This document shows, one piece after another, positions 1 to 64,000 of a DNA stretch of 64,000 nt. The first letter of the stretch is position 1. Each line of letters begins with the position of its first letter. Both the position numbers and the translations under genes were made by a program. The DNA lies in NCBI GenBank assembly GCA_021613535.1, contig CP075495.1, forward strand, positions 310,001 to 374,000. The letters are read 5' to 3'. Source of the stretch: Adineta vaga (lineage: Eukaryota > Animalia > Rotifera). The notes under the pieces are model-generated. The model searched no databases. It had not been told where the DNA came from and was given only the letters and a program-made list of their open reading frames with translations.

Positions 1-1124
1 CATGAGATACCGTCGACTATTATCTATCCTACTTTCAACAATTTATATTTTCATAATACATTTCGGGCGTACTTTAGAAAATAACATCCTTATTCCAACT
101 GAAGTTTATTAGATTGAGATGCTTTGGATAAAGTAAGTGTTTATTGTGCTTGGAAAAACTATGTCTCTAAAACTTTACAACATTTATTGACATAATTTCT
201 AGTTATTGGAAGTATCATAACTGCCAGTATGAATAGTAGTGCTTCCTATATAGTTACTTTAGATTTCATCTCAATTTTTCCTTTGTCACTAGCCTCTGAT
301 GGTCTATTCTAGAATAATCTGAATCTTTTTAGAACTGTTTTGGCTCCTAAGATTGAAATGCATTCCAAATAGTTGAACAGGACAGATATAATATTCTGAT
401 TTTAGTGTTGAATAATCCAAAAATAGTCTTTTGCTGACCAAGATCTTTAATAATATTCGATTGTCTCATTGGTTATACAACGACTCTTTCTCATGAGATC
501 GATACAATATACTTTTTGGAATTTTTTCGAATGTATTGTAGCGAATCGATGAATTTAATATTTTTTTTTAATATTTTTTGTTCTCTTTCTAACAAATTAT
601 ACTTCCATAAATAATTGTCTTTCGTCCACGCTTTTTTGTTAATGTAAAATAGCGTCTACTGTTATAGTATGGGGAGATTGTTTGAAAACAATCAGTCGCA
701 TAGTATTCGTATGGTAAATAGAAACTAGCCATGAAAGTATATAAAAAAGTCAATTAACTCCTGTCTTTACTAGCTAGATTCCTGCAGAACTAGTCGAACT
801 GAGCTAGAACTTCAACACGATCTGATGGAATTCAGAACCGTAAGAACTTCCTCTTTGTTGTTATCGATTGGTTTCTTGAATGAAGACAACAAAAAAATAT
901 TCGTTGTTAGATCGAATTGTTTCCTATATTTAACACTGCAAAGTCGCATCAAAACAATCAAATCTGAAAAAGGATGTGCACAGATCAAGAGTTATTTCAC
1001 TTTCTTCACGTGTATTAGTTCATACAACGATAACAGCTACATCACCAACATCACTTCTTAGTACGACCTCCTAAAAATGGTATGCTGGTACCAGACTGCA
1101 GTCTTTTTTCCATCACTTAGGAGG

Positions 1125-2040
1125 GAACCGCTCGAAGTGTCGAACGTCGATTTCATTCATTCATATGCAGATCGATAGAGCGCATCGCAATGGAAAAAGA
1201 TCATTTATTTGTAATTTTCAATATTACAAAGTGAGTCGCGTTGCGGTTTAATCCAATACATTTTAGATTACTTCGTCGGCTCACTCCAAATTTGTAATGT
1301 TTTCTAGCTATTGCGAGCAATCACACTACTGTACATGATCAGTGTTACTTTCTTTTCGGTTTAGGCAGTTCAATGTTTTCTGTTTTAGTTTTCGTCTTTT
1401 GTCAAATGTCGTTTTTAATCAAAATTTTCATGTTTTATAAATGCTGTGTTTATTGTAAGCTACGTGTCACTCGTTGTTCTTGATTTCTGTTGATGTATAA
1501 TCAAGATAAAAATTGTGTAAAGCACCTTTGAGGACGAAATTTTGTTTTTGAAAGGTTTTTGATGAAAAAATTATCTTTTTCATACGAGCAGTATATACAT
1601 GGCAAATCTATCGTGAATGGCGTCTATTCTTGGTTTAACCACAAAATATTCCACATGAAGGTGAGTTTCCTTCATTTCAAAGCTCTCAAATAATAAGCAT
1701 TTTTTTCTAGAAAAAGACTTCTAGTTTGTTAGTGATAATAAAAAATCTAATATATCAAAAATGAAACCACGAAATAACCTAAAGTTTTTAAATCATACAG
1801 CAACGCGTATGAGCTTGTAGCGTTATAAAATTTCAAGTGTAAACGTCCTTTTCTGACTGAACTGTAAGATTTTGAATGTTCATCCATTTTGACTGTAAAA
1901 AGCAAAGAAATAACTCTAACTTTTCAATAATTAGTTATCAACTCAAATGCTTTTGGTCTTTTCCCTATCTCGAAGCCCTCTATCAGCCGAAATACGAGTG
2001 AATGGAATTGACGACGGGCATATTGGGCGATTTCTTTTCC
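1125..2040. repeat. Degenerate MITE-like inverted-repeat element
   Basis: 1144-1200 (cgtcgatttcattcattcatatgcagatcgatagagcgcatcgcaatggaaaaaga) is an imperfect reverse complement of ~1957-2013. No coding capacity; ends approximate. Confidence 0.45.
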
Positions 2041-2999
2041 AGCCCAGATCAGTAACAATGTGAAAGTACGATAGTGTGTGGGCATACTAGATCACATCTC
2101 AAAAGAGCTCAAAATATTTTATAAACGAAAAAATAATGTTACTTTCACGATTATTCTGAACATTTCCAGCATTTCTATGTGAGTGAGCAGTGTTCATAAC
2201 TTTCTAAAAGCATTACCACGGTGGGCGCCCGAATTCATTTAGTTGGCCATTACAAATTTTCAGACTTTTTAGTTTACAGCTCGGTGTAGCTGTAATCGAG
2301 TCTTCCGTGATATGTTATCAGTAAGTCACATAAGTTCGAGTGATTATAGCACAACCGAATGATGGCCCATCTTACTCTGTTATATTTTGCAGTGGTGTCA
2401 AAAGTTGTTCGGAAGCTGTCGCAAAAGTTAGGAAATTTTTAATACTTTAAATATCACAGCGCTATTCTATATGTTACAATATGATATTCATGGCGTGTCT
2501 GTCTCACCTATGAGCTTTTGAAATGTCACTAGTTTATTAGGCCAAAAGTTGACTGTTTTTGGTCTTAACCACAAACATTTTGGAATTAAATGTATCTAAC
2601 GATAGGAAGTGAGCTTTCAATAATAATTATGTTTTATTGAACAAGATATTTCTTGTAATACTCCGCAGTTTTTTTAATTTTTTGAGTTCTTACAATTGGG
2701 CGAAGCGAGAGACTAAATGACTCCAAGCAATTAAAAAAGTGCTTATCTTTATATGGTTTTATTAGCTAGCCGAGTCCAAGAATCGCCATATACATATGGG
2801 TCAAAATACTGTGTCCTTTTTGTGTTCTGAGGGAAAATGTCAACGTCAATTCATTTAGTGTATTTTATGAAAACCCTTAGTTTGAAGCAAAAAGTAGGTA
2901 AGAATGTCCTCTGGTATATTGTCCATCTATCTGCAGACTGGGCTCAAAACGCAGTATGAAACAGTTACTCTGTTTTTACAAAGGGATGCTCTGCATTGC

Positions 3000-4470
3000 C
3001 GGGTGAGGCGAAAGTTTTTCAATAGTTTTATTTCACATATGTTTCAACCATACAATTGTCTATTATATTTCAATCTGAATTTAGAGAAAAAAAATAGACT
3101 TTGTTTCGAACCGAAAGTAAGAAACTAAGGGAACTAACGAGGCTGCGAAGCTTATAAGATGACTTCGTTGTTATTTTATGATGATCGGTAGTGTGTATAG
3201 GTCCACTCTTCATAGCCAGAGTCTAAACAACAACTTTCATCGAAGAAAAGATGGTTCAATACGAAAGAGAATGAAATGTTTTGGACGAAGAAATTCGAAT
3301 GTATATGACTTTATGAAAATCTTTTTTTAGTAAAGCCTTCAGATTTATCGATTATGTTGTTATATTCTGTTGATAATTACAAGTTCTCTTAGCCCCTTAG
3401 TTCCCTTAGTTCCTGTAGTGATCTGGAAGTTCAAATAATGACAAGGGTGATGAAGGTAACATCTTATTGAGGGTGAATTTATTTGTTTTAATTCAAAAGA
3501 CTATTCTCAGGAAAGTTAATGTTTCTTAGTATATTCATTGTGAAAGATGTTGATTTGTTGGTTCCCTTAATTCTCGTTCTAAATATGTGTACGAAGGTCG
3601 ATTATTTTCCAAAATTCAATTTAAAATATAAAAGACCATAGAGTCATTTCAACGTACATCAAGCGGTAAAGTTTTACATTTTTCTAAAGATGCAACTTAA
3701 AAGACTCTACAAGAATGCTAATAAGAAGTCTTTTTGTCTTGTTGCAATGGTGTTTTCCATACTCAAAACAGAAGACCCACATGACAGTGCCGTGTCCCAT
3801 TGACTCTTATTTATAGAAAAGCGGTTCGAGACATTTTTTATTTTATAAAAGGACCTTATTAGTACATTTTATATATACATTACTTCTCCCTAATAACGAC
3901 ACAAAAATGAAACTTTATTTGTTTTTATTCGCGTTCATTTATTTGACGATCTATTTCAAACAACTTTATATTTGGGGAATCTTTGAATGACGCTCTCTTG
4001 AATGATATATTTTCGATCCATTTTCTCATATGTTTTCATGGAGATATCACCGGTCTACGATCATGACATCTTGCTGTCGTTATTAATGACACAAATTAGG
4101 TGGACGACTTTATCAAAACGAAAAATCAGCTGGGCGTCGTTATTATGGGAGTAGCGTGTAATAACGACAGCAAGACATCATGATCGTAGACCGGTGATAT
4201 CTCCATGAAAACATATGAGAAAATGGATCGAAAATATATCATTCAAGAGAGCGTCATTCAAAGATTCCCCAAATATAAAGTTGTTTGAAATAGATCGTCA
4301 AATAAATGAACGCGAATAAAAACAAATAAAGTTTCATTTTTGTGTCGTTATTAGGGAGAAGTACTATAGCTTTTCATGACACACCTTCTTAAAAAACCAA
4401 TATTTTTTCATTGACCTATGTCGAGATAGATAGGAGACGAAAAGTGTTTCAAAACTTTCGCCTCATCCTA
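3000..4470. repeat. Nested stack of non-autonomous DNA-transposon relics
   Basis: gggtgaggcgaaagttttt (3001) pairs with aaaactttcgcctcatcc (~4451-4468). An inner pair gaaactaagggaactaacgaggct (3121) / agccccttagttcccttagttcc (~3391-3413) lies inside, as does the 3883-4361 foldback. Confidence 0.45.
3883..4361. repeat. Near-perfect foldback/palindromic MITE flanked by TA
   Basis: ~205-bp arms (3881-4085 vs 4159-4363) are almost exact reverse complements (ta-cttctccctaataacgac ... gtcgttattagggagaag-ta) around a ~70-bp spacer. Confidence 0.9.
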
Positions 4471-7308
4471 TATATCGACTTCTGCTCATGTGAAAATTGA
4501 ACAGTTGAGTGTACTAATGTATGTAATCGTCTGATGAGACTACTACAGCTTATTTTATGATCTTGATGAATATTTGTATAGTTTTTCTGTGAAACAACTC
4601 TTTCTACTTTGAAACAGATGTTTCAGAACGTCGGGCTAAATATATCCAGTGCAAAATTTTGATGATTCTCTTTATGTATGATACATATGATCGACCAGAT
4701 TACTCGGCAAATGTATTATGTATTTGTTCAGTATATTGAACGATTTTTTAGGGTTTTCTCTCGTAAAAATACACGGTTTGACACAGTTTCAATGGACATC
4801 AGAAACATTTAACAACTGAAAGTGGCTTGTGTCTTTTTCAATACTACTTGTTATATCATCATGGCCTATCGTTGCATTGATCTCTATTATCCAACTAACG
4901 TAATCATAGTGCGTAATTATTTTTATGCCTTTTGAAAGACAGTTTGGGATTTCCAGTGCTGAAATGTTCCACAAGAATTCATCTTTTTAAGCATGGACAT
5001 TTGATACGAAAATTATAGCATGTTTTATGAGAAACAGGGGAAATAAAAAGAAAGTTTTTTTGTACCCTTTATCAGTAAGGGAACAGATTTGTTTTCTGCT
5101 TAGGTTAGATTGTGTGCATTGCAACAGTAGAGTATACTTTCGAGTTTATAATTTACTGAGTGGTTGCAAATGTCAATCAAAACCAAGAAACTAATAAATA
5201 AAATTGAAAAATGGCTTATATACCTATCTAATCGAAATACTTATTGTTTCATACAAAACCATAAAAGAATCTATCGGTCTGATTCATGCTTGACCAAAAT
5301 AGTGTTTCTTTCCGTCATCTATCTCATTCCAGAGCCCCTAAATATTGGTTCTGTATACAACAGAAATGTTCCACGGATAGCTCTGAGTATGAGTAGAAGC
5401 TACACCGACGAATCTCCCGGCAACCGCCTTCTTCGGAGAGTATCGTGTCAATACAGGATTAAAGGTCAGTTATTGAGTATCATCTAGCTATTTCCAACAT
5501 CTATTGCATGAGTGTTATTACATTGGGCAGTGTGTCCTTTGAAACTCGTTGATATTAGGGACACAGCATACTCTAAGAGGAGAAGGTAGTTTCACCAAAT
5601 TCTCTGCAAAGGTTTCATAAATGTACAAAAGCATCCAAAAGTCTTGAAAAACAATTATTAAACTTTAACAAACCTTATAGGAATCGAAGTGCCCGCATAG
5701 GCCTAAACCATATTCTACAAAGCTCTTTTTTGAGTTAAATATGAAAAAAAAAGTTTTATACGGAGAGTCAGTGCCTTTTTCTGTTGTATAGATTTTCGTG
5801 CTAGTAACCAGTTAAAATTAGCTATAACTTCGATCCTTTACAGTAACTAGTGCACGGAAGATGCTATGGATTAGTAAAAAGATCTGGGTCGGAACTTTTA
5901 ATATTTAACGGGTCCGAGTCCAAAAAAACGTGGGTCCACAGCTCGTTTATGGTCGCACTCAGTTACTACGAAGGTTGTATAGATTTTATTGATTATTTCG
6001 TATGCTCTAGTATTTTGTATAAATCTATGTTATCTTTTTCTACGGCTCGGTAGAATCATCTTTCTTTTAGAGTTTATGCTGAGAATCAATCAGATTCAGG
6101 CTGTTTCACACAAATTGATATTCAAGAAACACAAACTCAATGCAGGCAAATTTCGTTCTATTTATTCAAAGTGATTTCTACAAAGATTTTCACAAAATTG
6201 TCATTTTTCATGTCAGATCTTGAAAAGAGACCTATTGTTAACATTGTTGAAATTCATAATTTTTATTAGAATGTATAATATCGATTATATGATCTTATTC
6301 AAAAGCAAAAGTTTTAGGAACTTACTTTTCAGAAATTATTATGACGTTAGCTGTATGATGTATGTGTGAATCGTTTAATTTTCGGAAGTTTTTGATATAA
6401 TGATTGAAAATCAAAAGTATTTTGTCATAAAAACAATATTCTGTTCCGAGTTTTGTTTTTTATGCATGATTACATCTAACAGAGGAAGAGAATACGTTCC
6501 TGACAATTAAAAACGACTTGTCAAAGGTATGATTGATTGATCGATACATGATCCATTCGTAAAAAGAGTTTTCTTTTTGTCCTACGAGTATACAAAATCC
6601 ATTGAAAACTTCACATAATTGAAATTAGAGGAATATAAGTCTTATGTGGAAACTTACTAGTTTATAAATTCGAAGCTGTGAAAACTATTTAGTCTTAGTA
6701 AAAGAAGTTTGATGAGGTCATATTTTCAATCATTAGTATTATCATAGATTTCACATTTACTATTCTATAAACTTTTCTTATCTGGTAGGGTGATATAAAT
6801 AAAACAATAGCAGTGAATTCGAATAGTATATTCTATAGATATGATAGAACTCCAAGCTGACAACTGAAGAAATAGATTGTCTCTCATGAATGGAATGGCA
6901 AAATTTTATCGAAACAGGAAACTAGAATTTCTTGGAAGTTGTTGCTGATAAAGAGTATTTAGATGTATCAGCATTAAACTAAATTAGCTACTTGGTTCTA
7001 ATTCTTTTTCGCAAAACATCTCAACGTTTCAGTGTTTCCAGCAGATGTATATTTAGTAGAACATCTAGAGCAAATATAATGGAGTTTAATCTGTTAAATA
7101 TAGGGTAAAGTAAATGGACGGTTTTATCAGATAAGAATTATTTGAACGAAGAACATTTTTCACCAAAAATAAATAGAAAAAAGTTTAAATATAAATCTTG
7201 AGGGTGTGGATGTGGGTGTGGGTGTGCATATACGTATACGAGGAATATCGGCACTCACACCGACACGCACACTCTCTGTCTTTTAAAGAGTACGACCTGA
7301 ATGCATGA

Positions 7309-7948
7309 TAGGGTCCAGCGAGATGAAGGTTTTTTGTCCCGATCCCGAACCCATTTTCTAACGGCAAACTCGTCCCGGTCCCGTTTATACCTGTTTTTGC
7401 GAATCAGTCAGACATATTTTTCAAACTCATGTCAGATGAGACATCATTCGATAGCATTGCATGCTATTGTGATTTTTAGACAGAAAAGTGACGTTTAAGT
7501 ATACATTCTAATATCTTTGTCAATTATGTACTTTACCAAACTATTTTGTCAACTGCTGGGGTAGAAATTTTTATTGAAAGCGTAAAAAGCATACAACATA
7601 TCGCAAATGAAAGAGGAGGATAGATGGAAGACAAGGTCAATAAGGACGAATAAATATGGTGAAGAAAAGAAAGAGATCATATGACTGAAAACAATATATC
7701 TAACGATGAAATCATATTACTATACACGCCAATACCAACCATACAGAAGTTAATTTTTCCTCTACATTTGATTTCTTTCTATTATGATGTTTTTATTAAA
7801 GATTATAACAAAAACTTTAAAAATGTTACATTTTGATATGAAATAATTAAGTAGGCCCCCAAAATGTTCATCTTAGTCTCGATTCCGGTTCCGACGGGAA
7901 TGGGACCGAGTTCGGAAAAAAGGATCGAGACAGTCCCGCCGGACCCTA
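7309..7948. mobile_element. hAT-like MITE, TAGGGTCCGGCGG family, copy 1
   Basis: Termini tagggtccagcg / cgccggacccta with subterminal tccc/ggga-rich motifs. Same termini as 36461-37172. TSD not evident. Confidence 0.6.
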
Positions 7949-7984
7949 TTGGACACCTCGAACGCGTCCCTCGTTCGGCTGTGT

Positions 7985-10415
7985 TCAGAGAAATTTCTGA
8001 ATTTCAGCAAAACAGGGCAGATCCCTAATTTTCAATATTTGGCGAGCAACTTGATTACTAGTGGTGATATCACCACCGGTTTCAACAAAAGTTTTGTAGT
8101 CAACAAGGTGTGATAATACTTCTGGAGACCTCTGAGCGCGATGAAATAAATGTCCAATTGCTGCATCGCGAAAGTACCACTCGAACGATGGTAATTTATA
8201 ACAGTCACTCAACAGTAAGTCGCTTCTCACCCAAATGAGATCTAAGTATCCAACTCTTCCTACCATAGTGTATCCGTATGCCTCAGCAACCATACGCAAT
8301 GCACCCGCACTTGCGCCCCAGGCGCATTCCTGAAATCTAAAGGTGAAATTTCTTAAGATATGTCGATCTCCAATTATCGTTGGATCGATTAAAGTCACTG
8401 TATCTGTAATTGGATAATTTGAATTATATTCGGTAGTGATTACTCGTGGTCTATAACCGGCTTGTAAAATTGAACGAAGTACCCATAAATCATGTGAATC
8501 CATATCACAGGAAATATAATCAAGATCCTTGGGGACCGTGTTTTCTGCAAAGATGCTGACGATATTATTGGCAAAGAGAAAGTATTTTTTTAAGTTGATT
8601 TTCTCATTTTGATTGTTACCATCCAGCAACAAACCGCGCCAACCGCCTTCATGTAACAACCGCGTATTTGCCCCACTTCCGCCAGAACTATAGTTGGGTT
8701 CATTAAAACCAAACTCAACGAAATATTTATTTGTACTCTGAATGATTGAAAATATTCTTTCTAAATACAGATCCTGCGATCCTTGCGAATATGGACCCTT
8801 TAAATTAGTCCATCGATGCATATCATAAATCCATCTTGAAGTCGCAACGCAGTTTGGCAGGACATCATTTTTCTAATATATCAGAAAAATTAATAATTTG
8901 CTGTGACGAATCGAATGCACAAGTATATGAAAGAAACATGAAAGTGTATTTGAAGGGTGAGAGTGTGGGGGAAGAGGGTAGCCAAACCATACCAACTATC
9001 ATACTACACCTACACCTATATACATATTACCATGATCTACTGGATGTCGTGTTGAAACTAGCAAAATGAATCGCTATTAAACTGTCAACAGATTTTAAAG
9101 TTATGTTAACATATTATTAAAAAATACCAATAAACTACGACTGGGTCAAAGGGAGAGGGTGAGCGTGGTGTGTGGACGGTGGGGTGGACGAGGGTGTGCG
9201 TAATAGTATGGAATCCATAAAGACACCACACCCACACTCACACCCACATCCTCTATAAGAGAAATATCCTAAACTGAAAGATCTGACTTTTTCTGGTATA
9301 TTCCGAACAATTTTGGTCGTCTCCAATTACGGAAGCTCAAAAGTCAAAGTAAAAATCAGATGATTTCCTGCTTTGTAGTCTTGCTCTCGTTCTTTTATTA
9401 GTTCACGAGACATTTCTATAAAAAAGAATGCTTTCGCTTAAATTTACTGACCGGTTTTGTAAGACGGGATTAGTGTCTCAGCATTGTGTCATATTTTTTG
9501 ACTCATGGTTCTCTTGAAAAATACACTCAAAAGTCTGCTCGACAACAGCTGAAAATTTATCTGAACCACATCAAAAATGTTCCAAGATATGCTGTCGAAA
9601 ATTTTAAAGCCTCCTCGATTTTCGAAACCAAACTGTTCTTCTGTTAAAAAAGTCAGTCTTGGAAACCTTCTTAACCCTTGCAGTACCAGCCTTTTTACGT
9701 CTTGACTGCAATTGTTCTTCTAATCCAAATAATGAGATTTTTAGATCTGATTTCATAGAGACCATGTCAAAACAATGATCTTTTTAATTTCTGCGAAAAA
9801 TTCAAAATACATCTCAGATTTTGTTACTCAAAAAGATCCATTTACTTTGGCTGGGGTCAAAAATGACCCCGGCTGGTACTACAAGGGTTAAAAACAAAAA
9901 TTTTGTCTTCGAGAGTAATTCCGAGTTCGTTTGTATTTACTAAGATGCGAAATTTTTTAGAGTGTTAGATTCAGGTTGTAGAATGAAGTGATAGTGTTGT
10001 CGCACAGAACCGCATAGAACATCAACATAGTCCTTTGATTCGTGCTCTGGTTACTTCGTTGATATACTCAGTGATATGAAAGTAACACGAAGATTTCGAT
10101 GAGTCCAAAGGAAAGTATCTAGACTATGAGGTAAGAAGGTAGGGCACAAGGCGCTGATAGCTAAATTTATTTCCATACTCACGCACTCTCACATACACGT
10201 TCATTACACTGTCAATAGATGTTGTAGAAACTTACCAAACTGGAATCAGAAAAATTCAGTACCGCCAATGTTGTGAGAAAACCAAGTCGTTCAGTCTTTG
10301 TGAGCTGGTAGCTAAAACCCAGTATTATGACACAGACAGTGATAAGCAAGAACCCTTTTAATAGTTTCACTGACTCACAGTGTGAAAAGAGTTTTTCAAA
10401 TGAAGGAATAAACAT
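7985..10415 (-). CDS. Type II membrane-anchored SAM-dependent methyltransferase-like protein (FkbM/Methyltransf_21-like); 2 exons: 10415-10236, 8872-7985
   Basis: Exon 2 motifs YSQGSQD, FVEFG, GWRGLLLDG, LDYISCDMDSHD, RPRVITTEYN, GASAGAL. Exon 1 encodes a hydrophobic signal-anchor and ends at TTG|GTAAGT. Acceptor tatattAG|AAA AAT GAT joins in phase 0 with no stop. Confidence 0.75.
9675..9887. mobile_element. 213-bp piggyBac-type MITE in the methyltransferase intron
   Basis: TTAA|CCCTTGCAGTACCAGCC ... GGCTGGTACTACAAGGG|TTAA (17-bp TIR, 1 mismatch). Subterminal palindrome GGGGTCAAAAATGACCCC. Confidence 0.9.
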
Positions 10416-10839
10416 TATTAGCAACAATTTGTAAAGTTTCTATAATCTTCCATAAGAATATAACTAATGTATGAAAAATTCAGACGGTGGGCACGTTGCT
10501 TCGACTACTTCTATCTTAGATTATTTTTGATCCCCCAACGACTATTTGAGGGTTTGCATTAGGGTGTGGGTGTGAGTGTGCACATTGATTAATTATCTAC
10601 ACCTACACCCACGCCTACTCTATTTGTTGATCTTCTAGTACAAATTGAAAACTCTTTTTAATTGTACTATTAGATTGAATTCATCGACTCGACATGTATC
10701 AGTATAGTCCAACTGGATTTCTAGCAAAAAAGTGTCAAATGATCTTCTAACTAAGACTCATCAATTTCACTAGGTCCTGAATCGATTGGATGGCATCCAG
10801 TCCTAACTGGTGCCATGTCGGACTGGTACTGAATGCATA

Positions 10840-12144
10840 CCTAACATCAACTGACATCATCATACAATTCTGCGGCTTTCAAATGGCCAGTACACATAAA
10901 AGTAAGGTACCATACACTGTAGAAAAAAAGCGTAGAATTACAAACTCTCGAAAAGGATTGATGGTCGCGATATGAACCCTTTTGTGAAACACGATCTGAA
11001 AGAGAGTGTTTAAGGGTAGAAATCTGCCCCCCCCCCCTCACAGGCGTGATCGACACAAGCAGCGATTCATCACAGACGTGACCGACAGACTAACAACCCC
11101 ATTACGACGTTACCGGCATACGCAATGACCTCATGTTGAGTGTGCGCGCGCGGTTGAGCGTAGCTTATTTACACTTTAGACTTACCCACAGTAACCCTCA
11201 TTCAAGTACACCCTCTATTCATTTATCTGTGAAAACTATCACAGATAATTCAGATTTTGGCAATAATTAGGGATGTAACAATACCAATACTTCCAATACA
11301 AATACCAATACTCCAATACGGTATTGGTATTGTTACATCCCTAGCAATAATGTAAACGCAGAACAATTATTGATTAGAGATCTCCGTTGCAATAATAGAA
11401 ACAGATTTATCGTGTTTCACATTTCTAATCCCACTACGGATTGCGCTGAAAGCATTTTATGTTTATAAATGTTGGTAAGGGTTTCTTATGCGTTGCACTT
11501 TCATAAACCCTTTAGGGTAGATCAGCATTCATGTACCCTTTAGAAGAACCGTAGAAAAGAAAAGCGGTTTTCGAGAGTTTATGAAGTTAATGAACCCTTT
11601 AAGGGTATACGAACGTGGAACGTATAAAATACCCTTCCTATAACTCATAAGATTAATAAACTCCTTGAAAGGGTTTATTATTCTGCGCTTTTTTTACTGT
11701 GTAATAGCTATCTTACCGAACTCTTTTAAGGTACGCTTTCGTCGATGTAATTTAAATTTTGGCGATATTATTTCGACTAAACAAGTCTATCAGATTAGTT
11801 TTGAGTCGATAGAAGTCACGAAAAATGCATCTCCTGATGAAGATCAGATAGAGGGTGATAAGAGATCAGGAAATGTCTCATAATGGTGAAAGTTTGCGGC
11901 AAAAGTTTGAGGAGGAACTAATAGGTTAGAAGGTCTATATATATGGCATAGCCAGTTTTAACGAATTTGTATTTTTCATTCAACTATCAGGAAAACGGAA
12001 ATAGGATACAAGGTCGATAGGTAGCACTTATGTACTCACACACTCCCATGCCACTGGCTGATCATCATTCGGTGTTGCTGAATTAAAAAATTACTTTTTT
12101 ATTCATTAATATAGGGTTTCTACAATTTTGGCATACTCTGTAGT
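10840..12144. repeat. Interrupted copy of the 37.5-38.9 kb repeat family; left flank (target) of the Helentron
   Basis: 10845-10915 matches ~38265-38335, and ~11770-12144 matches ~38380-38752 (e.g. gcatctcctgatgaagatcagatag; tactcacacactc; catactctgtagt vs cataccctgaagt). The continuation reappears at 29740-29826. Confidence 0.75.
11268..11343. mobile_element. 76-bp hAT-type mini-MITE
   Basis: TIR tagggatgtaacaataccaatac / gtattggtattgttacatcccta (23 bp, perfect). Perfect 8-bp TSD gcaataat (11260-11267, 11344-11351). Confidence 0.92.
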
Positions 12145-12425
12145 GGACAAGTAACGCTCGTCGTGCCGACTCACTTAACCCTCGACTGTGGAGGACAGAT
12201 ATTTTTTGAGTGTCGCAATAGTGAGACGAATTGACCTAGCAACTTTACATATGAGGAAATGGTTGAAGTGCTTTTACTGAAGTATTTATTACTCTTCGAA
12301 AACAAAAGTACTCGATTTTTCTAATAAAATCAACGAGAATAAGACGTATTTTTCATTGTGATCTTACAACAATATCATGAGTACTAGCAGTCAGGTCCAA
12401 AATTAAACAAAGCAAACAAAGATCG

Positions 12426-15400
12426 TCAGAAGCATTGAGCAAAGCGTAGTTGTGTTTCTGTATATAGTTTATCTAATCTTTCCGTCTCCGCAAGTTGCGA
12501 TTTTGCTGGCTTCATCAACAAAGTTTTGTAATCGAAATGTCTTAAAATGATTAAGTCAGTCAGACGTTTCACACGTGACAATGGCACATAAATTGCGGCA
12601 ATATCATCAGTTCTGCTTGGTAGTTTTAAATCAATGACAACATTACTCAAAGTTTGACCTTGACTTTTATGTGTTGTGATAGCAAATGCAGGCACAAGTG
12701 GCAATGCACGTCGCTTAATCGATATAATTGTTTTTGAATTTGATCTTGGTTTCTTATCTTTTGGTAGCATATCAGCGATATTAATACGGAATGATTGTTC
12801 CATCAATGGTATCGGGATGAGATTTGATTGAAGTTGTTCGAAATTGCATTCAATCTTCGACCGAGCGACTTCAATGATGGCGTACAATGGTTTACGGATA
12901 TATTGTATATTACTGAGGAATGTTTCTGAGATACTGTCTGTTGACACAGAATTTTCTTCATACACAAGTTGTCGAAAGATTCCATTCATTCCATTGATAA
13001 AACCCAGTTCTATAGCAATATTTTGTGTTAACATAACAGACATTCCAGGAACCAAAGATAAAAGACCAGGTAAATGCTCTGTTCTGCTATCAGATAATTC
13101 TAACAACTTTTTAACTAATTTTGGATCTTCGATTGATTTGCCTTTACAACTATCTTGAGCAGTGCACACCATAAGAGCTTGACCCACTTCTACTGCCTTA
13201 TGAATCGCTGCCTTATTGTTTAGTCTTGTCCGTACTTCGTTTCGGAACACGAAAATGGGCGCCTTAAAAGACGAAGATAAATAAGTATTCGATAGAAAAA
13301 GAGTTCTTTACTTTATTCCAAGGTGGATCACATAGAGAATTGACTGACGGTTGTCCCACAACTCGTGTTAACAGTAACTCATAATCGTCATGGTTACATT
13401 GTCCAAGACGAAGTCGATCGAGAAGTTGAAGATATTGAGAATCTTCCGTTCGCATCTGTTGAGTGAATTTCACAACGCAGTTAATCTGGAGAATTAGAGA
13501 ACGTGCAACACGTTGTTGAATTTCCTTCTCATTGAGCGATTTGTCTGGTTTTTTTTTCGATGGTAAAGAAAAATCAGTATATAATGGTGCATCGAATATG
13601 GGTCGGTATTGCATATAATCACCGAAGAAAATGACGTTTACACCACCGAACGGAATTTGAGCAACGACATGTTTTGCAGAGCACATTATTCGATTAAGTT
13701 TTGCCAATAAATGTAAACCAACCATACTTATTTCATCGATTAATAGATATTCAACCAGTCTCCACTCCTTTTCAAGTTTCGAATCACCTGCTTTAATGAT
13801 TCGTGGCTGTCTATAATTTCGTTGTTCACCTAAAAACGAATGAATGGTCATACCGCCAATTTCAGCAGCTGCAATCCCAGTAGGTGCAAGTTTTCGCATC
13901 ATCTGCATCCTTTTGGTGATAACAAAGTATTTGCTAAGAGCACGAATAAGTTGTGATTTGCCTGTACCGCCACATCCTGGTATGCACATTATAAGTTGAC
14001 CATTATTGTGACCTAGAAAGACGATAAATATTATCTTCTGGTAGACTATATTATGAAAATACCTGTACGATATTGACTATCACCATCAAGATGACTCGTA
14101 ATGATCATGAATGCGGCACGTTGCTCTCTATTCAATGTGAACTCATCAGCAATACTTTTTTGAGTGGGAACATTGGTTGTAATTGACACAACTGGAAGAA
14201 TTGAACCACCATTTGCGAGATTGCTGTTATTATTGTCACTAGTTGAATTCATTATTGTTACCATGGCATCTTTTGCAGCATGCATATCTGAAGATTCATC
14301 TGCTGTCTCATGATTACCTGTAATTAAACTTCGTCTTGCTCGTTCTTTTTCTGTTTTCAATTGCGCTTGTCATTTCTTATTTAAATTAACTAAATTGTTG
14401 GTTGCAGCAACAAATGGTCTAAGTTGTTGATTCATAGAGTCAGTAAATTCATTTGAGGTAGACGAACGGCTACCTACAAAAAAATCCATATTTATATTCT
14501 ACTTTGGATCAATAATTATCGCAAACTGTGACTCACTGGTTATATCGCTAAATCGTCCAACTTTTTCGACCGCCTCGATAGTTTCTTGAATATATTGATC
14601 TTCTGTTGTTCTTTTTTCGGCATTAGCTGCTGTAGTTGTATATTCATCTATGTCTTTTAACAACTCTGATAAAGCTTCATTATCATCTATATCGTCTTCA
14701 CTGTCAAAATTTCGATCTGTAGGTACAAGTACTGGATCGATTTCGTTATCATCAGTTTGCGCTTCTGTAATAACTTGAAATAGGTGTGCATCACGGTCCT
14801 TCTTACATTCATGTAAAAGTTGAATATTTTCTATGATCTTCCATGCGTGAATGGAAATGTGTGATTGACGAGAATTGAAAGCATCTTCCCACGTTTGGTT
14901 GAGGTCACAGAGATCAGCAATGGTGCGCCAAGGTACAAAGAGTGTAAGGATAGCTCGACAATATCGCTCTCGAGTATCAACACGATCTTGTCGAGGAATT
15001 TGTGGACCATAAAGAATCGGCACATGAGGTTCAGTATATTTCATCAAAACATGTGTTTTTGCTTGTGGATGTTGATTTTGGAAAGCGTAACGCTCATTAG
15101 GTGGGCGACCTCTTTTGTTGCCTTCGTTTTCTCGCGATACCATATTTGTTGATAAATATCTCAAGTCAGTTGCATTCATCTTTTTTTATATACAGCGCTA
15201 ACAAAATCATATAAACACATGCTGTTCAGAATATTGGAACGATATTGATAATCAATTCTTGTATTAACGAGTACGTAGTTTTTATCAGAATCAGGAGATT
15301 GAAGTTGGAAATTTTCTTCATCGTTGTTCTCATCATTAGTAGTTACATCATCAGGCATATCATCATCAGACAGATTATCATCAACTACGTCTAAAATTGA

Positions 15401-18400
15401 AAAATAAACGCAATAAGCATTAGTGTTTATAAATAAATTGTTTACCTTCGGCTAAGTGTGTCAATTTTTGTTTTACTCGGATCTGATTAAGCTGTGCTTG
15501 TAAATATCGTTCAGTTTGAATTAGAAAAAGACCTTGAAATTTGTGTGTCGTGTAATGGTCATTCCAACTCATGAGATAAGAAGCAACCTGTACTCCAGAT
15601 AGCTCTTGTTGAGAAGCAAGTGCATTGTAACACCGTAAAACCAATTTTCGCGATTTTTCAATTATATTCTGTTGATTCGTTTGATGAGATGGATCCACGA
15701 TAGTTGTAATACATTTTTGTACAAGAGAAAGTGTGTCATGGAAAGAGATACTCATTTTTGTTACATAGTCAGTAACATAATAGACAAGAGCTTTTGTATC
15801 ACTGCCGCTCCAAATAAATTTGATATCCATATTGGAACGACAAGCTGCTATAAGATACTCGTTAAAATTGTTGATCATTGGATCCGAGCGACGCATTGAA
15901 ATATTGCCAGTGTCTGGATCAACCGTTGACACGCGGACTATTTTTCGTGGCATACGCATGCGACAAATTTTTTTGAGGCCTCCCTTCTTCTTGCAATATT
16001 TATAGCAAGTATCAGTGTGGTAATGAGTGTTGCCTGTTTCTACCAACTGTACTACATCTGCTCGAAATCTTGATGAAAAATTAGGCGATGATAGATTTGG
16101 AGCAAATGAGCAAGCTGGTATTATTTTTGAGTTTTTATTTGAGGTATTATTTGTATCTAAAATAGGAATTAGATGTTCTATCCTCTTCTAATAATTTACA
16201 ATATCGTACTTCGTGTTGGTTGATCACGAGTTGGTGTTCGCATTGATTGATGTTGAGACGGAGAACCAAAGGAAATAGTTGACGCGCAAGCTCGAACTGA
16301 GGGAGATTGTTGATCTCTTCTTTGTGTCGCTTGAACAGGAGACTGGGGTTCGTTTTGATCACCATCTGTCAAATCGATAGTGCGCAAGGTTGTGTAAATA
16401 TTATTCTGTGAGCTTTTTTGAGGAGTATTAGATGAACTTGGTGCTATAGTATAACAAAGAGAGACATTCAAACAAGAATAAAAAGAAAAAGAGCCGTGCT
16501 ACTTGAATTTCCGGATACAGGTTTTTCCTTGAACTGATCTAAATCTTCTTTGATAATATCTTCCAAATAAGCTTTTAACTTTTCACGAAAATTGACATCT
16601 TGAATCTTTTCTTTAAGATCAGCGGATTTCATATCATGAGCAAGCCAAATAAGCAAATGTAAATGGAGAGAACCTCGCCCTTGGCTTTCAACAGTGCCGA
16701 AATAAGCCTTTACGGGTCCAAGAACACCACCCATTATCATAGTATCCAAGATATTGGTGATCAATACGTGAAAAAATTTGGCAGTGGCAACTGGATGTGA
16801 TGCTACAATTTCAGCTCTTTTGTAAGCATCCATAAGCTGTTCACTTTGAATATTGTCCAAATTAAGTTCAACCCCTGCAAAATATAGTGCTACAGGACTA
16901 TGAATATCAGCGGGATTTATAGTAAGGAAGATGCTGGGTAATCCTTGATTATATATAAGTGCATGGATTTGTGTGCGCAAAGCCGTACGTGAATACGCTG
17001 AACCCATGACTCGACCACCAACAGTTTTAATATGTTGGAGAAGCTTGTTCAATGTACTGTTTGACTCCGCACGACTGTACGGTTGCTTCAAACTGTTCTG
17101 AAGAGCTATTTCAATATCTTTACTATTTAACGATTGAATTTCATGGGCAGATGATCGAAAGTAAGGTTTTGTTGCTATCAGTTGAGCATGAAAACAGGCA
17201 TCACGACGTTGTAACAGATTAAAAATCACAAATATAAAACTCTCGCTTGTTTCAAAACGACGATCATTGTAAGATAATAGATATCGAATGTGCTCTCGAA
17301 AATTTACTTTAACTGGACGTGATTGATCTTCGGGTGTGCCAAGTCCATAACAGAATAAAGTTGGATACAGACCTGCCAATAACTTCGGATTGAAGTATTC
17401 GTTGACAGGTTTTGATGAATGAGGAATTAGGTAAATATTCTCGGTACTTGACTGATTGTTCTGTGTGTTATTTTTAATCTTGTTCAAAACGTAGGTAGAA
17501 ATTTCTTCTGAAGATACCGATGAGCCATCAACATCGAGAACAGCACTAAAAGAGACAGTCTATATGAAACAATTGATTTAATAAATATCCTTACCTATTA
17601 CTGATAGGTATTGCATCTGCAGTAGTGCATTCTTTCGGATCTAATAATGGATCGGGAACATATCCAGTTCTTTCGGGTTGATCCTTTTTATCACATATCT
17701 TTTGTTCTAAAGTTGATATAATGCATTCTGGCACATCGTCTTCCGGTAGTTGATTAATGTTTTGAAGATTTATATTAATTTTCTGATAAAGCATATTGTA
17801 CTTTTTCAACCATCGTAATGCTCGAATAATTTTCTGCTTACGTACTGTGAGAACTTTTTTTAGTTGAATACGATCGGGTGGACGAGCTCCAATAAATATT
17901 ACTTTCAGTGTATCACATAAATTGTCAAGCGCAAGTGGTAAACTATCGACAATATTTGGTACATTTTGAAAAAAACTAATACAATTTCCTTTCAATGCTG
18001 TTTGAGCAGTAGTAGTTGAATGAAAAGGCGAATGCAGTTTTATTATGCAACTATTATGACGATAAAATGAAATTAGTTTCTGTTCTGGAAGTGTCAATCC
18101 TTGCAGTTCAGCAGGTATGTCACCTATCCACATACTATTAGAAGGTGCGAACTTTGGGACAGATTTCTTCGAGAGGGCAACATGACATTTTTCACAAAGC
18201 CTGCACATGTTTACTTTCTTTTGCTGAAATAAACCGCTTTTGTATAAAATAACATCGTTTTGACAACAGAGCGATGACGAACTAAGTACTGAGAGATCTA
18301 AACAAATAAAGTCTGTATGCACTTTGAAACCACGAAATTACCTTTGTTATTCGCAGTATGTTTCGTTGTTTCTATATGGCTGTTGCTGAGGTTTTCATCG

Positions 18401-20091
18401 TCTTCGTTTAAATGTTTAATCAAACCCTTTAGCTCTTCAGAAATTTTAAGTAGATGACCATTCGGGATTTTTAGGACTGGCATTGTTTTCGAGTCTTTCG
18501 CTCGAGTATGAACATTGCAAACTGCGCAAGTGACTTCAACCAACATTGACATAGACATTTGTTCTAGAAACTGTTGTAAACGAGCCTCTTTCAACTCACG
18601 AGCAATTGGTTCAGGCCATGCTTGATCAACAGAAGGCCGTGACTCAACACTATTTCGGTCAATACCATTGTTTTCATATGATTGCTTTTCAAATCGTTTT
18701 GCAAGTCTATTGGTTTTGCTTAGTTTCCTTTGTTGTTCGAGTCGATTCCGACGTTGCTCTTCGGTTTCATCTACCCGAGCCGATAGACTTCGTTCTCGTG
18801 CTTTATCAAGCCGATTCTGACGTTGCTCTTCGGTTTCACTCATACGAATAGATCGGCTTCGTTGTCTTGCTTTGCCGAGTCGAATCTGACACTGTTCTTC
18901 TGTTTCGTTCAAACGACTTGATTGGCTACGTTGCCTTTTCTTCTCAAGTTGAATTTGACGCTGATTTTCTCTATCACTTTTCCCATTTTGTATTGAGCCT
19001 GAAATCATTGGCCCAGCGAGGTCTTTCTCGACGCTGCCATCAGTTCGTATTGGTCTACTAGGAGAAGATTGAAATTCTGGTATTCTTATTTGGATAGAAG
19101 AACTGTTCTTGAATGTTTTCTTTTGAGGAATCTAAAAACCTTAACATTAATAGATATTTGATGTGCTAATGATCGACTCACTACATTGATTGACGTTGAG
19201 TTATTGTGTCTGTCAGACTCATTTTGCATATTTGGCAATAGAAGTGGAACAAAATGATTCGGAATCCATCTACCATTACTCGTTGCCCGAGCAACATCTT
19301 GGTTTTCGGCACGCGACCACAAAATAGCAATAAAAGAATTAGCGATGACAGTTGGAACAGGTGTGAAGACGCTATTCCACAAAGCCATATACTGCTCAAA
19401 ATTAATTTTTGGATAGACACTTCGTATTTTACATTGTAGGACATTGGATAATGCGGCTACTTCATATAATTCGGAATATGTATTTCTTTTACAAATAGAT
19501 TGGATAGCCGTGTCGATAGGTCCAATCAAATGTGAATACATAGTTTGATAATAATTTTCATTCGACATAAGTTCCATGATATTTCGAACTAAAAATGGGT
19601 ACGAAATTAATTATACAATAGAATAGAGGAAAAAGTAAATCCTTTTACCTCTTAATTCACATGTGGTTACCGATGAATTATTCATCAAAAGAAGAATAGA
19701 ATGGTATAAACAATTTCCATCACCAGGAACATCGACCGGGAGAAGATGATGAACATCATCAGCCGCTTTTTCCAGATATCTCTTCGCTAACAGATCCACC
19801 GCATGTTTTCTCTCGTCGAAAACTTGAATGGGATGAAATTGCAATGGTACCACCAATGATTCAATCTACATCATAATACACATCGAAATTTAATCATCAT
19901 TTTATTTTAATCAACTTACTTGTTGAATTTTGTTTACAACCAAATTGATTTCATCGTAGTACATAGCACTTTCGGAACATTCCCAGAAGTCGAAGTACTC
20001 GTTTGAATTTAAGATCACGATTCATTGTGCTACATTGTGAGCAACAATAACCTGCGCAGTTTACGTTACAAAAAACACATCGTGTGCTCAT
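12426..20091 (-). pseudogene. Multi-exon Helitron-like OTU-Rep-Pif1 helicase gene, mildly disrupted
   Basis: N-terminal Cys cluster (MSTRCVFC..CCSQC); OTU-like VPGDGNCLYHS...PNHFVP; ETEEQR repeats; HUH Rep motifs FLTINPAD, VESQGRGSLHLH, YVTDYVTK; Pif1 motifs GCGGTGKS, LIDEISMV, FGDYMQ, THKSQGQTL, YVPLSRV. Many short GT-AG introns. Lesions: frameshifts near ~20000 and ~15180, in-frame TGA at ~14370. No C-terminal endonuclease. Confidence 0.92.
18730..18965 (-). repeat. 69-bp coding tandem repeat (ETEEQRxxRL...RS, 23 aa, ~3.5 copies)
   Basis: Visible in the ORF 18298-19008 translation and as recurring acgttgctcttcggtttca in the DNA. Confidence 0.85.
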
Positions 20092-20239
20092 GTTTATGTG
20101 CTGATCAGTTTCAATTGTGTGTAATACGGCCAACAATTGAACAGAGTTCTGCACACGATCATGCGACTGACACTTTCGTTTAGGACTTCTCTGACGTTTT
20201 GTTGGATTTGGTTCGTCTTGTCTTTGTTCATAGTCACCA

Positions 20240-21401
20240 TACTGTGTTGGACAATCGCTCGACAGGTGCCTACGATCTCCACACAAATAACATCCGTACA
20301 AATTCAGCTGTTGACAGATGTTCGCATCTTCTGTTTTTTAATCGGATTATCTACGTAAGAACTGAGTGTACGCACGTTTCTGTTTGTCAAGTGTTTGCTA
20401 CTCAACTTTGATGTTGCTTTATGTGAATACTTTTCATTACAATACTAGTTTGGTAATATTTCGGTTTTCTGAAGGAATAATTGTTTTAGTTGATTTGATA
20501 ATTGCTGGTTCCTGGCTCGACAATATAAAATGTCTTCTATTTGTTGAGCCTCGGCAATTATTTCATTCAATGAACCATTACGAGATTTTTTTATCAATTT
20601 GAATAAGTCCTTACGCATCCGACATAAAAAGTGTTTGACTAGATCAGTTTCAGTTTCATTCGGTTTATGTTCTCTCCAGAGAGCATGAAGACGAACTGAA
20701 AACTCATTTATAGTTTCACCCTCCTTCTGTTTACATTCATACCATTCAGCTTCTTGACGTGGTCTAGAAACCGTTGGATTAAATTGTATGAGAAATAATT
20801 CTTTAAATTCTTCCCATGTTCGCAGTTGACGATGCGACAGACCTAACTGAGAGTACCATTCCAGAGCTGATCCCCGTAGAAATTGTGAAACACCGTTGAG
20901 TAATGTAAGACTATCATCAAGACGTACTGATTTAGCATACTCTTGAACCTGAATCAAGAAATGTGCCGGACTTTCTGAATGCTTTCCGTGAAATACAGGA
21001 GCCTCTGAGGAAGATGGTATCGTAATTAAACACTCTGCATCGTTTGCCGAAAGTGCTGATGATATATTTGCTGCACCTTTTACCTCATGCTCCATCAGAC
21101 CCGAAGCTATTGAAAGGCCGTGTTCCGAGGAAGTATCTGTTTTTAACATTGATAGTCTTTCTGCTTTATATTCTTCCACTATTGCTTCACTATTCTGTGA
21201 GATAATCGGCGAGGTCATTACAGGTCCTGTAAATTTATTTAACTTGTTCAACATACAGTTCATTTTTGTAATCATATCAGCATACAAGATACAATTCGAT
21301 TGTTGTTTGTTTTCTACATTTTGTGTACGTGTCTTCAACCTGATGTGATGTAGGTAGTGATGGAGTAGTCGCTGTACTTTCAAACATCGACTGCAATTCA
21401 T
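20240..21401 (-). pseudogene. Ty3/gypsy-type gag-like gene (copy A) with detached CCHC knuckle
   Basis: PVFHGKHSESPAHFL..QEYA..SQFLRGSALEWY..W.EFKELFL..F..CKQKEGETINEF (retrotransposon gag/capsid-like). Knuckle CYLCGDRRHLSSDC lies downstream, separated by TAG (20445) and a frameshift. Confidence 0.8.
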
Positions 21402-21805
21402 AATTGTTTGAATTCATTTTTTCGTTTGTGACAGCTGATTAACAACGTTGATATTTCACCAATTTGATCTTCTGATGCACTCACCCAATATAAATTAATT
21501 TTGTCAACCAGCTTCTACCGCAAATACTCTCATCCTGGGGCAGTATAAAAAATTTGATCAGTGTGATATGGGTAACTGAACTTAATGGTTTTGGTTTATA
21601 TTGGGTGTATATCATAGAGCATATGTACCATTTAATATCCGTTCTCTCTCTCCTCCCTATCTTTTTACCTTCTCTCTCTTCCCTATCTTTTTCTTCCACT
21701 TACTTATTTACACATACTTGTATCGATGCACATAGAGTAGAAATTACTCTTCTATTTCATAAAATATCGTCCAGGTTTCTACCGATTCTCGATTGCAAAA
21801 AAATC

Positions 21806-23163
21806 ATGCCGTCTGAAAAAAAAACTTTAATTGAAAAAATTCGATTAGAAGAAGCTATTAAACGCATTCAAAATATGTGCGTAGACAATGCAGAGCGAAT
21901 CACAAAATTAGAAGAGAAACATAATCAGATATATAAAAGTATTACTCAAAAATATGAAGAAGCAGAAGGACGAATCTTAGATATACAGAGCCAAACTGCT
22001 GAGATGCGCATGAAAATGACATCAACATTAGACGAAGCGAAACAACAATTTGACCCAATTAAACAACAATATAGTGAAATTATCCAAACATTAAGTTCTC
22101 TAAGTAACGGAGAACAATCACAGTCACAAAATATTCAAAAGTCTTCAAATTCGTCAAAAAATCGTTTATTATCTACTCAACCAGTGTTAAATATAGACGA
22201 TCACTCAAATAACACTAATGAAACTATGCCTCTTCTTCAAGTAAATGAAGTTAAAATTCCAAAGCCACATTCAATTATAGTGCCTTTACCGACAGCAATT
22301 CCAACTTTCTCTGGAAAAAATTCAGAAAGCCCCAATCAATTCCTAATCCGTATTCAAGAATATGCTGAAATAGTTTACGGATGGGATGAGTCAACTCTAC
22401 TCCTTGGCATTTCTCAATTTTTACGAGATGCTGCATTAGATTGGTATTGTCAACTGAGAGCTTCTGATCGGCGTCCGCACAAATGGTCAGAATTTGTCAG
22501 TTTATTTATGTTCCAATTTCATTCGCCTATACAAATTGCTCATCAACAACAAGAGTGGTACGAATGCAACCAATTGGAAAATGAAACCATTAATGAATTC
22601 TTAATCCGCTTACGCACTATCTGGTATAAACAAAAGCCAAAAGAAACAGAAGCTGATTTGATAAAGCACTTAATGTGCAAAATGCGAAGCGATTTGTTTA
22701 CCATGATGGGTGTGATCCCTGGTGCTTCCCTGGATGATATTATATTAGAAGCACAAAAAGCTGAAGAAATATTATATTGCCGTAATCAGGAACAATCTTT
22801 AGCAAAATGTTTTAAACAAATTTCACTTAAAAACAATATTTTAGGTAATTATGAACATTTTAAAATCACGATCATAGAAAAAAAATCAATTGAATCTTAA
22901 AAATTTTTATTTTAGAATATTCGTCCGACGAAGAAAATGCTTTTCATCAAGGAAATAATGGCAACTCATTACAGGATACGAATAATGATTCATCTAAAAC
23001 ATCAAATTCTATTCAGTGCCGAAGCTGCAGAATATTTGGACATCTTTTTAAAGATTGTCCGAATAATAATGCGGACTTTTTTATTCCATCAACTGCTAAA
23101 AATTCCCATTCAAAAAACGAACACAGAGCGTTGGCAAGACGGGATGCCGACGCTCATTTATAG
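21806..23163 (+). CDS. gag-like gene (copy B), 2 exons (21806-22844, 22916-23163), coiled coil + capsid-like domain + CCHC knuckle
   Basis: IPTFSGKNSESPNQFL..SQFLRDAALDWY..CNQLENETINEF. Predicted intron G|gtaatt...tttattttag|AA (22845-22915, 71 nt) removes the TAA at 22898 and joins in frame to CRSCRIFGHLFKDC. Confidence 0.8.
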
Positions 23164-23546
23164 AACCACCCGTCCAAACAATATCTCATTTTTATCCAGT
23201 TGATTTTACCAAACACAATCCTTTTACTGTTTCAGGAAAAATAGCTGGTATAACAATTCCTTTACTCATTGATTCAGGATCATCATTGACAATCATTAAC
23301 AAAACGCTATTTTCAAAGCTACCATCTTATTTTCATCAACAAGCTAAATTGTGCTCACCTTGCTTATCTGTTCAATTAGCGGATAGATCCGAGCTGGATA
23401 TCGAATATGTTGTCCTCTCATTACCTGTTACTATTTCAAATACAACCCGTTGTAACACAGTTTATGTAGCACCTCGATTATCTCGGTTATGTATTATCGG
23501 ATATGATCTAATACAAATACATAATTTACAAATTGATGGAGGATAG
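23112..23546 (+). CDS. Retropepsin-type aspartic protease in the -1 frame of gag B
   Basis: LLIDSGSSLTII active-site motif and CIIGYDLI C-terminal motif. Slippery heptamer A AAA AAC at 23112-23118 in the gag frame, with the -1 frame open to TAG 23544. No RT follows. Confidence 0.8.
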   Translation, partial: KKRTQSVGKTGCRRSFIEPPVQTISHFYPVDFTKHNPFTVSGKIAGITIPLLIDSGSSLTIINKTLFSKLPSYFHQQAKLCSPCLSVQLADRSELDIEYVVLSLPVTISNTTRCNTVYVAPRLSRLCIIGYDLIQIHNLQIDGG

Positions 23547-23849
23547 CATACTGCATACTTCAAAAGTTCTAATGAAAATATATCGGATGATGGCAAATAC
23601 TGACAAAACAAATGTTTGTGTGACAATTTCCTTTTGTGAGCGTCTCTGTTCTTGAGATTGTCTATTTTTTTTATCGCTATCGCAGTTTGTCTTTTTCTTT
23701 TTTTCTGCTGACAGAATATATCCGATTACATCTCTATACATGATAAAAAAAGAAATAATATAAAGACCACAAGTTAAAAGAATTAAAAGAAAGATATTCC
23801 AGCTTGAGAAAAAAAGTTCGTATATGTGTATAGATGAATGATATAAGAG

Positions 23850-24085
23850 AGAACGAAACAAAGTTCACCGATTGAACAATGTTCGTACACGTGTATATAT
23901 GATGGATATCAAAGATGATGAAACAACGTTCACCGATTCAATGATGTTCGTATATATGTATATATGAAAGATATAATAGATGATGAAACAGCGTTGAACA
24001 ATTAAATCATCTTTGTATATGTGAAAGATATAATAGATGATGAAACAACGTTGAACAATTGAACCATCTTTGTATATGTGAAGGA
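23850..24085. repeat. ~57-65-bp tandem repeat, 3-4 diverging copies, between protease and env
   Basis: Unit gatataatagatgatgaaaca(g/a)cgttgaacaatt..catctttgtatatgtgaa occurs twice nearly exactly, plus upstream variants. Confidence 0.8.
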
Positions 24086-25840
24086 TATATGCAGCAGCAT
24101 GAAAAGAATGATCACGTGGATGAGTATAAATAGAGGAGGCATCGTACGAAATTTTATACACTGACTATTAAGATTTGAACGAAACACATCGTGTATTTAC
24201 TAAAATAATCGGTTTAAAGGTGATTATTTTGATTATTTAGTGGAAGAAGAACCCGTTAAGATCATATATACACAATAAATACAATAAAACAATCGGTTTA
24301 ATGGAAAGGATGGCAATTGTGGGTGTAAGAAATATTACATTTCTAATAATCATCACACCTATAAAAGTCTCAAAATCAGATGATTGGTTGTTAGCAAGAC
24401 AGGATATTGTTCATCCAACTTCCGGGCTTATTTTACAATATAAATCGGATTATAGACCCGCGAACAGAATTGTCACATTGTCAACAGTGATTCCTATGGT
24501 AGCTGATATGTGCTATCTGATTCCAATTTCTGCTTTTACAAAATTCCTCGATGTAACTTAACAATCGATGTGGTAAATTTTATCAATCATGATATCAAGA
24601 CCACGAAAAAGCCCGGGTTGATGAGCAGAAACAAAAGATTTTTAACTGATATCATTACTATTGGTATGAGCACTGCAGCTTTGGCTATGTCAACCGCAAA
24701 CATGATCCAAACCACAAACTTAAACCAAGAAGTAAAGTCATTAACAGAAACAGTTAAAACACTTCAAAAATCGAAATACACACAGGATGCTCAAATTCTA
24801 CAGCTCAGAGATGGACAGTTCAAAATAGCTGTGGAACTTAACAGTACACAACAAGCGATTAATCGGACAATGTATCTTGTCAATCAACACACAGATACTC
24901 TGCAGGATCATGATGAGGCCATAAGAAAAATTGGTGAATTTTCCACTTTTATCAATAATAAAGTGAATCAATTCATGCATAATGTTGAGGGCCATTTCCT
25001 GCATACTTCAATTGAAGGCATTCTCCGGGGTAATCTGAACTTACATTTTATTCATCACGACGATATACCGAAAGCTATTGAATATGTCATAAAAGCTACA
25101 AACATCTCATGCGAAGATAACAATAGCTCGATGTCAATGGTTGATTTAGTAACTCGGCTACTCGTTCGTCAAGAGATTTCGTTTGTCCCTACCATCCAAT
25201 TAAGAGCTTCGACATATGGGGCAATCATCAGAGAGTTAGTGTTTAACTCGTACTTTGCAGCTTCAAACTATGACGAAAAAACATTTTTTGTATATGAGCC
25301 GATACCAATTCCGTTCAAGCATGGACATAGACGTGTTAGAATTTCTCAAATGCCAGCTTTCATAGGAATTCAGCCGGATTCTCGTGAGTTTGTTCGATGG
25401 TCACGAAAGAAGGCGGAATCTTGTTGTTTTGAAGTGATGACATCATGCCGCATAACGCCAGCTATCCGAAAAGACCTTGAAGACATGTGCATTTATGAAG
25501 TTTTAGCAGATACATCATTAAGATCGTGCCGCATTGAACCTTATCTGGAGTCAGTATTTGTACGTAAAGTTGGGCATTATTGGGCGATCTCCACAAACTC
25601 GACTACAAAATGTCACACAGCTACCCATCCAGATTCCAACCACTATAAAGCAATGGACAACCATACGATCACCCTACCTCCAACTGCCTTAATTACTACC
25701 AAAGATTCGATGGATTCGTCATGTGACTTATTTTACTTGCCGGGCCTTTCAGTCCAATCCAATTCAAAACTTGTTCTCTATCAAAACTATACAATTAATC
25801 CTGTGGTTGGAGAAGTTCTTGATTTGCACTCCTTAATTAA

Positions 25841-28605
25841 CCCTCATACGCCCACCTGTAGGACTACCACTTATAACCCACCTGGGGTCCGCATGGACCC
25901 CAACCCAATAAGATAGATATAATACACCTTTTAAGTAGTATACTATGCTAGTATTATGTGGTATATAGTTTGTCTCTTAGACACTCATTAGCTTATAAAA
26001 AGAAACTATATTTCGTTATTTTATCATTTATTTCTAAAACATTTTTGTATAATCTACTTTTATCCTAAAAATGTTTCACTACACGTCGTGCAAACAACTC
26101 TGTGATGATCTGGACAACAGGGAGCATTACAACTTGAACAGTGAGTAATAACCTTGCGATCACGCTCTCTTGGGCAAAGATGGCAACGTTGTTTGGTAGT
26201 AGCCGTTGAAACAATAGATGGGTGTGAAGTAGTAACAGTTAGTCCAATCGCTTGTATAGCCATCAGAACGTTCTTTTGAAGTGCCTGTGGTTGATGTCGT
26301 CGTCGATCCAAATGCAACTGAACAAGATCATAACCTAATTCCATTAGAAATAGACATCGACGGTAGTTTTTCTTTTCATTCCATTGAGGATTTTTGGTTG
26401 TCCATACCACAAAAGCAGCAAGAGCACCAAGATCAAGTATGTTGAAAAAGAAAGTCATTGGCCATCGTTTTGTCTTTCGTTTGCACGAATAAGTTTGAAC
26501 CATCTGGTCCATATGATCAACACCACCTTTTGTGCTATTGTAATATAAAATAATCTCTGGTTTTTTCTTTCCATCGTCGACAATTGTCTGATCATGATGA
26601 AGAGATGACAGCAGAATCACGGTATGTGATGTTTTAGGTACATAACTAACTAGTGTTAGCTGTCGATCGAAACAAAATATAGATCACTGCTCAGGACGTT
26701 GTGTATTTGGCTGCAGCTCCCGTGTAATTCCCTTTTTGTTTCGTCGAATAGTTCCTACAAGAGTTGTTTGAACACCTAGAAGATCTTCTGCCAAATCTGC
26801 TCTGGTAAAATAGTTGTCTGTAGTAATGGTTCGTCCTGTATTGATCCAAGGATATGCTGTATCTGAATCACAACACCAAAAGATCTTCAGTCCATATTTC
26901 CCAGGTTTACTAGGCATATATTGACGAAAATTGCATCGACCACGAGTTGGAATAAGCTGTTCGTCTACCGTGAGCGATCCACCAGGCGTGTAGCATATTT
27001 GTAATCCACCTAAGAACATTGTCCATAAATCTCGTATTGCTGCTAGTTTATCTGACTTCAGTCTTTCCTCTCGTGTTGTTGTATCGTCGAATCGGCAAAA
27101 CTGAAGTAAGGCTTTGAAACGATTCTTGGACATAGTTGCTCAAAATATAGGTCGTCCATTGATCATTGACCACAATTCATTCAAACTTTCATTCTTTGCT
27201 CGATGAATACCTGCGAGGAGTAATAACTCAATGAAAGCCCACATTTCTTCAAGATCCGTATCCCTCCATTGGTATTCTTTACCAGAATTTTTCTTATTCC
27301 ACTGTCCCAAGATCAGATGCGCTCGTCGATTAGTTTCCTTCACCAAGATAAGAACCATTTCTTGAGTGATCAAAACCTGAAATGCTTCTTTCACTGTTTG
27401 TATACCTGCAGCTAGTCGTCCAACACCATTTTGCTGTCGTAAGATATTAGCTGATGGTATTTTTCTTTTGGGAGGTTCCTTTGATGTCCATTGACATCCA
27501 GATTTTGCTGTAAATATTTGAACTGGTGATTGCTCAGCCTTTCATTGACGTTTTGCTCGACGTCTAGGTGGTTCATCATCACTGTTACTTTCAGTTTCAA
27601 CAGTACTTGTACCAGATTCATCATCTGAATCCTTTTCAACCACGCCACCATCTGATTCATCAGAACTTTCTTGAAGAGTAAAAGGTATTTCGTCATCTTC
27701 AGAATCATTATCAACATCATCATCTTCGTCGTTCGACTCATCGTTGAAGTGCTTGGAATATCGAGACCAGTGTTTCGATTGATTGGAATTAGAGCGTTTC
27801 TTCGAATCCATATGTTTTCGTATAATAGTCGTAGGTAGTGAGATATATAATGACTTTACTATTTCAGTGAATGGGTTTATATAGGTTTTTATGAAGAAAA
27901 TCAAAGAACTCGCTAGAAAATGGCAGAAATAAGTGGAATTACTAGAAGCTACAAGAGAGAGCATATGTCATCTATATAGAAAGAACGAGAAAAAAAACAT
28001 GTGTACTTGAACATACCAGAAAAATGATGCACGTATGAACGTATGATAGCAGAACGAAATAAGATATACATATAATATGTATATATAGTGACGTCATGTC
28101 AATAGCAGAAAGAAAAACCTATGCATGTAGAGTCGTACTGCACAAAAGTATTATTCATGAAAATATTCAACTTTTACATTGGAGACGTAATTATTTAAAA
28201 AAATAACAGAAGAGTTGTAAGAATAGTCAGATATGCAGAATATACCGTTTTAATGCGACTGATATATTTCACAGTTTATTAGAGAGCTATAGAATATTCC
28301 CACATGAGTGGACAGATGTATAAAATATGAGAATGAAAAATTTATGATCAAATATTAGGAGAAAACTAATGTTATAATATGGGGTCCAGTTGGACCCCAG
28401 GTGGGCAATATACGTATATATCAACTTTGAAGTAATTTATCTCATAGATGACTTAAAGAGATAAGCGAATGCTTTCTATAGTATACTCTACTACTCTTCA
28501 CTAGAGCATATGTAGAGTGGCGTGATATGATCTGTCATCGTATATATAAAACATTAGAATGAAACTAGCTGGGGTCCGCATGGACCCCAGGTGGGCGTTT
28601 CAGGG
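25841..28605 (-). mobile_element. piggyBac transposon, defective
   Basis: TTAA TSD on both sides; TIR ccctcatacgcccacctg / caggtgggcgtttcaggg; internal GGGGTCC-N4-GGACCCC palindromes at ~25884, 28381, 28571. Confidence 0.95.
26060..27811 (-). pseudogene. piggyBac (PGBD4-like) transposase with stops and an internal deletion
   Basis: Acidic N-terminus; TVDEQL, YMPSKPGKYGLK, ITTDNYFT, YNSTKGGVDHMDQ; C-terminal CHLC..CSSC..CC..H..CTTC. Broken across several ORFs. Confidence 0.92.
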
Positions 28606-29410
28606 TTAACAACAATACTAAATGGGAGAAATTACCGTACATCCCGTCACACATTCAAAGCATACTTCACCTGATGAGTAACATTACAGAAGCTCCTTAG
28701 ATCTTCTTTTGGGGACAATTTAAAACCCATTCGACAATCACTTTCAACATTATATCAATAGGAGTATTAGTTATACTGATCATTTTCCTGATAGGTTACA
28801 TTCGTTTCAAACATCAGAGAAAATCAAAAGTGACAATTACCATACCATCACTCAAAACACTCGAACAACAGGAACTAACGCTTAGCAAGTGACAGCAATG
28901 TCCCTGTTTTTTTTTTGTTTACACATCTGCGCGCCTCTGAAGCAATCCACCTTTGACATTACACTAGTTCTCATCATTTTTCTTGTTAATACTATGAACC
29001 TATCCATAGTGTTGTAATTGTATGAATAAAAAAGATTTTCACCATTCGAAAGCACATACTTTTGTTCTTGTTATCTCTACTCTTCCAGCACAGTTCGCGC
29101 GAGGACAATCATCACCACTCCGAAGCATATATTATAGAAAGAGTTCTACAACGATATTTACTTATCAATACTCTATTCCACAAAAAAACCTACACCTAAC
29201 AAATCTTTTTCTTTTTTCCGATGCACCAACTCCTACTTCAAATACTTCAAAGCAACATACACACTTTGTTTCTTCAATTACATACGCTCCTCCAACCAAC
29301 ATAATTCTTTTTCTCATTTTCTAATGATAATCAGGTACTCTCGCGATTTTTTGGAACCTGCCGGTGGGCACACCAAGGGCGACGTGAACCCAAGGTGCCC
29401 GACAAGAACC

Positions 29411-29505
29411 CACTATGGCCAACCCCGCCCACCTTGGCCAACCACAACCCACCTTGGCCAACCCCATGCCCAGCTTGGCCAACCACCGGTCACCATGACT
29501 AACCC
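29411..29505. repeat. GC-rich ~20-bp tandem repeat (cacc/cagc-ttggccaacc core, ~5 copies) near the Helentron 5' end
   Basis: cactatggccaaccccgcc / caccttggccaaccacaacc / caccttggccaaccccatgcc / cagcttggccaaccaccggt / caccatgactaaccc. Confidence 0.85.
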
Positions 29506-29879
29506 GCGCGCATCTAACATGGGCCACTTTCAGTGTGTTTCTTTTGTTTTTTCGCATACATGAAGTTTGACCTTTGACCCCGTGCAAACAGACAGACAAA
29601 CTATTTTATTTCATATGACCTTCCTTACAGTCGAGGGAATAATAATATAGTAATAATAATAACGTCCCATAGGCTAAACGCTCGTAGGGACCGGCCGCGG
29701 TTATTATTTATTTTTTCTACGTGCAGCCGGGTCTACCGTCTTTCTTCTTTTGCTGTCTTTCTAGTACATACGTATTCATTCTGTCTGATCCAACATCTTG
29801 GTTGATGCGTGAAGGTTTGGGTGTGAAATTATATTTATTTATTTATACACCCTAACCATTACTGGGGTGTGGGTGAGAA

Positions 29880-32058
29880 ACATGATACAAAAAACTGGTA
29901 AAAACGAGAAAACAAAAGAGTGAGTCTATCGTCTATTTTTCGGCGAACACCACGTTGATTGCCACTAAAAATTGAGAGAGATATTATCAGACTATTATCC
30001 TCTGATGAACAGTTTAGATACTAGTCATCATACGAAACCCAATTCAATTTTAGTAGTTGAACAGCCATAAATTTGTTTAGTTGATTCTGTTACTTTTGCA
30101 CCATGTTCTTGCTGTCACGCACGATTTGACATGATTGATAATTCCCTGTGGTTTAAACCTTAGTTTGCAACCAGGACATCTGTATTGTCCATTCTCTTTA
30201 ACCAATAGTTCTGTGACTTTACAATTTGTAAGACCTGTCAAAACAGCTAGATCTGTTTTTCTTCTCTGAGCAGATTGTTTTCTATATTGATATACAATAT
30301 CTTTAATGTTTTCAGAGACTGGTTTTACATAAACATTTTTATTAATTGTTTCACGCTATTTTTTCCTGTCAAGCGTCAGTCTGCGCCAGTTCCGTATTTG
30401 TGATTCATTTATATCTTTTAGGATTTTGTCCTCCCACTGTTGCATCTTCCTACATTACTTGGTCTCTTTTCATCATGAAAATATTTCAGTTGACGGTTGA
30501 CCTGTAATATTTAACAATTTTTCGTTAGACATTCTATCAACTAAGTTTACTCCTATGATTGTCCGTAAGCATTTATTATAGAAAGTAGTTATCCGTTGCT
30601 CTTGTTTTGTTGTAAGAGCCCATGTTTCACTTCCGTATAGTAAGACTGGTAATACACAAGCTCTAAAAATACGAAGTCTTGCTGTGATAGAGACTGATTT
30701 TCTATGCCATACAACATGACGTAGAGCATTGAAAGCTTTAGAAGCTTTTGTCAGTCTTACAGATATTTCTGTATCATGTTGCTGATCTTTCGTTATAGTG
30801 CAACCTAAATATGTAAAAGACTCAGCTGTTTCAATTTTTTGATTTCTGATATTTATATTTATATCGTCATCATAGTTGATAAATTGTCCTTTTAATACCT
30901 TTCTATTTTGATCTTCTTTCAGTTGTTGTAGAGTCATCACACAGGTTTTTTTTATGCTCATAGTCAAACCATATTGTTGTGTGACTTTTTCAAAACATCT
31001 AATAAATTTTTCTAGGTCAGAGATCTTTTCACACATCGCAACGAGATCATCTGCATATAATAATGCTAAAATATCGAAGTCAACATGGTTTTCGTTTTTT
31101 CCGTGACAGAAATCATTACTACCATACGAAAAATTTACTCCTGATATGGCAGCTTCACTAATGACTTCTTTTATGATGAAGTCAAATAGAATATTGAATA
31201 AGAGTGGAGAAGGAATACCTCCTTGCATCACACCTGTATTCATTTCGAAACTATCAGATATTTCACCATTTATTTTGACTTTTGCTATTGAATCTTTATA
31301 TAGCATTTTTAATAAGTTAACCAATTTATCAGTAATGCCATAACTACGACATACTTTCCATAACAGTTCACGATTGACCGAATCATAGGCTTTCGTGATA
31401 TCAATGAAGCACATAAATAATGGCTTATTGAATGCTCTTCTTTTTTCCATTGTCATTTTCAAAGTAAATATCTGATCTATAGTCGATCTATTTGATCTAA
31501 AACCAGATTGTATTTCTAATAGTTGGCAATCTATTAGATTCTGAATACGATTAAGTATGATACGTGAGAACAGTTTACTAGTTGTATTCAAAAGTGCAAT
31601 ACCTCTATAGTTGTCGCAAATTTTCCTATCACCTTTATTTTTGTACAGTTTGATTAGGGTTGTCATGTTCCATTCCGTTACCATCTGTTCGTTCTCCCAT
31701 ACGTCAGTAAAGAATTCGAACAGCCAACGTATTATTGGTTCACCACCAGCTTTTAGGATGTCAACACCCTCACCCACACCCACCCCAATCTCTTTTACTT
31801 CCTCCTCTGAGACGTCTAATAATGGAAAAAGCCGTCATAGGATCATTATTTTTTATCGATTTTTCTATATTTTCACACACTTCATCCCAGTATTCTTCTT
31901 GACGATGTTCTGCCATTATTTTTACTATTTTTGTCAGCCGTTTATAGTTTTTATCACATTTGGGCTCCATACTCGAGCCACGATTATTTTGTCATTCAAC
32001 AAATACTATTGATTTTTTATCAATAATTTTTAGAATATCGTTTGTTAACCATTCTGTC
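29880..32058 (-). mobile_element. 5'-truncated non-LTR retrotransposon (RTE-like), RT ORF 30473-31783
   Basis: NYRGIALL, QSGFRSNRSTIDQIF, FIDITKAYDSV, GVMQGGIPSPLLFN, LLYADD, FTYLG, VLLYGSETW. Downstream remnant includes WRRLTLDR and a CPGC..H..SC finger. Internal deletions at ~31770 and ~30475; no endonuclease domain. Confidence 0.88.
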
Positions 32059-32815
32059 TAAAGGGGGTGTGAAATGAAGAAGTCAATCTAATCCGCATTC
32101 TAACCCATACCCACATCCACACTAATTGTTCTTGAAAGATGTAGATTATGCTATTCTGTGAATGGTTGTAAAGAACATAAAAGGGATTCTGGGCAAAAAC
32201 GCTTTCTAGAAGCAATTAATGGCTTTTGTTAACGGTCTGTTGTTTTTCTTGAATCCATCCAAAGTTGATTATGATAAATGTTTGTAAACATAACTCACGA
32301 AGTTCTGAATGATTGTGTCAGGCATTCCTATGATATCTCAAAAAGTAAGGCGGCTATGGTGATTGCATGCAGTACAGATACCACTTATTGTGCCTATCGC
32401 TTATGTGTCATATAATGACACTGTTAAATCGTACATTGACTGTGGAAGACAAGAAATATTCACATTTATTAGTATTTATGTGAGTTTCAGTGCGAATTGT
32501 GGGAATCTAATACGCTGTCGATGAGTCTGTACGAGCAGTATTCGGTCAGAGTTGTAGATGGCACCTTAACTGTAAATTTAAAGCAATCACTTTGACTGAA
32601 CATTTTGAAGTTGAAGTTAATGCGGAAGCGTTAAACCCTTTTTCAAAATATAGTTAGCGTTAAAGTACTATTCTAATTCCAACCTTGAGTATATATTAGC
32701 GCAGTCTGGAGTCGTATGATTGTCGAAAATATTGAAAATTATTTATTTCTATTTTCAGGAAGCATATTTCTGTACTTAGTTTGAAAGTAGTAGTAAAATT
32801 AATAGAAAATTATCA

Positions 32816-34936
32816 ATGAATATTCTGATTCCATTGCGTGGAATCGGTGATCGGTTCAGCAAAGAAAACTATCGGCTTCCAAGACCATTAATCAAAATCG
32901 TTGGAAGACCTATTCTATTTTGGGTCTTCGATCACATAGATACAAAAAATGATGATGTTATATACTTAGGACTTCCAAAAAATTTAGGAGAACAATTTGA
33001 TTTGATCGAAATATTGAAACTCGAATATCCTAAGCATGTGTTTGAAGTAATCATTCTGGACTTTGAAACTAGGGGCGCAGCAGAAACATTGTTTATTATA
33101 TCACAATCAATACCAAAAAATCGTTTAGAGCGAAAAACCATTTCTCTTGACCACGATACAATTTATTTTAAGTCAATTGTTGAACAATTTCGTCAGCTAC
33201 CAAATAACTTAAATGCCTCGTTCTATTTCGAAGATATTGATAATAAGCCTTTGTATTCTTACTTGAAATTCGATGAAAATAGGACCTACAATGGACACTT
33301 CTTTGTGTCAGATGTGAGTGAAAAAATAATGATCTCAAGTCATGCGAATACTGGCGCTTATGCTTTCCGATCGGCTTCTGTTTTAAAGAAATTTTGCACA
33401 CAACTATTGGATGAAGCATTTCGGGATTCTGGCGAATATTATACAACAAATTTAATGAGACTAATGATCAGTGACAATGAACACTTTATTGGAATACAAA
33501 TACATAGAGAAGATTTCGTTTGTGTTGGAACTCCTGATCATCTAGATCAGTTTCTGAGAAGACTAAAAACTAAAGAAAGTCCAGCTGCTGTTCGTAAAAT
33601 GAGGTTTTGCTTTGACTTCGACAATACACTGGTATCCCATCCAAGTAAATATGGCGACTACGAATCCGTTGAGCCGAAAATACAGAATATTCAATTGCTT
33701 CGAGAACTACATGCGGTAGGTCATCATATTACAATTCAAACCGCACGTCGGATGAAAACACATAATGGTAATGTTGGAGGAGTGATTGCCGATATTGGCC
33801 GAGTAACAATGGAAACACTAGTAAAACTTAGGATACCTTATGACGAGTTGCTCTTTGGGAAACCATGTGCAGATGTTTATATTGAAGATTCAGCTATTCA
33901 TGCTTTAATTGATACAACCAAAGAGATTGGATGGGCACTTGACCATGCTGAGGAAGATTTTCAAAACAAAAAGCAATTAAAAGGATTTGTGTCTCCTCGG
34001 CATTTTCATACAATTCAACAGTTAGATAATTTGATTATCAAGAGCTCCTCGACCGATTGCCTCCAAGGTGAGATATATTTCTATCAAAACATACCACCAT
34101 CAATTCGAGATATATTTCCTCATTTGGATCGCATTGAAACGAACAAGAATGCTGGTGTTTCATCCATAGTTATGAGAAAAGTAAACGGAATTACCTATTC
34201 ACATTTATTCACCAATCTATGTCTAACCAAAAGACGATTATTGAAATTTCTATCATCATTGAAACGTATTCACTTATCGTTATCAATAGAGAGCACTAGC
34301 CCAAACTCAGATATTTACGCAAACTATTCTGACAAGATTATAGCTCGATACAATCAATATATAGATGTCTATAATGCTCTTGATGCACATTTCAAAAGTT
34401 CCATCAACTCATCAGTGATTCGTTCAGTCGAATTTCTTCATTACCTACTTGACTATTTCATCGAATACAAAGGATCTAAACGTGGTCAACAAACACCAGT
34501 CATTCATGGTGATCCAGTCTTCAGTAATGCATTGCTAACGCCCGATAGTCGTGTAGTTTTTCTCGATATGCGAGGTTCTTTGGCTGACAAAACTAGTCTA
34601 CAAGGTGATTTAAATTATGATTTAGCTAAAGTGTATCAATCATTAACAGGATACGACTTTATTTTATTGAATAAAGTCGAATTATTGTCAAAATCTGTAG
34701 TAAAGATATACCTATCTGAACTTGTAGATTTATTCAAGGATTTTATTTCAAGAGAGTACTCAAACGTTCCAGATATAACTGATATAAAAATGATTACTGC
34801 ACAACTTTATTTTAGTTTAATACCATTGCACAGCACTTTTCAGCATCAAACACAGTTTTATGAATTTGCAATTCAATTATATCAGGACAGCAGATTGAAC
34901 AATAACCCTCACGTTGTACAGAACGAACAGCAGTAG
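32816..34936 (+). CDS. Intronless tri-domain enzyme: NTP-transferase + HAD phosphatase + APH/choline-kinase-like phosphotransferase
   Basis: N-terminal ILIPLRGIGDRF..LPRPLI, ETRGAAET, ANTGAYAF, GEYY, VGTP; middle FCFDFDNTLV, TARRM, FGKPCADVYIEDSA; C-terminal VIHGDPVFSN, FLDMRG, YDLAK. Confidence 0.85.
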   Translation: MNILIPLRGIGDRFSKENYRLPRPLIKIVGRPILFWVFDHIDTKNDDVIYLGLPKNLGEQFDLIEILKLEYPKHVFEVIILDFETRGAAETLFIISQSIPKNRLERKTISLDHDTIYFKSIVEQFRQLPNNLNASFYFEDIDNKPLYSYLKFDENRTYNGHFFVSDVSEKIMISSHANTGAYAFRSASVLKKFCTQLLDEAFRDSGEYYTTNLMRLMISDNEHFIGIQIHREDFVCVGTPDHLDQFLRRLKTKESPAAVRKMRFCFDFDNTLVSHPSKYGDYESVEPKIQNIQLLRELHAVGHHITIQTARRMKTHNGNVGGVIADIGRVTMETLVKLRIPYDELLFGKPCADVYIEDSAIHALIDTTKEIGWALDHAEEDFQNKKQLKGFVSPRHFHTIQQLDNLIIKSSSTDCLQGEIYFYQNIPPSIRDIFPHLDRIETNKNAGVSSIVMRKVNGITYSHLFTNLCLTKRRLLKFLSSLKRIHLSLSIESTSPNSDIYANYSDKIIARYNQYIDVYNALDAHFKSSINSSVIRSVEFLHYLLDYFIEYKGSKRGQQTPVIHGDPVFSNALLTPDSRVVFLDMRGSLADKTSLQGDLNYDLAKVYQSLTGYDFILLNKVELLSKSVVKIYLSELVDLFKDFISREYSNVPDITDIKMITAQLYFSLIPLHSTFQHQTQFYEFAIQLYQDSRLNNNPHVVQNEQQ

Positions 34937-35120
34937 AATATTACAAAAGTACGTTCTTCACACATCAATTTTCTATCTCAGAATCGAAAAGCTGCGGCCA
35001 TATAATTTTTTTTTGAATGATATCTTTTCAAAGCTTCTCGTCGGGAAACACGGTGATGATGAGTATGAAATAAATAAATTACGGCTATCCAGATTACCGT
35101 TTTATTTAAGAAGAAGTATC

Positions 35121-36358
35121 ATCAGATGGTGAGAGATTTTTGCTTTATTTTTTCAAAATTTCCTAGAACATTCGAGAAAGTTCTGGAAGGTTCCATATTA
35201 AGGGTACTTAAAGAGAGTACGAGTGTCTTTCGAATGATAACAAAATCAAGAATATCGATGTCGATCTCGAAGTAGAAATGAATATATCTCGACGAGAGCA
35301 AAGAGTGCTTCTGCTTCATGAATTTCGTTTGGGTCGTAAAGCAACGGAGGCAACGAGCAGTATATGCAGCACGATAGGTAAGGATGTAGTGTCCGTTCGT
35401 ACATCGTAACATTGGTTCCATCAGTTTAAGAATGGTAACTTCGAACTCGATGATTTACCTCATACGAGAAGACCACTACAGGTGGATATGAATGGATTAA
35501 AGCAGCTTATTGAAGAAGATCTTCGATGGACAACACGATGGTTAGCAGAGCGAATTGGGTGCTCCCAAGTAACAGTGGAAACACATCTTCATGAATTACG
35601 CAGGACGTGGAAATATGGTGTTTGGGTACCACATGCGTTGTCACCACATTAGCTTAAACATAGGGTTGATGCTTGTATGGAATTAATGACATCTCATCGC
35701 AACTATCAATGACTCCCCAATCTTATTACTGAAGATGAGAAGTGGATATTGTATGTTATGCACACGTACAGGCGACAGTGGGTGTTACCGCGAGATAGAG
35801 GTGTATCAACTCCCAAAAGTGACCTTCACCCAAAGAAGATTATGCTAAATATTTGGTGGGGTGCAAAATGAATTATTATTTGGGATCTCTTTCGAGCTGA
35901 TTGCACAATCACTGCTGATATCTCTTCTAAGCAATTGGGCCGAGTTGCAACAAAACTTTAGGCGAAGCCAGGCAGAGTTTTTTTGCATGAGAACGCTAGA
36001 CCGTATATTGTAAAGTCGACTCGTGATAAATTATTAAGGCTCGGATGCGTCACGGTTTCACATCCACTTAAATCTCCAGACTTGACTCCTACAGACCACC
36101 ACTTATTTCATTCTTTATCGAATTATTTACGCGAAAACAAATTCGACGACGAGTACAACCTAAAAATGGATCTACTCAACTACTTTGGCTAAAAATCCGA
36201 GGACTTCTACGAATACGGCATCCTTTCTTTACCGCACTGTTGGCGACAGGTCACGGATAATAATGGATAATATATCGTCAAGAGTTAGTTAAATTCGTTA
36301 AGTTGAAAAATAAAAGGAAAATTCACAGGCAAAACGCAAAAAAGCTTGCCAACCTAAT
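35121..36358 (+). mobile_element. Decayed mariner (DD34D) element
   Basis: HEFRLGRKATEA, WVPHALS, ITEDEKWILY, LHENARPY, HPLKSPDLTPTDHHLF with many stops. Right TIR gcaaaaaagcttgccaacctaat; left TIR degenerate. Confidence 0.88.
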
Positions 36359-36460
36359 CCAAAGAAAACTTTTTGTTAAAACTTTCCTATTCTCACCCTG
36401 TTTTATTCATATGGCACGCACGAATTACGAGTTTTCGCACTTAAGTGAAAGTATCCACAC

Positions 36461-37172
36461 TAGGGTCCGGCGGACACAAACACCATACTGTTGAAGTCTG
36501 ATCATTCCAGATTTCTAGCAATAATTTTTAGATACATGTTTCGAATTCGATAGTACTCGTTTTTCTTCATTTGTGCTTTTCGCGGATAGGAAGCTGTCAC
36601 ATAACTTCATATTTCACTACTTTACGTTGCACTAATCACGAGATATAATAGACGGACCCATCAATCAGATAACAGTATGTTTTCTTAAAGAAAAAGAAAT
36701 GCTTATTTAATGTCTATATGCATAAAAAACCCACAAAACCAAGTAAAAGTTTCAATAAAAGTTTGATACAGACAGAAGAGACAGAAAATGATCGTATGAT
36801 CGACGAAAAATGTATCTAGCATTGGGATAGTACATTAGTGTTACACCTGTCAGTGCTAACTAAATAGGGGTATTTTTCTCTCCTCGACGTTGGATTTTTT
36901 TGTTGACTGCTAGAATTTACTAAATTCCTTTCACTTCGTCTGACTATCTTTGGACGCTTTTATTTTCCTTCCATTTCCCTATACCAATATTCTTTTCAAC
37001 TCTTGCGGCGTATAAACAATCACTTTCTCACTGTTCTTCTCATAGGCATCTGTGTTTTCCAAAGAAAGCAATATCGCACTAAGTTATCGATCAGTACATC
37101 CGGAAACGGTGAATCCCGCCCCAATCCCATATTCCTTTAGAATCGAGGTCGGGACAATCCCGCCGGACCTTG
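36461..37172. mobile_element. hAT-like MITE, TAGGGTCCGGCGG family, copy 2
   Basis: Termini tagggtccggcgg / ccgccggaccttg; 8-bp TSD atccacac / atccacat. Confidence 0.75.
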
Positions 37173-37514
37173 ATCCACATGGATTTATTTGAAGTACCAG
37201 TAGAAGTACCAAGTATATTTTTAAAATATAAGCATAGGTACAAGGCGATGTTTTCTGTGTACGATAACAGAGTGCCGTCATATATCCCGCGCTTCAAAGA
37301 CGCTCCTTCATTTCTCGCAGGAGACGAACTGGTCTTTAAAACGCGGGATATATGACACTGCTGGAAAACACAAGTAACCACCCTTGTCCGTAGAACAGTA
37401 GGTTGTGTATTAAATATATAGCATGTTTTCTCATGTAACGTAGAAAGATCCTATGATAGGGAATCTGATCTTGTGGGAAAATCATATTTTATTTCAGCAA
37501 GAAGATATAAGGAT

Positions 37515-38675
37515 CAACCAGCAGCATGAGAGAGTGTGAGTACACAAGTGCTATCTAAGTCTAGTACCCTATTTCTGTTTCCCTAATAGTTGAAGAAAAA
37601 ATACAAATTTCTTAGAACTGACTATACTATAAATACAGACCCTCTAAGCTATCTCTGGTCAAACTTTCGCCGCAATCTTTCATCATTACCAGATATCTAC
37701 TGATGTCTTATCACCCACTATCAGATTTTCATCAAAAGATGCTTTTTCGTAATTTATATTCATTCAAGACCAATCTGATAGAAGTCTTTAGCCGAAATAG
37801 CTTTGCCCAAATGGAGATCATGTCGAGCAAAATGTGCCTTGAAAGAGTTTGGCAAGATAGCTATTATGGTACCCACTGTTATGTGTACTTTTCGTTAGAA
37901 AGCCACAGAATTCTATGATGATTTCAGGCGATAAATGCAATCTAATGCTACAGTTAGAAAGAGCGCTCAAGCTGTACCATAATATCAACAAATATATAGC
38001 CATGATCAGGTTGTATTAAAGTAACGCAAGAAGAAGTAAGCAAAACTTTTCGAGCTTTATCGCGATCCGTAATCAAATGGCCCTCTGAAAAAGTAGATAA
38101 ACTGCGTCGGAACCAGTATGTGAAAAGTATATGTAAATATGTGTTTAAATTTTTCAATGTTTAATTTCATGAGTCTTTGTTTCGAGGCATGTTTTTCCTA
38201 TACTATGTTTGTGGATTTCTATTACAACTTGAACACTCTTTTTAACTGTACCACTAGATTGCATTCATCGACTAGAATCATCATAGAATTCTGTGGCTTT
38301 CAAACGACCAGTACATACAACAGTAGGATACCATAGCAGGTATCTTACCAAACTCTTTCACGCTACAATTTGGGCGCTAGTATTTCGACTAAGCATGTCA
38401 ATCAGACGGGTTTTGAATGAATATAAGCTGTGAAAAAAGCATCTCCTGATGAAGATCAGATAGGCAATGATAAAACATCAGTAAATGTCTCAGAATGATG
38501 AAATTTGGCGGCGAAAGTTTGACCAAAGATAGCTTAGAGGGTCTGTGTTTATGGTATAGTCAGTTTTTTCGAATTTGTATTTTTTCTTCAACTATTAGGA
38601 AAAGGAAAATAGGGTACTAGGCTGACAGATAGTACTGATGTACTCACACACTCTCCGACCATTGGCTGATCATTC
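37515..38675. repeat. Large foldback element with ~430-bp imperfect inverted arms
   Basis: 37530-37950 is the reverse complement of ~38250-38655 (e.g. acagaccctctaagctatct / agatagcttagagggtctgt; agagtgtgagtaca / tgtactcacacactct). Confidence 0.8.
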
Positions 38676-40240
38676 TTTCTTGCCGCTGAAATAAAAATAG
38701 ATTCTTGTATCCATTTATATAAGGAATCTGTAATTCTATCATACCCTGAAGTACGGTTTGCCTGAAAAGTCTTGCTACATATCTTTCTACTGTTCGGAGC
38801 AGATATGTTCTCAATTATCTTTCTTCTTTTCTGTCTTTCTAGTACATACGTATTCATTCTGTCTGATCCAACATCTTGATCGATGGGTGAAGGTTTGGGT
38901 GTGAGATGAATGAGTGAATCTTGTCCTCATTCCCACCCACACCCATCACTGTCACATTTTGTTTTATTTTTGATAAACCCGAAGTTTTACAGAGCTTTTG
39001 AAGATTATATCCTTGAAGAGTTCGTTGGCAAATTGCTTGAGAGTAATAGTTGGTTATTATGCGAATTTGTTTTAAGTGTAGTTTCGCAATGGAGAATTTG
39101 GCACCGCTCCTCTAATATAACTAATTAAAGACCTTAGAGTACCCTCGTTGTACACTACTTGAGGACACAACGATATTACTGCAATGCCGCTGAATAATGA
39201 AAAAGATGATGAATTAGAAGTTGCTTTGACTTAGATTTCGAAAGAAAACGTAAAGCGGTATCCTTAGAGGATAAATCTTTGAGACACAGAATAAATGTGT
39301 TATGTGGAAACCTGAAGATTTCTAGTGAACAGTACAAGACGCTACTGTTCGTCACTACTTCTCTCCACATTTATCTTTGCTCTGGAAAACTGAATAGTTG
39401 TTGAAATCTTGTCCATTTTCTCTTACGGACATTATTAGCTTTTTCAAAAATCTTCATCACATAGAATTATATGAGAATGCCCATTACAGAGAGATACTTC
39501 GGACTGTCAAGACCGTTCATTCTACGGAAGTGTCCACTATGAGAGATTTTGCTGTATATATAGATATTAATTTAATTATAAATATGATAGATAACAATCA
39601 CTTAAAATAGGATGATTCAGTTTAGAAAGGGATTGCATGACTTTAGTTATCTGTAGTAGAATTTGCGGATTTGTTTTAGGTTCGGTCCAGCTTAAATTTC
39701 GAAAAACCTGAACTGTGGCCATCTCCGTTGTATAGGTTGGTTATGGCATTTGATATTAGAGAACTATTGCATAATCGTTACTAAATAAGGTTTAGCCTTC
39801 CATATCAAAATAATGATAAGTGAATTTCATATAATTAAATCAAAATTTATAGAAATAATAGTTTCAGAAAGTTTAGTGCTGTATTGGTTTTGTGAGTAGT
39901 AAGTATATTGAATGTGCAAAAAACTGGTGAATGTGTGAGATTAACTTTTAGTCAAAAGAATTCAGTTTTAGAGATAGCGAGGTGTTTTATGATTGGTTGT
40001 GATATCCATTAAATACTGACTATACTCTCTTCTTGCCTTCTTGAAGTTTCTATGATATAAAGGCCCCACCGACTGACGAATAAGGAAAGACTATAATCAT
40101 AAGGTTTGGTAACTCTGTTCGGAGCGTGTACTCGCGTATCTTTTGAATTATAGTAAAATTCCTTTGCAGATATTTATGATGCATCGCATGCTAAACTTAT
40201 TGATGTACACTCTAATGCACCATATCGCGATGATCGACCT

Positions 40241-41377
40241 ATGAATTCATATATAGGAACATCTCAGCAGGCCAAGTCATTTTCAGCTTTCATATGTCTT
40301 ACTTTAGTACAAATATTGACCGCAATTGTATACAAGTTATCCCAAAGAGGAAATCAGTATGACTATTCTCCTGCATCAGCAGTTGTGATCGCAGAGCTTC
40401 TCAAATTATTTATCAGCTTCATAATAATTTCTGTAAACACCAATAGCTCAAATGAAACGGATGAAACTTCCTGCGATACACCCATGTCCAATTTCGAACG
40501 TGAATGCGAAGACAAGCTCTCTGAAAATCTTCATACAGGAGCGACGCTTAACTCATCACCCTCTTACTTGACTCCTTTTCACAAGGTACGATTCGCTTTA
40601 GGAATATTACGCCGACAGATTACTCGAAAACTTGCTCTTCATTCAGCAGCTTTAGGGCTTCTCTATTGTGTCAACAACCAGCTATCGTTTACCATGTATC
40701 AATCTATTGATGTAGCAACCATATCTCTGTTCAAAACACTTTCATCTCCTTTTGCAGCATTGATATTGTGGGGAGCATGTAATAGAAGTATAGGCCGTTT
40801 GGGTTGGACTGCATTGTTACTACAGGTAGTCGGACTAGGTATCGTACAATATAATCCATGTATTCAGAGTACCAATCTAGGTGAGAGTCATTATGCTATG
40901 CTAATCACTGCCGCAACAATTACTGCTGTATGCAGTGTTTATAATGAACAATGTATCAAAATCTTGAAGGCTGATTTGCAAACCCAAAATATTGTTCTTT
41001 ATTCATTCGGTGTCATTTTTAATCTAATTGTTTTTCATACAGCAGCTTATAGAGTATCATCATTTTCAAGGTCATTGAGCTTTTTTGCAGGATATTCATG
41101 GTGGGTCGTTGGTGTTATTGCATGTAATTCGGTTGTTGGACTAGCCGTGACAGCGGTCTATAAATACAGTGATGCGATCATGAAAACATGGGCATCCGCA
41201 TGTGCGACAGCAGCGTTATTGCTGTGCAATAGACTACTCTTTCATATTGTCGCGAGTGCACAAATGTATGCAGGCGCGACCGTCGTTTTTGCAGCGTCTT
41301 ACGTGTACATCCTTGCACAAAAAGATTTGCCATTGTCGTCTGCTAGTACAACAACACAAAATCCTACTATAACATGA
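40241..41377 (+). CDS. Nucleotide-sugar transporter, SLC35A / CMP-sialic-acid-transporter-like, intronless
   Basis: ~10 hydrophobic helices; YDYSPASAVVIAELLKL, LLYCVNNQL, SVYNEQCIK, QNIVLYSFG, VTAVYKYSDAIMK. Confidence 0.85.
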   Translation: MNSYIGTSQQAKSFSAFICLTLVQILTAIVYKLSQRGNQYDYSPASAVVIAELLKLFISFIIISVNTNSSNETDETSCDTPMSNFERECEDKLSENLHTGATLNSSPSYLTPFHKVRFALGILRRQITRKLALHSAALGLLYCVNNQLSFTMYQSIDVATISLFKTLSSPFAALILWGACNRSIGRLGWTALLLQVVGLGIVQYNPCIQSTNLGESHYAMLITAATITAVCSVYNEQCIKILKADLQTQNIVLYSFGVIFNLIVFHTAAYRVSSFSRSLSFFAGYSWWVVGVIACNSVVGLAVTAVYKYSDAIMKTWASACATAALLLCNRLLFHIVASAQMYAGATVVFAASYVYILAQKDLPLSSASTTTQNPTIT

Positions 41378-42255
41378 GATATTTAGTTCCCTCGATAGAA
41401 AGAAGGATCGTATGAAAAAAATCATTTGTGTGTCTGCGTGTGTTACGATGAAAGGTTAAAGGAACAGCGAGATGTCACAACGTTAATGTTATCATGCAAA
41501 GATTCATGGTAGGCAAATACTGATATACATTTCTATAGTAACAGTTATATCCCCATACTGACGGAATAGATTTATTTGATGATAGAGTACGGATAAGGGA
41601 ATGTAGTTAACTATCAAAGATGTAAGAATAGTAAGCATGAGAAGGAATCTATTATTTCTACCTATTTTCTTTGTTAAAGTGTCTATGTATGACTGTCTGT
41701 TGAAGCCAGTTCGGAACTTTTATTGATTGAAAAATTTCTGATATTCTAGAAAAGTCTTTGCCAATGCTAGTCAAGACTTGTGAATTCGAATTAATGATCA
41801 AATATGACGTTTTTAATAGTTACCAACCAATGAAGGTTCAAATTTATTTGTTTGTAAAAGTTTGATCGACGGTTATGCAACACTCGATTTATATCTGAAG
41901 TTCGTTTTATAGAACAGCGGTTGACGAATAATACGCATTATTACTAGTAAAGCTTGAGCAACGATACTTTGGGGTTACCAGTTTTATATAAATTGTTATG
42001 AATAAATGACAAACTAGCAAAACACAGTTTTCATTTAACACTTTGTCTACACGTTATATATACAGAGAGAGAATGGCAATAAGAAACCAATAAAGTTTTC
42101 TTCACCTACTTCTAAATCTTTTTGATGAAATTCTTCCTAACTGAGGCTTAACTTGAGGGTAATTGAGGTTGATAAATGTGTATTCGAGATTGACTTTCGT
42201 TGAACCATCTGTTTTGTGGAGTAATGAACATCAAACCCTTGGAAAATGTTTAAAT

Positions 42256-42426
42256 CAGAGATGTTCACCGCGCTTCAGAATGTGCCGCTGCCGCGCCGCT
42301 CAGATCGACAAATCCTATATTGGGTTCCGTCAGTAAAATTTCCGTCGGAAGTGCAAATTTTATGAACGTTATTTTTAGCCATATTTTATCACGGTATTAT
42401 GGGCAGCGCTGCTGTGGGCATCTCTG
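42256..42426. mobile_element. 171-bp hAT-type MITE
   Basis: TIR cagagatgttcac / gtgggcatctctg; perfect 8-bp TSD gtttaaat (42248-42255, 42427-42434). Confidence 0.85.
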
Positions 42427-43214
42427 GTTTAAATAGCGTCGGTTAAAAAATTGATCGTTTTAAATGCTTTAGTTAATTTTCATAAGTGTCAACTGCATAA
42501 TAACATTCAAAATAGACGAAAATCATGTCACGCCCATGATATAATCTTGTCACTCACTATGAAAGGTGCGCTACATTCGATCGAACCATATCTAAAAAAG
42601 TTTTATTCAACTTCTCGCAACAGAATCGACATACTCTTTAATTAACGTCAAAGCATTTTTTTGGCCTGAATTATACCATATCTCGATACGTTGCATCCAG
42701 TCTATAAATATTCTAGATCGGCTACTGATGTAACGTATTCTCTTCGTAGCAATTCTCAAAGTAGTTCTTTTTTCAGTTTACTTTCAAAAATTCTGTTAAC
42801 AAAAGCTCGATGACATCTTAAGAGAGATTTAAACGAAATATTCTAACCACTTTCAAAATAGAAGGAAATCATAAGTTTAATAAATGAAAATTGTGATTTT
42901 TCAGAAATTGTCAAGTGATCTGATTCATAGGCTGAAAAGCATTCTTTCTTAGACATTTTGCGTGACAAGATCTATTCAAGAAAGCGCTTATTACTACTAA
43001 CATAGCATTATTTGTGAACAGCAACGGTTGTGCCAGGAATGATATAAACCTCTCAGTATTTGGAATATTTCTGAGGATGTGGGTGTGAATATATCTTCTT
43101 CATCCACACCCACCCTCAAGATTGAACTATGTTTTACGACGTAGATTGCAGAACTTTTCACGCTGCATTTTGTGGTGTATCTTGTTTTCTGATAAAACAT
43201 ATTTAGAAATGTTA

Positions 43215-44340
43215 CTTTGTATAGATGAATAAAAGAATATGAAAATAAACTAGTACGATCCCATAATTTTGAAATTAGTAAAATACGTTTTCAAAATGTT
43301 TATGGTCCTTATATAGTGATCTAACAGATATATCTAATCAATAAGCTATAGAATTGTTAATAAGGAAATATTTATGTTGATGATGTTGTCGATAGCTTAA
43401 TGTTAACATTTGAACAAGAAATGAACAGAGAAGTGATTGATGTGACAAGTTGAAAAAGATTAAGTATCAAAGAACTTACGAATATCATCACGAAAGTTGT
43501 AAAAGAAAAGTAGAGGCTATGTTGGATCTTTCAAGAGCAGAGAGTAATCAAGAATCGGTCACTGATTTGAGTCGTGTAAAAATATCTTAAAATTGGAAAA
43601 CAAAAGTTCAGAAGAAGATATTTGCAATACTATGAAATGAATGAAAGAGAATGAAAATAAATTAAGAATACTTGTTATTATACTTGGTCAACCTCGTGGT
43701 GGTCAACTAACATGGAAACTTCTACATAAGTTTTGTCTTCAACGATTTAATGCACATTTAGCATTATTAAACATAAGAATTTCAGTTTCGAACATATTTA
43801 CATGATATAGCTCAATATATTTGGACAAAACCAAAACTATTGTAAGATACAGAGAAGATTTATAAGAGTAGAAAATTATTCACATAAATCACATACTTCG
43901 ACATTTTTCGCGCTTAGATGGCTATAATAACAAAAAAATGACTAAAATTTAACTACTTGATAAATATGATTGATTTATATTAACGAGAGCTAATGAATTA
44001 TATCTTTGTCAACATTGTGGAGGATGGTCTGATCATCATATGATTGGAAAATCATCTATTTTTATGAAAATGATCAATATAACAAGTGAATTAGTTTGTA
44101 ATTCTGATTATTGGTTTACTAAATTCCAAAGAGAACAATATAAATATGAATTGCGTTTTGAAAGAATTCAAGAGATGATTTAGACATATTTGAATTTCTA
44201 AGATTAATATTCACTGTTAGAGCTCAAGGAGAATTTCTTCCACAATTGAGTTCATTCGGTTTAAAAGTAAAATATCCAATAAAATTGAAATCAACTATTA
44301 AATGTTTTAAAATGTCTTTACTTTCAATTAATTACAAGAA
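43215..44340 (+). pseudogene. Decayed NDP-sugar epimerase/dehydratase C-terminal half followed by a putative glycosyltransferase-like domain
   Basis: Manual translation gives KIRFQNVYGP (~43280-43309), IYVDDVVDSL and LSIKELTNII (extended-SDR motifs), then ILVIILGQPRGGQLTW, FILTRANELYLCQH and GGWSDHHMIG. Multiple stops and frameshifts. Confidence 0.6.
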
Positions 44341-44737
44341 GAGAATAACTCATTTTCGAATGTGTGTAAATCTAACCGTGATATTCTTAACTATAATGCG
44401 AGAATAAATAAAGAGAAAGAATAAAAATTCTATAATATTTCATTATCATTTATATAAGTGATTCAATTTAAAATAGAAAAAAATCATAAATTTATAAAAT
44501 CCAATTATTTTTAAATAAATATAAAGAATAATTTAAGATTAAACATATTATTAAAGAGAATAAGAAACTAAAATCATATTTCTCATTTCTTTTTTTATTT
44601 CAACTTGAGAATAAATGAGACACATTTTTGTTATGAAAAATTGAAAGATATTTATACCGATGAGATTAATGAACAGATTTTTCACAGAACAATGATTTTT
44701 TAATTCTAAAGAAAAGAATGAGCAAATGTGTTTCTAT

Positions 44738-47700
44738 CAGAGGTGAGCACAGGACAACATTTTTCATCCTGTCCTGCCTGCCGCTCCGCCACCACCCGTC
44801 CTGTGGTGCGGGCAGGACAGGACGAAAATTGGTCCCTCGCCTGCAGGACAGGACAGGCGCAGGACAGGACAGGACAGGTTTTTGGCAGGACACTCATGAA
44901 TATTTTTAGTTAAAGAAGACATTGAATTTATCATGCATTCTTTTTACAACTCATCCCTGGATTATGAATATTACATCTATTTTTTTAATACGATGAGTTA
45001 AATAAATAAACACAAAAAAAAGAATGAACAACTATTGGAATAAACACGTATTATGAAAAAAAAGATATTATAGAAGACTCGAAGTGAAAATGACGTAACA
45101 TTACGTATAAATAACTATTAGTATCAATGATATAAAATACAGGAGATATTAAGCCTATGTCTTTTAAGAACATATAAATACAAATAATGAAAGCTCTTGT
45201 TCACAAATAAGACAATCATTGTTCAAATAAATGTTCGTATTTTCTCATTGATCTAATTAGTAAAATGTTGTCCAATTGTTCAGGATTCAAACTCGTTCTT
45301 CTTTCTTGTATAATTAAACCTGCTCCTGAAAATTGTCTTTCTACACTTGTAGAAGTAGCTGGTATTGAAAAAATACGACGAGCTAAACGAGCTAAACGAG
45401 GAAACTTCTCGTATTGATCAGTCCAGAACTTTAATGGATTGGATGATAATTTGAGTTTTTCTAACTCGAAATTCAAATAACGATCAAGTTCATCCGATTT
45501 TTTTGATGAGATTGGATATTCTTCACTTTCATTGCCAGATTCACCTCCATCTTCTCGTCGAACATCAGATCCATCGGATTCAAATCGACGAAACAAATCA
45601 CCTTTAAACTTCTTTGTTGTAGGTTCTTGTGCTTCTATATGATTTGATTCAGTTGATTCAATATGGATTAGCTGCATTTGTTGACGCACATATCTGTAAC
45701 ATTCAGCACGTTCAGTATAAGAGCAGGCTTTTAATGAACGATATTTGGGATTTAATAACGTAGCAGCATAATGTCTGATATCAAGTTCAAACATTTCGTC
45801 CAATAAACCTCTCATTCGATTAAGAAAAAATTTTATACCTAGAGCACAAAAAATATTTATTGATATAATAGTTCGTCCCTTACATACCTTCTAATTCTTC
45901 GAATAACTCGTCGTCTATCTCATTTGGTTCTTGTTCGGATTCATGTTCACCATTATTTTCGTGATAATTCACTAATGAATCGAATGATTTTAATACATCT
46001 CCTAATGTTTGTGTACATAGCAAGACTAAATGTAAAGATGGTGAATTACCAGTTTGAATTATTTTCATTACATCCTGAAATGGTTGTAACAATAGCATAA
46101 TTTGTTTGATTTTCTTCTCATCGACGTTGATGAATAGCTTCTGTTGCTGTTTATTGATCAAAATTTTCTTCATAATCTTATACGATTTCAATATTGATTT
46201 CAATGAATTCATGATTGATAACCAACGGACATCAATTGCTTGATGTACTGTTGATCCACCATTATTTTCGATCTCATTGTTCAAACCAGACTAAAAAGAT
46301 TAAAAAATTCTTTTTTTTATTCGAGTAAACATTAGAAAATCATTATATCAACTTTTTTAATATATTTAACAATTTTTTTACATTGTTCCAATGTAGAAAG
46401 CACATATTTTGCTTCAACTGGAATATCATTAATTGACACACTTCGTAATGATTGTTTATTGATCGCTACTAATGTTGACGTATTTGTTTTTCTCTTTTTT
46501 ATAACCGGAATTGATGATAATGGTAAAATATATTCTTCATCATCATCGGATGATTCTTCACTTGAAAAAATACTTTTTTGTTCTTTTAGAATTGAATCAT
46601 TATTTGATGTTGTTGTTACTATTGTTGTTGTTACTGTCGTTGATGCTGATAAATCAGATTGATTTTTCTTCTTCTTTTGGTGATGAAAGAATGTTGTTTT
46701 TAATACGTTGTTCAAACGATGACCGAAACAGAAAATAGGACTATATGGTTCAAAAGCTTTGACAAAATTTGAACCTCGATCAGATATTATGTTCACCATA
46801 GCTAAATTATTAATACCAAATTCACTTAAATGAGATTCAAGGGCCTATAAAGTCAAAATCGAAAATACGATGTATTGAAAGAGTAATCTTACTTTTACAA
46901 CTAAATCAGCTGATTTAATACCAAGAAAAGGTCGACAGAATAAATCTATTGAATAAAATCGATATTGAGCATCAACAAAACATATATTCAGTCCTAAATA
47001 GGCAATATTTTTGTACGGATCTGTCCAAAAATCTGGACATATAGTCACGGAACGATGTTGAAGTGGTTCACGTAGTTTATGTTTTATACATTCTCTAAGA
47101 CAATCTGCAAGATGATACACATTTCGAGATAAAGTGTGACGGCTTCGTAAAACATTATCGATATCAATTACACCATATTTGTGTCCTGAAAATCAATTCA
47201 AAACACTATTGATTTTGGTTCAATAAAAATAAGATAAAGTAACATACCAATTCGAATTAGTTCTTGAGCTATACTACGAAATCCTGAATCTTCTATGATT
47301 GAAAATGGACGAAGATCTGTGCTGATCCACTGAGTACATAATAGCTTCATATGTTCAGCATCCTTTTCACTTAATTTTTTCGACTTTAGGAATCCATGTT
47401 GAGTAAGAATACTTTGTGCCGACGATGATGAAGAAGAATGATCAATTTCAATGGAAGAAGCTAATGGTAATGATGACAATCCACCAACTGATCTACATTT
47501 CATTTCATGAGCTTTTAAACGAGTTGTTCCACTTTTTGAAGAATAATTGAACGTTTGATAACACTTGAAACAACTAACATGTCCGACAATTCGTTGATAT
47601 TCATTATTTTCATCTAATTTAGCAGGAAATCCAAATGTATTCCACCAGGTTGCTCCAGATGATGATTCGTTTTTTACTACTTTGTAAAGTTTATCATCCG

Positions 47701-48250
47701 ATCGAAGTAATTGTTTAACTTTTTCCGAATTCAACAGAAAGTCACTTGATGAAGAAATATCTGTTATATCCATAATTCACTATTATGAATTTTGTATAAA
47801 TCTGAAGAAAAAACATTCGAAATACTACAAAGAAACACTTGTATAGACGGAGAGAAATAGTCGACATTGACTCTTATCTGTACATATTCAATATTTAACA
47901 TATAAGAAGTTTGTTCGTTTCTGTACATGATGCAACACTCGTGTGTGTATCGACGAATCGTACCTACACAATAATTGACTGTCTTTTAGTGACCTCTGGG
48001 GTAGAAATAGAAAGACTGGTCGTCATGAATTACCAGAACTTATGTAAAAGCGTTAAAGTTAAATTTATAAAAATTTATCATACCGCACGGCAGGACGAGG
48101 TGATTCATCCTGTCCTGCCTGCCGCTCCGCTACATCCGTCCTGCAGAGCGGACAGGACAGGACAAAAATTGAGCTCCTCGCCTGCAGGACAGGACAGGAC
48201 AGGACAGGAGGGCAGGATTCGCCGCACATCCTGTCCTGTGCTCAGCTCTG
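44738..48250 (-). mobile_element. hAT DNA transposon, apparently complete (3513 bp)
   Basis: TIR cagaggtgagcacaggaca / tgtcctgtgctcagctctg; perfect 8-bp TSD gtttctat; subterminal (caggA)n arrays at both ends. Confidence 0.95.
45216..47773 (-). CDS. hAT transposase (BED finger, DDE, C-terminal dimerisation domain), 5 exons
   Basis: CFKC..GTTRLKAH, DLRPFSIIED.GF, PDFWTD, ISDRGSNF, CFGHRLN, VRWLS, ATLLNP, PLKFW, IPATSTSVERQFS. Four short GT-AG introns (e.g. 47186-47247) splice in frame. Confidence 0.9.
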
Positions 48251-48405
48251 GTTTCTATGTATAGATAAGAAATGTATTGGTTGTTAAACAATGAAACATT
48301 TGACCGATAGAGAAAAGAAATTCTATTCGATGAAAAAAGAAAAGCATTGACATTGTTTTTCTTAGTTGAGGTCATTTTCTTCTATTGTTGAAATAGAAAA
48401 GTCGA

Positions 48406-48912
48406 ATGAAAATGGGTTCATCAATATCAAATATAATTATAAATATTGAAAATAATGTTAAAGAAATTGTTAATGAAATAAATCCAACAATAAACAAAGT
48501 TGAAAATTGTTCAATAAATCTTATAAATAATATTGACAATGATTTAAATTTAAATTTAAATAAAATATTTTTATTATTAAAAGGAAATTTAATAATTATC
48601 TTTTGTTTCTTATCATTATTTATTTTATTAATCTTATTATTAATTTATAATTTAAATAAAATATTAAATAAACTTAAATTTAATTTATTTCTTCGTCAAT
48701 ATTTCAATTTATTTTTCTTAACAATTTTTGTTCTTTGTTTCTTTATTATTTCATTAATTTCAATATTTTTTCGTGAAAATTTTCAATGGTTAACTTTAAA
48801 AATTTTTGCATTTGTTTTCTTATTTCTTTTGTTTAGTTTTATTTCATTTATTTGGTTTCGTTTATTTTATATTTCTTATCAAAGAAAATTAAATAAACAT
48901 TTTCTTCTATAA
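48406..48912 (+). CDS. Hypothetical three-TM membrane protein
   Basis: 168-aa ORF in very AT-rich DNA with an N-terminal coil and three hydrophobic segments; no recognised motif. Confidence 0.5.
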   Translation: MKMGSSISNIIINIENNVKEIVNEINPTINKVENCSINLINNIDNDLNLNLNKIFLLLKGNLIIIFCFLSLFILLILLLIYNLNKILNKLKFNLFLRQYFNLFFLTIFVLCFFIISLISIFFRENFQWLTLKIFAFVFLFLLFSFISFIWFRLFYISYQRKLNKHFLL

Positions 48913-49743
48913 AATAAATTAAATCAACGAGACAAATAACCTTTCCACATCAATCATTTTTATTATTAAGAAAAAGAAACATTTTTTTCAGTTGTCTATT
49001 GATCATCAGCGTGATCATATTTATATTTTCAACGACAAAAAATGTCACAATTTATTATCTTGACTCAAGTATAGAGTTCATCTTTAATTGATCAATATCA
49101 CAGACGGTTTGTCGAAATATTCTACTCTTCATTGGATAATCATTTTATAAAATAAGATAATCGGAAAATAAAAAGATAGAAATTAATTCGATTATTTTAA
49201 CTTTTCAATTAGATATTCCACCAGATCAAATGAACGTTTTCAAAATAAAATTTCATGTCTTCTGGGTTTTTTTGAGGGTGAAATATTTAATAACAAAATA
49301 ATTCAATGGAAAAATTTTGTTTAGAATTGAAATTACAATCATTTGTCGAGATATTTTTCAACTTTATTAATAAAAGATTCTAAAAAATACAATCATATCT
49401 TCAACTTTTAGAATAAATATATTTTACAAATTTCTATTAAGATTTATTTATTATACAACGACTCTTCCTCTACAAAAGTCACTAAGTTAGATATCTTTAT
49501 AGTACAACACTTATGAGATATTCTATTCGAAATAAAAACTTCTTGTTTGAAAGTTGTGCTTCTTTAATAAATCCATTGCATTATATCACACAGAATAATC
49601 AGAATGATTTTAATTAATAAAAATATTTACATTTTCTAGAGAACTAAAAGAGGAATTCTTCTATAAATATGTTTTATTATAGGTCATCGATTATTATTAA
49701 AGTATAAAGAATATTCTTCTTTCTATTTGATATATTCGTATAA

Positions 49744-50343
49744 TTAATCTTGATTTTGATGATGAAATAAAGTATAAAATAATCCACAACTAAGATTTGT
49801 TAAGAATTTCTTCTTTAATTTTTTCGATGATGAATTAATTTGTTGAACAAATGAAATATTAATTTGTAAATTATTATTTTGATTTTTATAAAAATATTTT
49901 AATTGACGTTGTTGTTTACGTTTTGCATATTCTTCTAAAGATAAAAATTGTTTTATTGATGAAATTGATTTTTCTTTGAAATAATTTGTTTTTTCAAAAA
50001 TACGATTATGATATTTTTGTGCTGCTATTTTTAATTTTAAAATATTTTCTTCATCTTCTAAATCTAATGAAGATAAAACTGATTTATCCATTTCAATCCA
50101 TTCAGATTTTATTGATTTTAATTCAATATATTCATCTAATGTAACAAATTCTTTTTTAATTGTTTTCGAAGATAATTCTTCTTTTTCTTTTGATAAATCT
50201 CTCATATGTTGATTTAATTCATATTGAAAATGTAATAAACGTCGTCGTTCAGCATATTCAACTAAAGTCATATGTGGTCTTTCTTCATTGATTGGAATTA
50301 GTTTTGAATTGTCAGATGATAATGATATTGTCGTTATTTCCAT
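49744..50343 (-). CDS. Hypothetical charged protein with three [TS]LxEY motifs
   Basis: 199-aa ORF containing MTLVEYAERR, VTLDEYIELK and LSLEEYAKRK. Confidence 0.55.
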   Translation of the reverse strand: MEITTISLSSDNSKLIPINEERPHMTLVEYAERRRLLHFQYELNQHMRDLSKEKEELSSKTIKKEFVTLDEYIELKSIKSEWIEMDKSVLSSLDLEDEENILKLKIAAQKYHNRIFEKTNYFKEKSISSIKQFLSLEEYAKRKQQRQLKYFYKNQNNNLQINISFVQQINSSSKKLKKKFLTNLSCGLFYTLFHHQNQD

Positions 50344-51581
50344 GATGAACTTTTGTCTTCTTTTGGATTTTTAATTTTTAAAATATCAAATGAATTAGAG
50401 AGGATTTTAATTGGATAAAATATATGATTAGATATAGTTGAGAATGTTATTGAAAATGGATATTTCAACATTTGAAATTCATGATATTCATCTTCAATAA
50501 ACGGAAATGAGCAAATGAGGCAACTCTTTTCTTCTTTTTTGTCAATGAAAAAAACAAAAAAAAATTTTATTGGAGAAAAAATCATGTCGAGTTGATCAAG
50601 AATCGATTGTCCCATTTTATCGTATAATTCGTGATAAATTATAGTTAAAGTTTTAATTCATTTTCGATATGAAAAAAATTCATTTGATCTTAATCAGTTT
50701 TATTCATCAATATGTAATGTCTGTGTTTATTTCTGCAAAGATTTTACAATTATTTCGGAAATACAATGTCGACGTCTTTCAATCTGTGAATCCACCAAGC
50801 TAATCATTTTACTAAAAATATTAAAGAATGAATAAATATAGTTTTAGAGATATTTTCACAAATTTTCAAATAATTTATAATTTGTTAGTCAGAAAATGTC
50901 ACAAGATTATTAAACAATGATATTCCAATAACTTGAGAATATCATACGATGAAGCTTATGATTGTTGAACATCGATTAATCTTGATGAAAAATCATTTAA
51001 TAGTTTCAAATAAAATTGTTATAGGGATCGTGGCGGTGATACCCCACACTTACAGAAAACATCTTCTCTCACTAACAAAAGCATTCGAATGAAAATGAAA
51101 AATAATCCAAAAATAATTTATTTTTATTTTTAAACAAAGTTGAATTTGTCAATTATCTATTATTATTCATTACTTCATTATTCATAAATACGTCGATTTT
51201 TTGTTAAGTTTTAATTGATCATTCAACTCGATATAACGAATGATCAATTGAATCTAAATCTTTTACTTGATAATAATAATAACTTCGAACGTATTCAAAT
51301 AGTTTCATTAATTCGTTTCGTATTCGATATTGACAATAAACTGATATTCATCATTCTATATTCTTCATTAGTGTTAAACTTGAAACTTGAATTTTCAATT
51401 GAACAGAACTTTCAAATTCTACATATATGATTTCTTAATAAATGTTTTATTTAAACATAATTTATTTTGTCATTCAACAAAATAAAACATAAGTACGATC
51501 ATCTTTAAATATCTTTATTTACTTTTCTTGTTTATCAAAAAATGTTTCTATTGTGTATATAAAAAGATAAAAGAAAAATTA

Positions 51582-53098
51582 TTATTCATATTGAAGATCA
51601 AATTTTTGTATTCGATGATTATCTTTATCTGCAACAAAAAGATTTCCATGTCGATCAAATGAAATTCCTTTAAGACTATTAAATTGATCAGCATCATTAC
51701 CTTTTGAATTTCCTCCGACAATAATAGTACCATCTCTTGAATCTTTGATCCATCTCATAATTCTATCATTACCTGAATCAGCAATATAAATATTTCCTAA
51801 ATGATCACCAATAATTCCTCTTGGAAAAGATAATTGTGTTAAATGATCACCTTGTCCATAACCACCTGCAATAACAATTCCAATTTTTGAATCTTTAAAC
51901 CATTTCATAATTCGATGATTTAAAGTATCAGAAATATAAATTGAATAATCTTGATCAACAAAAATATAAGTTGGAAAATATAATTGATCATAACCATTTC
52001 CTTGTCCATTTCCTCCAGCAACAATAGTTCCATCTAAATCTCCTTGTTTCCATTTTCTAATTTCATTATTTTTCCAATCCGAAACATAAAGATCTCCATT
52101 ATTATCCATCGTTAAACCCCAACAATTAATATTTGAAATAATTGTTTCAAAATTTCTTTCTTCACCTCTAAACCAACGAACAACACGACAATTTCTATAA
52201 TCACAAATAATTAATGAATCATTTCTTTTATCAAGAATAACATCCGTTGGATAATTTAATTGATCCATTCGATTTCCTTCCCCATTTCCTCCAACAATAA
52301 CTTCCCCATTAATTCCACATTTATATTCAATAATTCGATGATTTCCACAATCAGCAATATAAATAGTTCCATAATTATCATCAATACATATCCCATATGG
52401 TGAATGTAATTCATTATTATCTTCAATATCTCCAGCAACAGTTACACCAAATTCTTTCCATCGACTATTATTTGCAATTCTCAATGATGGAATAAATTTT
52501 CCTAAAAAAAGATAGATGTCACTTTAAAATAACAATTTTATCTATTAGATTGTTTATTATAATATTATAAATAATTCTTACCAAATGATCCAACAACTGA
52601 AATTTGATTAATAAAATTCGTTGAATTTTGTTGAATATAAATATTAGGTGAACGATGAAATTGTTGTTGTAATTTTTTTAATTTATCTTTAAAATGATTT
52701 AAATCAATTTCATTAAAATCATTTTGTTGTCGAAGTTTTCTTAATTGTTCAGTTAATTTCATAAAACAAATATCAATTTGATGAAAATATTCATTTGTAT
52801 GTTTAAATAAGATTTGTTTACATTGATTTGCTGTTTGATGAATTAATTCAATAGATTTTTCTTCCCATTGATCAATTTGTTTTATTAATAAATATTTATC
52901 AGGTAAATTTATTTCATCATTAAATGTTTCTTGAAAAAGATCACGTTTTAATTCTAAATGATCTAATTGACGATTTAATTCTTGTTGATGAATTGTTAAA
53001 TGATCATAACAAAAATCTTGTAAACATCCTGAACATGTTGAAGTAAATCGTTCTTTTCCACATTTTATACAACGAGATTTTTGAATTTCAATTGGCAT
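51582..53098 (-). CDS. B-box-like/coiled-coil/NHL-repeat protein; exons 53098-52582, 52501-51582
   Basis: CxxC..CxGC..FCxxH, coiled coil, then ~6 NHL repeats (L.SPYGI, QLNYPTDV, QLYFPTYI, QLSFPRGI; AD..NHRI). Intron 52502-52581 is in phase. Confidence 0.9.
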
Positions 53099-54864
53099 TT
53101 TTATTCAATGACTTTATTTAAGAATAAATATTCGTATATGAAAAGAGAGATAGACATTCATTTATTTACTTATCGTATATTCAAGGATTATATTTTCTCG
53201 CATTGAATAAATGATTTTTATCTATAGAATAACAAAAATATTAATCAAGGATAAATATATATATATTCATTTTATATATTTAATTGAACATTTTATTTTA
53301 GTTTTATTTATTTAATAAATCAATTTTGAAAAATATTTTATATCAAAATTTTATTTTTATATGAAAAAAAAAGAAAAGAAAAGAAATAAAGGAGAGATGA
53401 ATAAATGAATCAATGTTATATCAAGGTACTTTTTTTTGTTTTTAGATTTATTATATTGATGAAGAAAACCTTCGTTATGCAATCATATTGGATTATTTTA
53501 CAAGAAGAAGAAAAAAACTAAATTTTATTTCTTATAAAGTATGTAAATATTTGAGTATTGTTTGATAATCATCACCAATTGTTAAAATAATTGCAAGAAA
53601 AAATTTTAAAACCCAAATATAAATTCGTATAAAAATTGTTCGTTGTTGACGTCGTGTTAATTTTAATGGAATTTCTTGATCATTTTCCATGATTCTTCTT
53701 TCAAATGATAAAATAAACAAGAAGTTTTATTTCAATGACGTTTTTTCTTTTCTTTTTTCTTCGAGATTTTAATTAAAACGATGACGATAAATTATTCTGC
53801 TTCAATTCACAAAACGGTTTGTTTTAAATTACACGATTAAATGTTTAAACTTTACAACCGTTCTTTTTAGAAGTATTAGACTTCGACTCTATCGGATTGA
53901 TTGACCTGTCTATGTTCAACTTGAAAAACAGAGATATTCAAAAGATGATGATCCATTGTTATTGTTCTCCGAAGATAATCTTTAGTAAAGTGTACATTTA
54001 CATTGTAAACAAGTAACATTAGATTTGTAATAATTTGAGTTTGTCAATTCAGATTATCCTCCGGTCAAGTTTTATAAACAAATAATTCTTTTTTATTTCT
54101 ACATTGTTTTTCAACCAATCCGTTAAATGCGCGGATAGACAAATAATTTCTTCTCTATAAGAGATAATTTAATGTCGTTTTTTTTATTTCTTTTTAAATC
54201 AAAATTTATTGAAAACATTTGTTTATTAATTATTTCAATTTAATAATGCCAAGAAGAAATCAAAATTCTGTCCGTCTTGAAACAAAAATTCGTGAATTTC
54301 ATCTTACTCGTCGTTTAGTATTGAAAATTAGATCTTTTTATTTTAATGAAAAACGTTATCGAATATCATTTGATTTTGAAATCAAAATCTAAAACAATTT
54401 TCATCTCTTTCATTTTTTTTTCTTTAAATAAAATCCATTACGAAGGTGATGAGATTTTTTAATTAAATTATTTCAATAAAAAGAGATAAAACGGAAGTTA
54501 AGAATTTCCTCAAGTTAAACATGATTTCTTTTTCATAATGTTCATAGAGAAATTCAATGAAATTGTAACTTTCTAAGAAAAATCTATTTTTATTTGGAAT
54601 CGACACGACACAGCTTCATAAACTTAGCTATTTAACAGTTCTTTTGAACGACTTGGACTTTTTGAATAGTTCAATTCAAATAAACTGAACTGTCCAAATA
54701 GTCCGTCAGTTCAAACTGTATATACATCATCTTGATCTAATTAAGACAAACATTGTTTTCTTTCATATAGAGAAAGTATTTAATATTTCTAATAGATATT
54801 ATTTGGACTTTATACAATACCAATTGTCTCAATATTTCTTCGAAAACATTTTTATTTTAATAAA

Positions 54865-55974
54865 TTAAATTGTTTGTAAATAATTTCTTCTCATTTGAAG
54901 AAATGGTTTTTCAATTAGATGATAAGTTAAAGTTGATATAAGTATTGTTATTGGTAATATAATTAGAAAAGAAGTTAAAATAGCATTAAAAAGAAAATTT
55001 GATGAAATTTTTAAAATTATTTCATATTTTGCAATATGTAATGCAATAAAATGATGTAAAAGATACATTGAATAACTAATTTTACCAATATTTGTCATCA
55101 AATTGAAAACTTGATTATTTTTATTATGAAAATAATGTAAATAACCAATAATAAACAATGCCCAAAAGAATCCTTCAATTGTTGTCCAATTAATAATCCA
55201 TATAAAATGAATATTTTTCCATCCATTATATCTATGAAAAAGAAATAAACTTAAAATAATTCCAATAAAACCCAATGGTAAAGTCCAAAAGAATTTTTTA
55301 TTTTCAATATGAAATTTTTTCAAAATAAATCCAGCAATCATTCCACACATAAATTGATCTAATCTTCCAAGAATTGTCCAATAACAAATGTCATTTAATT
55401 TCGCTCCTTCAAGTAATGCACTTATTCGGATAAGAAATGTTAAAATAAACATTAAACAAAAATATAATAAACCTTTTTCATATAAAATCGAATTTAGATG
55501 AGGAAAAATAAGATAAAATTGAAATTCAACAGCAATTGTCCAAAATACAATTGTATATTCTCCAAGACGAAGTGATTGATTTAAATTTTGAAATGGTAAA
55601 ATTATATAAAGAAATTTTTCCATAGAAAATTTCCAATGATAAACATTTATTCCAATTATTGTTAATGTTAACATTAATGGATAAATACGTAAAATTCTAT
55701 TTGATAAAAATTGAAAATAATCAAGTTTTTTATTTTTTTCATTTCCATATGTAAATATAAATCCACTTAATACCATAAATAATGAAACAGCTGTATGTCC
55801 TTCAATTATTAATGATATTAAAGGATTTTTTGTTAATGGTAATTTATTATTTTGTTTATCTGAAGATGATTCATGAATTAATAATATACCATGATAAATT
55901 ACAATTAATATAGATGCATATGCACGAATATGATCAATTGAACATATATATTTTATATTTTTACTTTCAACCAT
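54865..55974 (-). CDS. Acyltransferase family 3 (OafA/YrhL-like membrane O-acyltransferase), intronless
   Basis: IDHIRAYA..YH, AVSLFMVLSGF, RILRIYP, FWTIAVEFQFY, GKISYSMYLLH, YHLIEKP. Confidence 0.9.
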   Translation of the reverse strand: MVESKNIKYICSIDHIRAYASILIVIYHGILLIHESSSDKQNNKLPLTKNPLISLIIEGHTAVSLFMVLSGFIFTYGNEKNKKLDYFQFLSNRILRIYPLMLTLTIIGINVYHWKFSMEKFLYIILPFQNLNQSLRLGEYTIVFWTIAVEFQFYLIFPHLNSILYEKGLLYFCLMFILTFLIRISALLEGAKLNDICYWTILGRLDQFMCGMIAGFILKKFHIENKKFFWTLPLGFIGIILSLFLFHRYNGWKNIHFIWIINWTTIEGFFWALFIIGYLHYFHNKNNQVFNLMTNIGKISYSMYLLHHFIALHIAKYEIILKISSNFLFNAILTSFLIILPITILISTLTYHLIEKPFLQMRRNYLQTI

Positions 55975-56813
55975 TTCTTCTTTTTTTTTTTCTATATCAA
56001 TAACAAATCAAATATACAGCATGTTCGTCTATCATGAAGAGGATAATTTTATGCTTCATTGCTTTCGTCTTATAGATTCATAATAAGAACATAAAATGTG
56101 CGTTTTACGAAAGGAAAACAAATATTAAACTAATCATTTTATATAATAATTCAAAATTCGAAGAGAATGAACATTATGAATTTTCTTTGATAAAGGTTGA
56201 GGATGTGTGTTCAATAGACGAATAGTTACATCCACATCCTAAAACAATCGTTTAAAGAACAAATCTATATTCTAATAAAATCCAATGTAAATGATTAATT
56301 TGCCTTTGATTTGATTAAAATAATGAATATTTCCTTACTAAATCTGAAAAACAAAAGATAAATTATTGTAATACTTGATGATTAATCAATTGATTTGTCT
56401 ATTCATTATTAAACAAAGGATTTATTTTATTTACTATTTCTATGAATTTCTCATGTTCTCTTTTCATTCAATACAAAATCTTCATAAAGGTAAAGTAAAA
56501 CTCTTTCTTTAAAATTATTTTTATCTATTTTCTTTTCCTATTTTTATCAATATTAGATGAATAATTCTATATTCATGATTAAATCCTTGTAAATCTTCTA
56601 ATGACTTCTAGAAATATTATGAATCTATATTTTTCTCAAACAATTTTTTGTCATTAGTATAATTATTTAGTTCCATTGAATAATGAGAAGACTAAATGAA
56701 TTAAAAAAATCTTTCTTTTTTCTTTTTTTAATAATTCTAAAACATGAAAAAAAGAATTTGTTTTTCTCTTAGATTTTTTGTTTATTTATTTGAAAGTAAA
56801 ATATATTTTAAAA

Positions 56814-58482
56814 ATGAATTTTCCATCTCTTTCTTCTGAAACTCCTGGTGCTGTTTCATCAATGATGTCAAATATAATTTCAATACCAAATTCTTTATCA
56901 ACTAATTCGATTATTCCATTATTAAAACAAAATAATCATGAAAATGAACAAAATTTAACTTTACGTAAAAGACGTGCATCTCCAAGAACAATTTTAATGG
57001 CTGAAATAAGTCGAAGATTATTAAAACGAAAAGTTTTATATAATCAACTGTAAGAAATATTTGTTTTTTTTTTTTTAAAATAAAATTCTTTTTTAGTTAT
57101 AAAATTAGTATAATTATGTGTTTTCTTGGTTTATTTGGAATTATTTTAATGATAATTAATAATGAAATGATATTTTTAAATATTTCAAATAAAAAATTAA
57201 ATATTTGTTGGTTTATTAAATTATTAATAACAATAACAACAATAATTCTTGTTGGATTTGTTTTTTATTATCGTCGATTAGATTTAGATTTATATGCAAT
57301 TAATAATTCATTAAATCATTGGCGTGTTGGATTAACAACAACAAAAATATGTTTAACTTTATTTGAAGCATTGATTTGTTTAATTCATCCAATTTCATTA
57401 ACAAAACCATTTATAACAAATATTCAAAATACAACGAAATTTAATTCAACATCACAAAATCAAATTACTTTAGATGTTGCACTTGGTTTACCAAGTAAAA
57501 AGAAAAAAAATGAAATTTGATTTTTCTTAAAAAATATTTTTTATTTTTATTTTAGTGTTTGCTCGTTTATATTTAATTTGTCGTTTTATGATGTTTAATT
57601 CACATTTAGTTCGTGATGCATTTTCTCAATCATTAGGTTCACTTAATCAAGTATCAGTTAATTTTCATTTTCTTCTTAAAACATATCTTCAACAATGGCC
57701 AACAAGATGTTTATTTATTTTTTGTATTTTACTTTTTTTAATTAGTAGTTGGTCATTAAGAGCTTGTAATTATAAATCAACTATTGTACAAATATCAATA
57801 CTTGATGCAATGTGGTTATTTATTGTCACATTTAGTACTGTTGGTAAGAATATTAATTCTTTTTTTTAAAGAATTTTAAATTTCTTTTTAGGTTATGGAG
57901 ATTTAACACCAACAACTTTTTGTGGACGAAGTATGTAAAGAAATAATTTGAATAAAAGATAAATAAAACTAAAAATAAAATATTTAAGCTGTTGCTGCAA
58001 TAACAGCAATGATAGGTGTATTATCAACAGCTTTATTAATATCTGTACTTGCACAAAAACTTGAATTAAGTCGATCAGAAAAATATGTTCATAATTTTGT
58101 TTTAAATATGAAAATAGCTAAAGAACGACGACATCAAGCAGCAAATGTGATTAAATTTGTTTTAAAACTTTGGTTTTTAAAACGTAAACATGAATTATCA
58201 TCAAATCAATATATTTCAACACAACGTGGTTTAGTTCGTTCAATACATTTTAATCAAAAATTAAAACAAGAACAAAAACGTTTAATTGATAATTGTATTG
58301 GTTTACCTGAATTAATTGTTACACAACGTCATACAAATGATAAAATATATGAAAATACAAATATTTTAAATCAAATGAAATTAAAAATTGAAATTATTGA
58401 ACATAAAATTCATCAAATTGATCATACAATGATTAATATACAAAATACACTTCAATTATTAATTAATAAAATATCAAAATAA
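56814..58482 (+). CDS. Small-conductance Ca2+-activated K+ channel (SK/KCNN-like), 5 exons
   Basis: LGLFGIILM, ICLIHP, MFARLYL-like S4, SWSLRAC, DAMWLFIVTFSTV|GYGDLTP pore, AQKLELSRSEKYVHNF CaM-binding region. Short GT-AG introns. Confidence 0.92.
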
Positions 58483-58920
58483 ATATTTTAAGAATAAAAA
58501 TAAGAAGTTCTTTTTTTTTCAAAATTAATCTTTTGTCACCAGAGAACGAATATTTCCGTTGGTGAAATTTTACATTCAATATTATTTAGATTTCCTTCAA
58601 GATACATCTTTCTTACCTTGATTATCTTATTTCATCATTAAAATATATTTCAAGAATATGAAACTTTATTTACACTTTCGTTATCGAGGTGTCCTCTTCT
58701 ATGATTCTGAAAATTTCCGTACATTCAGAGCGAGTACATAGTGACCTTTTAAAAGGCTTGAAAGGATTCTAATAGGAGAATTAAGTTTTACTATATCTGC
58801 TTTTGAAAAGTTCATGTGGAGAACCTCAATCTACAATTTGTTTCAACTAGTGAGCGAAATTAAGATTTTTAATAGGTCACTATATATACTCTGAGAATAT
58901 AAAGTTATTGTCTCGTAAGA

Positions 58921-59916
58921 TCAATGTTTTCTATTGTTATATGATGAGTTTATTTGTCGAGTTCCATTTGTTCGAGTAAAAGGTATTTGATTGACTGTAA
59001 TAATTTGTGGATGAATTGTATTTTGTTTTATACGTCGATAAAGATGAATTATTTGAATAAATTTTCGTCTAAATTCTGGTAAAGAAAAAAAAGAAACAAA
59101 AGGAAGAAATATTGTAATAAGATAAGATAAATATAAAGTTGACGAATAAAATTCTGAAGCAAATGAATAAGATAAACCAGATGAATAAAAACAAAGTAAA
59201 ATCATTGGAGGAAAAAGAAAAAGAAAATAAATTGAAGAAATTGATAATAATTGAATTGTCATTCGACGATATTTTTTCCATTGAAATCTTTGATTTAATC
59301 GATATTTTTTATACCAAATTCTAATTATTAATAAAATACTAAATATAATAATACTAAATATTGGTAAAATATTATTTATTAAACCATCCCAAAATGATGT
59401 TAAACCATTTGCATAACCACAATTTGTTAATCCACATCGTGTTTTATTTTCATTAATTGATATTGGACAAGATATAAAGAAAATAATTATAAAATAATAA
59501 ATTAAGGGATAAAAAGTTAAACATAACATTGGAAAATAATGAAAAAGAATTCGTTTAAATTTTGTTGAAAAGATATTTTGATGAAAAATAATTAAATGTC
59601 TTTCAATTGATATCCAAGTTACAAGATAAGATATTGATGCAAATATTGAAAAATCAATATAAACCCAAATAAGACAAAATATACGTGATGAAAATAATAT
59701 ATTTCCTCGTCGATAAAAATCAATTAACCAAATAATATCAGTTAAATTATAAAATAATGATAAAATTAATATTAATATAAGAACATGATTACTTAAGATT
59801 TTACGAAATGTTCGATCAATTAAATAATAATATAAGGTTATTATTGAACAAAATATTGATGGAATTAAAAATATTATATATAAATAAAAACGTATTAATG
59901 GAGATATTGTTGTCAT
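58921..59916 (-). CDS. Orphan rhodopsin-family GPCR, intronless
   Basis: 7 TM segments; FCLIW, WISIERH, RRMTIQL, FLPFV..SLPE. Confidence 0.85.
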   Translation of the reverse strand: MTTISPLIRFYLYIIFLIPSIFCSIITLYYYLIDRTFRKILSNHVLILILILSLFYNLTDIIWLIDFYRRGNILFSSRIFCLIWVYIDFSIFASISYLVTWISIERHLIIFHQNIFSTKFKRILFHYFPMLCLTFYPLIYYFIIIFFISCPISINENKTRCGLTNCGYANGLTSFWDGLINNILPIFSIIIFSILLIIRIWYKKYRLNQRFQWKKYRRMTIQLLSISSIYFLFLFPPMILLCFYSSGLSYSFASEFYSSTLYLSYLITIFLPFVSFFSLPEFRRKFIQIIHLYRRIKQNTIHPQIITVNQIPFTRTNGTRQINSSYNNRKH

Positions 59917-60148
59917 TCTTTAATCAAACGAAATAGTTTGGAGAATAAATTCAAATCTTTTCAAAAGATTAACTTTTATATATTAGATGATTATATGTCA
60001 TAAACATTCAGTTTTCTAATTAATATTTTTCATCAAAAACAGATCAAATGACGTAGAAACAGATGAAATTAAAATACAATTGACGTCGTTACATTTTCAT
60101 CGAGAAAACTCTCGAAGGTTAATTAATAAAATCAAATCTTCTGTCTTT

Positions 60149-60235
60149 ATATTCCCTCGACTCCAACAAAAGGTCATATGAAAAAAAAAAGAAACTTTCG
60201 ATATCTATGTTCCTGTTAGAATCAAAGGTCAAAAA
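60149..60235 (+). repeat. Relic of the 5' terminus of the same Helentron family
   Basis: tattccctcgact...aaggtcatatgaaa...tcaaaggtcaaa matches the reverse complement of 29565-29641 (tattccctcgactgtaaggaaggtcatatgaaa...tcaaaggtcaaac). Confidence 0.7.
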
Positions 60236-60574
60236 CAATCGTAAACAAGATTATTGGGATATGATAAGGTGTTATATTTATATGTGAATTGTTTTTAAAT
60301 AATCGAAGCGTAATTAAAGAGAAGAATGTGTATACAACTCTATGTGATTTGCTCAGTTGATTGAATAATGAATAATATTATAATCAGTCGAGGATTAAAT
60401 GAATCTTCATTCACGAACATTAATTATTATTCTATTTAATTAATTATAAATATATGTTGTATGACAATTGAAATGAAAAATGACTTTCAATTCCCTAATG
60501 ATTAATAGATCATATCTTAAATACACAATATATATATATATAAACAAGAAATAAGATTAGAGATTCATCTCATA

Positions 60575-61667
60575 ATGTTGTTAACAAATAATTCGTTGTT
60601 GAATGATGAAAATGATTTGCATTGTAATTTATTAAAAATAATTGGAATATTTTTATGTTTATTTTCATTTCTTGGAATATTTTTTAATGGAATTCTTTTA
60701 TATTATTTTATTAAATATAAAACTCTTCGAATTCCTTCAAATATTTTCATAATATTTATTTTATTTATTGGTTTTTTTGCTTCATGTACAATTTTACCAA
60801 CAACAGGAATTTCTTCAATTTATTGTTATTGGTTATTTGGAAATATTGGTTGTCAAATTGAAGCAATTATGGCTTTTCTTTATGGTTGTTCAACTTCATA
60901 TTTACTTTGTGCCATTTCAATAACAAGAACATTAATTATTATTAAACCATTTTATGCTAAACAAATTAATGTAAATTTTAGTCTTTTCTTTTCTTTGAAC
61001 AAATTAAATGATTTCATTTTTAGATGAAAAAATGTTTAACAATTAGTTGTATTTGTGTATTTATCTCATTTCTATGGACAACATTTCCATTATTTGGTTG
61101 GAATGAATATATTCTTGATGTTTGTAAATTAATTATTTGATAAAGAAAAAGAAAAAAATTATTTTCCTTTTTCTTTTTTAGAAAATTGGAACATCATGTT
61201 GTATTAATTGGAATGATCGTCGAATATTATTTGTTTCATTTAATTTCTTTTTATTTCTTTTTGTTTATTTAATTCCATTAATTATTCTTTGTATTACAAA
61301 TTTAATTATTTATTTTAGTTTAAAACGAATTAAAAATAAAATTGACAAAGGACAAATAACAAATTTTAATCAAAAAAAATTCGAAATGGAAAAACGAATT
61401 GTTCGAACAATTTTAATAACAATATCAGGATTTATGTTAACATGGACACCATATGCAATTCTTTTCTTTCTTTTAGCTTTTTATCCAAATCAATTTATTA
61501 TTTCACCTATTTTAACATTTCTTTGTGCTTGTTTTGCTAAATCATCTGTTATGTGGATTCCAATTCTTTATTTAACAACTTCAACTTATTTTCAATGTTC
61601 TTTTATTAATCAAAATTATTTACAAACACAAATACAAAATAAAAAAACTTTTACACCAATTGATTAG
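60575..61667 (+). CDS. Opsin; exons 60575-60970, 61024-61119, 61182-61667
   Basis: LRIPSNIFI, WLFG..GCQIEA, PLFGWNEY, GTSCCINW, LTWTPYA, and retinal-binding Lys in ACFAKSS. Introns in phase 0. Confidence 0.88.
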
Positions 61668-62419
61668 AATTTTAACAGTTTTATCTTGTAAATCATATTC
61701 CAATGCTTTTTTTTGACAAAGAAAAAAACAATAAATGTAACATTAATCACCATATTAAAAAAGATTTGTTTCATTTTTTTTTTAATTAATATTTATAATT
61801 TATTGTTTTAATCATCTGAATAATCAATCAGATCTTTTCTTCTATATTTCATAAAAGAGAACATTAAGATTTGATAGATCTTATTGAATTAATATGATAA
61901 ATAGGACTTCTATATATATCTTTTCTTTTCTTTTCTTCTTTAATTTGAAAATATTGTATATCTAAATGAAAAATATTTACAAATGAAATCTTACTTATTG
62001 ATCAGATATTTGAATTTAATAAATATAGAAATAATATTGTGTTACGAGTCTGTGATCAATCACTTGACGATAAATTTCAATTTATGTTTAACTCTTCTAT
62101 TAAGATATTATAAAGTCATGAAAAAGTAACATTTTATGTGAATATTGAGAAGCAAAAATCTCTATTTATTTATATCATTCATTTGTTCTCAACTTTATCA
62201 GAATTTCATTCGACTTTTAAGGATTAAGACGATCTTCTCGGATAGTAGAAGGTGTCGGTTCGAGTTTCATGAAGGTCATATTTTTCGTCATTAATCTAAT
62301 ATATAGTTAATCTATTGAACAAAAGTATGAAAATAAAATATTTATGATTAGAAATAGATCACTAAATGTAAATGATATGATGATGATGATTTATTTAACA
62401 TTTTCTCTTTTTAAACAAA

Positions 62420-64000
62420 TCAATGTCTTATAGGTATTGTTGATATATATGTATTACCATCGGTATCTTCTTCTGTACTTGTGAATATTTCTTTACAAAT
62501 AATACATTTTGGATTATGAATAGTTTGTTGAACTTGGAAAAGACATTCTTTACACATTGTCTTATGTCGACATGGTTTAGAATTAGATATTTGATCAGTA
62601 ATTAATTCAAGTTGTACAACAACTTCTTTTGCTGTTGGTCGATCTTTTGGATTAGTATTAATACATTGAAGAATAAGTTGACGATAGGTTTCGGGAATTT
62701 GATCAAGATTATTGATATGACCTTGAGTAATTTGAGTTGGTCGATCATAACGTGGTTTGGGTGTTACCATGTACATTAGTACACCAAGTGAATATATATC
62801 AAAAGCTAAACCATCATATGAATATTGATGATCAATCGAAGAAGACGAATTTGTTGATCTTCATCAAGTACAACATTTGAAACTTTAATATCACGATAAA
62901 CTAATTCTCGAACATGCATTTGTGCTATGATACGAGAAATATTCAGTGAAATTTGAATAGATTTATCCAGAGATATTTCATGAATATGATCGAGAAGATA
63001 ACGAAGTAATATAATTAGATTTTTCATAAAGATATTTCAATGGAACTATATGATTAATATTTAAACGAGTAACAGTTCGATGAAAATGAGCTTCCATATA
63101 ATCAATATTTTGATGAATAATAGGATCACATAATTCTTTGGCAACAAGACGTTTGTCAGATCCCCAAGAACATGGATGAACTAAAAAAAGACCACCTTTA
63201 CCTATCACTTCTTGTTTAATATCTGGAAGATGACCATTATGTTTGAATAAATCAAGATTGGCTATTAAACGACATTCTATACATGAGAATTGTGGAGCAA
63301 AAGTAGCGAGTTCATAAGCTTTTTGTCTATGTGCAATTGTATTAAGTACGAGTTGGTAGTAACGATTGATTTTTTCTATGAAATTATTTTTATTTTTAAT
63401 AACGAATTTCTTCATCTAATATTGATAATTTGTTTTCAAATTCTTGTAAAAACTCTCGAATATATCTTTTTTCATTCTCAATTTCGTTTTGTCTGACAAT
63501 TTCTCCCGGATTTTTGCCTTTAATTTTATTATACAGATAAATAGAACCAGGTATAGGAATAGTAATGACACTCAAAACAATAGAGAAAAGTCTGAATATC
63601 AACGAAGTTAAAACTTTGCCAACTGTGATTAATACGTCAGAATAACGGAGAAAAATGCTTATCTTACCACTATAAATTAACATTTCTCGACATCCTGCGC
63701 TCAATAACTCGATCTTGGTACTATGAATCGATAACAATTGTTGATTGACAATGAACATTGTATCCTTGTGAGCTGTACGTAAAGTTTCATAGAATACTGG
63801 TTTGAATACTTCATTCTCAACAGTTAATGCGAGAAATTCTCCACGAAGATACTCCGCAGCTTCTGTAGCGATAGATTTTCTCTCATTATCTACTCCATTA
63901 CCCTCAAAATTCACTCTATTTATCCCATTCATTTCGAGATCGTCGATTAGTAATAAGAACAAAATCAGAAAACGTATCAATAACTGTGAGAATAATTTCA
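62420..64000 (-). pseudogene. Protein kinase with C-terminal RING remnant (DSTYK-like), frameshifted; 5' part outside the window
   Basis: VIGKGGLFLV, VAKEL, YMEAHF, VYRDIKVSNVVLD, CINTNPKDRP, PCRHKTMCKEC..CIIC across four ORFs with frameshifts; DFG/APE region missing. Confidence 0.7.

Follow-up and report, generated by a model that had tools for sequence, protein, structure and literature searches.

Helitron-like elements of the HLE2/Helitron2 type, as presented in passages of PMC11417382, insert at T-T type targets, encode a RepHel protein with OTU and DUF6570 domains and have short terminal inverted repeats (11-18 nt), non-autonomous derivatives and a record of gene capture. All of these apart from the target type are shared by the element analysed here, which differs in having no endonuclease and in its cargo, a selected gag-protease-env set. 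The passages of that source on 20 stably captured domains name neither gag nor env; in its main text 'gag' turns up a single time, within an author's name, and 'rotifer' never. The retrotransposon TelKA, in excerpts of PMC5408684 that nowhere mention Helitrons, has a CCHC Gag, a gag-pol frameshift, a protease and a paramyxovirus-F-like env of about 600 aa with RXXR, fusion peptide and TM, all of which recur here; in contrast to TelKA, the present element lacks LTRs, RT, RNase H and integrase, is enclosed by Helitron ends and has gags of a separate clade. Polintons/Mavericks and Teratorn, in the sections seen of PMC6431247 and PMC10175614, resemble this element as DNA transposons with virion genes, which may switch between an integrated and a particle form; they have icosahedral capsids of DNA-virus type and a DDE integrase or transposase together with PolB or a herpesvirus genome, whereas here an HUH Rep-Pif1 is combined with a Gag of retroviral type and a class I envelope. 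Chimeric ssDNA viruses likewise join a rolling-circle replicon to a structural gene from an RNA-based agent but, unlike this element, are small and non-integrating, with jelly-roll capsids and no envelope (PMC10175614, in part). A Helitron travelling in virus particles is described, in a portion of PMC5714489, as a polydnavirus segment whose particle comes from the wasp bracovirus, while here the element itself encodes parts. No description of a Helitron with gag, protease and env was found in the literature searched. Reverse-transcribing elements and host-domesticated genes are the known sources of Gag shells and class I envelopes.

The locus lies in a window of 64,000 nucleotides from Adineta vaga (contig CP075495.1) and is read here, with a probability of about 0.5, as a damaged member of a Helitron2 lineage of bdelloids with TelKA-type gag-protease-env, the cargo likely giving rise to enveloped particles that would spread the element's nucleic acid. 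That a stably inherited Helitron-gag-env hybrid family exists in bdelloid rotifers is very probable.

The whole element occupies 12147..29642 on the minus strand (17.5 kb, or 14.7 kb minus a nested piggyBac). Its 3' terminus (12147..12189, minus strand) has a subTIR at 12179-12189, a weak hairpin and a CTTG(T) end that recurs at loci L029 and L017, and its 5' terminus (29580..29642, minus strand) has a subTIR at 29627-29637 and a short ACAG repeat. The matching 11-bp subTIRs of the preliminary description form a perfect inverted repeat coincident with family ends; in the window, the 10-nt core matches exactly at these two sites only, and 5 matches occur at no more than one mismatch against 0.58 expected. 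Position 12147 is the start of 58-60 contigs in each of three DNA-type runs, 29641 or 29642 is the end of 10-13 contigs per row among the rows listed, and the flanks of these contigs are AT-rich and dissimilar between copies. Both ends are family ends, where dozens of copies start and stop, and a short derivative joins 12207 to 29093. The relative at L029, whose Rep is 72% identical, shares this 3' end (42 nt at 83%). The 3' hairpin proved weak as an end mark, the predicted stem folding no better than shuffles (z +0.85), with its sequence conserved in L029, and the 5' microsatellite is present but spans only about 10 nt, the region instead having a tandem array of six units of about 20 bp at 29368..29505.

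Regarding the insertion site, a check for T-T insertion found family flanks A-rich on the plus strand and GG as the left flank of the window copy. The flanks belong to a host repeat present elsewhere in the window (11755-12144 resembles 38367-38752, and 29739-29829 resembles 38818-38907); compared with it, the junction lacks about 60 bp, has about 95 bp of additional sequence and is not a clean empty site.

The Rep-helicase gene reported between the ends was confirmed by Pfam and motifs as a multi-exon OTU-STPR-DUF6570-Rep(HUH)-Pif1 transposase gene at 12426..20091 on the minus strand, delimited by Pfam and by tblastn of relatives. Helitron_like_N (E 1e-36), PIF1 (E 8e-25), DUF6570 and STPR were matched, the ORFs contain HLH, YxxxY and Walker motifs, the OTU domain was scored on orthologues P0243 and P0317, and the native Cys-rich start is confirmed by L029. 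The window copy has a frame break near 19985 and probably another near 15180. An AP endonuclease after the helicase gave no Pfam match, and the room between helicase stop and subTIR is only 237 bp; the element is therefore assigned to HLE2/Helitron2 and not, as first labelled, to Helentrons in the strict sense. DUF6570 and OTU would point to HLE2, by domain content as distinct from placement in a reference tree, while STPR is mostly found in HLE1 according to parts of PMC11417382.

The two gag genes and the retropepsin of the preliminary description were recovered with Pfam, Retrotrans_gag matching twice and Asp_protease_2 scoring 24.1 bits, just below the cut-off of 24.3. The gag on the plus strand, gag(+), at 21806..23200 (3' end approximate), encodes a coiled coil, a capsid domain and a CCHC knuckle at 23017-23058; of the 13 clade gags examined, 6 have such a knuckle, and several of the rest end early or are modelled short. 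A predicted 71-nt GT-AG intron (22845..22915, plus strand) is in phase and 83% AT; in A. ricciae, model P0199 has a splice junction at this position, and the predicted intron is common to a sub-clade of three rows, the window gag, P0079 and P0081 (support 99/91). A predicted -1 frameshift signal at 23112..23155 (plus strand) consists of the heptamer A AAA AAC, also present in complete element L001, a 7-nt spacer and an 11-bp stem-loop (z -5.0; 0/200 shuffles fold as well). The retropepsin (23100..23603, plus strand) has an intact DSG motif and, in the window copy, an in-frame stop at 23544-46; pol ends directly after it, and its closest representative, P0347 (72%), has 139 aa and the same end point. 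The second gag, gag(-), at 20445..21413 on the minus strand, belongs to another TelKA subfamily, is 50% identical to gag(+) over 193 aa (Pfam E 3e-12) and pairs with P0171 in the tree (66%, support 99/97); its capsid domain is open, and beyond it lie a stop (20445-47) and, near 20340, a frame break.

The zinc knuckle and the start of the pol frame of gag(-), at 20101..20337 on the minus strand, are stop-free and in frame with the transposase start codon at 20091. This join, within 10 nt, would suit a purely intracellular role, in which Gag forms a shell or scaffold for Rep-helicase and DNA, possibly as a Gag-RepHel fusion, and Env is incidental. An in-frame join, however, arises by chance in one case out of three, P0171-type gags stop before the knuckle, A. 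steineri shows no gene between Rep and gag(+), and env is also under selection, which together make such a role very improbable.

The fusion glycoprotein noted earlier proved to be a TelKA-type class I fusion env at 24301..28892 on the plus strand (Pfam Fusion_gly E 5e-4, below cut-off), with signal peptide, RNKR/F furin site, fusion peptide and TM anchor; a basic furin-type site is present in 13 of 15 envs examined. In the window copy env has a frame break near 24540, is split by a piggyBac, resumes at 28605-28892 and has a stop at 28698-700. The piggyBac (25837..28609, minus strand; 2.77 kb), overlooked in the first reading, is a secondary insertion with TIRs, a TTAA duplication and a decayed transposase (Pfam DDE_Tnp_1_7), and a piggyBac-free sister env exists in the same genome, on a contig joining 25836 to 28606.

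As initially reported, RT, RNase H and integrase were not found inside the element by Pfam or by alignment of a complete relative's pol, of whose 1281 aa only residues 15-166, the protease, align. A tandem array of units of about 65 bp (23810..24089) lies in the spacer that replaces RT-RNase H-integrase. The absence of an LTR pair was also upheld, with neither LTR homology nor a TelKA-type primer-binding site found in the window; an LTR-like match upstream of gag(+) was rejected as merely a CT-rich stretch. The cargo is, as judged from its sequence, of TelKA-type LTR retrotransposon origin, with pol cut after the protease: it has the F-like env of about 600 aa with RXXR, fusion peptide and TM and the CCHC gag of that source, and complete TelKA relatives L001 and L026, the latter from a genome contig search and with LTRs 99.2% identical, are 40-57% identical to it. 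Primer TelKA3a_R matches relatives L001, L002, L006, L007 and L026 at 2-3 mismatches, and dUTPase gave no Pfam score in L001, L014 or L026.

A pol-less or part-deleted TelKA subfamily might alternatively have targeted the 5' gene start of the Helitron repeatedly, with TelKA RT and integrase mobilising it in trans, so that particles would serve the retroelement. Two different TelKA gags do lie at the same spot, a non-autonomous env-bearing TelKA2n has been published (PMC5408684, in part), and among 20 bdelloid-type loci three (L010, L011, L019) are pol-less through a deletion between gag and env, with no Helitron involved. Against this stand the lack of LTR, primer-binding site and LTR homology in the window, and the predicted gag intron, which speaks against passage through RNA. 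Identity with TelKA2n itself was rejected, its primers having no match at up to 3 mismatches, and TelKA2n lacks the gag C-terminus according to the same excerpts.

This targeting explanation is further weakened, to the point of being improbable, by the linkage of cargo and Rep in other Adineta, where the same gag clade lies beside every Rep of one clade. In trees of the Rep, the DUF6570 and the OTU segment, five Reps and no others group with the window sequence each time (96-99), a clade also recovered in a second tree with three of the five included (100/97). All five adjoin an orthologous gag, and these gags form one clade (100; 100/99), from which all 11 locus gags with pol sequence behind them are absent; in 7 of the 11 that sequence reaches RT. 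Gag trees were built with FastTree and, on 30 rows, with IQ-TREE; L021-L025 (distant, 22-24%) were left out of all trees, and the short or duplicate L007, L015, L016 and L018-L020 out of the gag tree. A. steineri has Rep-gag-env runs at CAF0939428/445/465 (contig 337,855 bp), CAF3859271/288/305, CAF1039182/200/219 and CAF1102460/478/496 (contig 377,751 bp), representing two variants with Reps 91.7% identical, and A. ricciae has Rep-gag at CAF1489052/086 (43,061 bp) and CAF1538713/730 (11,056 bp), probably one locus, with no env found alongside. The cargo thus recurs beside the closest Rep relatives in both species and is not confined to the window copy, the linkage being read from accession order and contig size, with steps of 17-20 between linked genes in A. 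steineri and about 18 per gene as the inferred step. Among Reps outside the clade, at least 1 of 31 is on a contig matching that of a cargo protein in size, a lower bound from 10 env and 12 gag clusters.

In Rotaria sp. Silwood2 an env (CAF3374219) and a Rep (CAF3374280) share a 15,569-bp contig, a weak case with the Rep outside the clade and the env partial. CAF4308346/CAF4308423 were rejected as a linked pair on differing contig sizes, and the Helitron on the L026 contig as a second example on ending 9.5 kb before an unrelated complete TelKA. None of 25 gag loci from metagenomes, most below 7 kb, has a Rep or belongs to the cargo clade, and a weak search of viral contigs with env, gag and Rep yielded no relative.

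Regarding selection, gag and env remain under purifying selection at 25-45% divergence, with functional motifs and the -1 frameshift signal kept. Positions that outside TelKA relatives conserve vary about half as frequently as the remaining ones: 23% vs 51% for gag between the window and A. steineri (p 8e-7), 25% vs 58% for gag between A. steineri and A. ricciae (p 5e-9), 22% vs 47% for env (p 7e-7) and 27% vs 46% for the gag(-) capsid domain (p 1e-3), against a ratio of 1.0 (minimum 0.69) in neutral simulation. After 20% simulated neutral change a stop-free frame survived in 1/300 runs for gag and 3/300 for env, while in A. steineri both genes are full-length, gag with 465 aa and env with 606 aa. 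The cargo is consequently not neutral, a prospect the preliminary description had weighed; selection means that the proteins mattered and does not specify their role.

Passive capture, in which an old TelKA insertion in the Helitron lost pol and LTRs and the selection signal predates capture or stems from repeated TelKA replacement, is favoured by the state of the copies. The damage described earlier was borne out: the window copy is broken in Rep, gag(-), protease and env, leaving gag(+) as the sole unbroken cargo gene. In the source genome the cargo (19841-25102) is found on one low-depth contig and Rep in several copies, so that most copies would lack the cargo or be truncated; in run X7 contig depth is 13.6 for the cargo and 27.7 for a host gene, depth being only a hint and not copy number. 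In runs guessed to be RNA, the neighbouring host gene is covered and the cargo has next to no coverage, an observation that counts neither for nor against any reading. Several envs in A. ricciae and Rotaria are partial, the A. ricciae protease model has DSR for DSG, and transposable elements cluster, with a 72% Helitron 9.5 kb from a complete TelKA and a Helitron end inside the TelKA pol of L017. Regarding the suggestion that sister copies might lack 20.2-29 kb, other Rep copies here do stop before the cargo, but the cargo lies beside Rep relatives in two Adineta species. Against passive capture, the site-class test used Rep-linked pairs, so the signal postdates their split, the genes are open and full-length at 30-40% divergence, and one gag clade corresponds to one Rep clade with no pol-linked member; it is accordingly regarded as unlikely.

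The same selection on gag and env would also be expected if the cargo benefited the host, Env and Gag restricting env-bearing TelKA elements by blocking receptors or poisoning capsids, and animal-level selection keeping carriers, for which Fv1/Fv4-type restriction factors are a precedent. Constraint on the gag(-) capsid domain despite knuckle loss in the window and P0171, the few cargo copies in the source genome and the existence of active TelKA relatives (L026) agree with this. However, the cargo retains its furin site, its fusion peptide and TM anchor, the knuckle, the protease and the frameshift signal, beyond the needs of a decoy, and the carrier is still mobile (intact termini, insertion into a repeat, A. 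steineri variants 92-99% alike), leaving host benefit fairly unlikely.

With Rep-linked recurrence, selection and no LTR boundary, the earlier proposal that gag and env were taken up by a Helitron family is supported, and neither LTR nor LTR target-site boundary was found for an independent, internally deleted LTR element. In the preferred reading, gag, protease and env derive from a TelKA-type retrotransposon, likely through a single old capture by a Helitron2 lineage. The predicted products are Gag and a frameshifted Gag-protease fusion, with gag predicted to be spliced in one sub-lineage and Env predicted to be cut at the furin site. The Rep-helicase would copy and insert the element, making RT and integrase dispensable. 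The predicted intron is of a kind that an element passing through reverse transcription is expected to lose. Enveloped virus-like particles would bring element nucleic acid to other cells, either element DNA (a circle) or element mRNA mobilising resident copies in germ cells; that particles serve the element is an even bet. Against this reading, a Helitron donor has to be double-stranded (PMC5876387), whereas it is single strands that Gag knuckles bind. An endogenous virus, i.e. an HUH Rep-Pif1 DNA transposon that passes from cell to cell or from animal to animal inside an enveloped Gag particle of its own, with no reverse transcription, is a tentative and somewhat doubtful extension.

A DNA transposon that keeps gag, protease, frameshift signal and env but sheds RT, integrase and LTRs crosses the divide between class I and class II elements. 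Even if no particles form, this is an instance of entire structural genes taken up by a Helitron and maintained by selection, which for full-length genes is called exceptionally rare in a review, in a passage on host genes (PMC6431247). The finding offers a concrete, testable answer to the questions of how Helitrons reach new hosts and how transposons survive in bdelloids, which are largely asexual, and the intact natural gag and env of A. steineri mean that particles can be sought in a culturable animal. If the endogenous-virus reading is true, the DNA transposons of asexual rotifers would have a horizontal route.

Regarding classification, the Rep-helicase gene is a multi-exon OTU-STPR-DUF6570-Rep-Pif1 gene on the minus strand (20091 to 12426), and because its Rep-Pif1 part leaves no space for an endonuclease, the element is assigned to HLE2/Helitron2 and not, as in the preliminary description, to the Helentrons in the strict sense (definitions as in PMC11417382). 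The limits first proposed, 12147-29642, are correct: inverted repeats of 11 bp at 12179-12189 and 29627-29637 match perfectly, and assembled contigs of the same organism placed on the region start at 12147 (58-60 contigs in each of three public runs) and end at 29641 or 29642 (10-13 contigs per listed row), and their AT-rich flanks are not alike. A short derivative connects 12207 with 29093. The Helitron relative L029 (Rep 72% identical) has the same 3' terminal sequence, which supports the 3' end described, but the hairpin proposed there folds no better than shuffled sequences.

A host repeat recurring at 38.4-38.9 kb continues across the Helitron flanks, and the insertion junction lacks about 60 bp of this repeat and has about 95 bp extra. 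MITE-like elements with long inverted repeats are present at 3876-4368, 44750-48219 and 37478-38907, the last a relative of the repeat hosting the insertion. Next to the Helitron 5' end is a short repeat whose edge is rich in TAA (29643-29738), and beyond it a LINE lies in 29830-32176 (reverse transcriptase at 30473-31834); contigs connect 29829 with 32177, which points to a haplotype lacking the LINE. Host genes encode a nucleotide-sugar transporter (40157-41377), an NHL-repeat protein (51582-52523), an acyltransferase-3 (54865-56007) and a rhodopsin-family GPCR (58921-59919). An intronless 718-aa host gene (32780-34936, plus strand) without a Pfam match, which by eye we take to resemble a nucleotidyltransferase fused to an HAD phosphatase and a kinase, is possibly of foreign origin.

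From Rep toward the element 5' end follow gag(-) (20445-21413, minus strand), gag(+) (21806-23200, plus strand), the protease and env (24301-28892, plus strand). The pol of a complete relative aligns to the element over the protease only. Searches of the element for an LTR pair, LTR homology or a primer-binding site found nothing, in agreement with the initial report of no reverse transcriptase, integrase or LTR pair. A slippery heptamer and 11-bp stem-loop are retained ahead of the protease (z -5.0), so a Gag-protease fusion is predicted, though the remaining pol is absent; the closest protease representative (72% identical, 139 aa) has the same end point, which may be a contig end. Within env lies a piggyBac with a TTAA duplication (25837-28609), overlooked at first, which is a secondary insertion because a contig from the same organism lacks it and connects 25836 with 28606.

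What looks like a break in gag(+) is an in-phase 71-nt GT-AG segment of 83% AT. A pair of this kind arises in 18 of 2000 shuffles (a post hoc test), the A. ricciae protein model P0199 is spliced at this position, and the three gags sharing this intron donor form one sub-clade; gain of the predicted intron would fit copying as DNA. As reported, the copy is damaged: Rep is interrupted near 19985 and probably also around 15180, and gag(-), env and the end of the protease are likewise broken. At 20091-20337 (minus strand), the zinc knuckle of gag(-) and a TelKA pol-frame leader run in frame toward the native transposase start, stopping no more than 10 nt from it; this junction may be what remains of a Gag-RepHel fusion, or may have arisen by chance (a shared frame has a probability of 1 in 3). 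As a use of the cargo, an intracellular role of Gag or a Gag-RepHel fusion is very improbable.

Regarding the source of the cargo, eight of 41 env homologues carry a species name and all eight are bdelloid. According to PMC5408684, no bdelloid LTR lineage other than TelKA has an F-like env of ~600 aa, and the complete gag-pol-env relatives obtained, L001 and L026 (40-57% identical), fit this clade. The L026 LTRs are 523 bp and 99.2% alike, and a TelKA3a primer matches five of the loci obtained. The env profile matches metapneumovirus F structures weakly (E ~1e-3), and the gag profile matches Arc capsids and retroviral nucleocapsids. Identity with TelKA2n, published as pol-less (PMC5408684), was rejected, as the element differs at the TelKA2n primer sites. 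Derivatives with gag and env, without pol and without a Helitron, make up 3 of 20 bdelloid-type loci. A non-autonomous retroelement that targets the Helitron is judged quite unlikely as an explanation of the cargo. Loci L010, L011 and L019 are TelKA-type with pol deleted and gag near env, outside the cargo clade. Two TelKA-type units lie in tandem in L001 (1-16697) at a distance of 8,633 bp; they have one LTR region in common, and their pol and env look identical. In L017, a TelKA-type pol is interrupted at 2081-2122 by a Helitron 3' terminus of this group (90%, 42 nt). L026 is a young complete element on a 171-kb contig (G001:C43), which also holds an intron-bearing Helitron and, although filed in a cyanobacterial MAG, looks like rotifer contamination.

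Linkage in relatives was read from protein-cluster accessions and contig sizes. Four series in A. steineri have Rep, gag and env one after another, 17-20 accession numbers apart (CAF0939428/445/465, 337,855 bp; CAF3859271/288/305; CAF1039182/200/219; CAF1102460/478/496, 377,751 bp); they represent two variants, with identities of 91.7% for Rep, 96.3% for gag and 98.8% for env. About 18 accession numbers would correspond to one gene, and therefore no pol would be annotated between gag and env. A. ricciae has Rep and gag (CAF1489052/086, 43,061 bp; CAF1538730/713, 11,056 bp), likely to be the same locus from two assemblies, with an adjoining env found in neither. The pattern recurs in part elsewhere: members of these gag and env clades co-occur at contig sizes of 63,875, 16,555 and 7,234 bp, and a size of 5,411 bp is common to an orthologue of gag(+) (71%) and one of gag(-) (66%). 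Among 25 metagenome gag loci, none had a Rep and none was a cargo-clade member. The cargo linkage appears to recur in A. steineri and, for Rep-gag, in A. ricciae. Most copies in this genome appear truncated or without cargo, since 19841-25102 is represented by one low-depth contig and the Rep region by several copies. Sister copies here share only the env 3' half from ~25.1 kb (25075-25840, 28606-29200), and many Rotaria sp. Silwood env models (clusters P0026, P0029, P0051) begin near this point; a half-env derivative may be a separate family.

Sharing a contig is weak evidence by itself because an unrelated Helitron and TelKA share the G001 contig, and it is the trees that carry the weight in supporting the cargo as a family trait. 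For each of the Rep, DUF6570 and OTU segments, the tree shows an exclusive clade made up of the element and precisely these five Adineta Reps beside gag (96-99; 41-75 rows), also recovered by IQ-TREE with three of the five included (100/97). The gags of these Reps group in a single clade (14 of 129 rows, 100; 11 of 30 rows, 100/99). All 11 locus gags with pol sequence downstream, seven of them reaching the reverse transcriptase, fall outside it, and env groups with A. steineri (99), with the pol-linked L001 and L014 outside. A hybrid Helitron-gag-env family as such is therefore given a probability of about 0.85. Full-text literature searches yielded no account of a Helitron or Helentron carrying gag or env and no paper combining TelKA and Helitron, and the parts consulted of PMC6431247, PMC7943196, PMC11417382 and PMC10175614 mention none; a curated Repbase family of this layout may exist.

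When Rep-linked copies are compared with one another, positions that are conserved among outside TelKA relatives show differences roughly half as frequently as the remaining positions (gag 23 vs 51%, 22 vs 44% and 25 vs 58%; env 22 vs 47%; p 1e-4 to 5e-9), while neutral simulation gives a ratio of 1.0 and a minimum of 0.69 (200 runs each). Stop-free frames survive 20% neutral change in 1 of 300 runs for gag and 3 of 300 for env, yet A. steineri gag and env are full-length. Among the clade gags examined, 6 of 13 carry a CCHC knuckle, and 13 of 15 envs have a basic furin-type site. Passive hitch-hiking is judged unlikely, and so is restriction of TelKA to the benefit of the host.

A particle serving the element is the most likely use of the cargo, at roughly even odds. 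The Rep-helicase would copy and insert the element, so that reverse transcriptase, integrase and LTRs would be dispensable and the retained part would be a particle-making and entry module. A dimeric RNA particle holds about twice the unit length, and the particle might contain element DNA, 14.7 kb being near twice the 8.6-kb TelKA unit of L001; alternatively, it might contain element mRNA and deliver transposase to germ cells. For the bat Helitron, PMC5876387 describes circular double-stranded intermediates, and not single strands, as donors. Particles that carry the element itself would be categorically new, and such particles are judged somewhat less likely than not.

Follow-up and report, generated by a model that had tools for sequence, protein, structure and literature searches.

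The window, by which we mean the whole 64,000-nt stretch of Adineta vaga DNA analysed here, contains a rolling-circle transposon of the HLE2 class that encloses a cassette of retroelement-derived genes. On balance, we favour a reading in which the structural genes of an env-bearing LTR-type element were captured and became DNA cargo of the HLE2, with a gag linker that would have been intronized and a Gag-protease predicted to arise by -1 frameshifting. What stands out is an HLE2 that combines a structural module of retroelement origin with a fusion of Gag to RepHel. The features of the element are as follows.

12147..29642, minus strand: whole HLE2 rolling-circle element, approximately 17.5 kb including a later piggyBac-type insertion
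12160..12189, minus strand: 3' subterminal inverted repeat (12179-12189) and short palindrome (12160-12170)
12426..19964, minus strand: RepHel gene, with OTU-like domain, STPRs, DUF6570, Rep and PIF1 helicase (Pfam)
19920..21390, minus strand: gag1, with capsid domain, knuckle, old pol-frame leader and Cys-rich piece
21806..22844, plus strand: gag2 exon 1, with coiled-coil-like N-terminus and capsid domain; no lesion
22845..22915, plus strand: predicted phase-1 intron, from a 22-codon coding linker
22916..23163, plus strand: gag2 exon 2, with CX2CX4HX4C knuckle (23017-23058), ending where the Gag of relatives ends
23112..23174, plus strand: -1 frameshift signal, with heptamer (23112-23118), 7-nt spacer, stem 1 (23126-23136 with 23145-23155) and predicted pseudoknot stem 2 (23138-23143 with 23169-23174)
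23112..23546, plus strand: aspartyl protease frame, with LIDSGS (23265-23282) and a premature stop (23544-23546)
24301..28892, plus strand: F-type env-like gene, 40-44% identical to the env of autonomous relatives
25877..28605, minus strand: piggyBac-type DNA transposon within env (DDE_Tnp_1_7, inverted repeats; ends approximate)
29627..29637, minus strand: 5' subterminal inverted repeat, 5 nt inside the element end

The rolling-circle element and its ends

The element runs from its 5' end at 29642 to its 3' end at 12147. Both boundaries were placed by comparison with other copies: contigs from runs X6, X7 and X11 lose similarity at 12147, while similarity breaks off at 29642 in run X8. A single X8 contig links 12193 directly to 29604, as would fit a short derivative. 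The 11-nt inverted repeat has just two matches in the window (at most one mismatch), at 12179-12189 and 29627-29637, compared with an expected 0.26; two or more matches were found in 4 of 100 shuffles. It was absent from all 21 related loci searched. The hairpin of the 3' palindrome does not exceed shuffles in stability (z 0.52), and the flanking DNA is T-rich at the 5' end, not at the 3' end. Subterminal repeats and short derivatives are known for such elements, according to the available part of PMC4067079. Tandem repeats of a kind common in HLE2 families occur at 23827-24080 (approximately 65 nt) and 29368-29505 (approximately 20 nt).

Assignment to HLE2 is based on a RepHel with DUF6570 (PF14214, PF05970, PF20209) and on the short subterminal inverted repeats at both ends. 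DUF6570 is given as an HLE2 marker, and an endonuclease as needed for a strict Helentron, in the accessible text of PMC11417382. No match to an AP endonuclease was found after the helicase, the last RepHel exon stopping past the helicase domain, so the element is not a Helentron in the strict sense. An earlier note on this DNA had proposed recruitment of the gag gene by a Helentron; the cassette does lie within the ends of a rolling-circle element, and it is the class of that element that needs revision, to an HLE2 without endonuclease. On the minus strand, the intron-rich OTU-RepHel gene is preceded by gag1; the plus strand carries gag2, the protease frame and the env-like gene split by the piggyBac-type element. 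RepHel has 11 inferred introns, all those of the element (n = 11) falling between 44 and 63 nt, and its exon chain is unbroken across the first eight; it is interrupted by a frameshift near 15180 and by a single internal stop.

No direct repeat flanks the cassette, nor was there any similarity to the LTRs of relatives, including the 523-nt LTR of L021; LTR remnants at the cassette were rejected as a candidate on the lack of a match to the LTRs of this autonomous element. Since LTRs and RT are missing and HLE2 ends are present, we infer that the genes have been inherited as DNA. The earlier note had drawn the same conclusion from the intron in gag2. This part of the argument does not stand by itself because some retroelements retain introns, as Arkhipova et al. 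are said to have described in 2003. Searches of viral contigs gave no match for gag2, the gag2 alignment, Rep or the 3' end motif. Locus L017:2081-2122 matches the element's 3' end at the point where the pol reading frame of a related retroelement ends, and is probably an inserted short HLE2 derivative.

Outside the element, the window holds a 718-codon unbroken ORF at 32780-34936 (plus strand) with a weak match to a capsule-biosynthesis phosphatase (TIGR01689), a candidate foreign gene, as well as an unbroken nucleotide-sugar transporter ORF at 40157-41377 (plus strand) and a 295-codon ORF at 7985-8872 (minus strand) with no Pfam or NCBIfam match. A reverse transcriptase ORF at 30473-31834 (minus strand), unmatched by the LTR-type Pol of relatives, is probably a non-LTR element. 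Two long inverted repeats, at 3876-4368 (210 nt at 98%) and 37480-38703 (its arms nested, and a related copy lying at 11700-12140), are probably MITE-like.

The retroelement cassette: gag1, protease and env

The autonomous relatives L001 and L021 encode a gag of 480 codons, a pol of approximately 1,300 codons and an env. L021, the sole autonomous element found on searching genome contigs, is a complete LTR retrotransposon with 523-nt LTRs that are 99% identical; its contig is labelled as a cyanobacterial MAG and is likely to be mis-binned eukaryotic DNA. Loci L010, L012 and L018 are gag-env without pol, with knuckle and env in one frame in L018. L002:48-2138, the long ORFs of L006 and L007, and P0034 encode Gag in frame with a common C-terminal region of approximately 300 aa, which contains a hydrophobic stretch and has no Pfam match; this is a separate pol-less Gag-fusion family.

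At the end of gag2, the heptamer A AAA AAC (23112-23118) is phased so that a -1 shift leads into the LIDSGS frame (23265-23282), as the earlier note had described. AAAAAAC is found near the gag end in nine of the ten loci examined (those with a downstream protease among 20 metagenome loci), and also in autonomous L021. The 11-bp stem of the window has a z of -3.67, with |z| <1.2 in four of five relatives. When the two stems were scored over 11 sequences, 93.9% of cells were paired, compared with 32-44% in slid controls, and 5 of 12 pairs had two-sided changes, both pairing and covariation counts being inflated by kinship among the 11 sequences. The site thus combines an in-phase X XXY YYZ heptamer with a short spacer and a conserved downstream structure, as in programmed -1 frameshifting. 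That the heptamer and predicted pseudoknot represent the inherited Gag-Pol signal of the parent family, rather than a new one, is well supported.

The Pol of L001 aligns past the stop at 23544-23546 as far as approximately 23570, where the match ends. This stop was rejected as the natural end of the family's frame, given that the similarity of relatives continues to approximately 23570; the earlier note had taken the frame to be intact and to end right after the protease, and it in fact terminates some ten codons too soon. Downstream of the protease, neither RT nor RNase H nor integrase was found, the Pol of L001 and L005 matching the protease only, which upholds the earlier view that pol was lost beyond this point. 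In a search restricted to 78-251 aa, three of five short protease hits end 4-5 residues past the AY(F/C)K motif (one match ended early and one continued), with 70-77% identity. Four more protease-only members, on contigs of 12-57 kb, likewise end 4-5 residues past AY(F/C)K. Full-length Pol matches (n = 7, length-limited search) are more distant, at 51-61% identity. Pol loss after the protease looks like a trait of the lineage. No match to the protease query was found in genome contigs, and Pfam dUTPase had no match in the Pol of L001, L005 or L008.

The second gag gene appears to have been joined to the replicase. Window gag1 is broken by one stop and three frameshifts, with the same frame at both ends. 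L020, a single 1.2-kb contig that is 78.5% identical to 19461-20696, provides 260 open codons that start in the capsid, take in the knuckle and the Cys-rich piece and reach a phase-0 donor; an OTU-like exon follows, placing gag1 in frame with the first OTU-RepHel exon. Both L020 and window gag1 follow the gag frame of relatives as far as the old slip site, and past it they follow the pol frame for approximately 33 codons (in comparison with the five closest of eight relatives), so the shift would be fixed in the DNA. Read in this way, the predicted OTU-RepHel occupies the protease-RT position after gag1. Between window and L020, over few codons, dN/dS is 0.41 for the capsid and 0.34 for OTU, and 0.67-0.95 in the four other blocks, the knuckle and pol leader among them. 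The closest full-length relatives, P0001 (gag2-like) and P0094 (gag1-like), derive from equal-sized source contigs (5411) of the same sources, which hints that the head-to-head gag1/gag2 pair recurs. Linkage of gag2, protease and env to an HLE2 was observed in this window only; co-location elsewhere rests on the equal-sized source contigs of P0001 and P0094. In the ESM Atlas, the L020 frame matched nothing beyond generic clusters of Gag and of the knuckle.

The env-like gene matches Fusion_gly with E 5e-4 (below the family cut-off) and HMPV F with E 0.06. It is broken by a frameshift near 24540, the piggyBac-type insertion and a stop at 28698-28700, with similarity to env picking up again at approximately 28602. 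An intron was rejected as the cause of the frameshift as no strong GT..AG pair occurs there. TATA-like boxes are present at 21544-21550, before gag2, and 24125-24131, before env; from the latter, env may have its own promoter. Counted across the element, gag1 carries four lesions, RepHel two, the protease one and env three, whereas the gag2 exons are free of them. In all probability this copy is dead, and our claims concern the lineage, which is likely to have kept the genes as working cargo.

A different origin of the cassette would be that one or two LTR elements inserted into the HLE2 5' region and lost their LTRs and pol by deletion, remaining as passengers that bring no benefit. The intron may even be real in such a scenario, having arisen by drift or in a non-autonomous LTR derivative like TelKA2n. 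Pol-less derivatives are indeed known, both TelKA2n (PMC5408684, in the part available) and loci L010, L012 and L018, and the piggyBac-type element demonstrates nesting in the same HLE2; 19 of the 20 other loci have no RepHel or OTU similarity, most of them being short, and dN/dS is near 1 for the gag1 linker and knuckle block. However, no LTR remnant is present, the pol of several relatives is cut just past the protease, and the gag1 frame has become fixed where the old slip site lay and, in L020, continues open into OTU. Open gag2-clade ORFs also persist at 56-70% identity in several bdelloids. We therefore consider nested passengers improbable, and prefer capture as cargo.

The 71-nt segment of gag2 and its coding origin

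From the ATG at 21806, the gag2 ORF reaches a stop at 22898-22900 and encodes 364 aa (Retrotrans_gag E 9e-11), in agreement with the earlier note, which placed the stop at 22900. Excision of 22845-22915 joins 1039 nt to 248 nt, giving 429 codons with a stop at 23161-23163. This confirms the central observation of that note, namely that splicing of a 71-nt GT..AG segment would lead in frame to a CX2CX4HX4C knuckle; the segment is of phase 1.

Splice signals were scored using donor and acceptor matrices built from nine RepHel introns, themselves inferred from DNA but made credible by an exon chain that remains open over the first eight introns. The 71-nt segment scores 17.9 bits, compared with 5.8-16.2 bits for the nine RepHel introns (leave-one-out), and is the top-scoring GT..AG pair of the plus strand between 21400 and 29600. 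As a null, coding DNA taken both from relatives and from the window (31,191 nt) yielded 1,082 in-phase GT..AG pairs (44-90 nt), none of which matched 17.9 bits; chance pairs span 1.1% of coding positions at the median intron score and 7.1% at the weakest. At 17%, the GC content of the segment lies under that of all 2,663 sampled 71-nt gag windows (minimum 24%). The linkers of nine relatives contain no GT..AG pair scoring up to even the weakest intron. Alternative GT..AG pairs across the same break were rejected, the best having 14.8 bits and a length of 194 nt. The earlier note had found the segment to match host introns in both consensus and size: the consensus holds at 17.9 bits, and the 71 nt are longer than any of the element's 11 inferred introns (44-63 nt).

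The segment thus has a donor and acceptor of intron strength and a phase that restores the frame, and the same boundaries recur in the gene model of a relative, P0128 (protein level only), all as found for spliceosomal introns. An X4 contig, possibly from the source material itself, covers 22835-23012 with zero differences. Eight of 13 runs were compared with the window, and none of the six guessed to be RNA has a contig at 22845-22915, a blank that weighs neither way. Two X8 contigs, from a run whose type was guessed as RNA, span inferred RepHel introns without a gap and count against the splicing reading. Taken at the level of DNA and protein models, we regard it as quite probable that the segment is a spliced intron.

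Comparison with relatives suggests where this predicted intron came from. Between the same anchors, nine of ten scored relatives (the nine representing approximately six independent lineages) have a linker of 22 codons (66 nt), and the tenth has 28 codons; this count omits P0002, P0003, P0010, P0015 and P0099, none of which extends past the linker, as well as the divergent P0009, P0098, P0200, P0202 and P0203, whose anchors were unscored. The closest Gags read in a single frame through the linker to the knuckle. In a frameshift-aware alignment of the segment with these linkers, shuffles were as good in 1 of 200 cases for P0001, 10 of 200 for P0006, 6 of 500 for P0150 and 3 of 500 for P0199; for five other relatives the alignment was no better than shuffles (35-136 of 200). 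The segment-to-linker similarity is modest. Gain of the intron by insertion, as the earlier note proposed, was rejected because a 22-codon coding linker occupies the site in nine of ten relatives; the segment instead aligns to that linker.

Intronization of coding sequence was reportedly described by Irimia et al. in 2008. In this process, a 3n stretch of exon in a dispensable region comes to be spliced out, with stops gained later (PMC2586383, in its available part). The earlier note held that an intron would be refuted by a lack of spliced reads together with alignment as coding sequence in relatives. One half of this, the coding alignment, was found; homology of this kind does not refute an intron because intronization predicts it. 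Indeed, outgroups have a homologous 66-nt (3n) coding stretch, and the derived state is confined to a single clade.

The tenth relative, P0004 from A. ricciae, has a linker of 28 codons with a Gly-Asn start and a Phe-rich end, the trace that GT and a T-rich acceptor would leave in protein. It matches the 71-nt segment best, with 0 of 200 shuffles as good. Its cluster mate P0128, also an A. ricciae model, joins the flanks exactly at the intron position of the window, and P0002, with Gly at the donor position, breaks off ten residues into the linker. P0128 has a second join, from Gag straight to protease, which skips the knuckle and frameshift and has DSR for DSG; the window has an acceptor-like sequence near 23236 with GC, not GT, at the donor, and this join is probably a predictor bridge over lesions. 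In a tree with the linker excluded, the window, P0002 and P0004 form a clade (support 84/86 and 90/96, neither starred) nested among the continuous forms that read through the linker. Grouping of the window with P0150, a continuous form with the most similar flank, was rejected (p-AU 0.021), and the window and P0004 have a common deletion in exon 2. A capsid-core FastTree, which leaves out P0020 and L020, does not group P0004 with the window. The segment is likely to be a former coding linker that was intronized in one subclade, as opposed to an inserted intron.

Decay could in principle mimic this pattern: ordinary frameshifts and stops would have accumulated in the linker, with the GT and T-rich AG arising by chance in AT-rich, slippage-prone DNA. 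The element does carry about ten other lesions, the segment is homologous to coding linker, and the A. ricciae copy is degenerate too, its models P0004 and P0128 being in disagreement. However, none of the 1,082 null pairs was as strong, the linkers of nine relatives fall below the weakest intron, and a second species (A. ricciae) has the same boundaries. Moreover, the sequences with Gly at the donor (n = 3) are those with a disrupted linker and form a clade, while neither the 346 upstream codons nor the knuckle exon carry a lesion. Decay is therefore an unlikely explanation, and intronization is retained as the preferred one.

Named homologues of gag2 come from Adineta, Rotaria and Didymodactylos, and open gag2-clade ORFs at 56-70% identity were found in A. 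steineri, A. ricciae, a Rotaria and other assemblies. A metagenome scan did not find a close gag2 relative (best segment 61%), so no DNA from the intron-bearing clade was seen. The gag2 capsid has a profile match to Drosophila Arc1 (E 7e-4), and this likeness, with the intron gain reported for domesticated genes, could point to gag2 as a host gene of Arc type that has acquired an intron and just happens to sit within an old copy of the transposon. Against such domestication, gag2 lies within the element ends, its relatives are multi-copy (clusters of 2-9 near-identical members), the frameshift, protease and env of the retroelement are kept, and scarcely any expression signal is to hand. A domesticated host gene is thus very hard to credit when set beside the cargo reading.

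Proposed history, known systems and implications

In the history we favour, an HLE2 would have captured the retroelement genes, with RT, integrase and LTRs subsequently lost and the cassette thereafter propagated as DNA by RepHel. In one subclade, a 66-nt linker in which an AG was already present would have acquired a GT and been spliced out, drifting afterwards through frameshifts, stops and T-rich gains as both flanks stayed open. Spliced RNA would then give a 428-aa Gag with knuckle and, by -1 frameshift, a minor Gag-protease, and unspliced RNA a 364-aa Gag without knuckle. The second gag would have been joined in frame to OTU-RepHel instead of Pol. More speculatively, the element may be a virus-like rolling-circle transposon, in which gag2 would form a shell matured by Gag2-protease, Gag1-OTU-RepHel would co-assemble in the position of Gag-Pol and bring along the replicase with circular DNA, and F-type Env would transfer the particle from cell to cell or from animal to animal; we hold this as a tentative idea that is rather doubtful at present.

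The parent family is labelled TelKA by architecture, not by sequence comparison with the named TelKA. As described in the available part of PMC5408684, TelKA has a gag with a CX2CX4HX4C knuckle, a gag-pol frameshift and an F-type env, and TelKA2n, like the cassette, is missing most of pol. In contrast to TelKA, the cassette has no LTRs, RT, RNase H or integrase, contains a predicted gag intron and is enclosed by HLE2 ends; unlike TelKA2n, which has no gag C-terminus (PMC5408684, same part), it keeps knuckle and protease.

With HLE2 elements (Helitron2, Helentron, with HINE/DINE-1 partners), it has in common RepHel, DUF6570 and an upstream OTU-like domain, together with subterminal inverted repeats, internal tandem repeats and short derivatives that share both ends (PMC4067079 and PMC11417382, in the parts available). 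It differs in lacking an AP endonuclease, in having STPRs, reported mostly from HLE1 in the available text of PMC11417382, and in holding two gag genes, a protease and env. The same text names 19 of 20 captured domains, neither Gag nor Env being one of them, and in the portion available makes no mention of gag, rotifer or Adineta. In the literature covered, most subscription journals and Repbase being outside that coverage, we found no account of a Helitron that carries gag or env.

The predicted intron resembles published intronization (PMC2586383, available part) in that a piece of exon whose length was a multiple of three (3n; relatives have 66 nt), in a dispensable linker, now has stops, and differs in being a prediction in a retroelement-derived gag aboard a DNA transposon. 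Teratorn (piggyBac and herpesvirus) and Polintons likewise tie a DNA transposase to virion genes, according to the accessible parts of PMC10175614 and PMC6431247. Here, by contrast, the replicase is of the rolling-circle type, the capsid, protease and class I fusogen come from a retroelement, and the predicted fusion of Gag to the replicase parallels Gag-Pol.

If the intron is real, it offers a datable birth of an intron from coding sequence, with outgroups that still read the protein. If the cargo is stable, Helitron-like elements can take up a capsid-protease-envelope module and fuse Gag to their replicase, which bears on host-to-host movement of rolling-circle transposons and on the uptake of foreign DNA by bdelloids. 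Should the particle reading be true, a DNA transposon would have rebuilt a retrovirus-style virion, with a possible route of DNA transfer in bdelloids.
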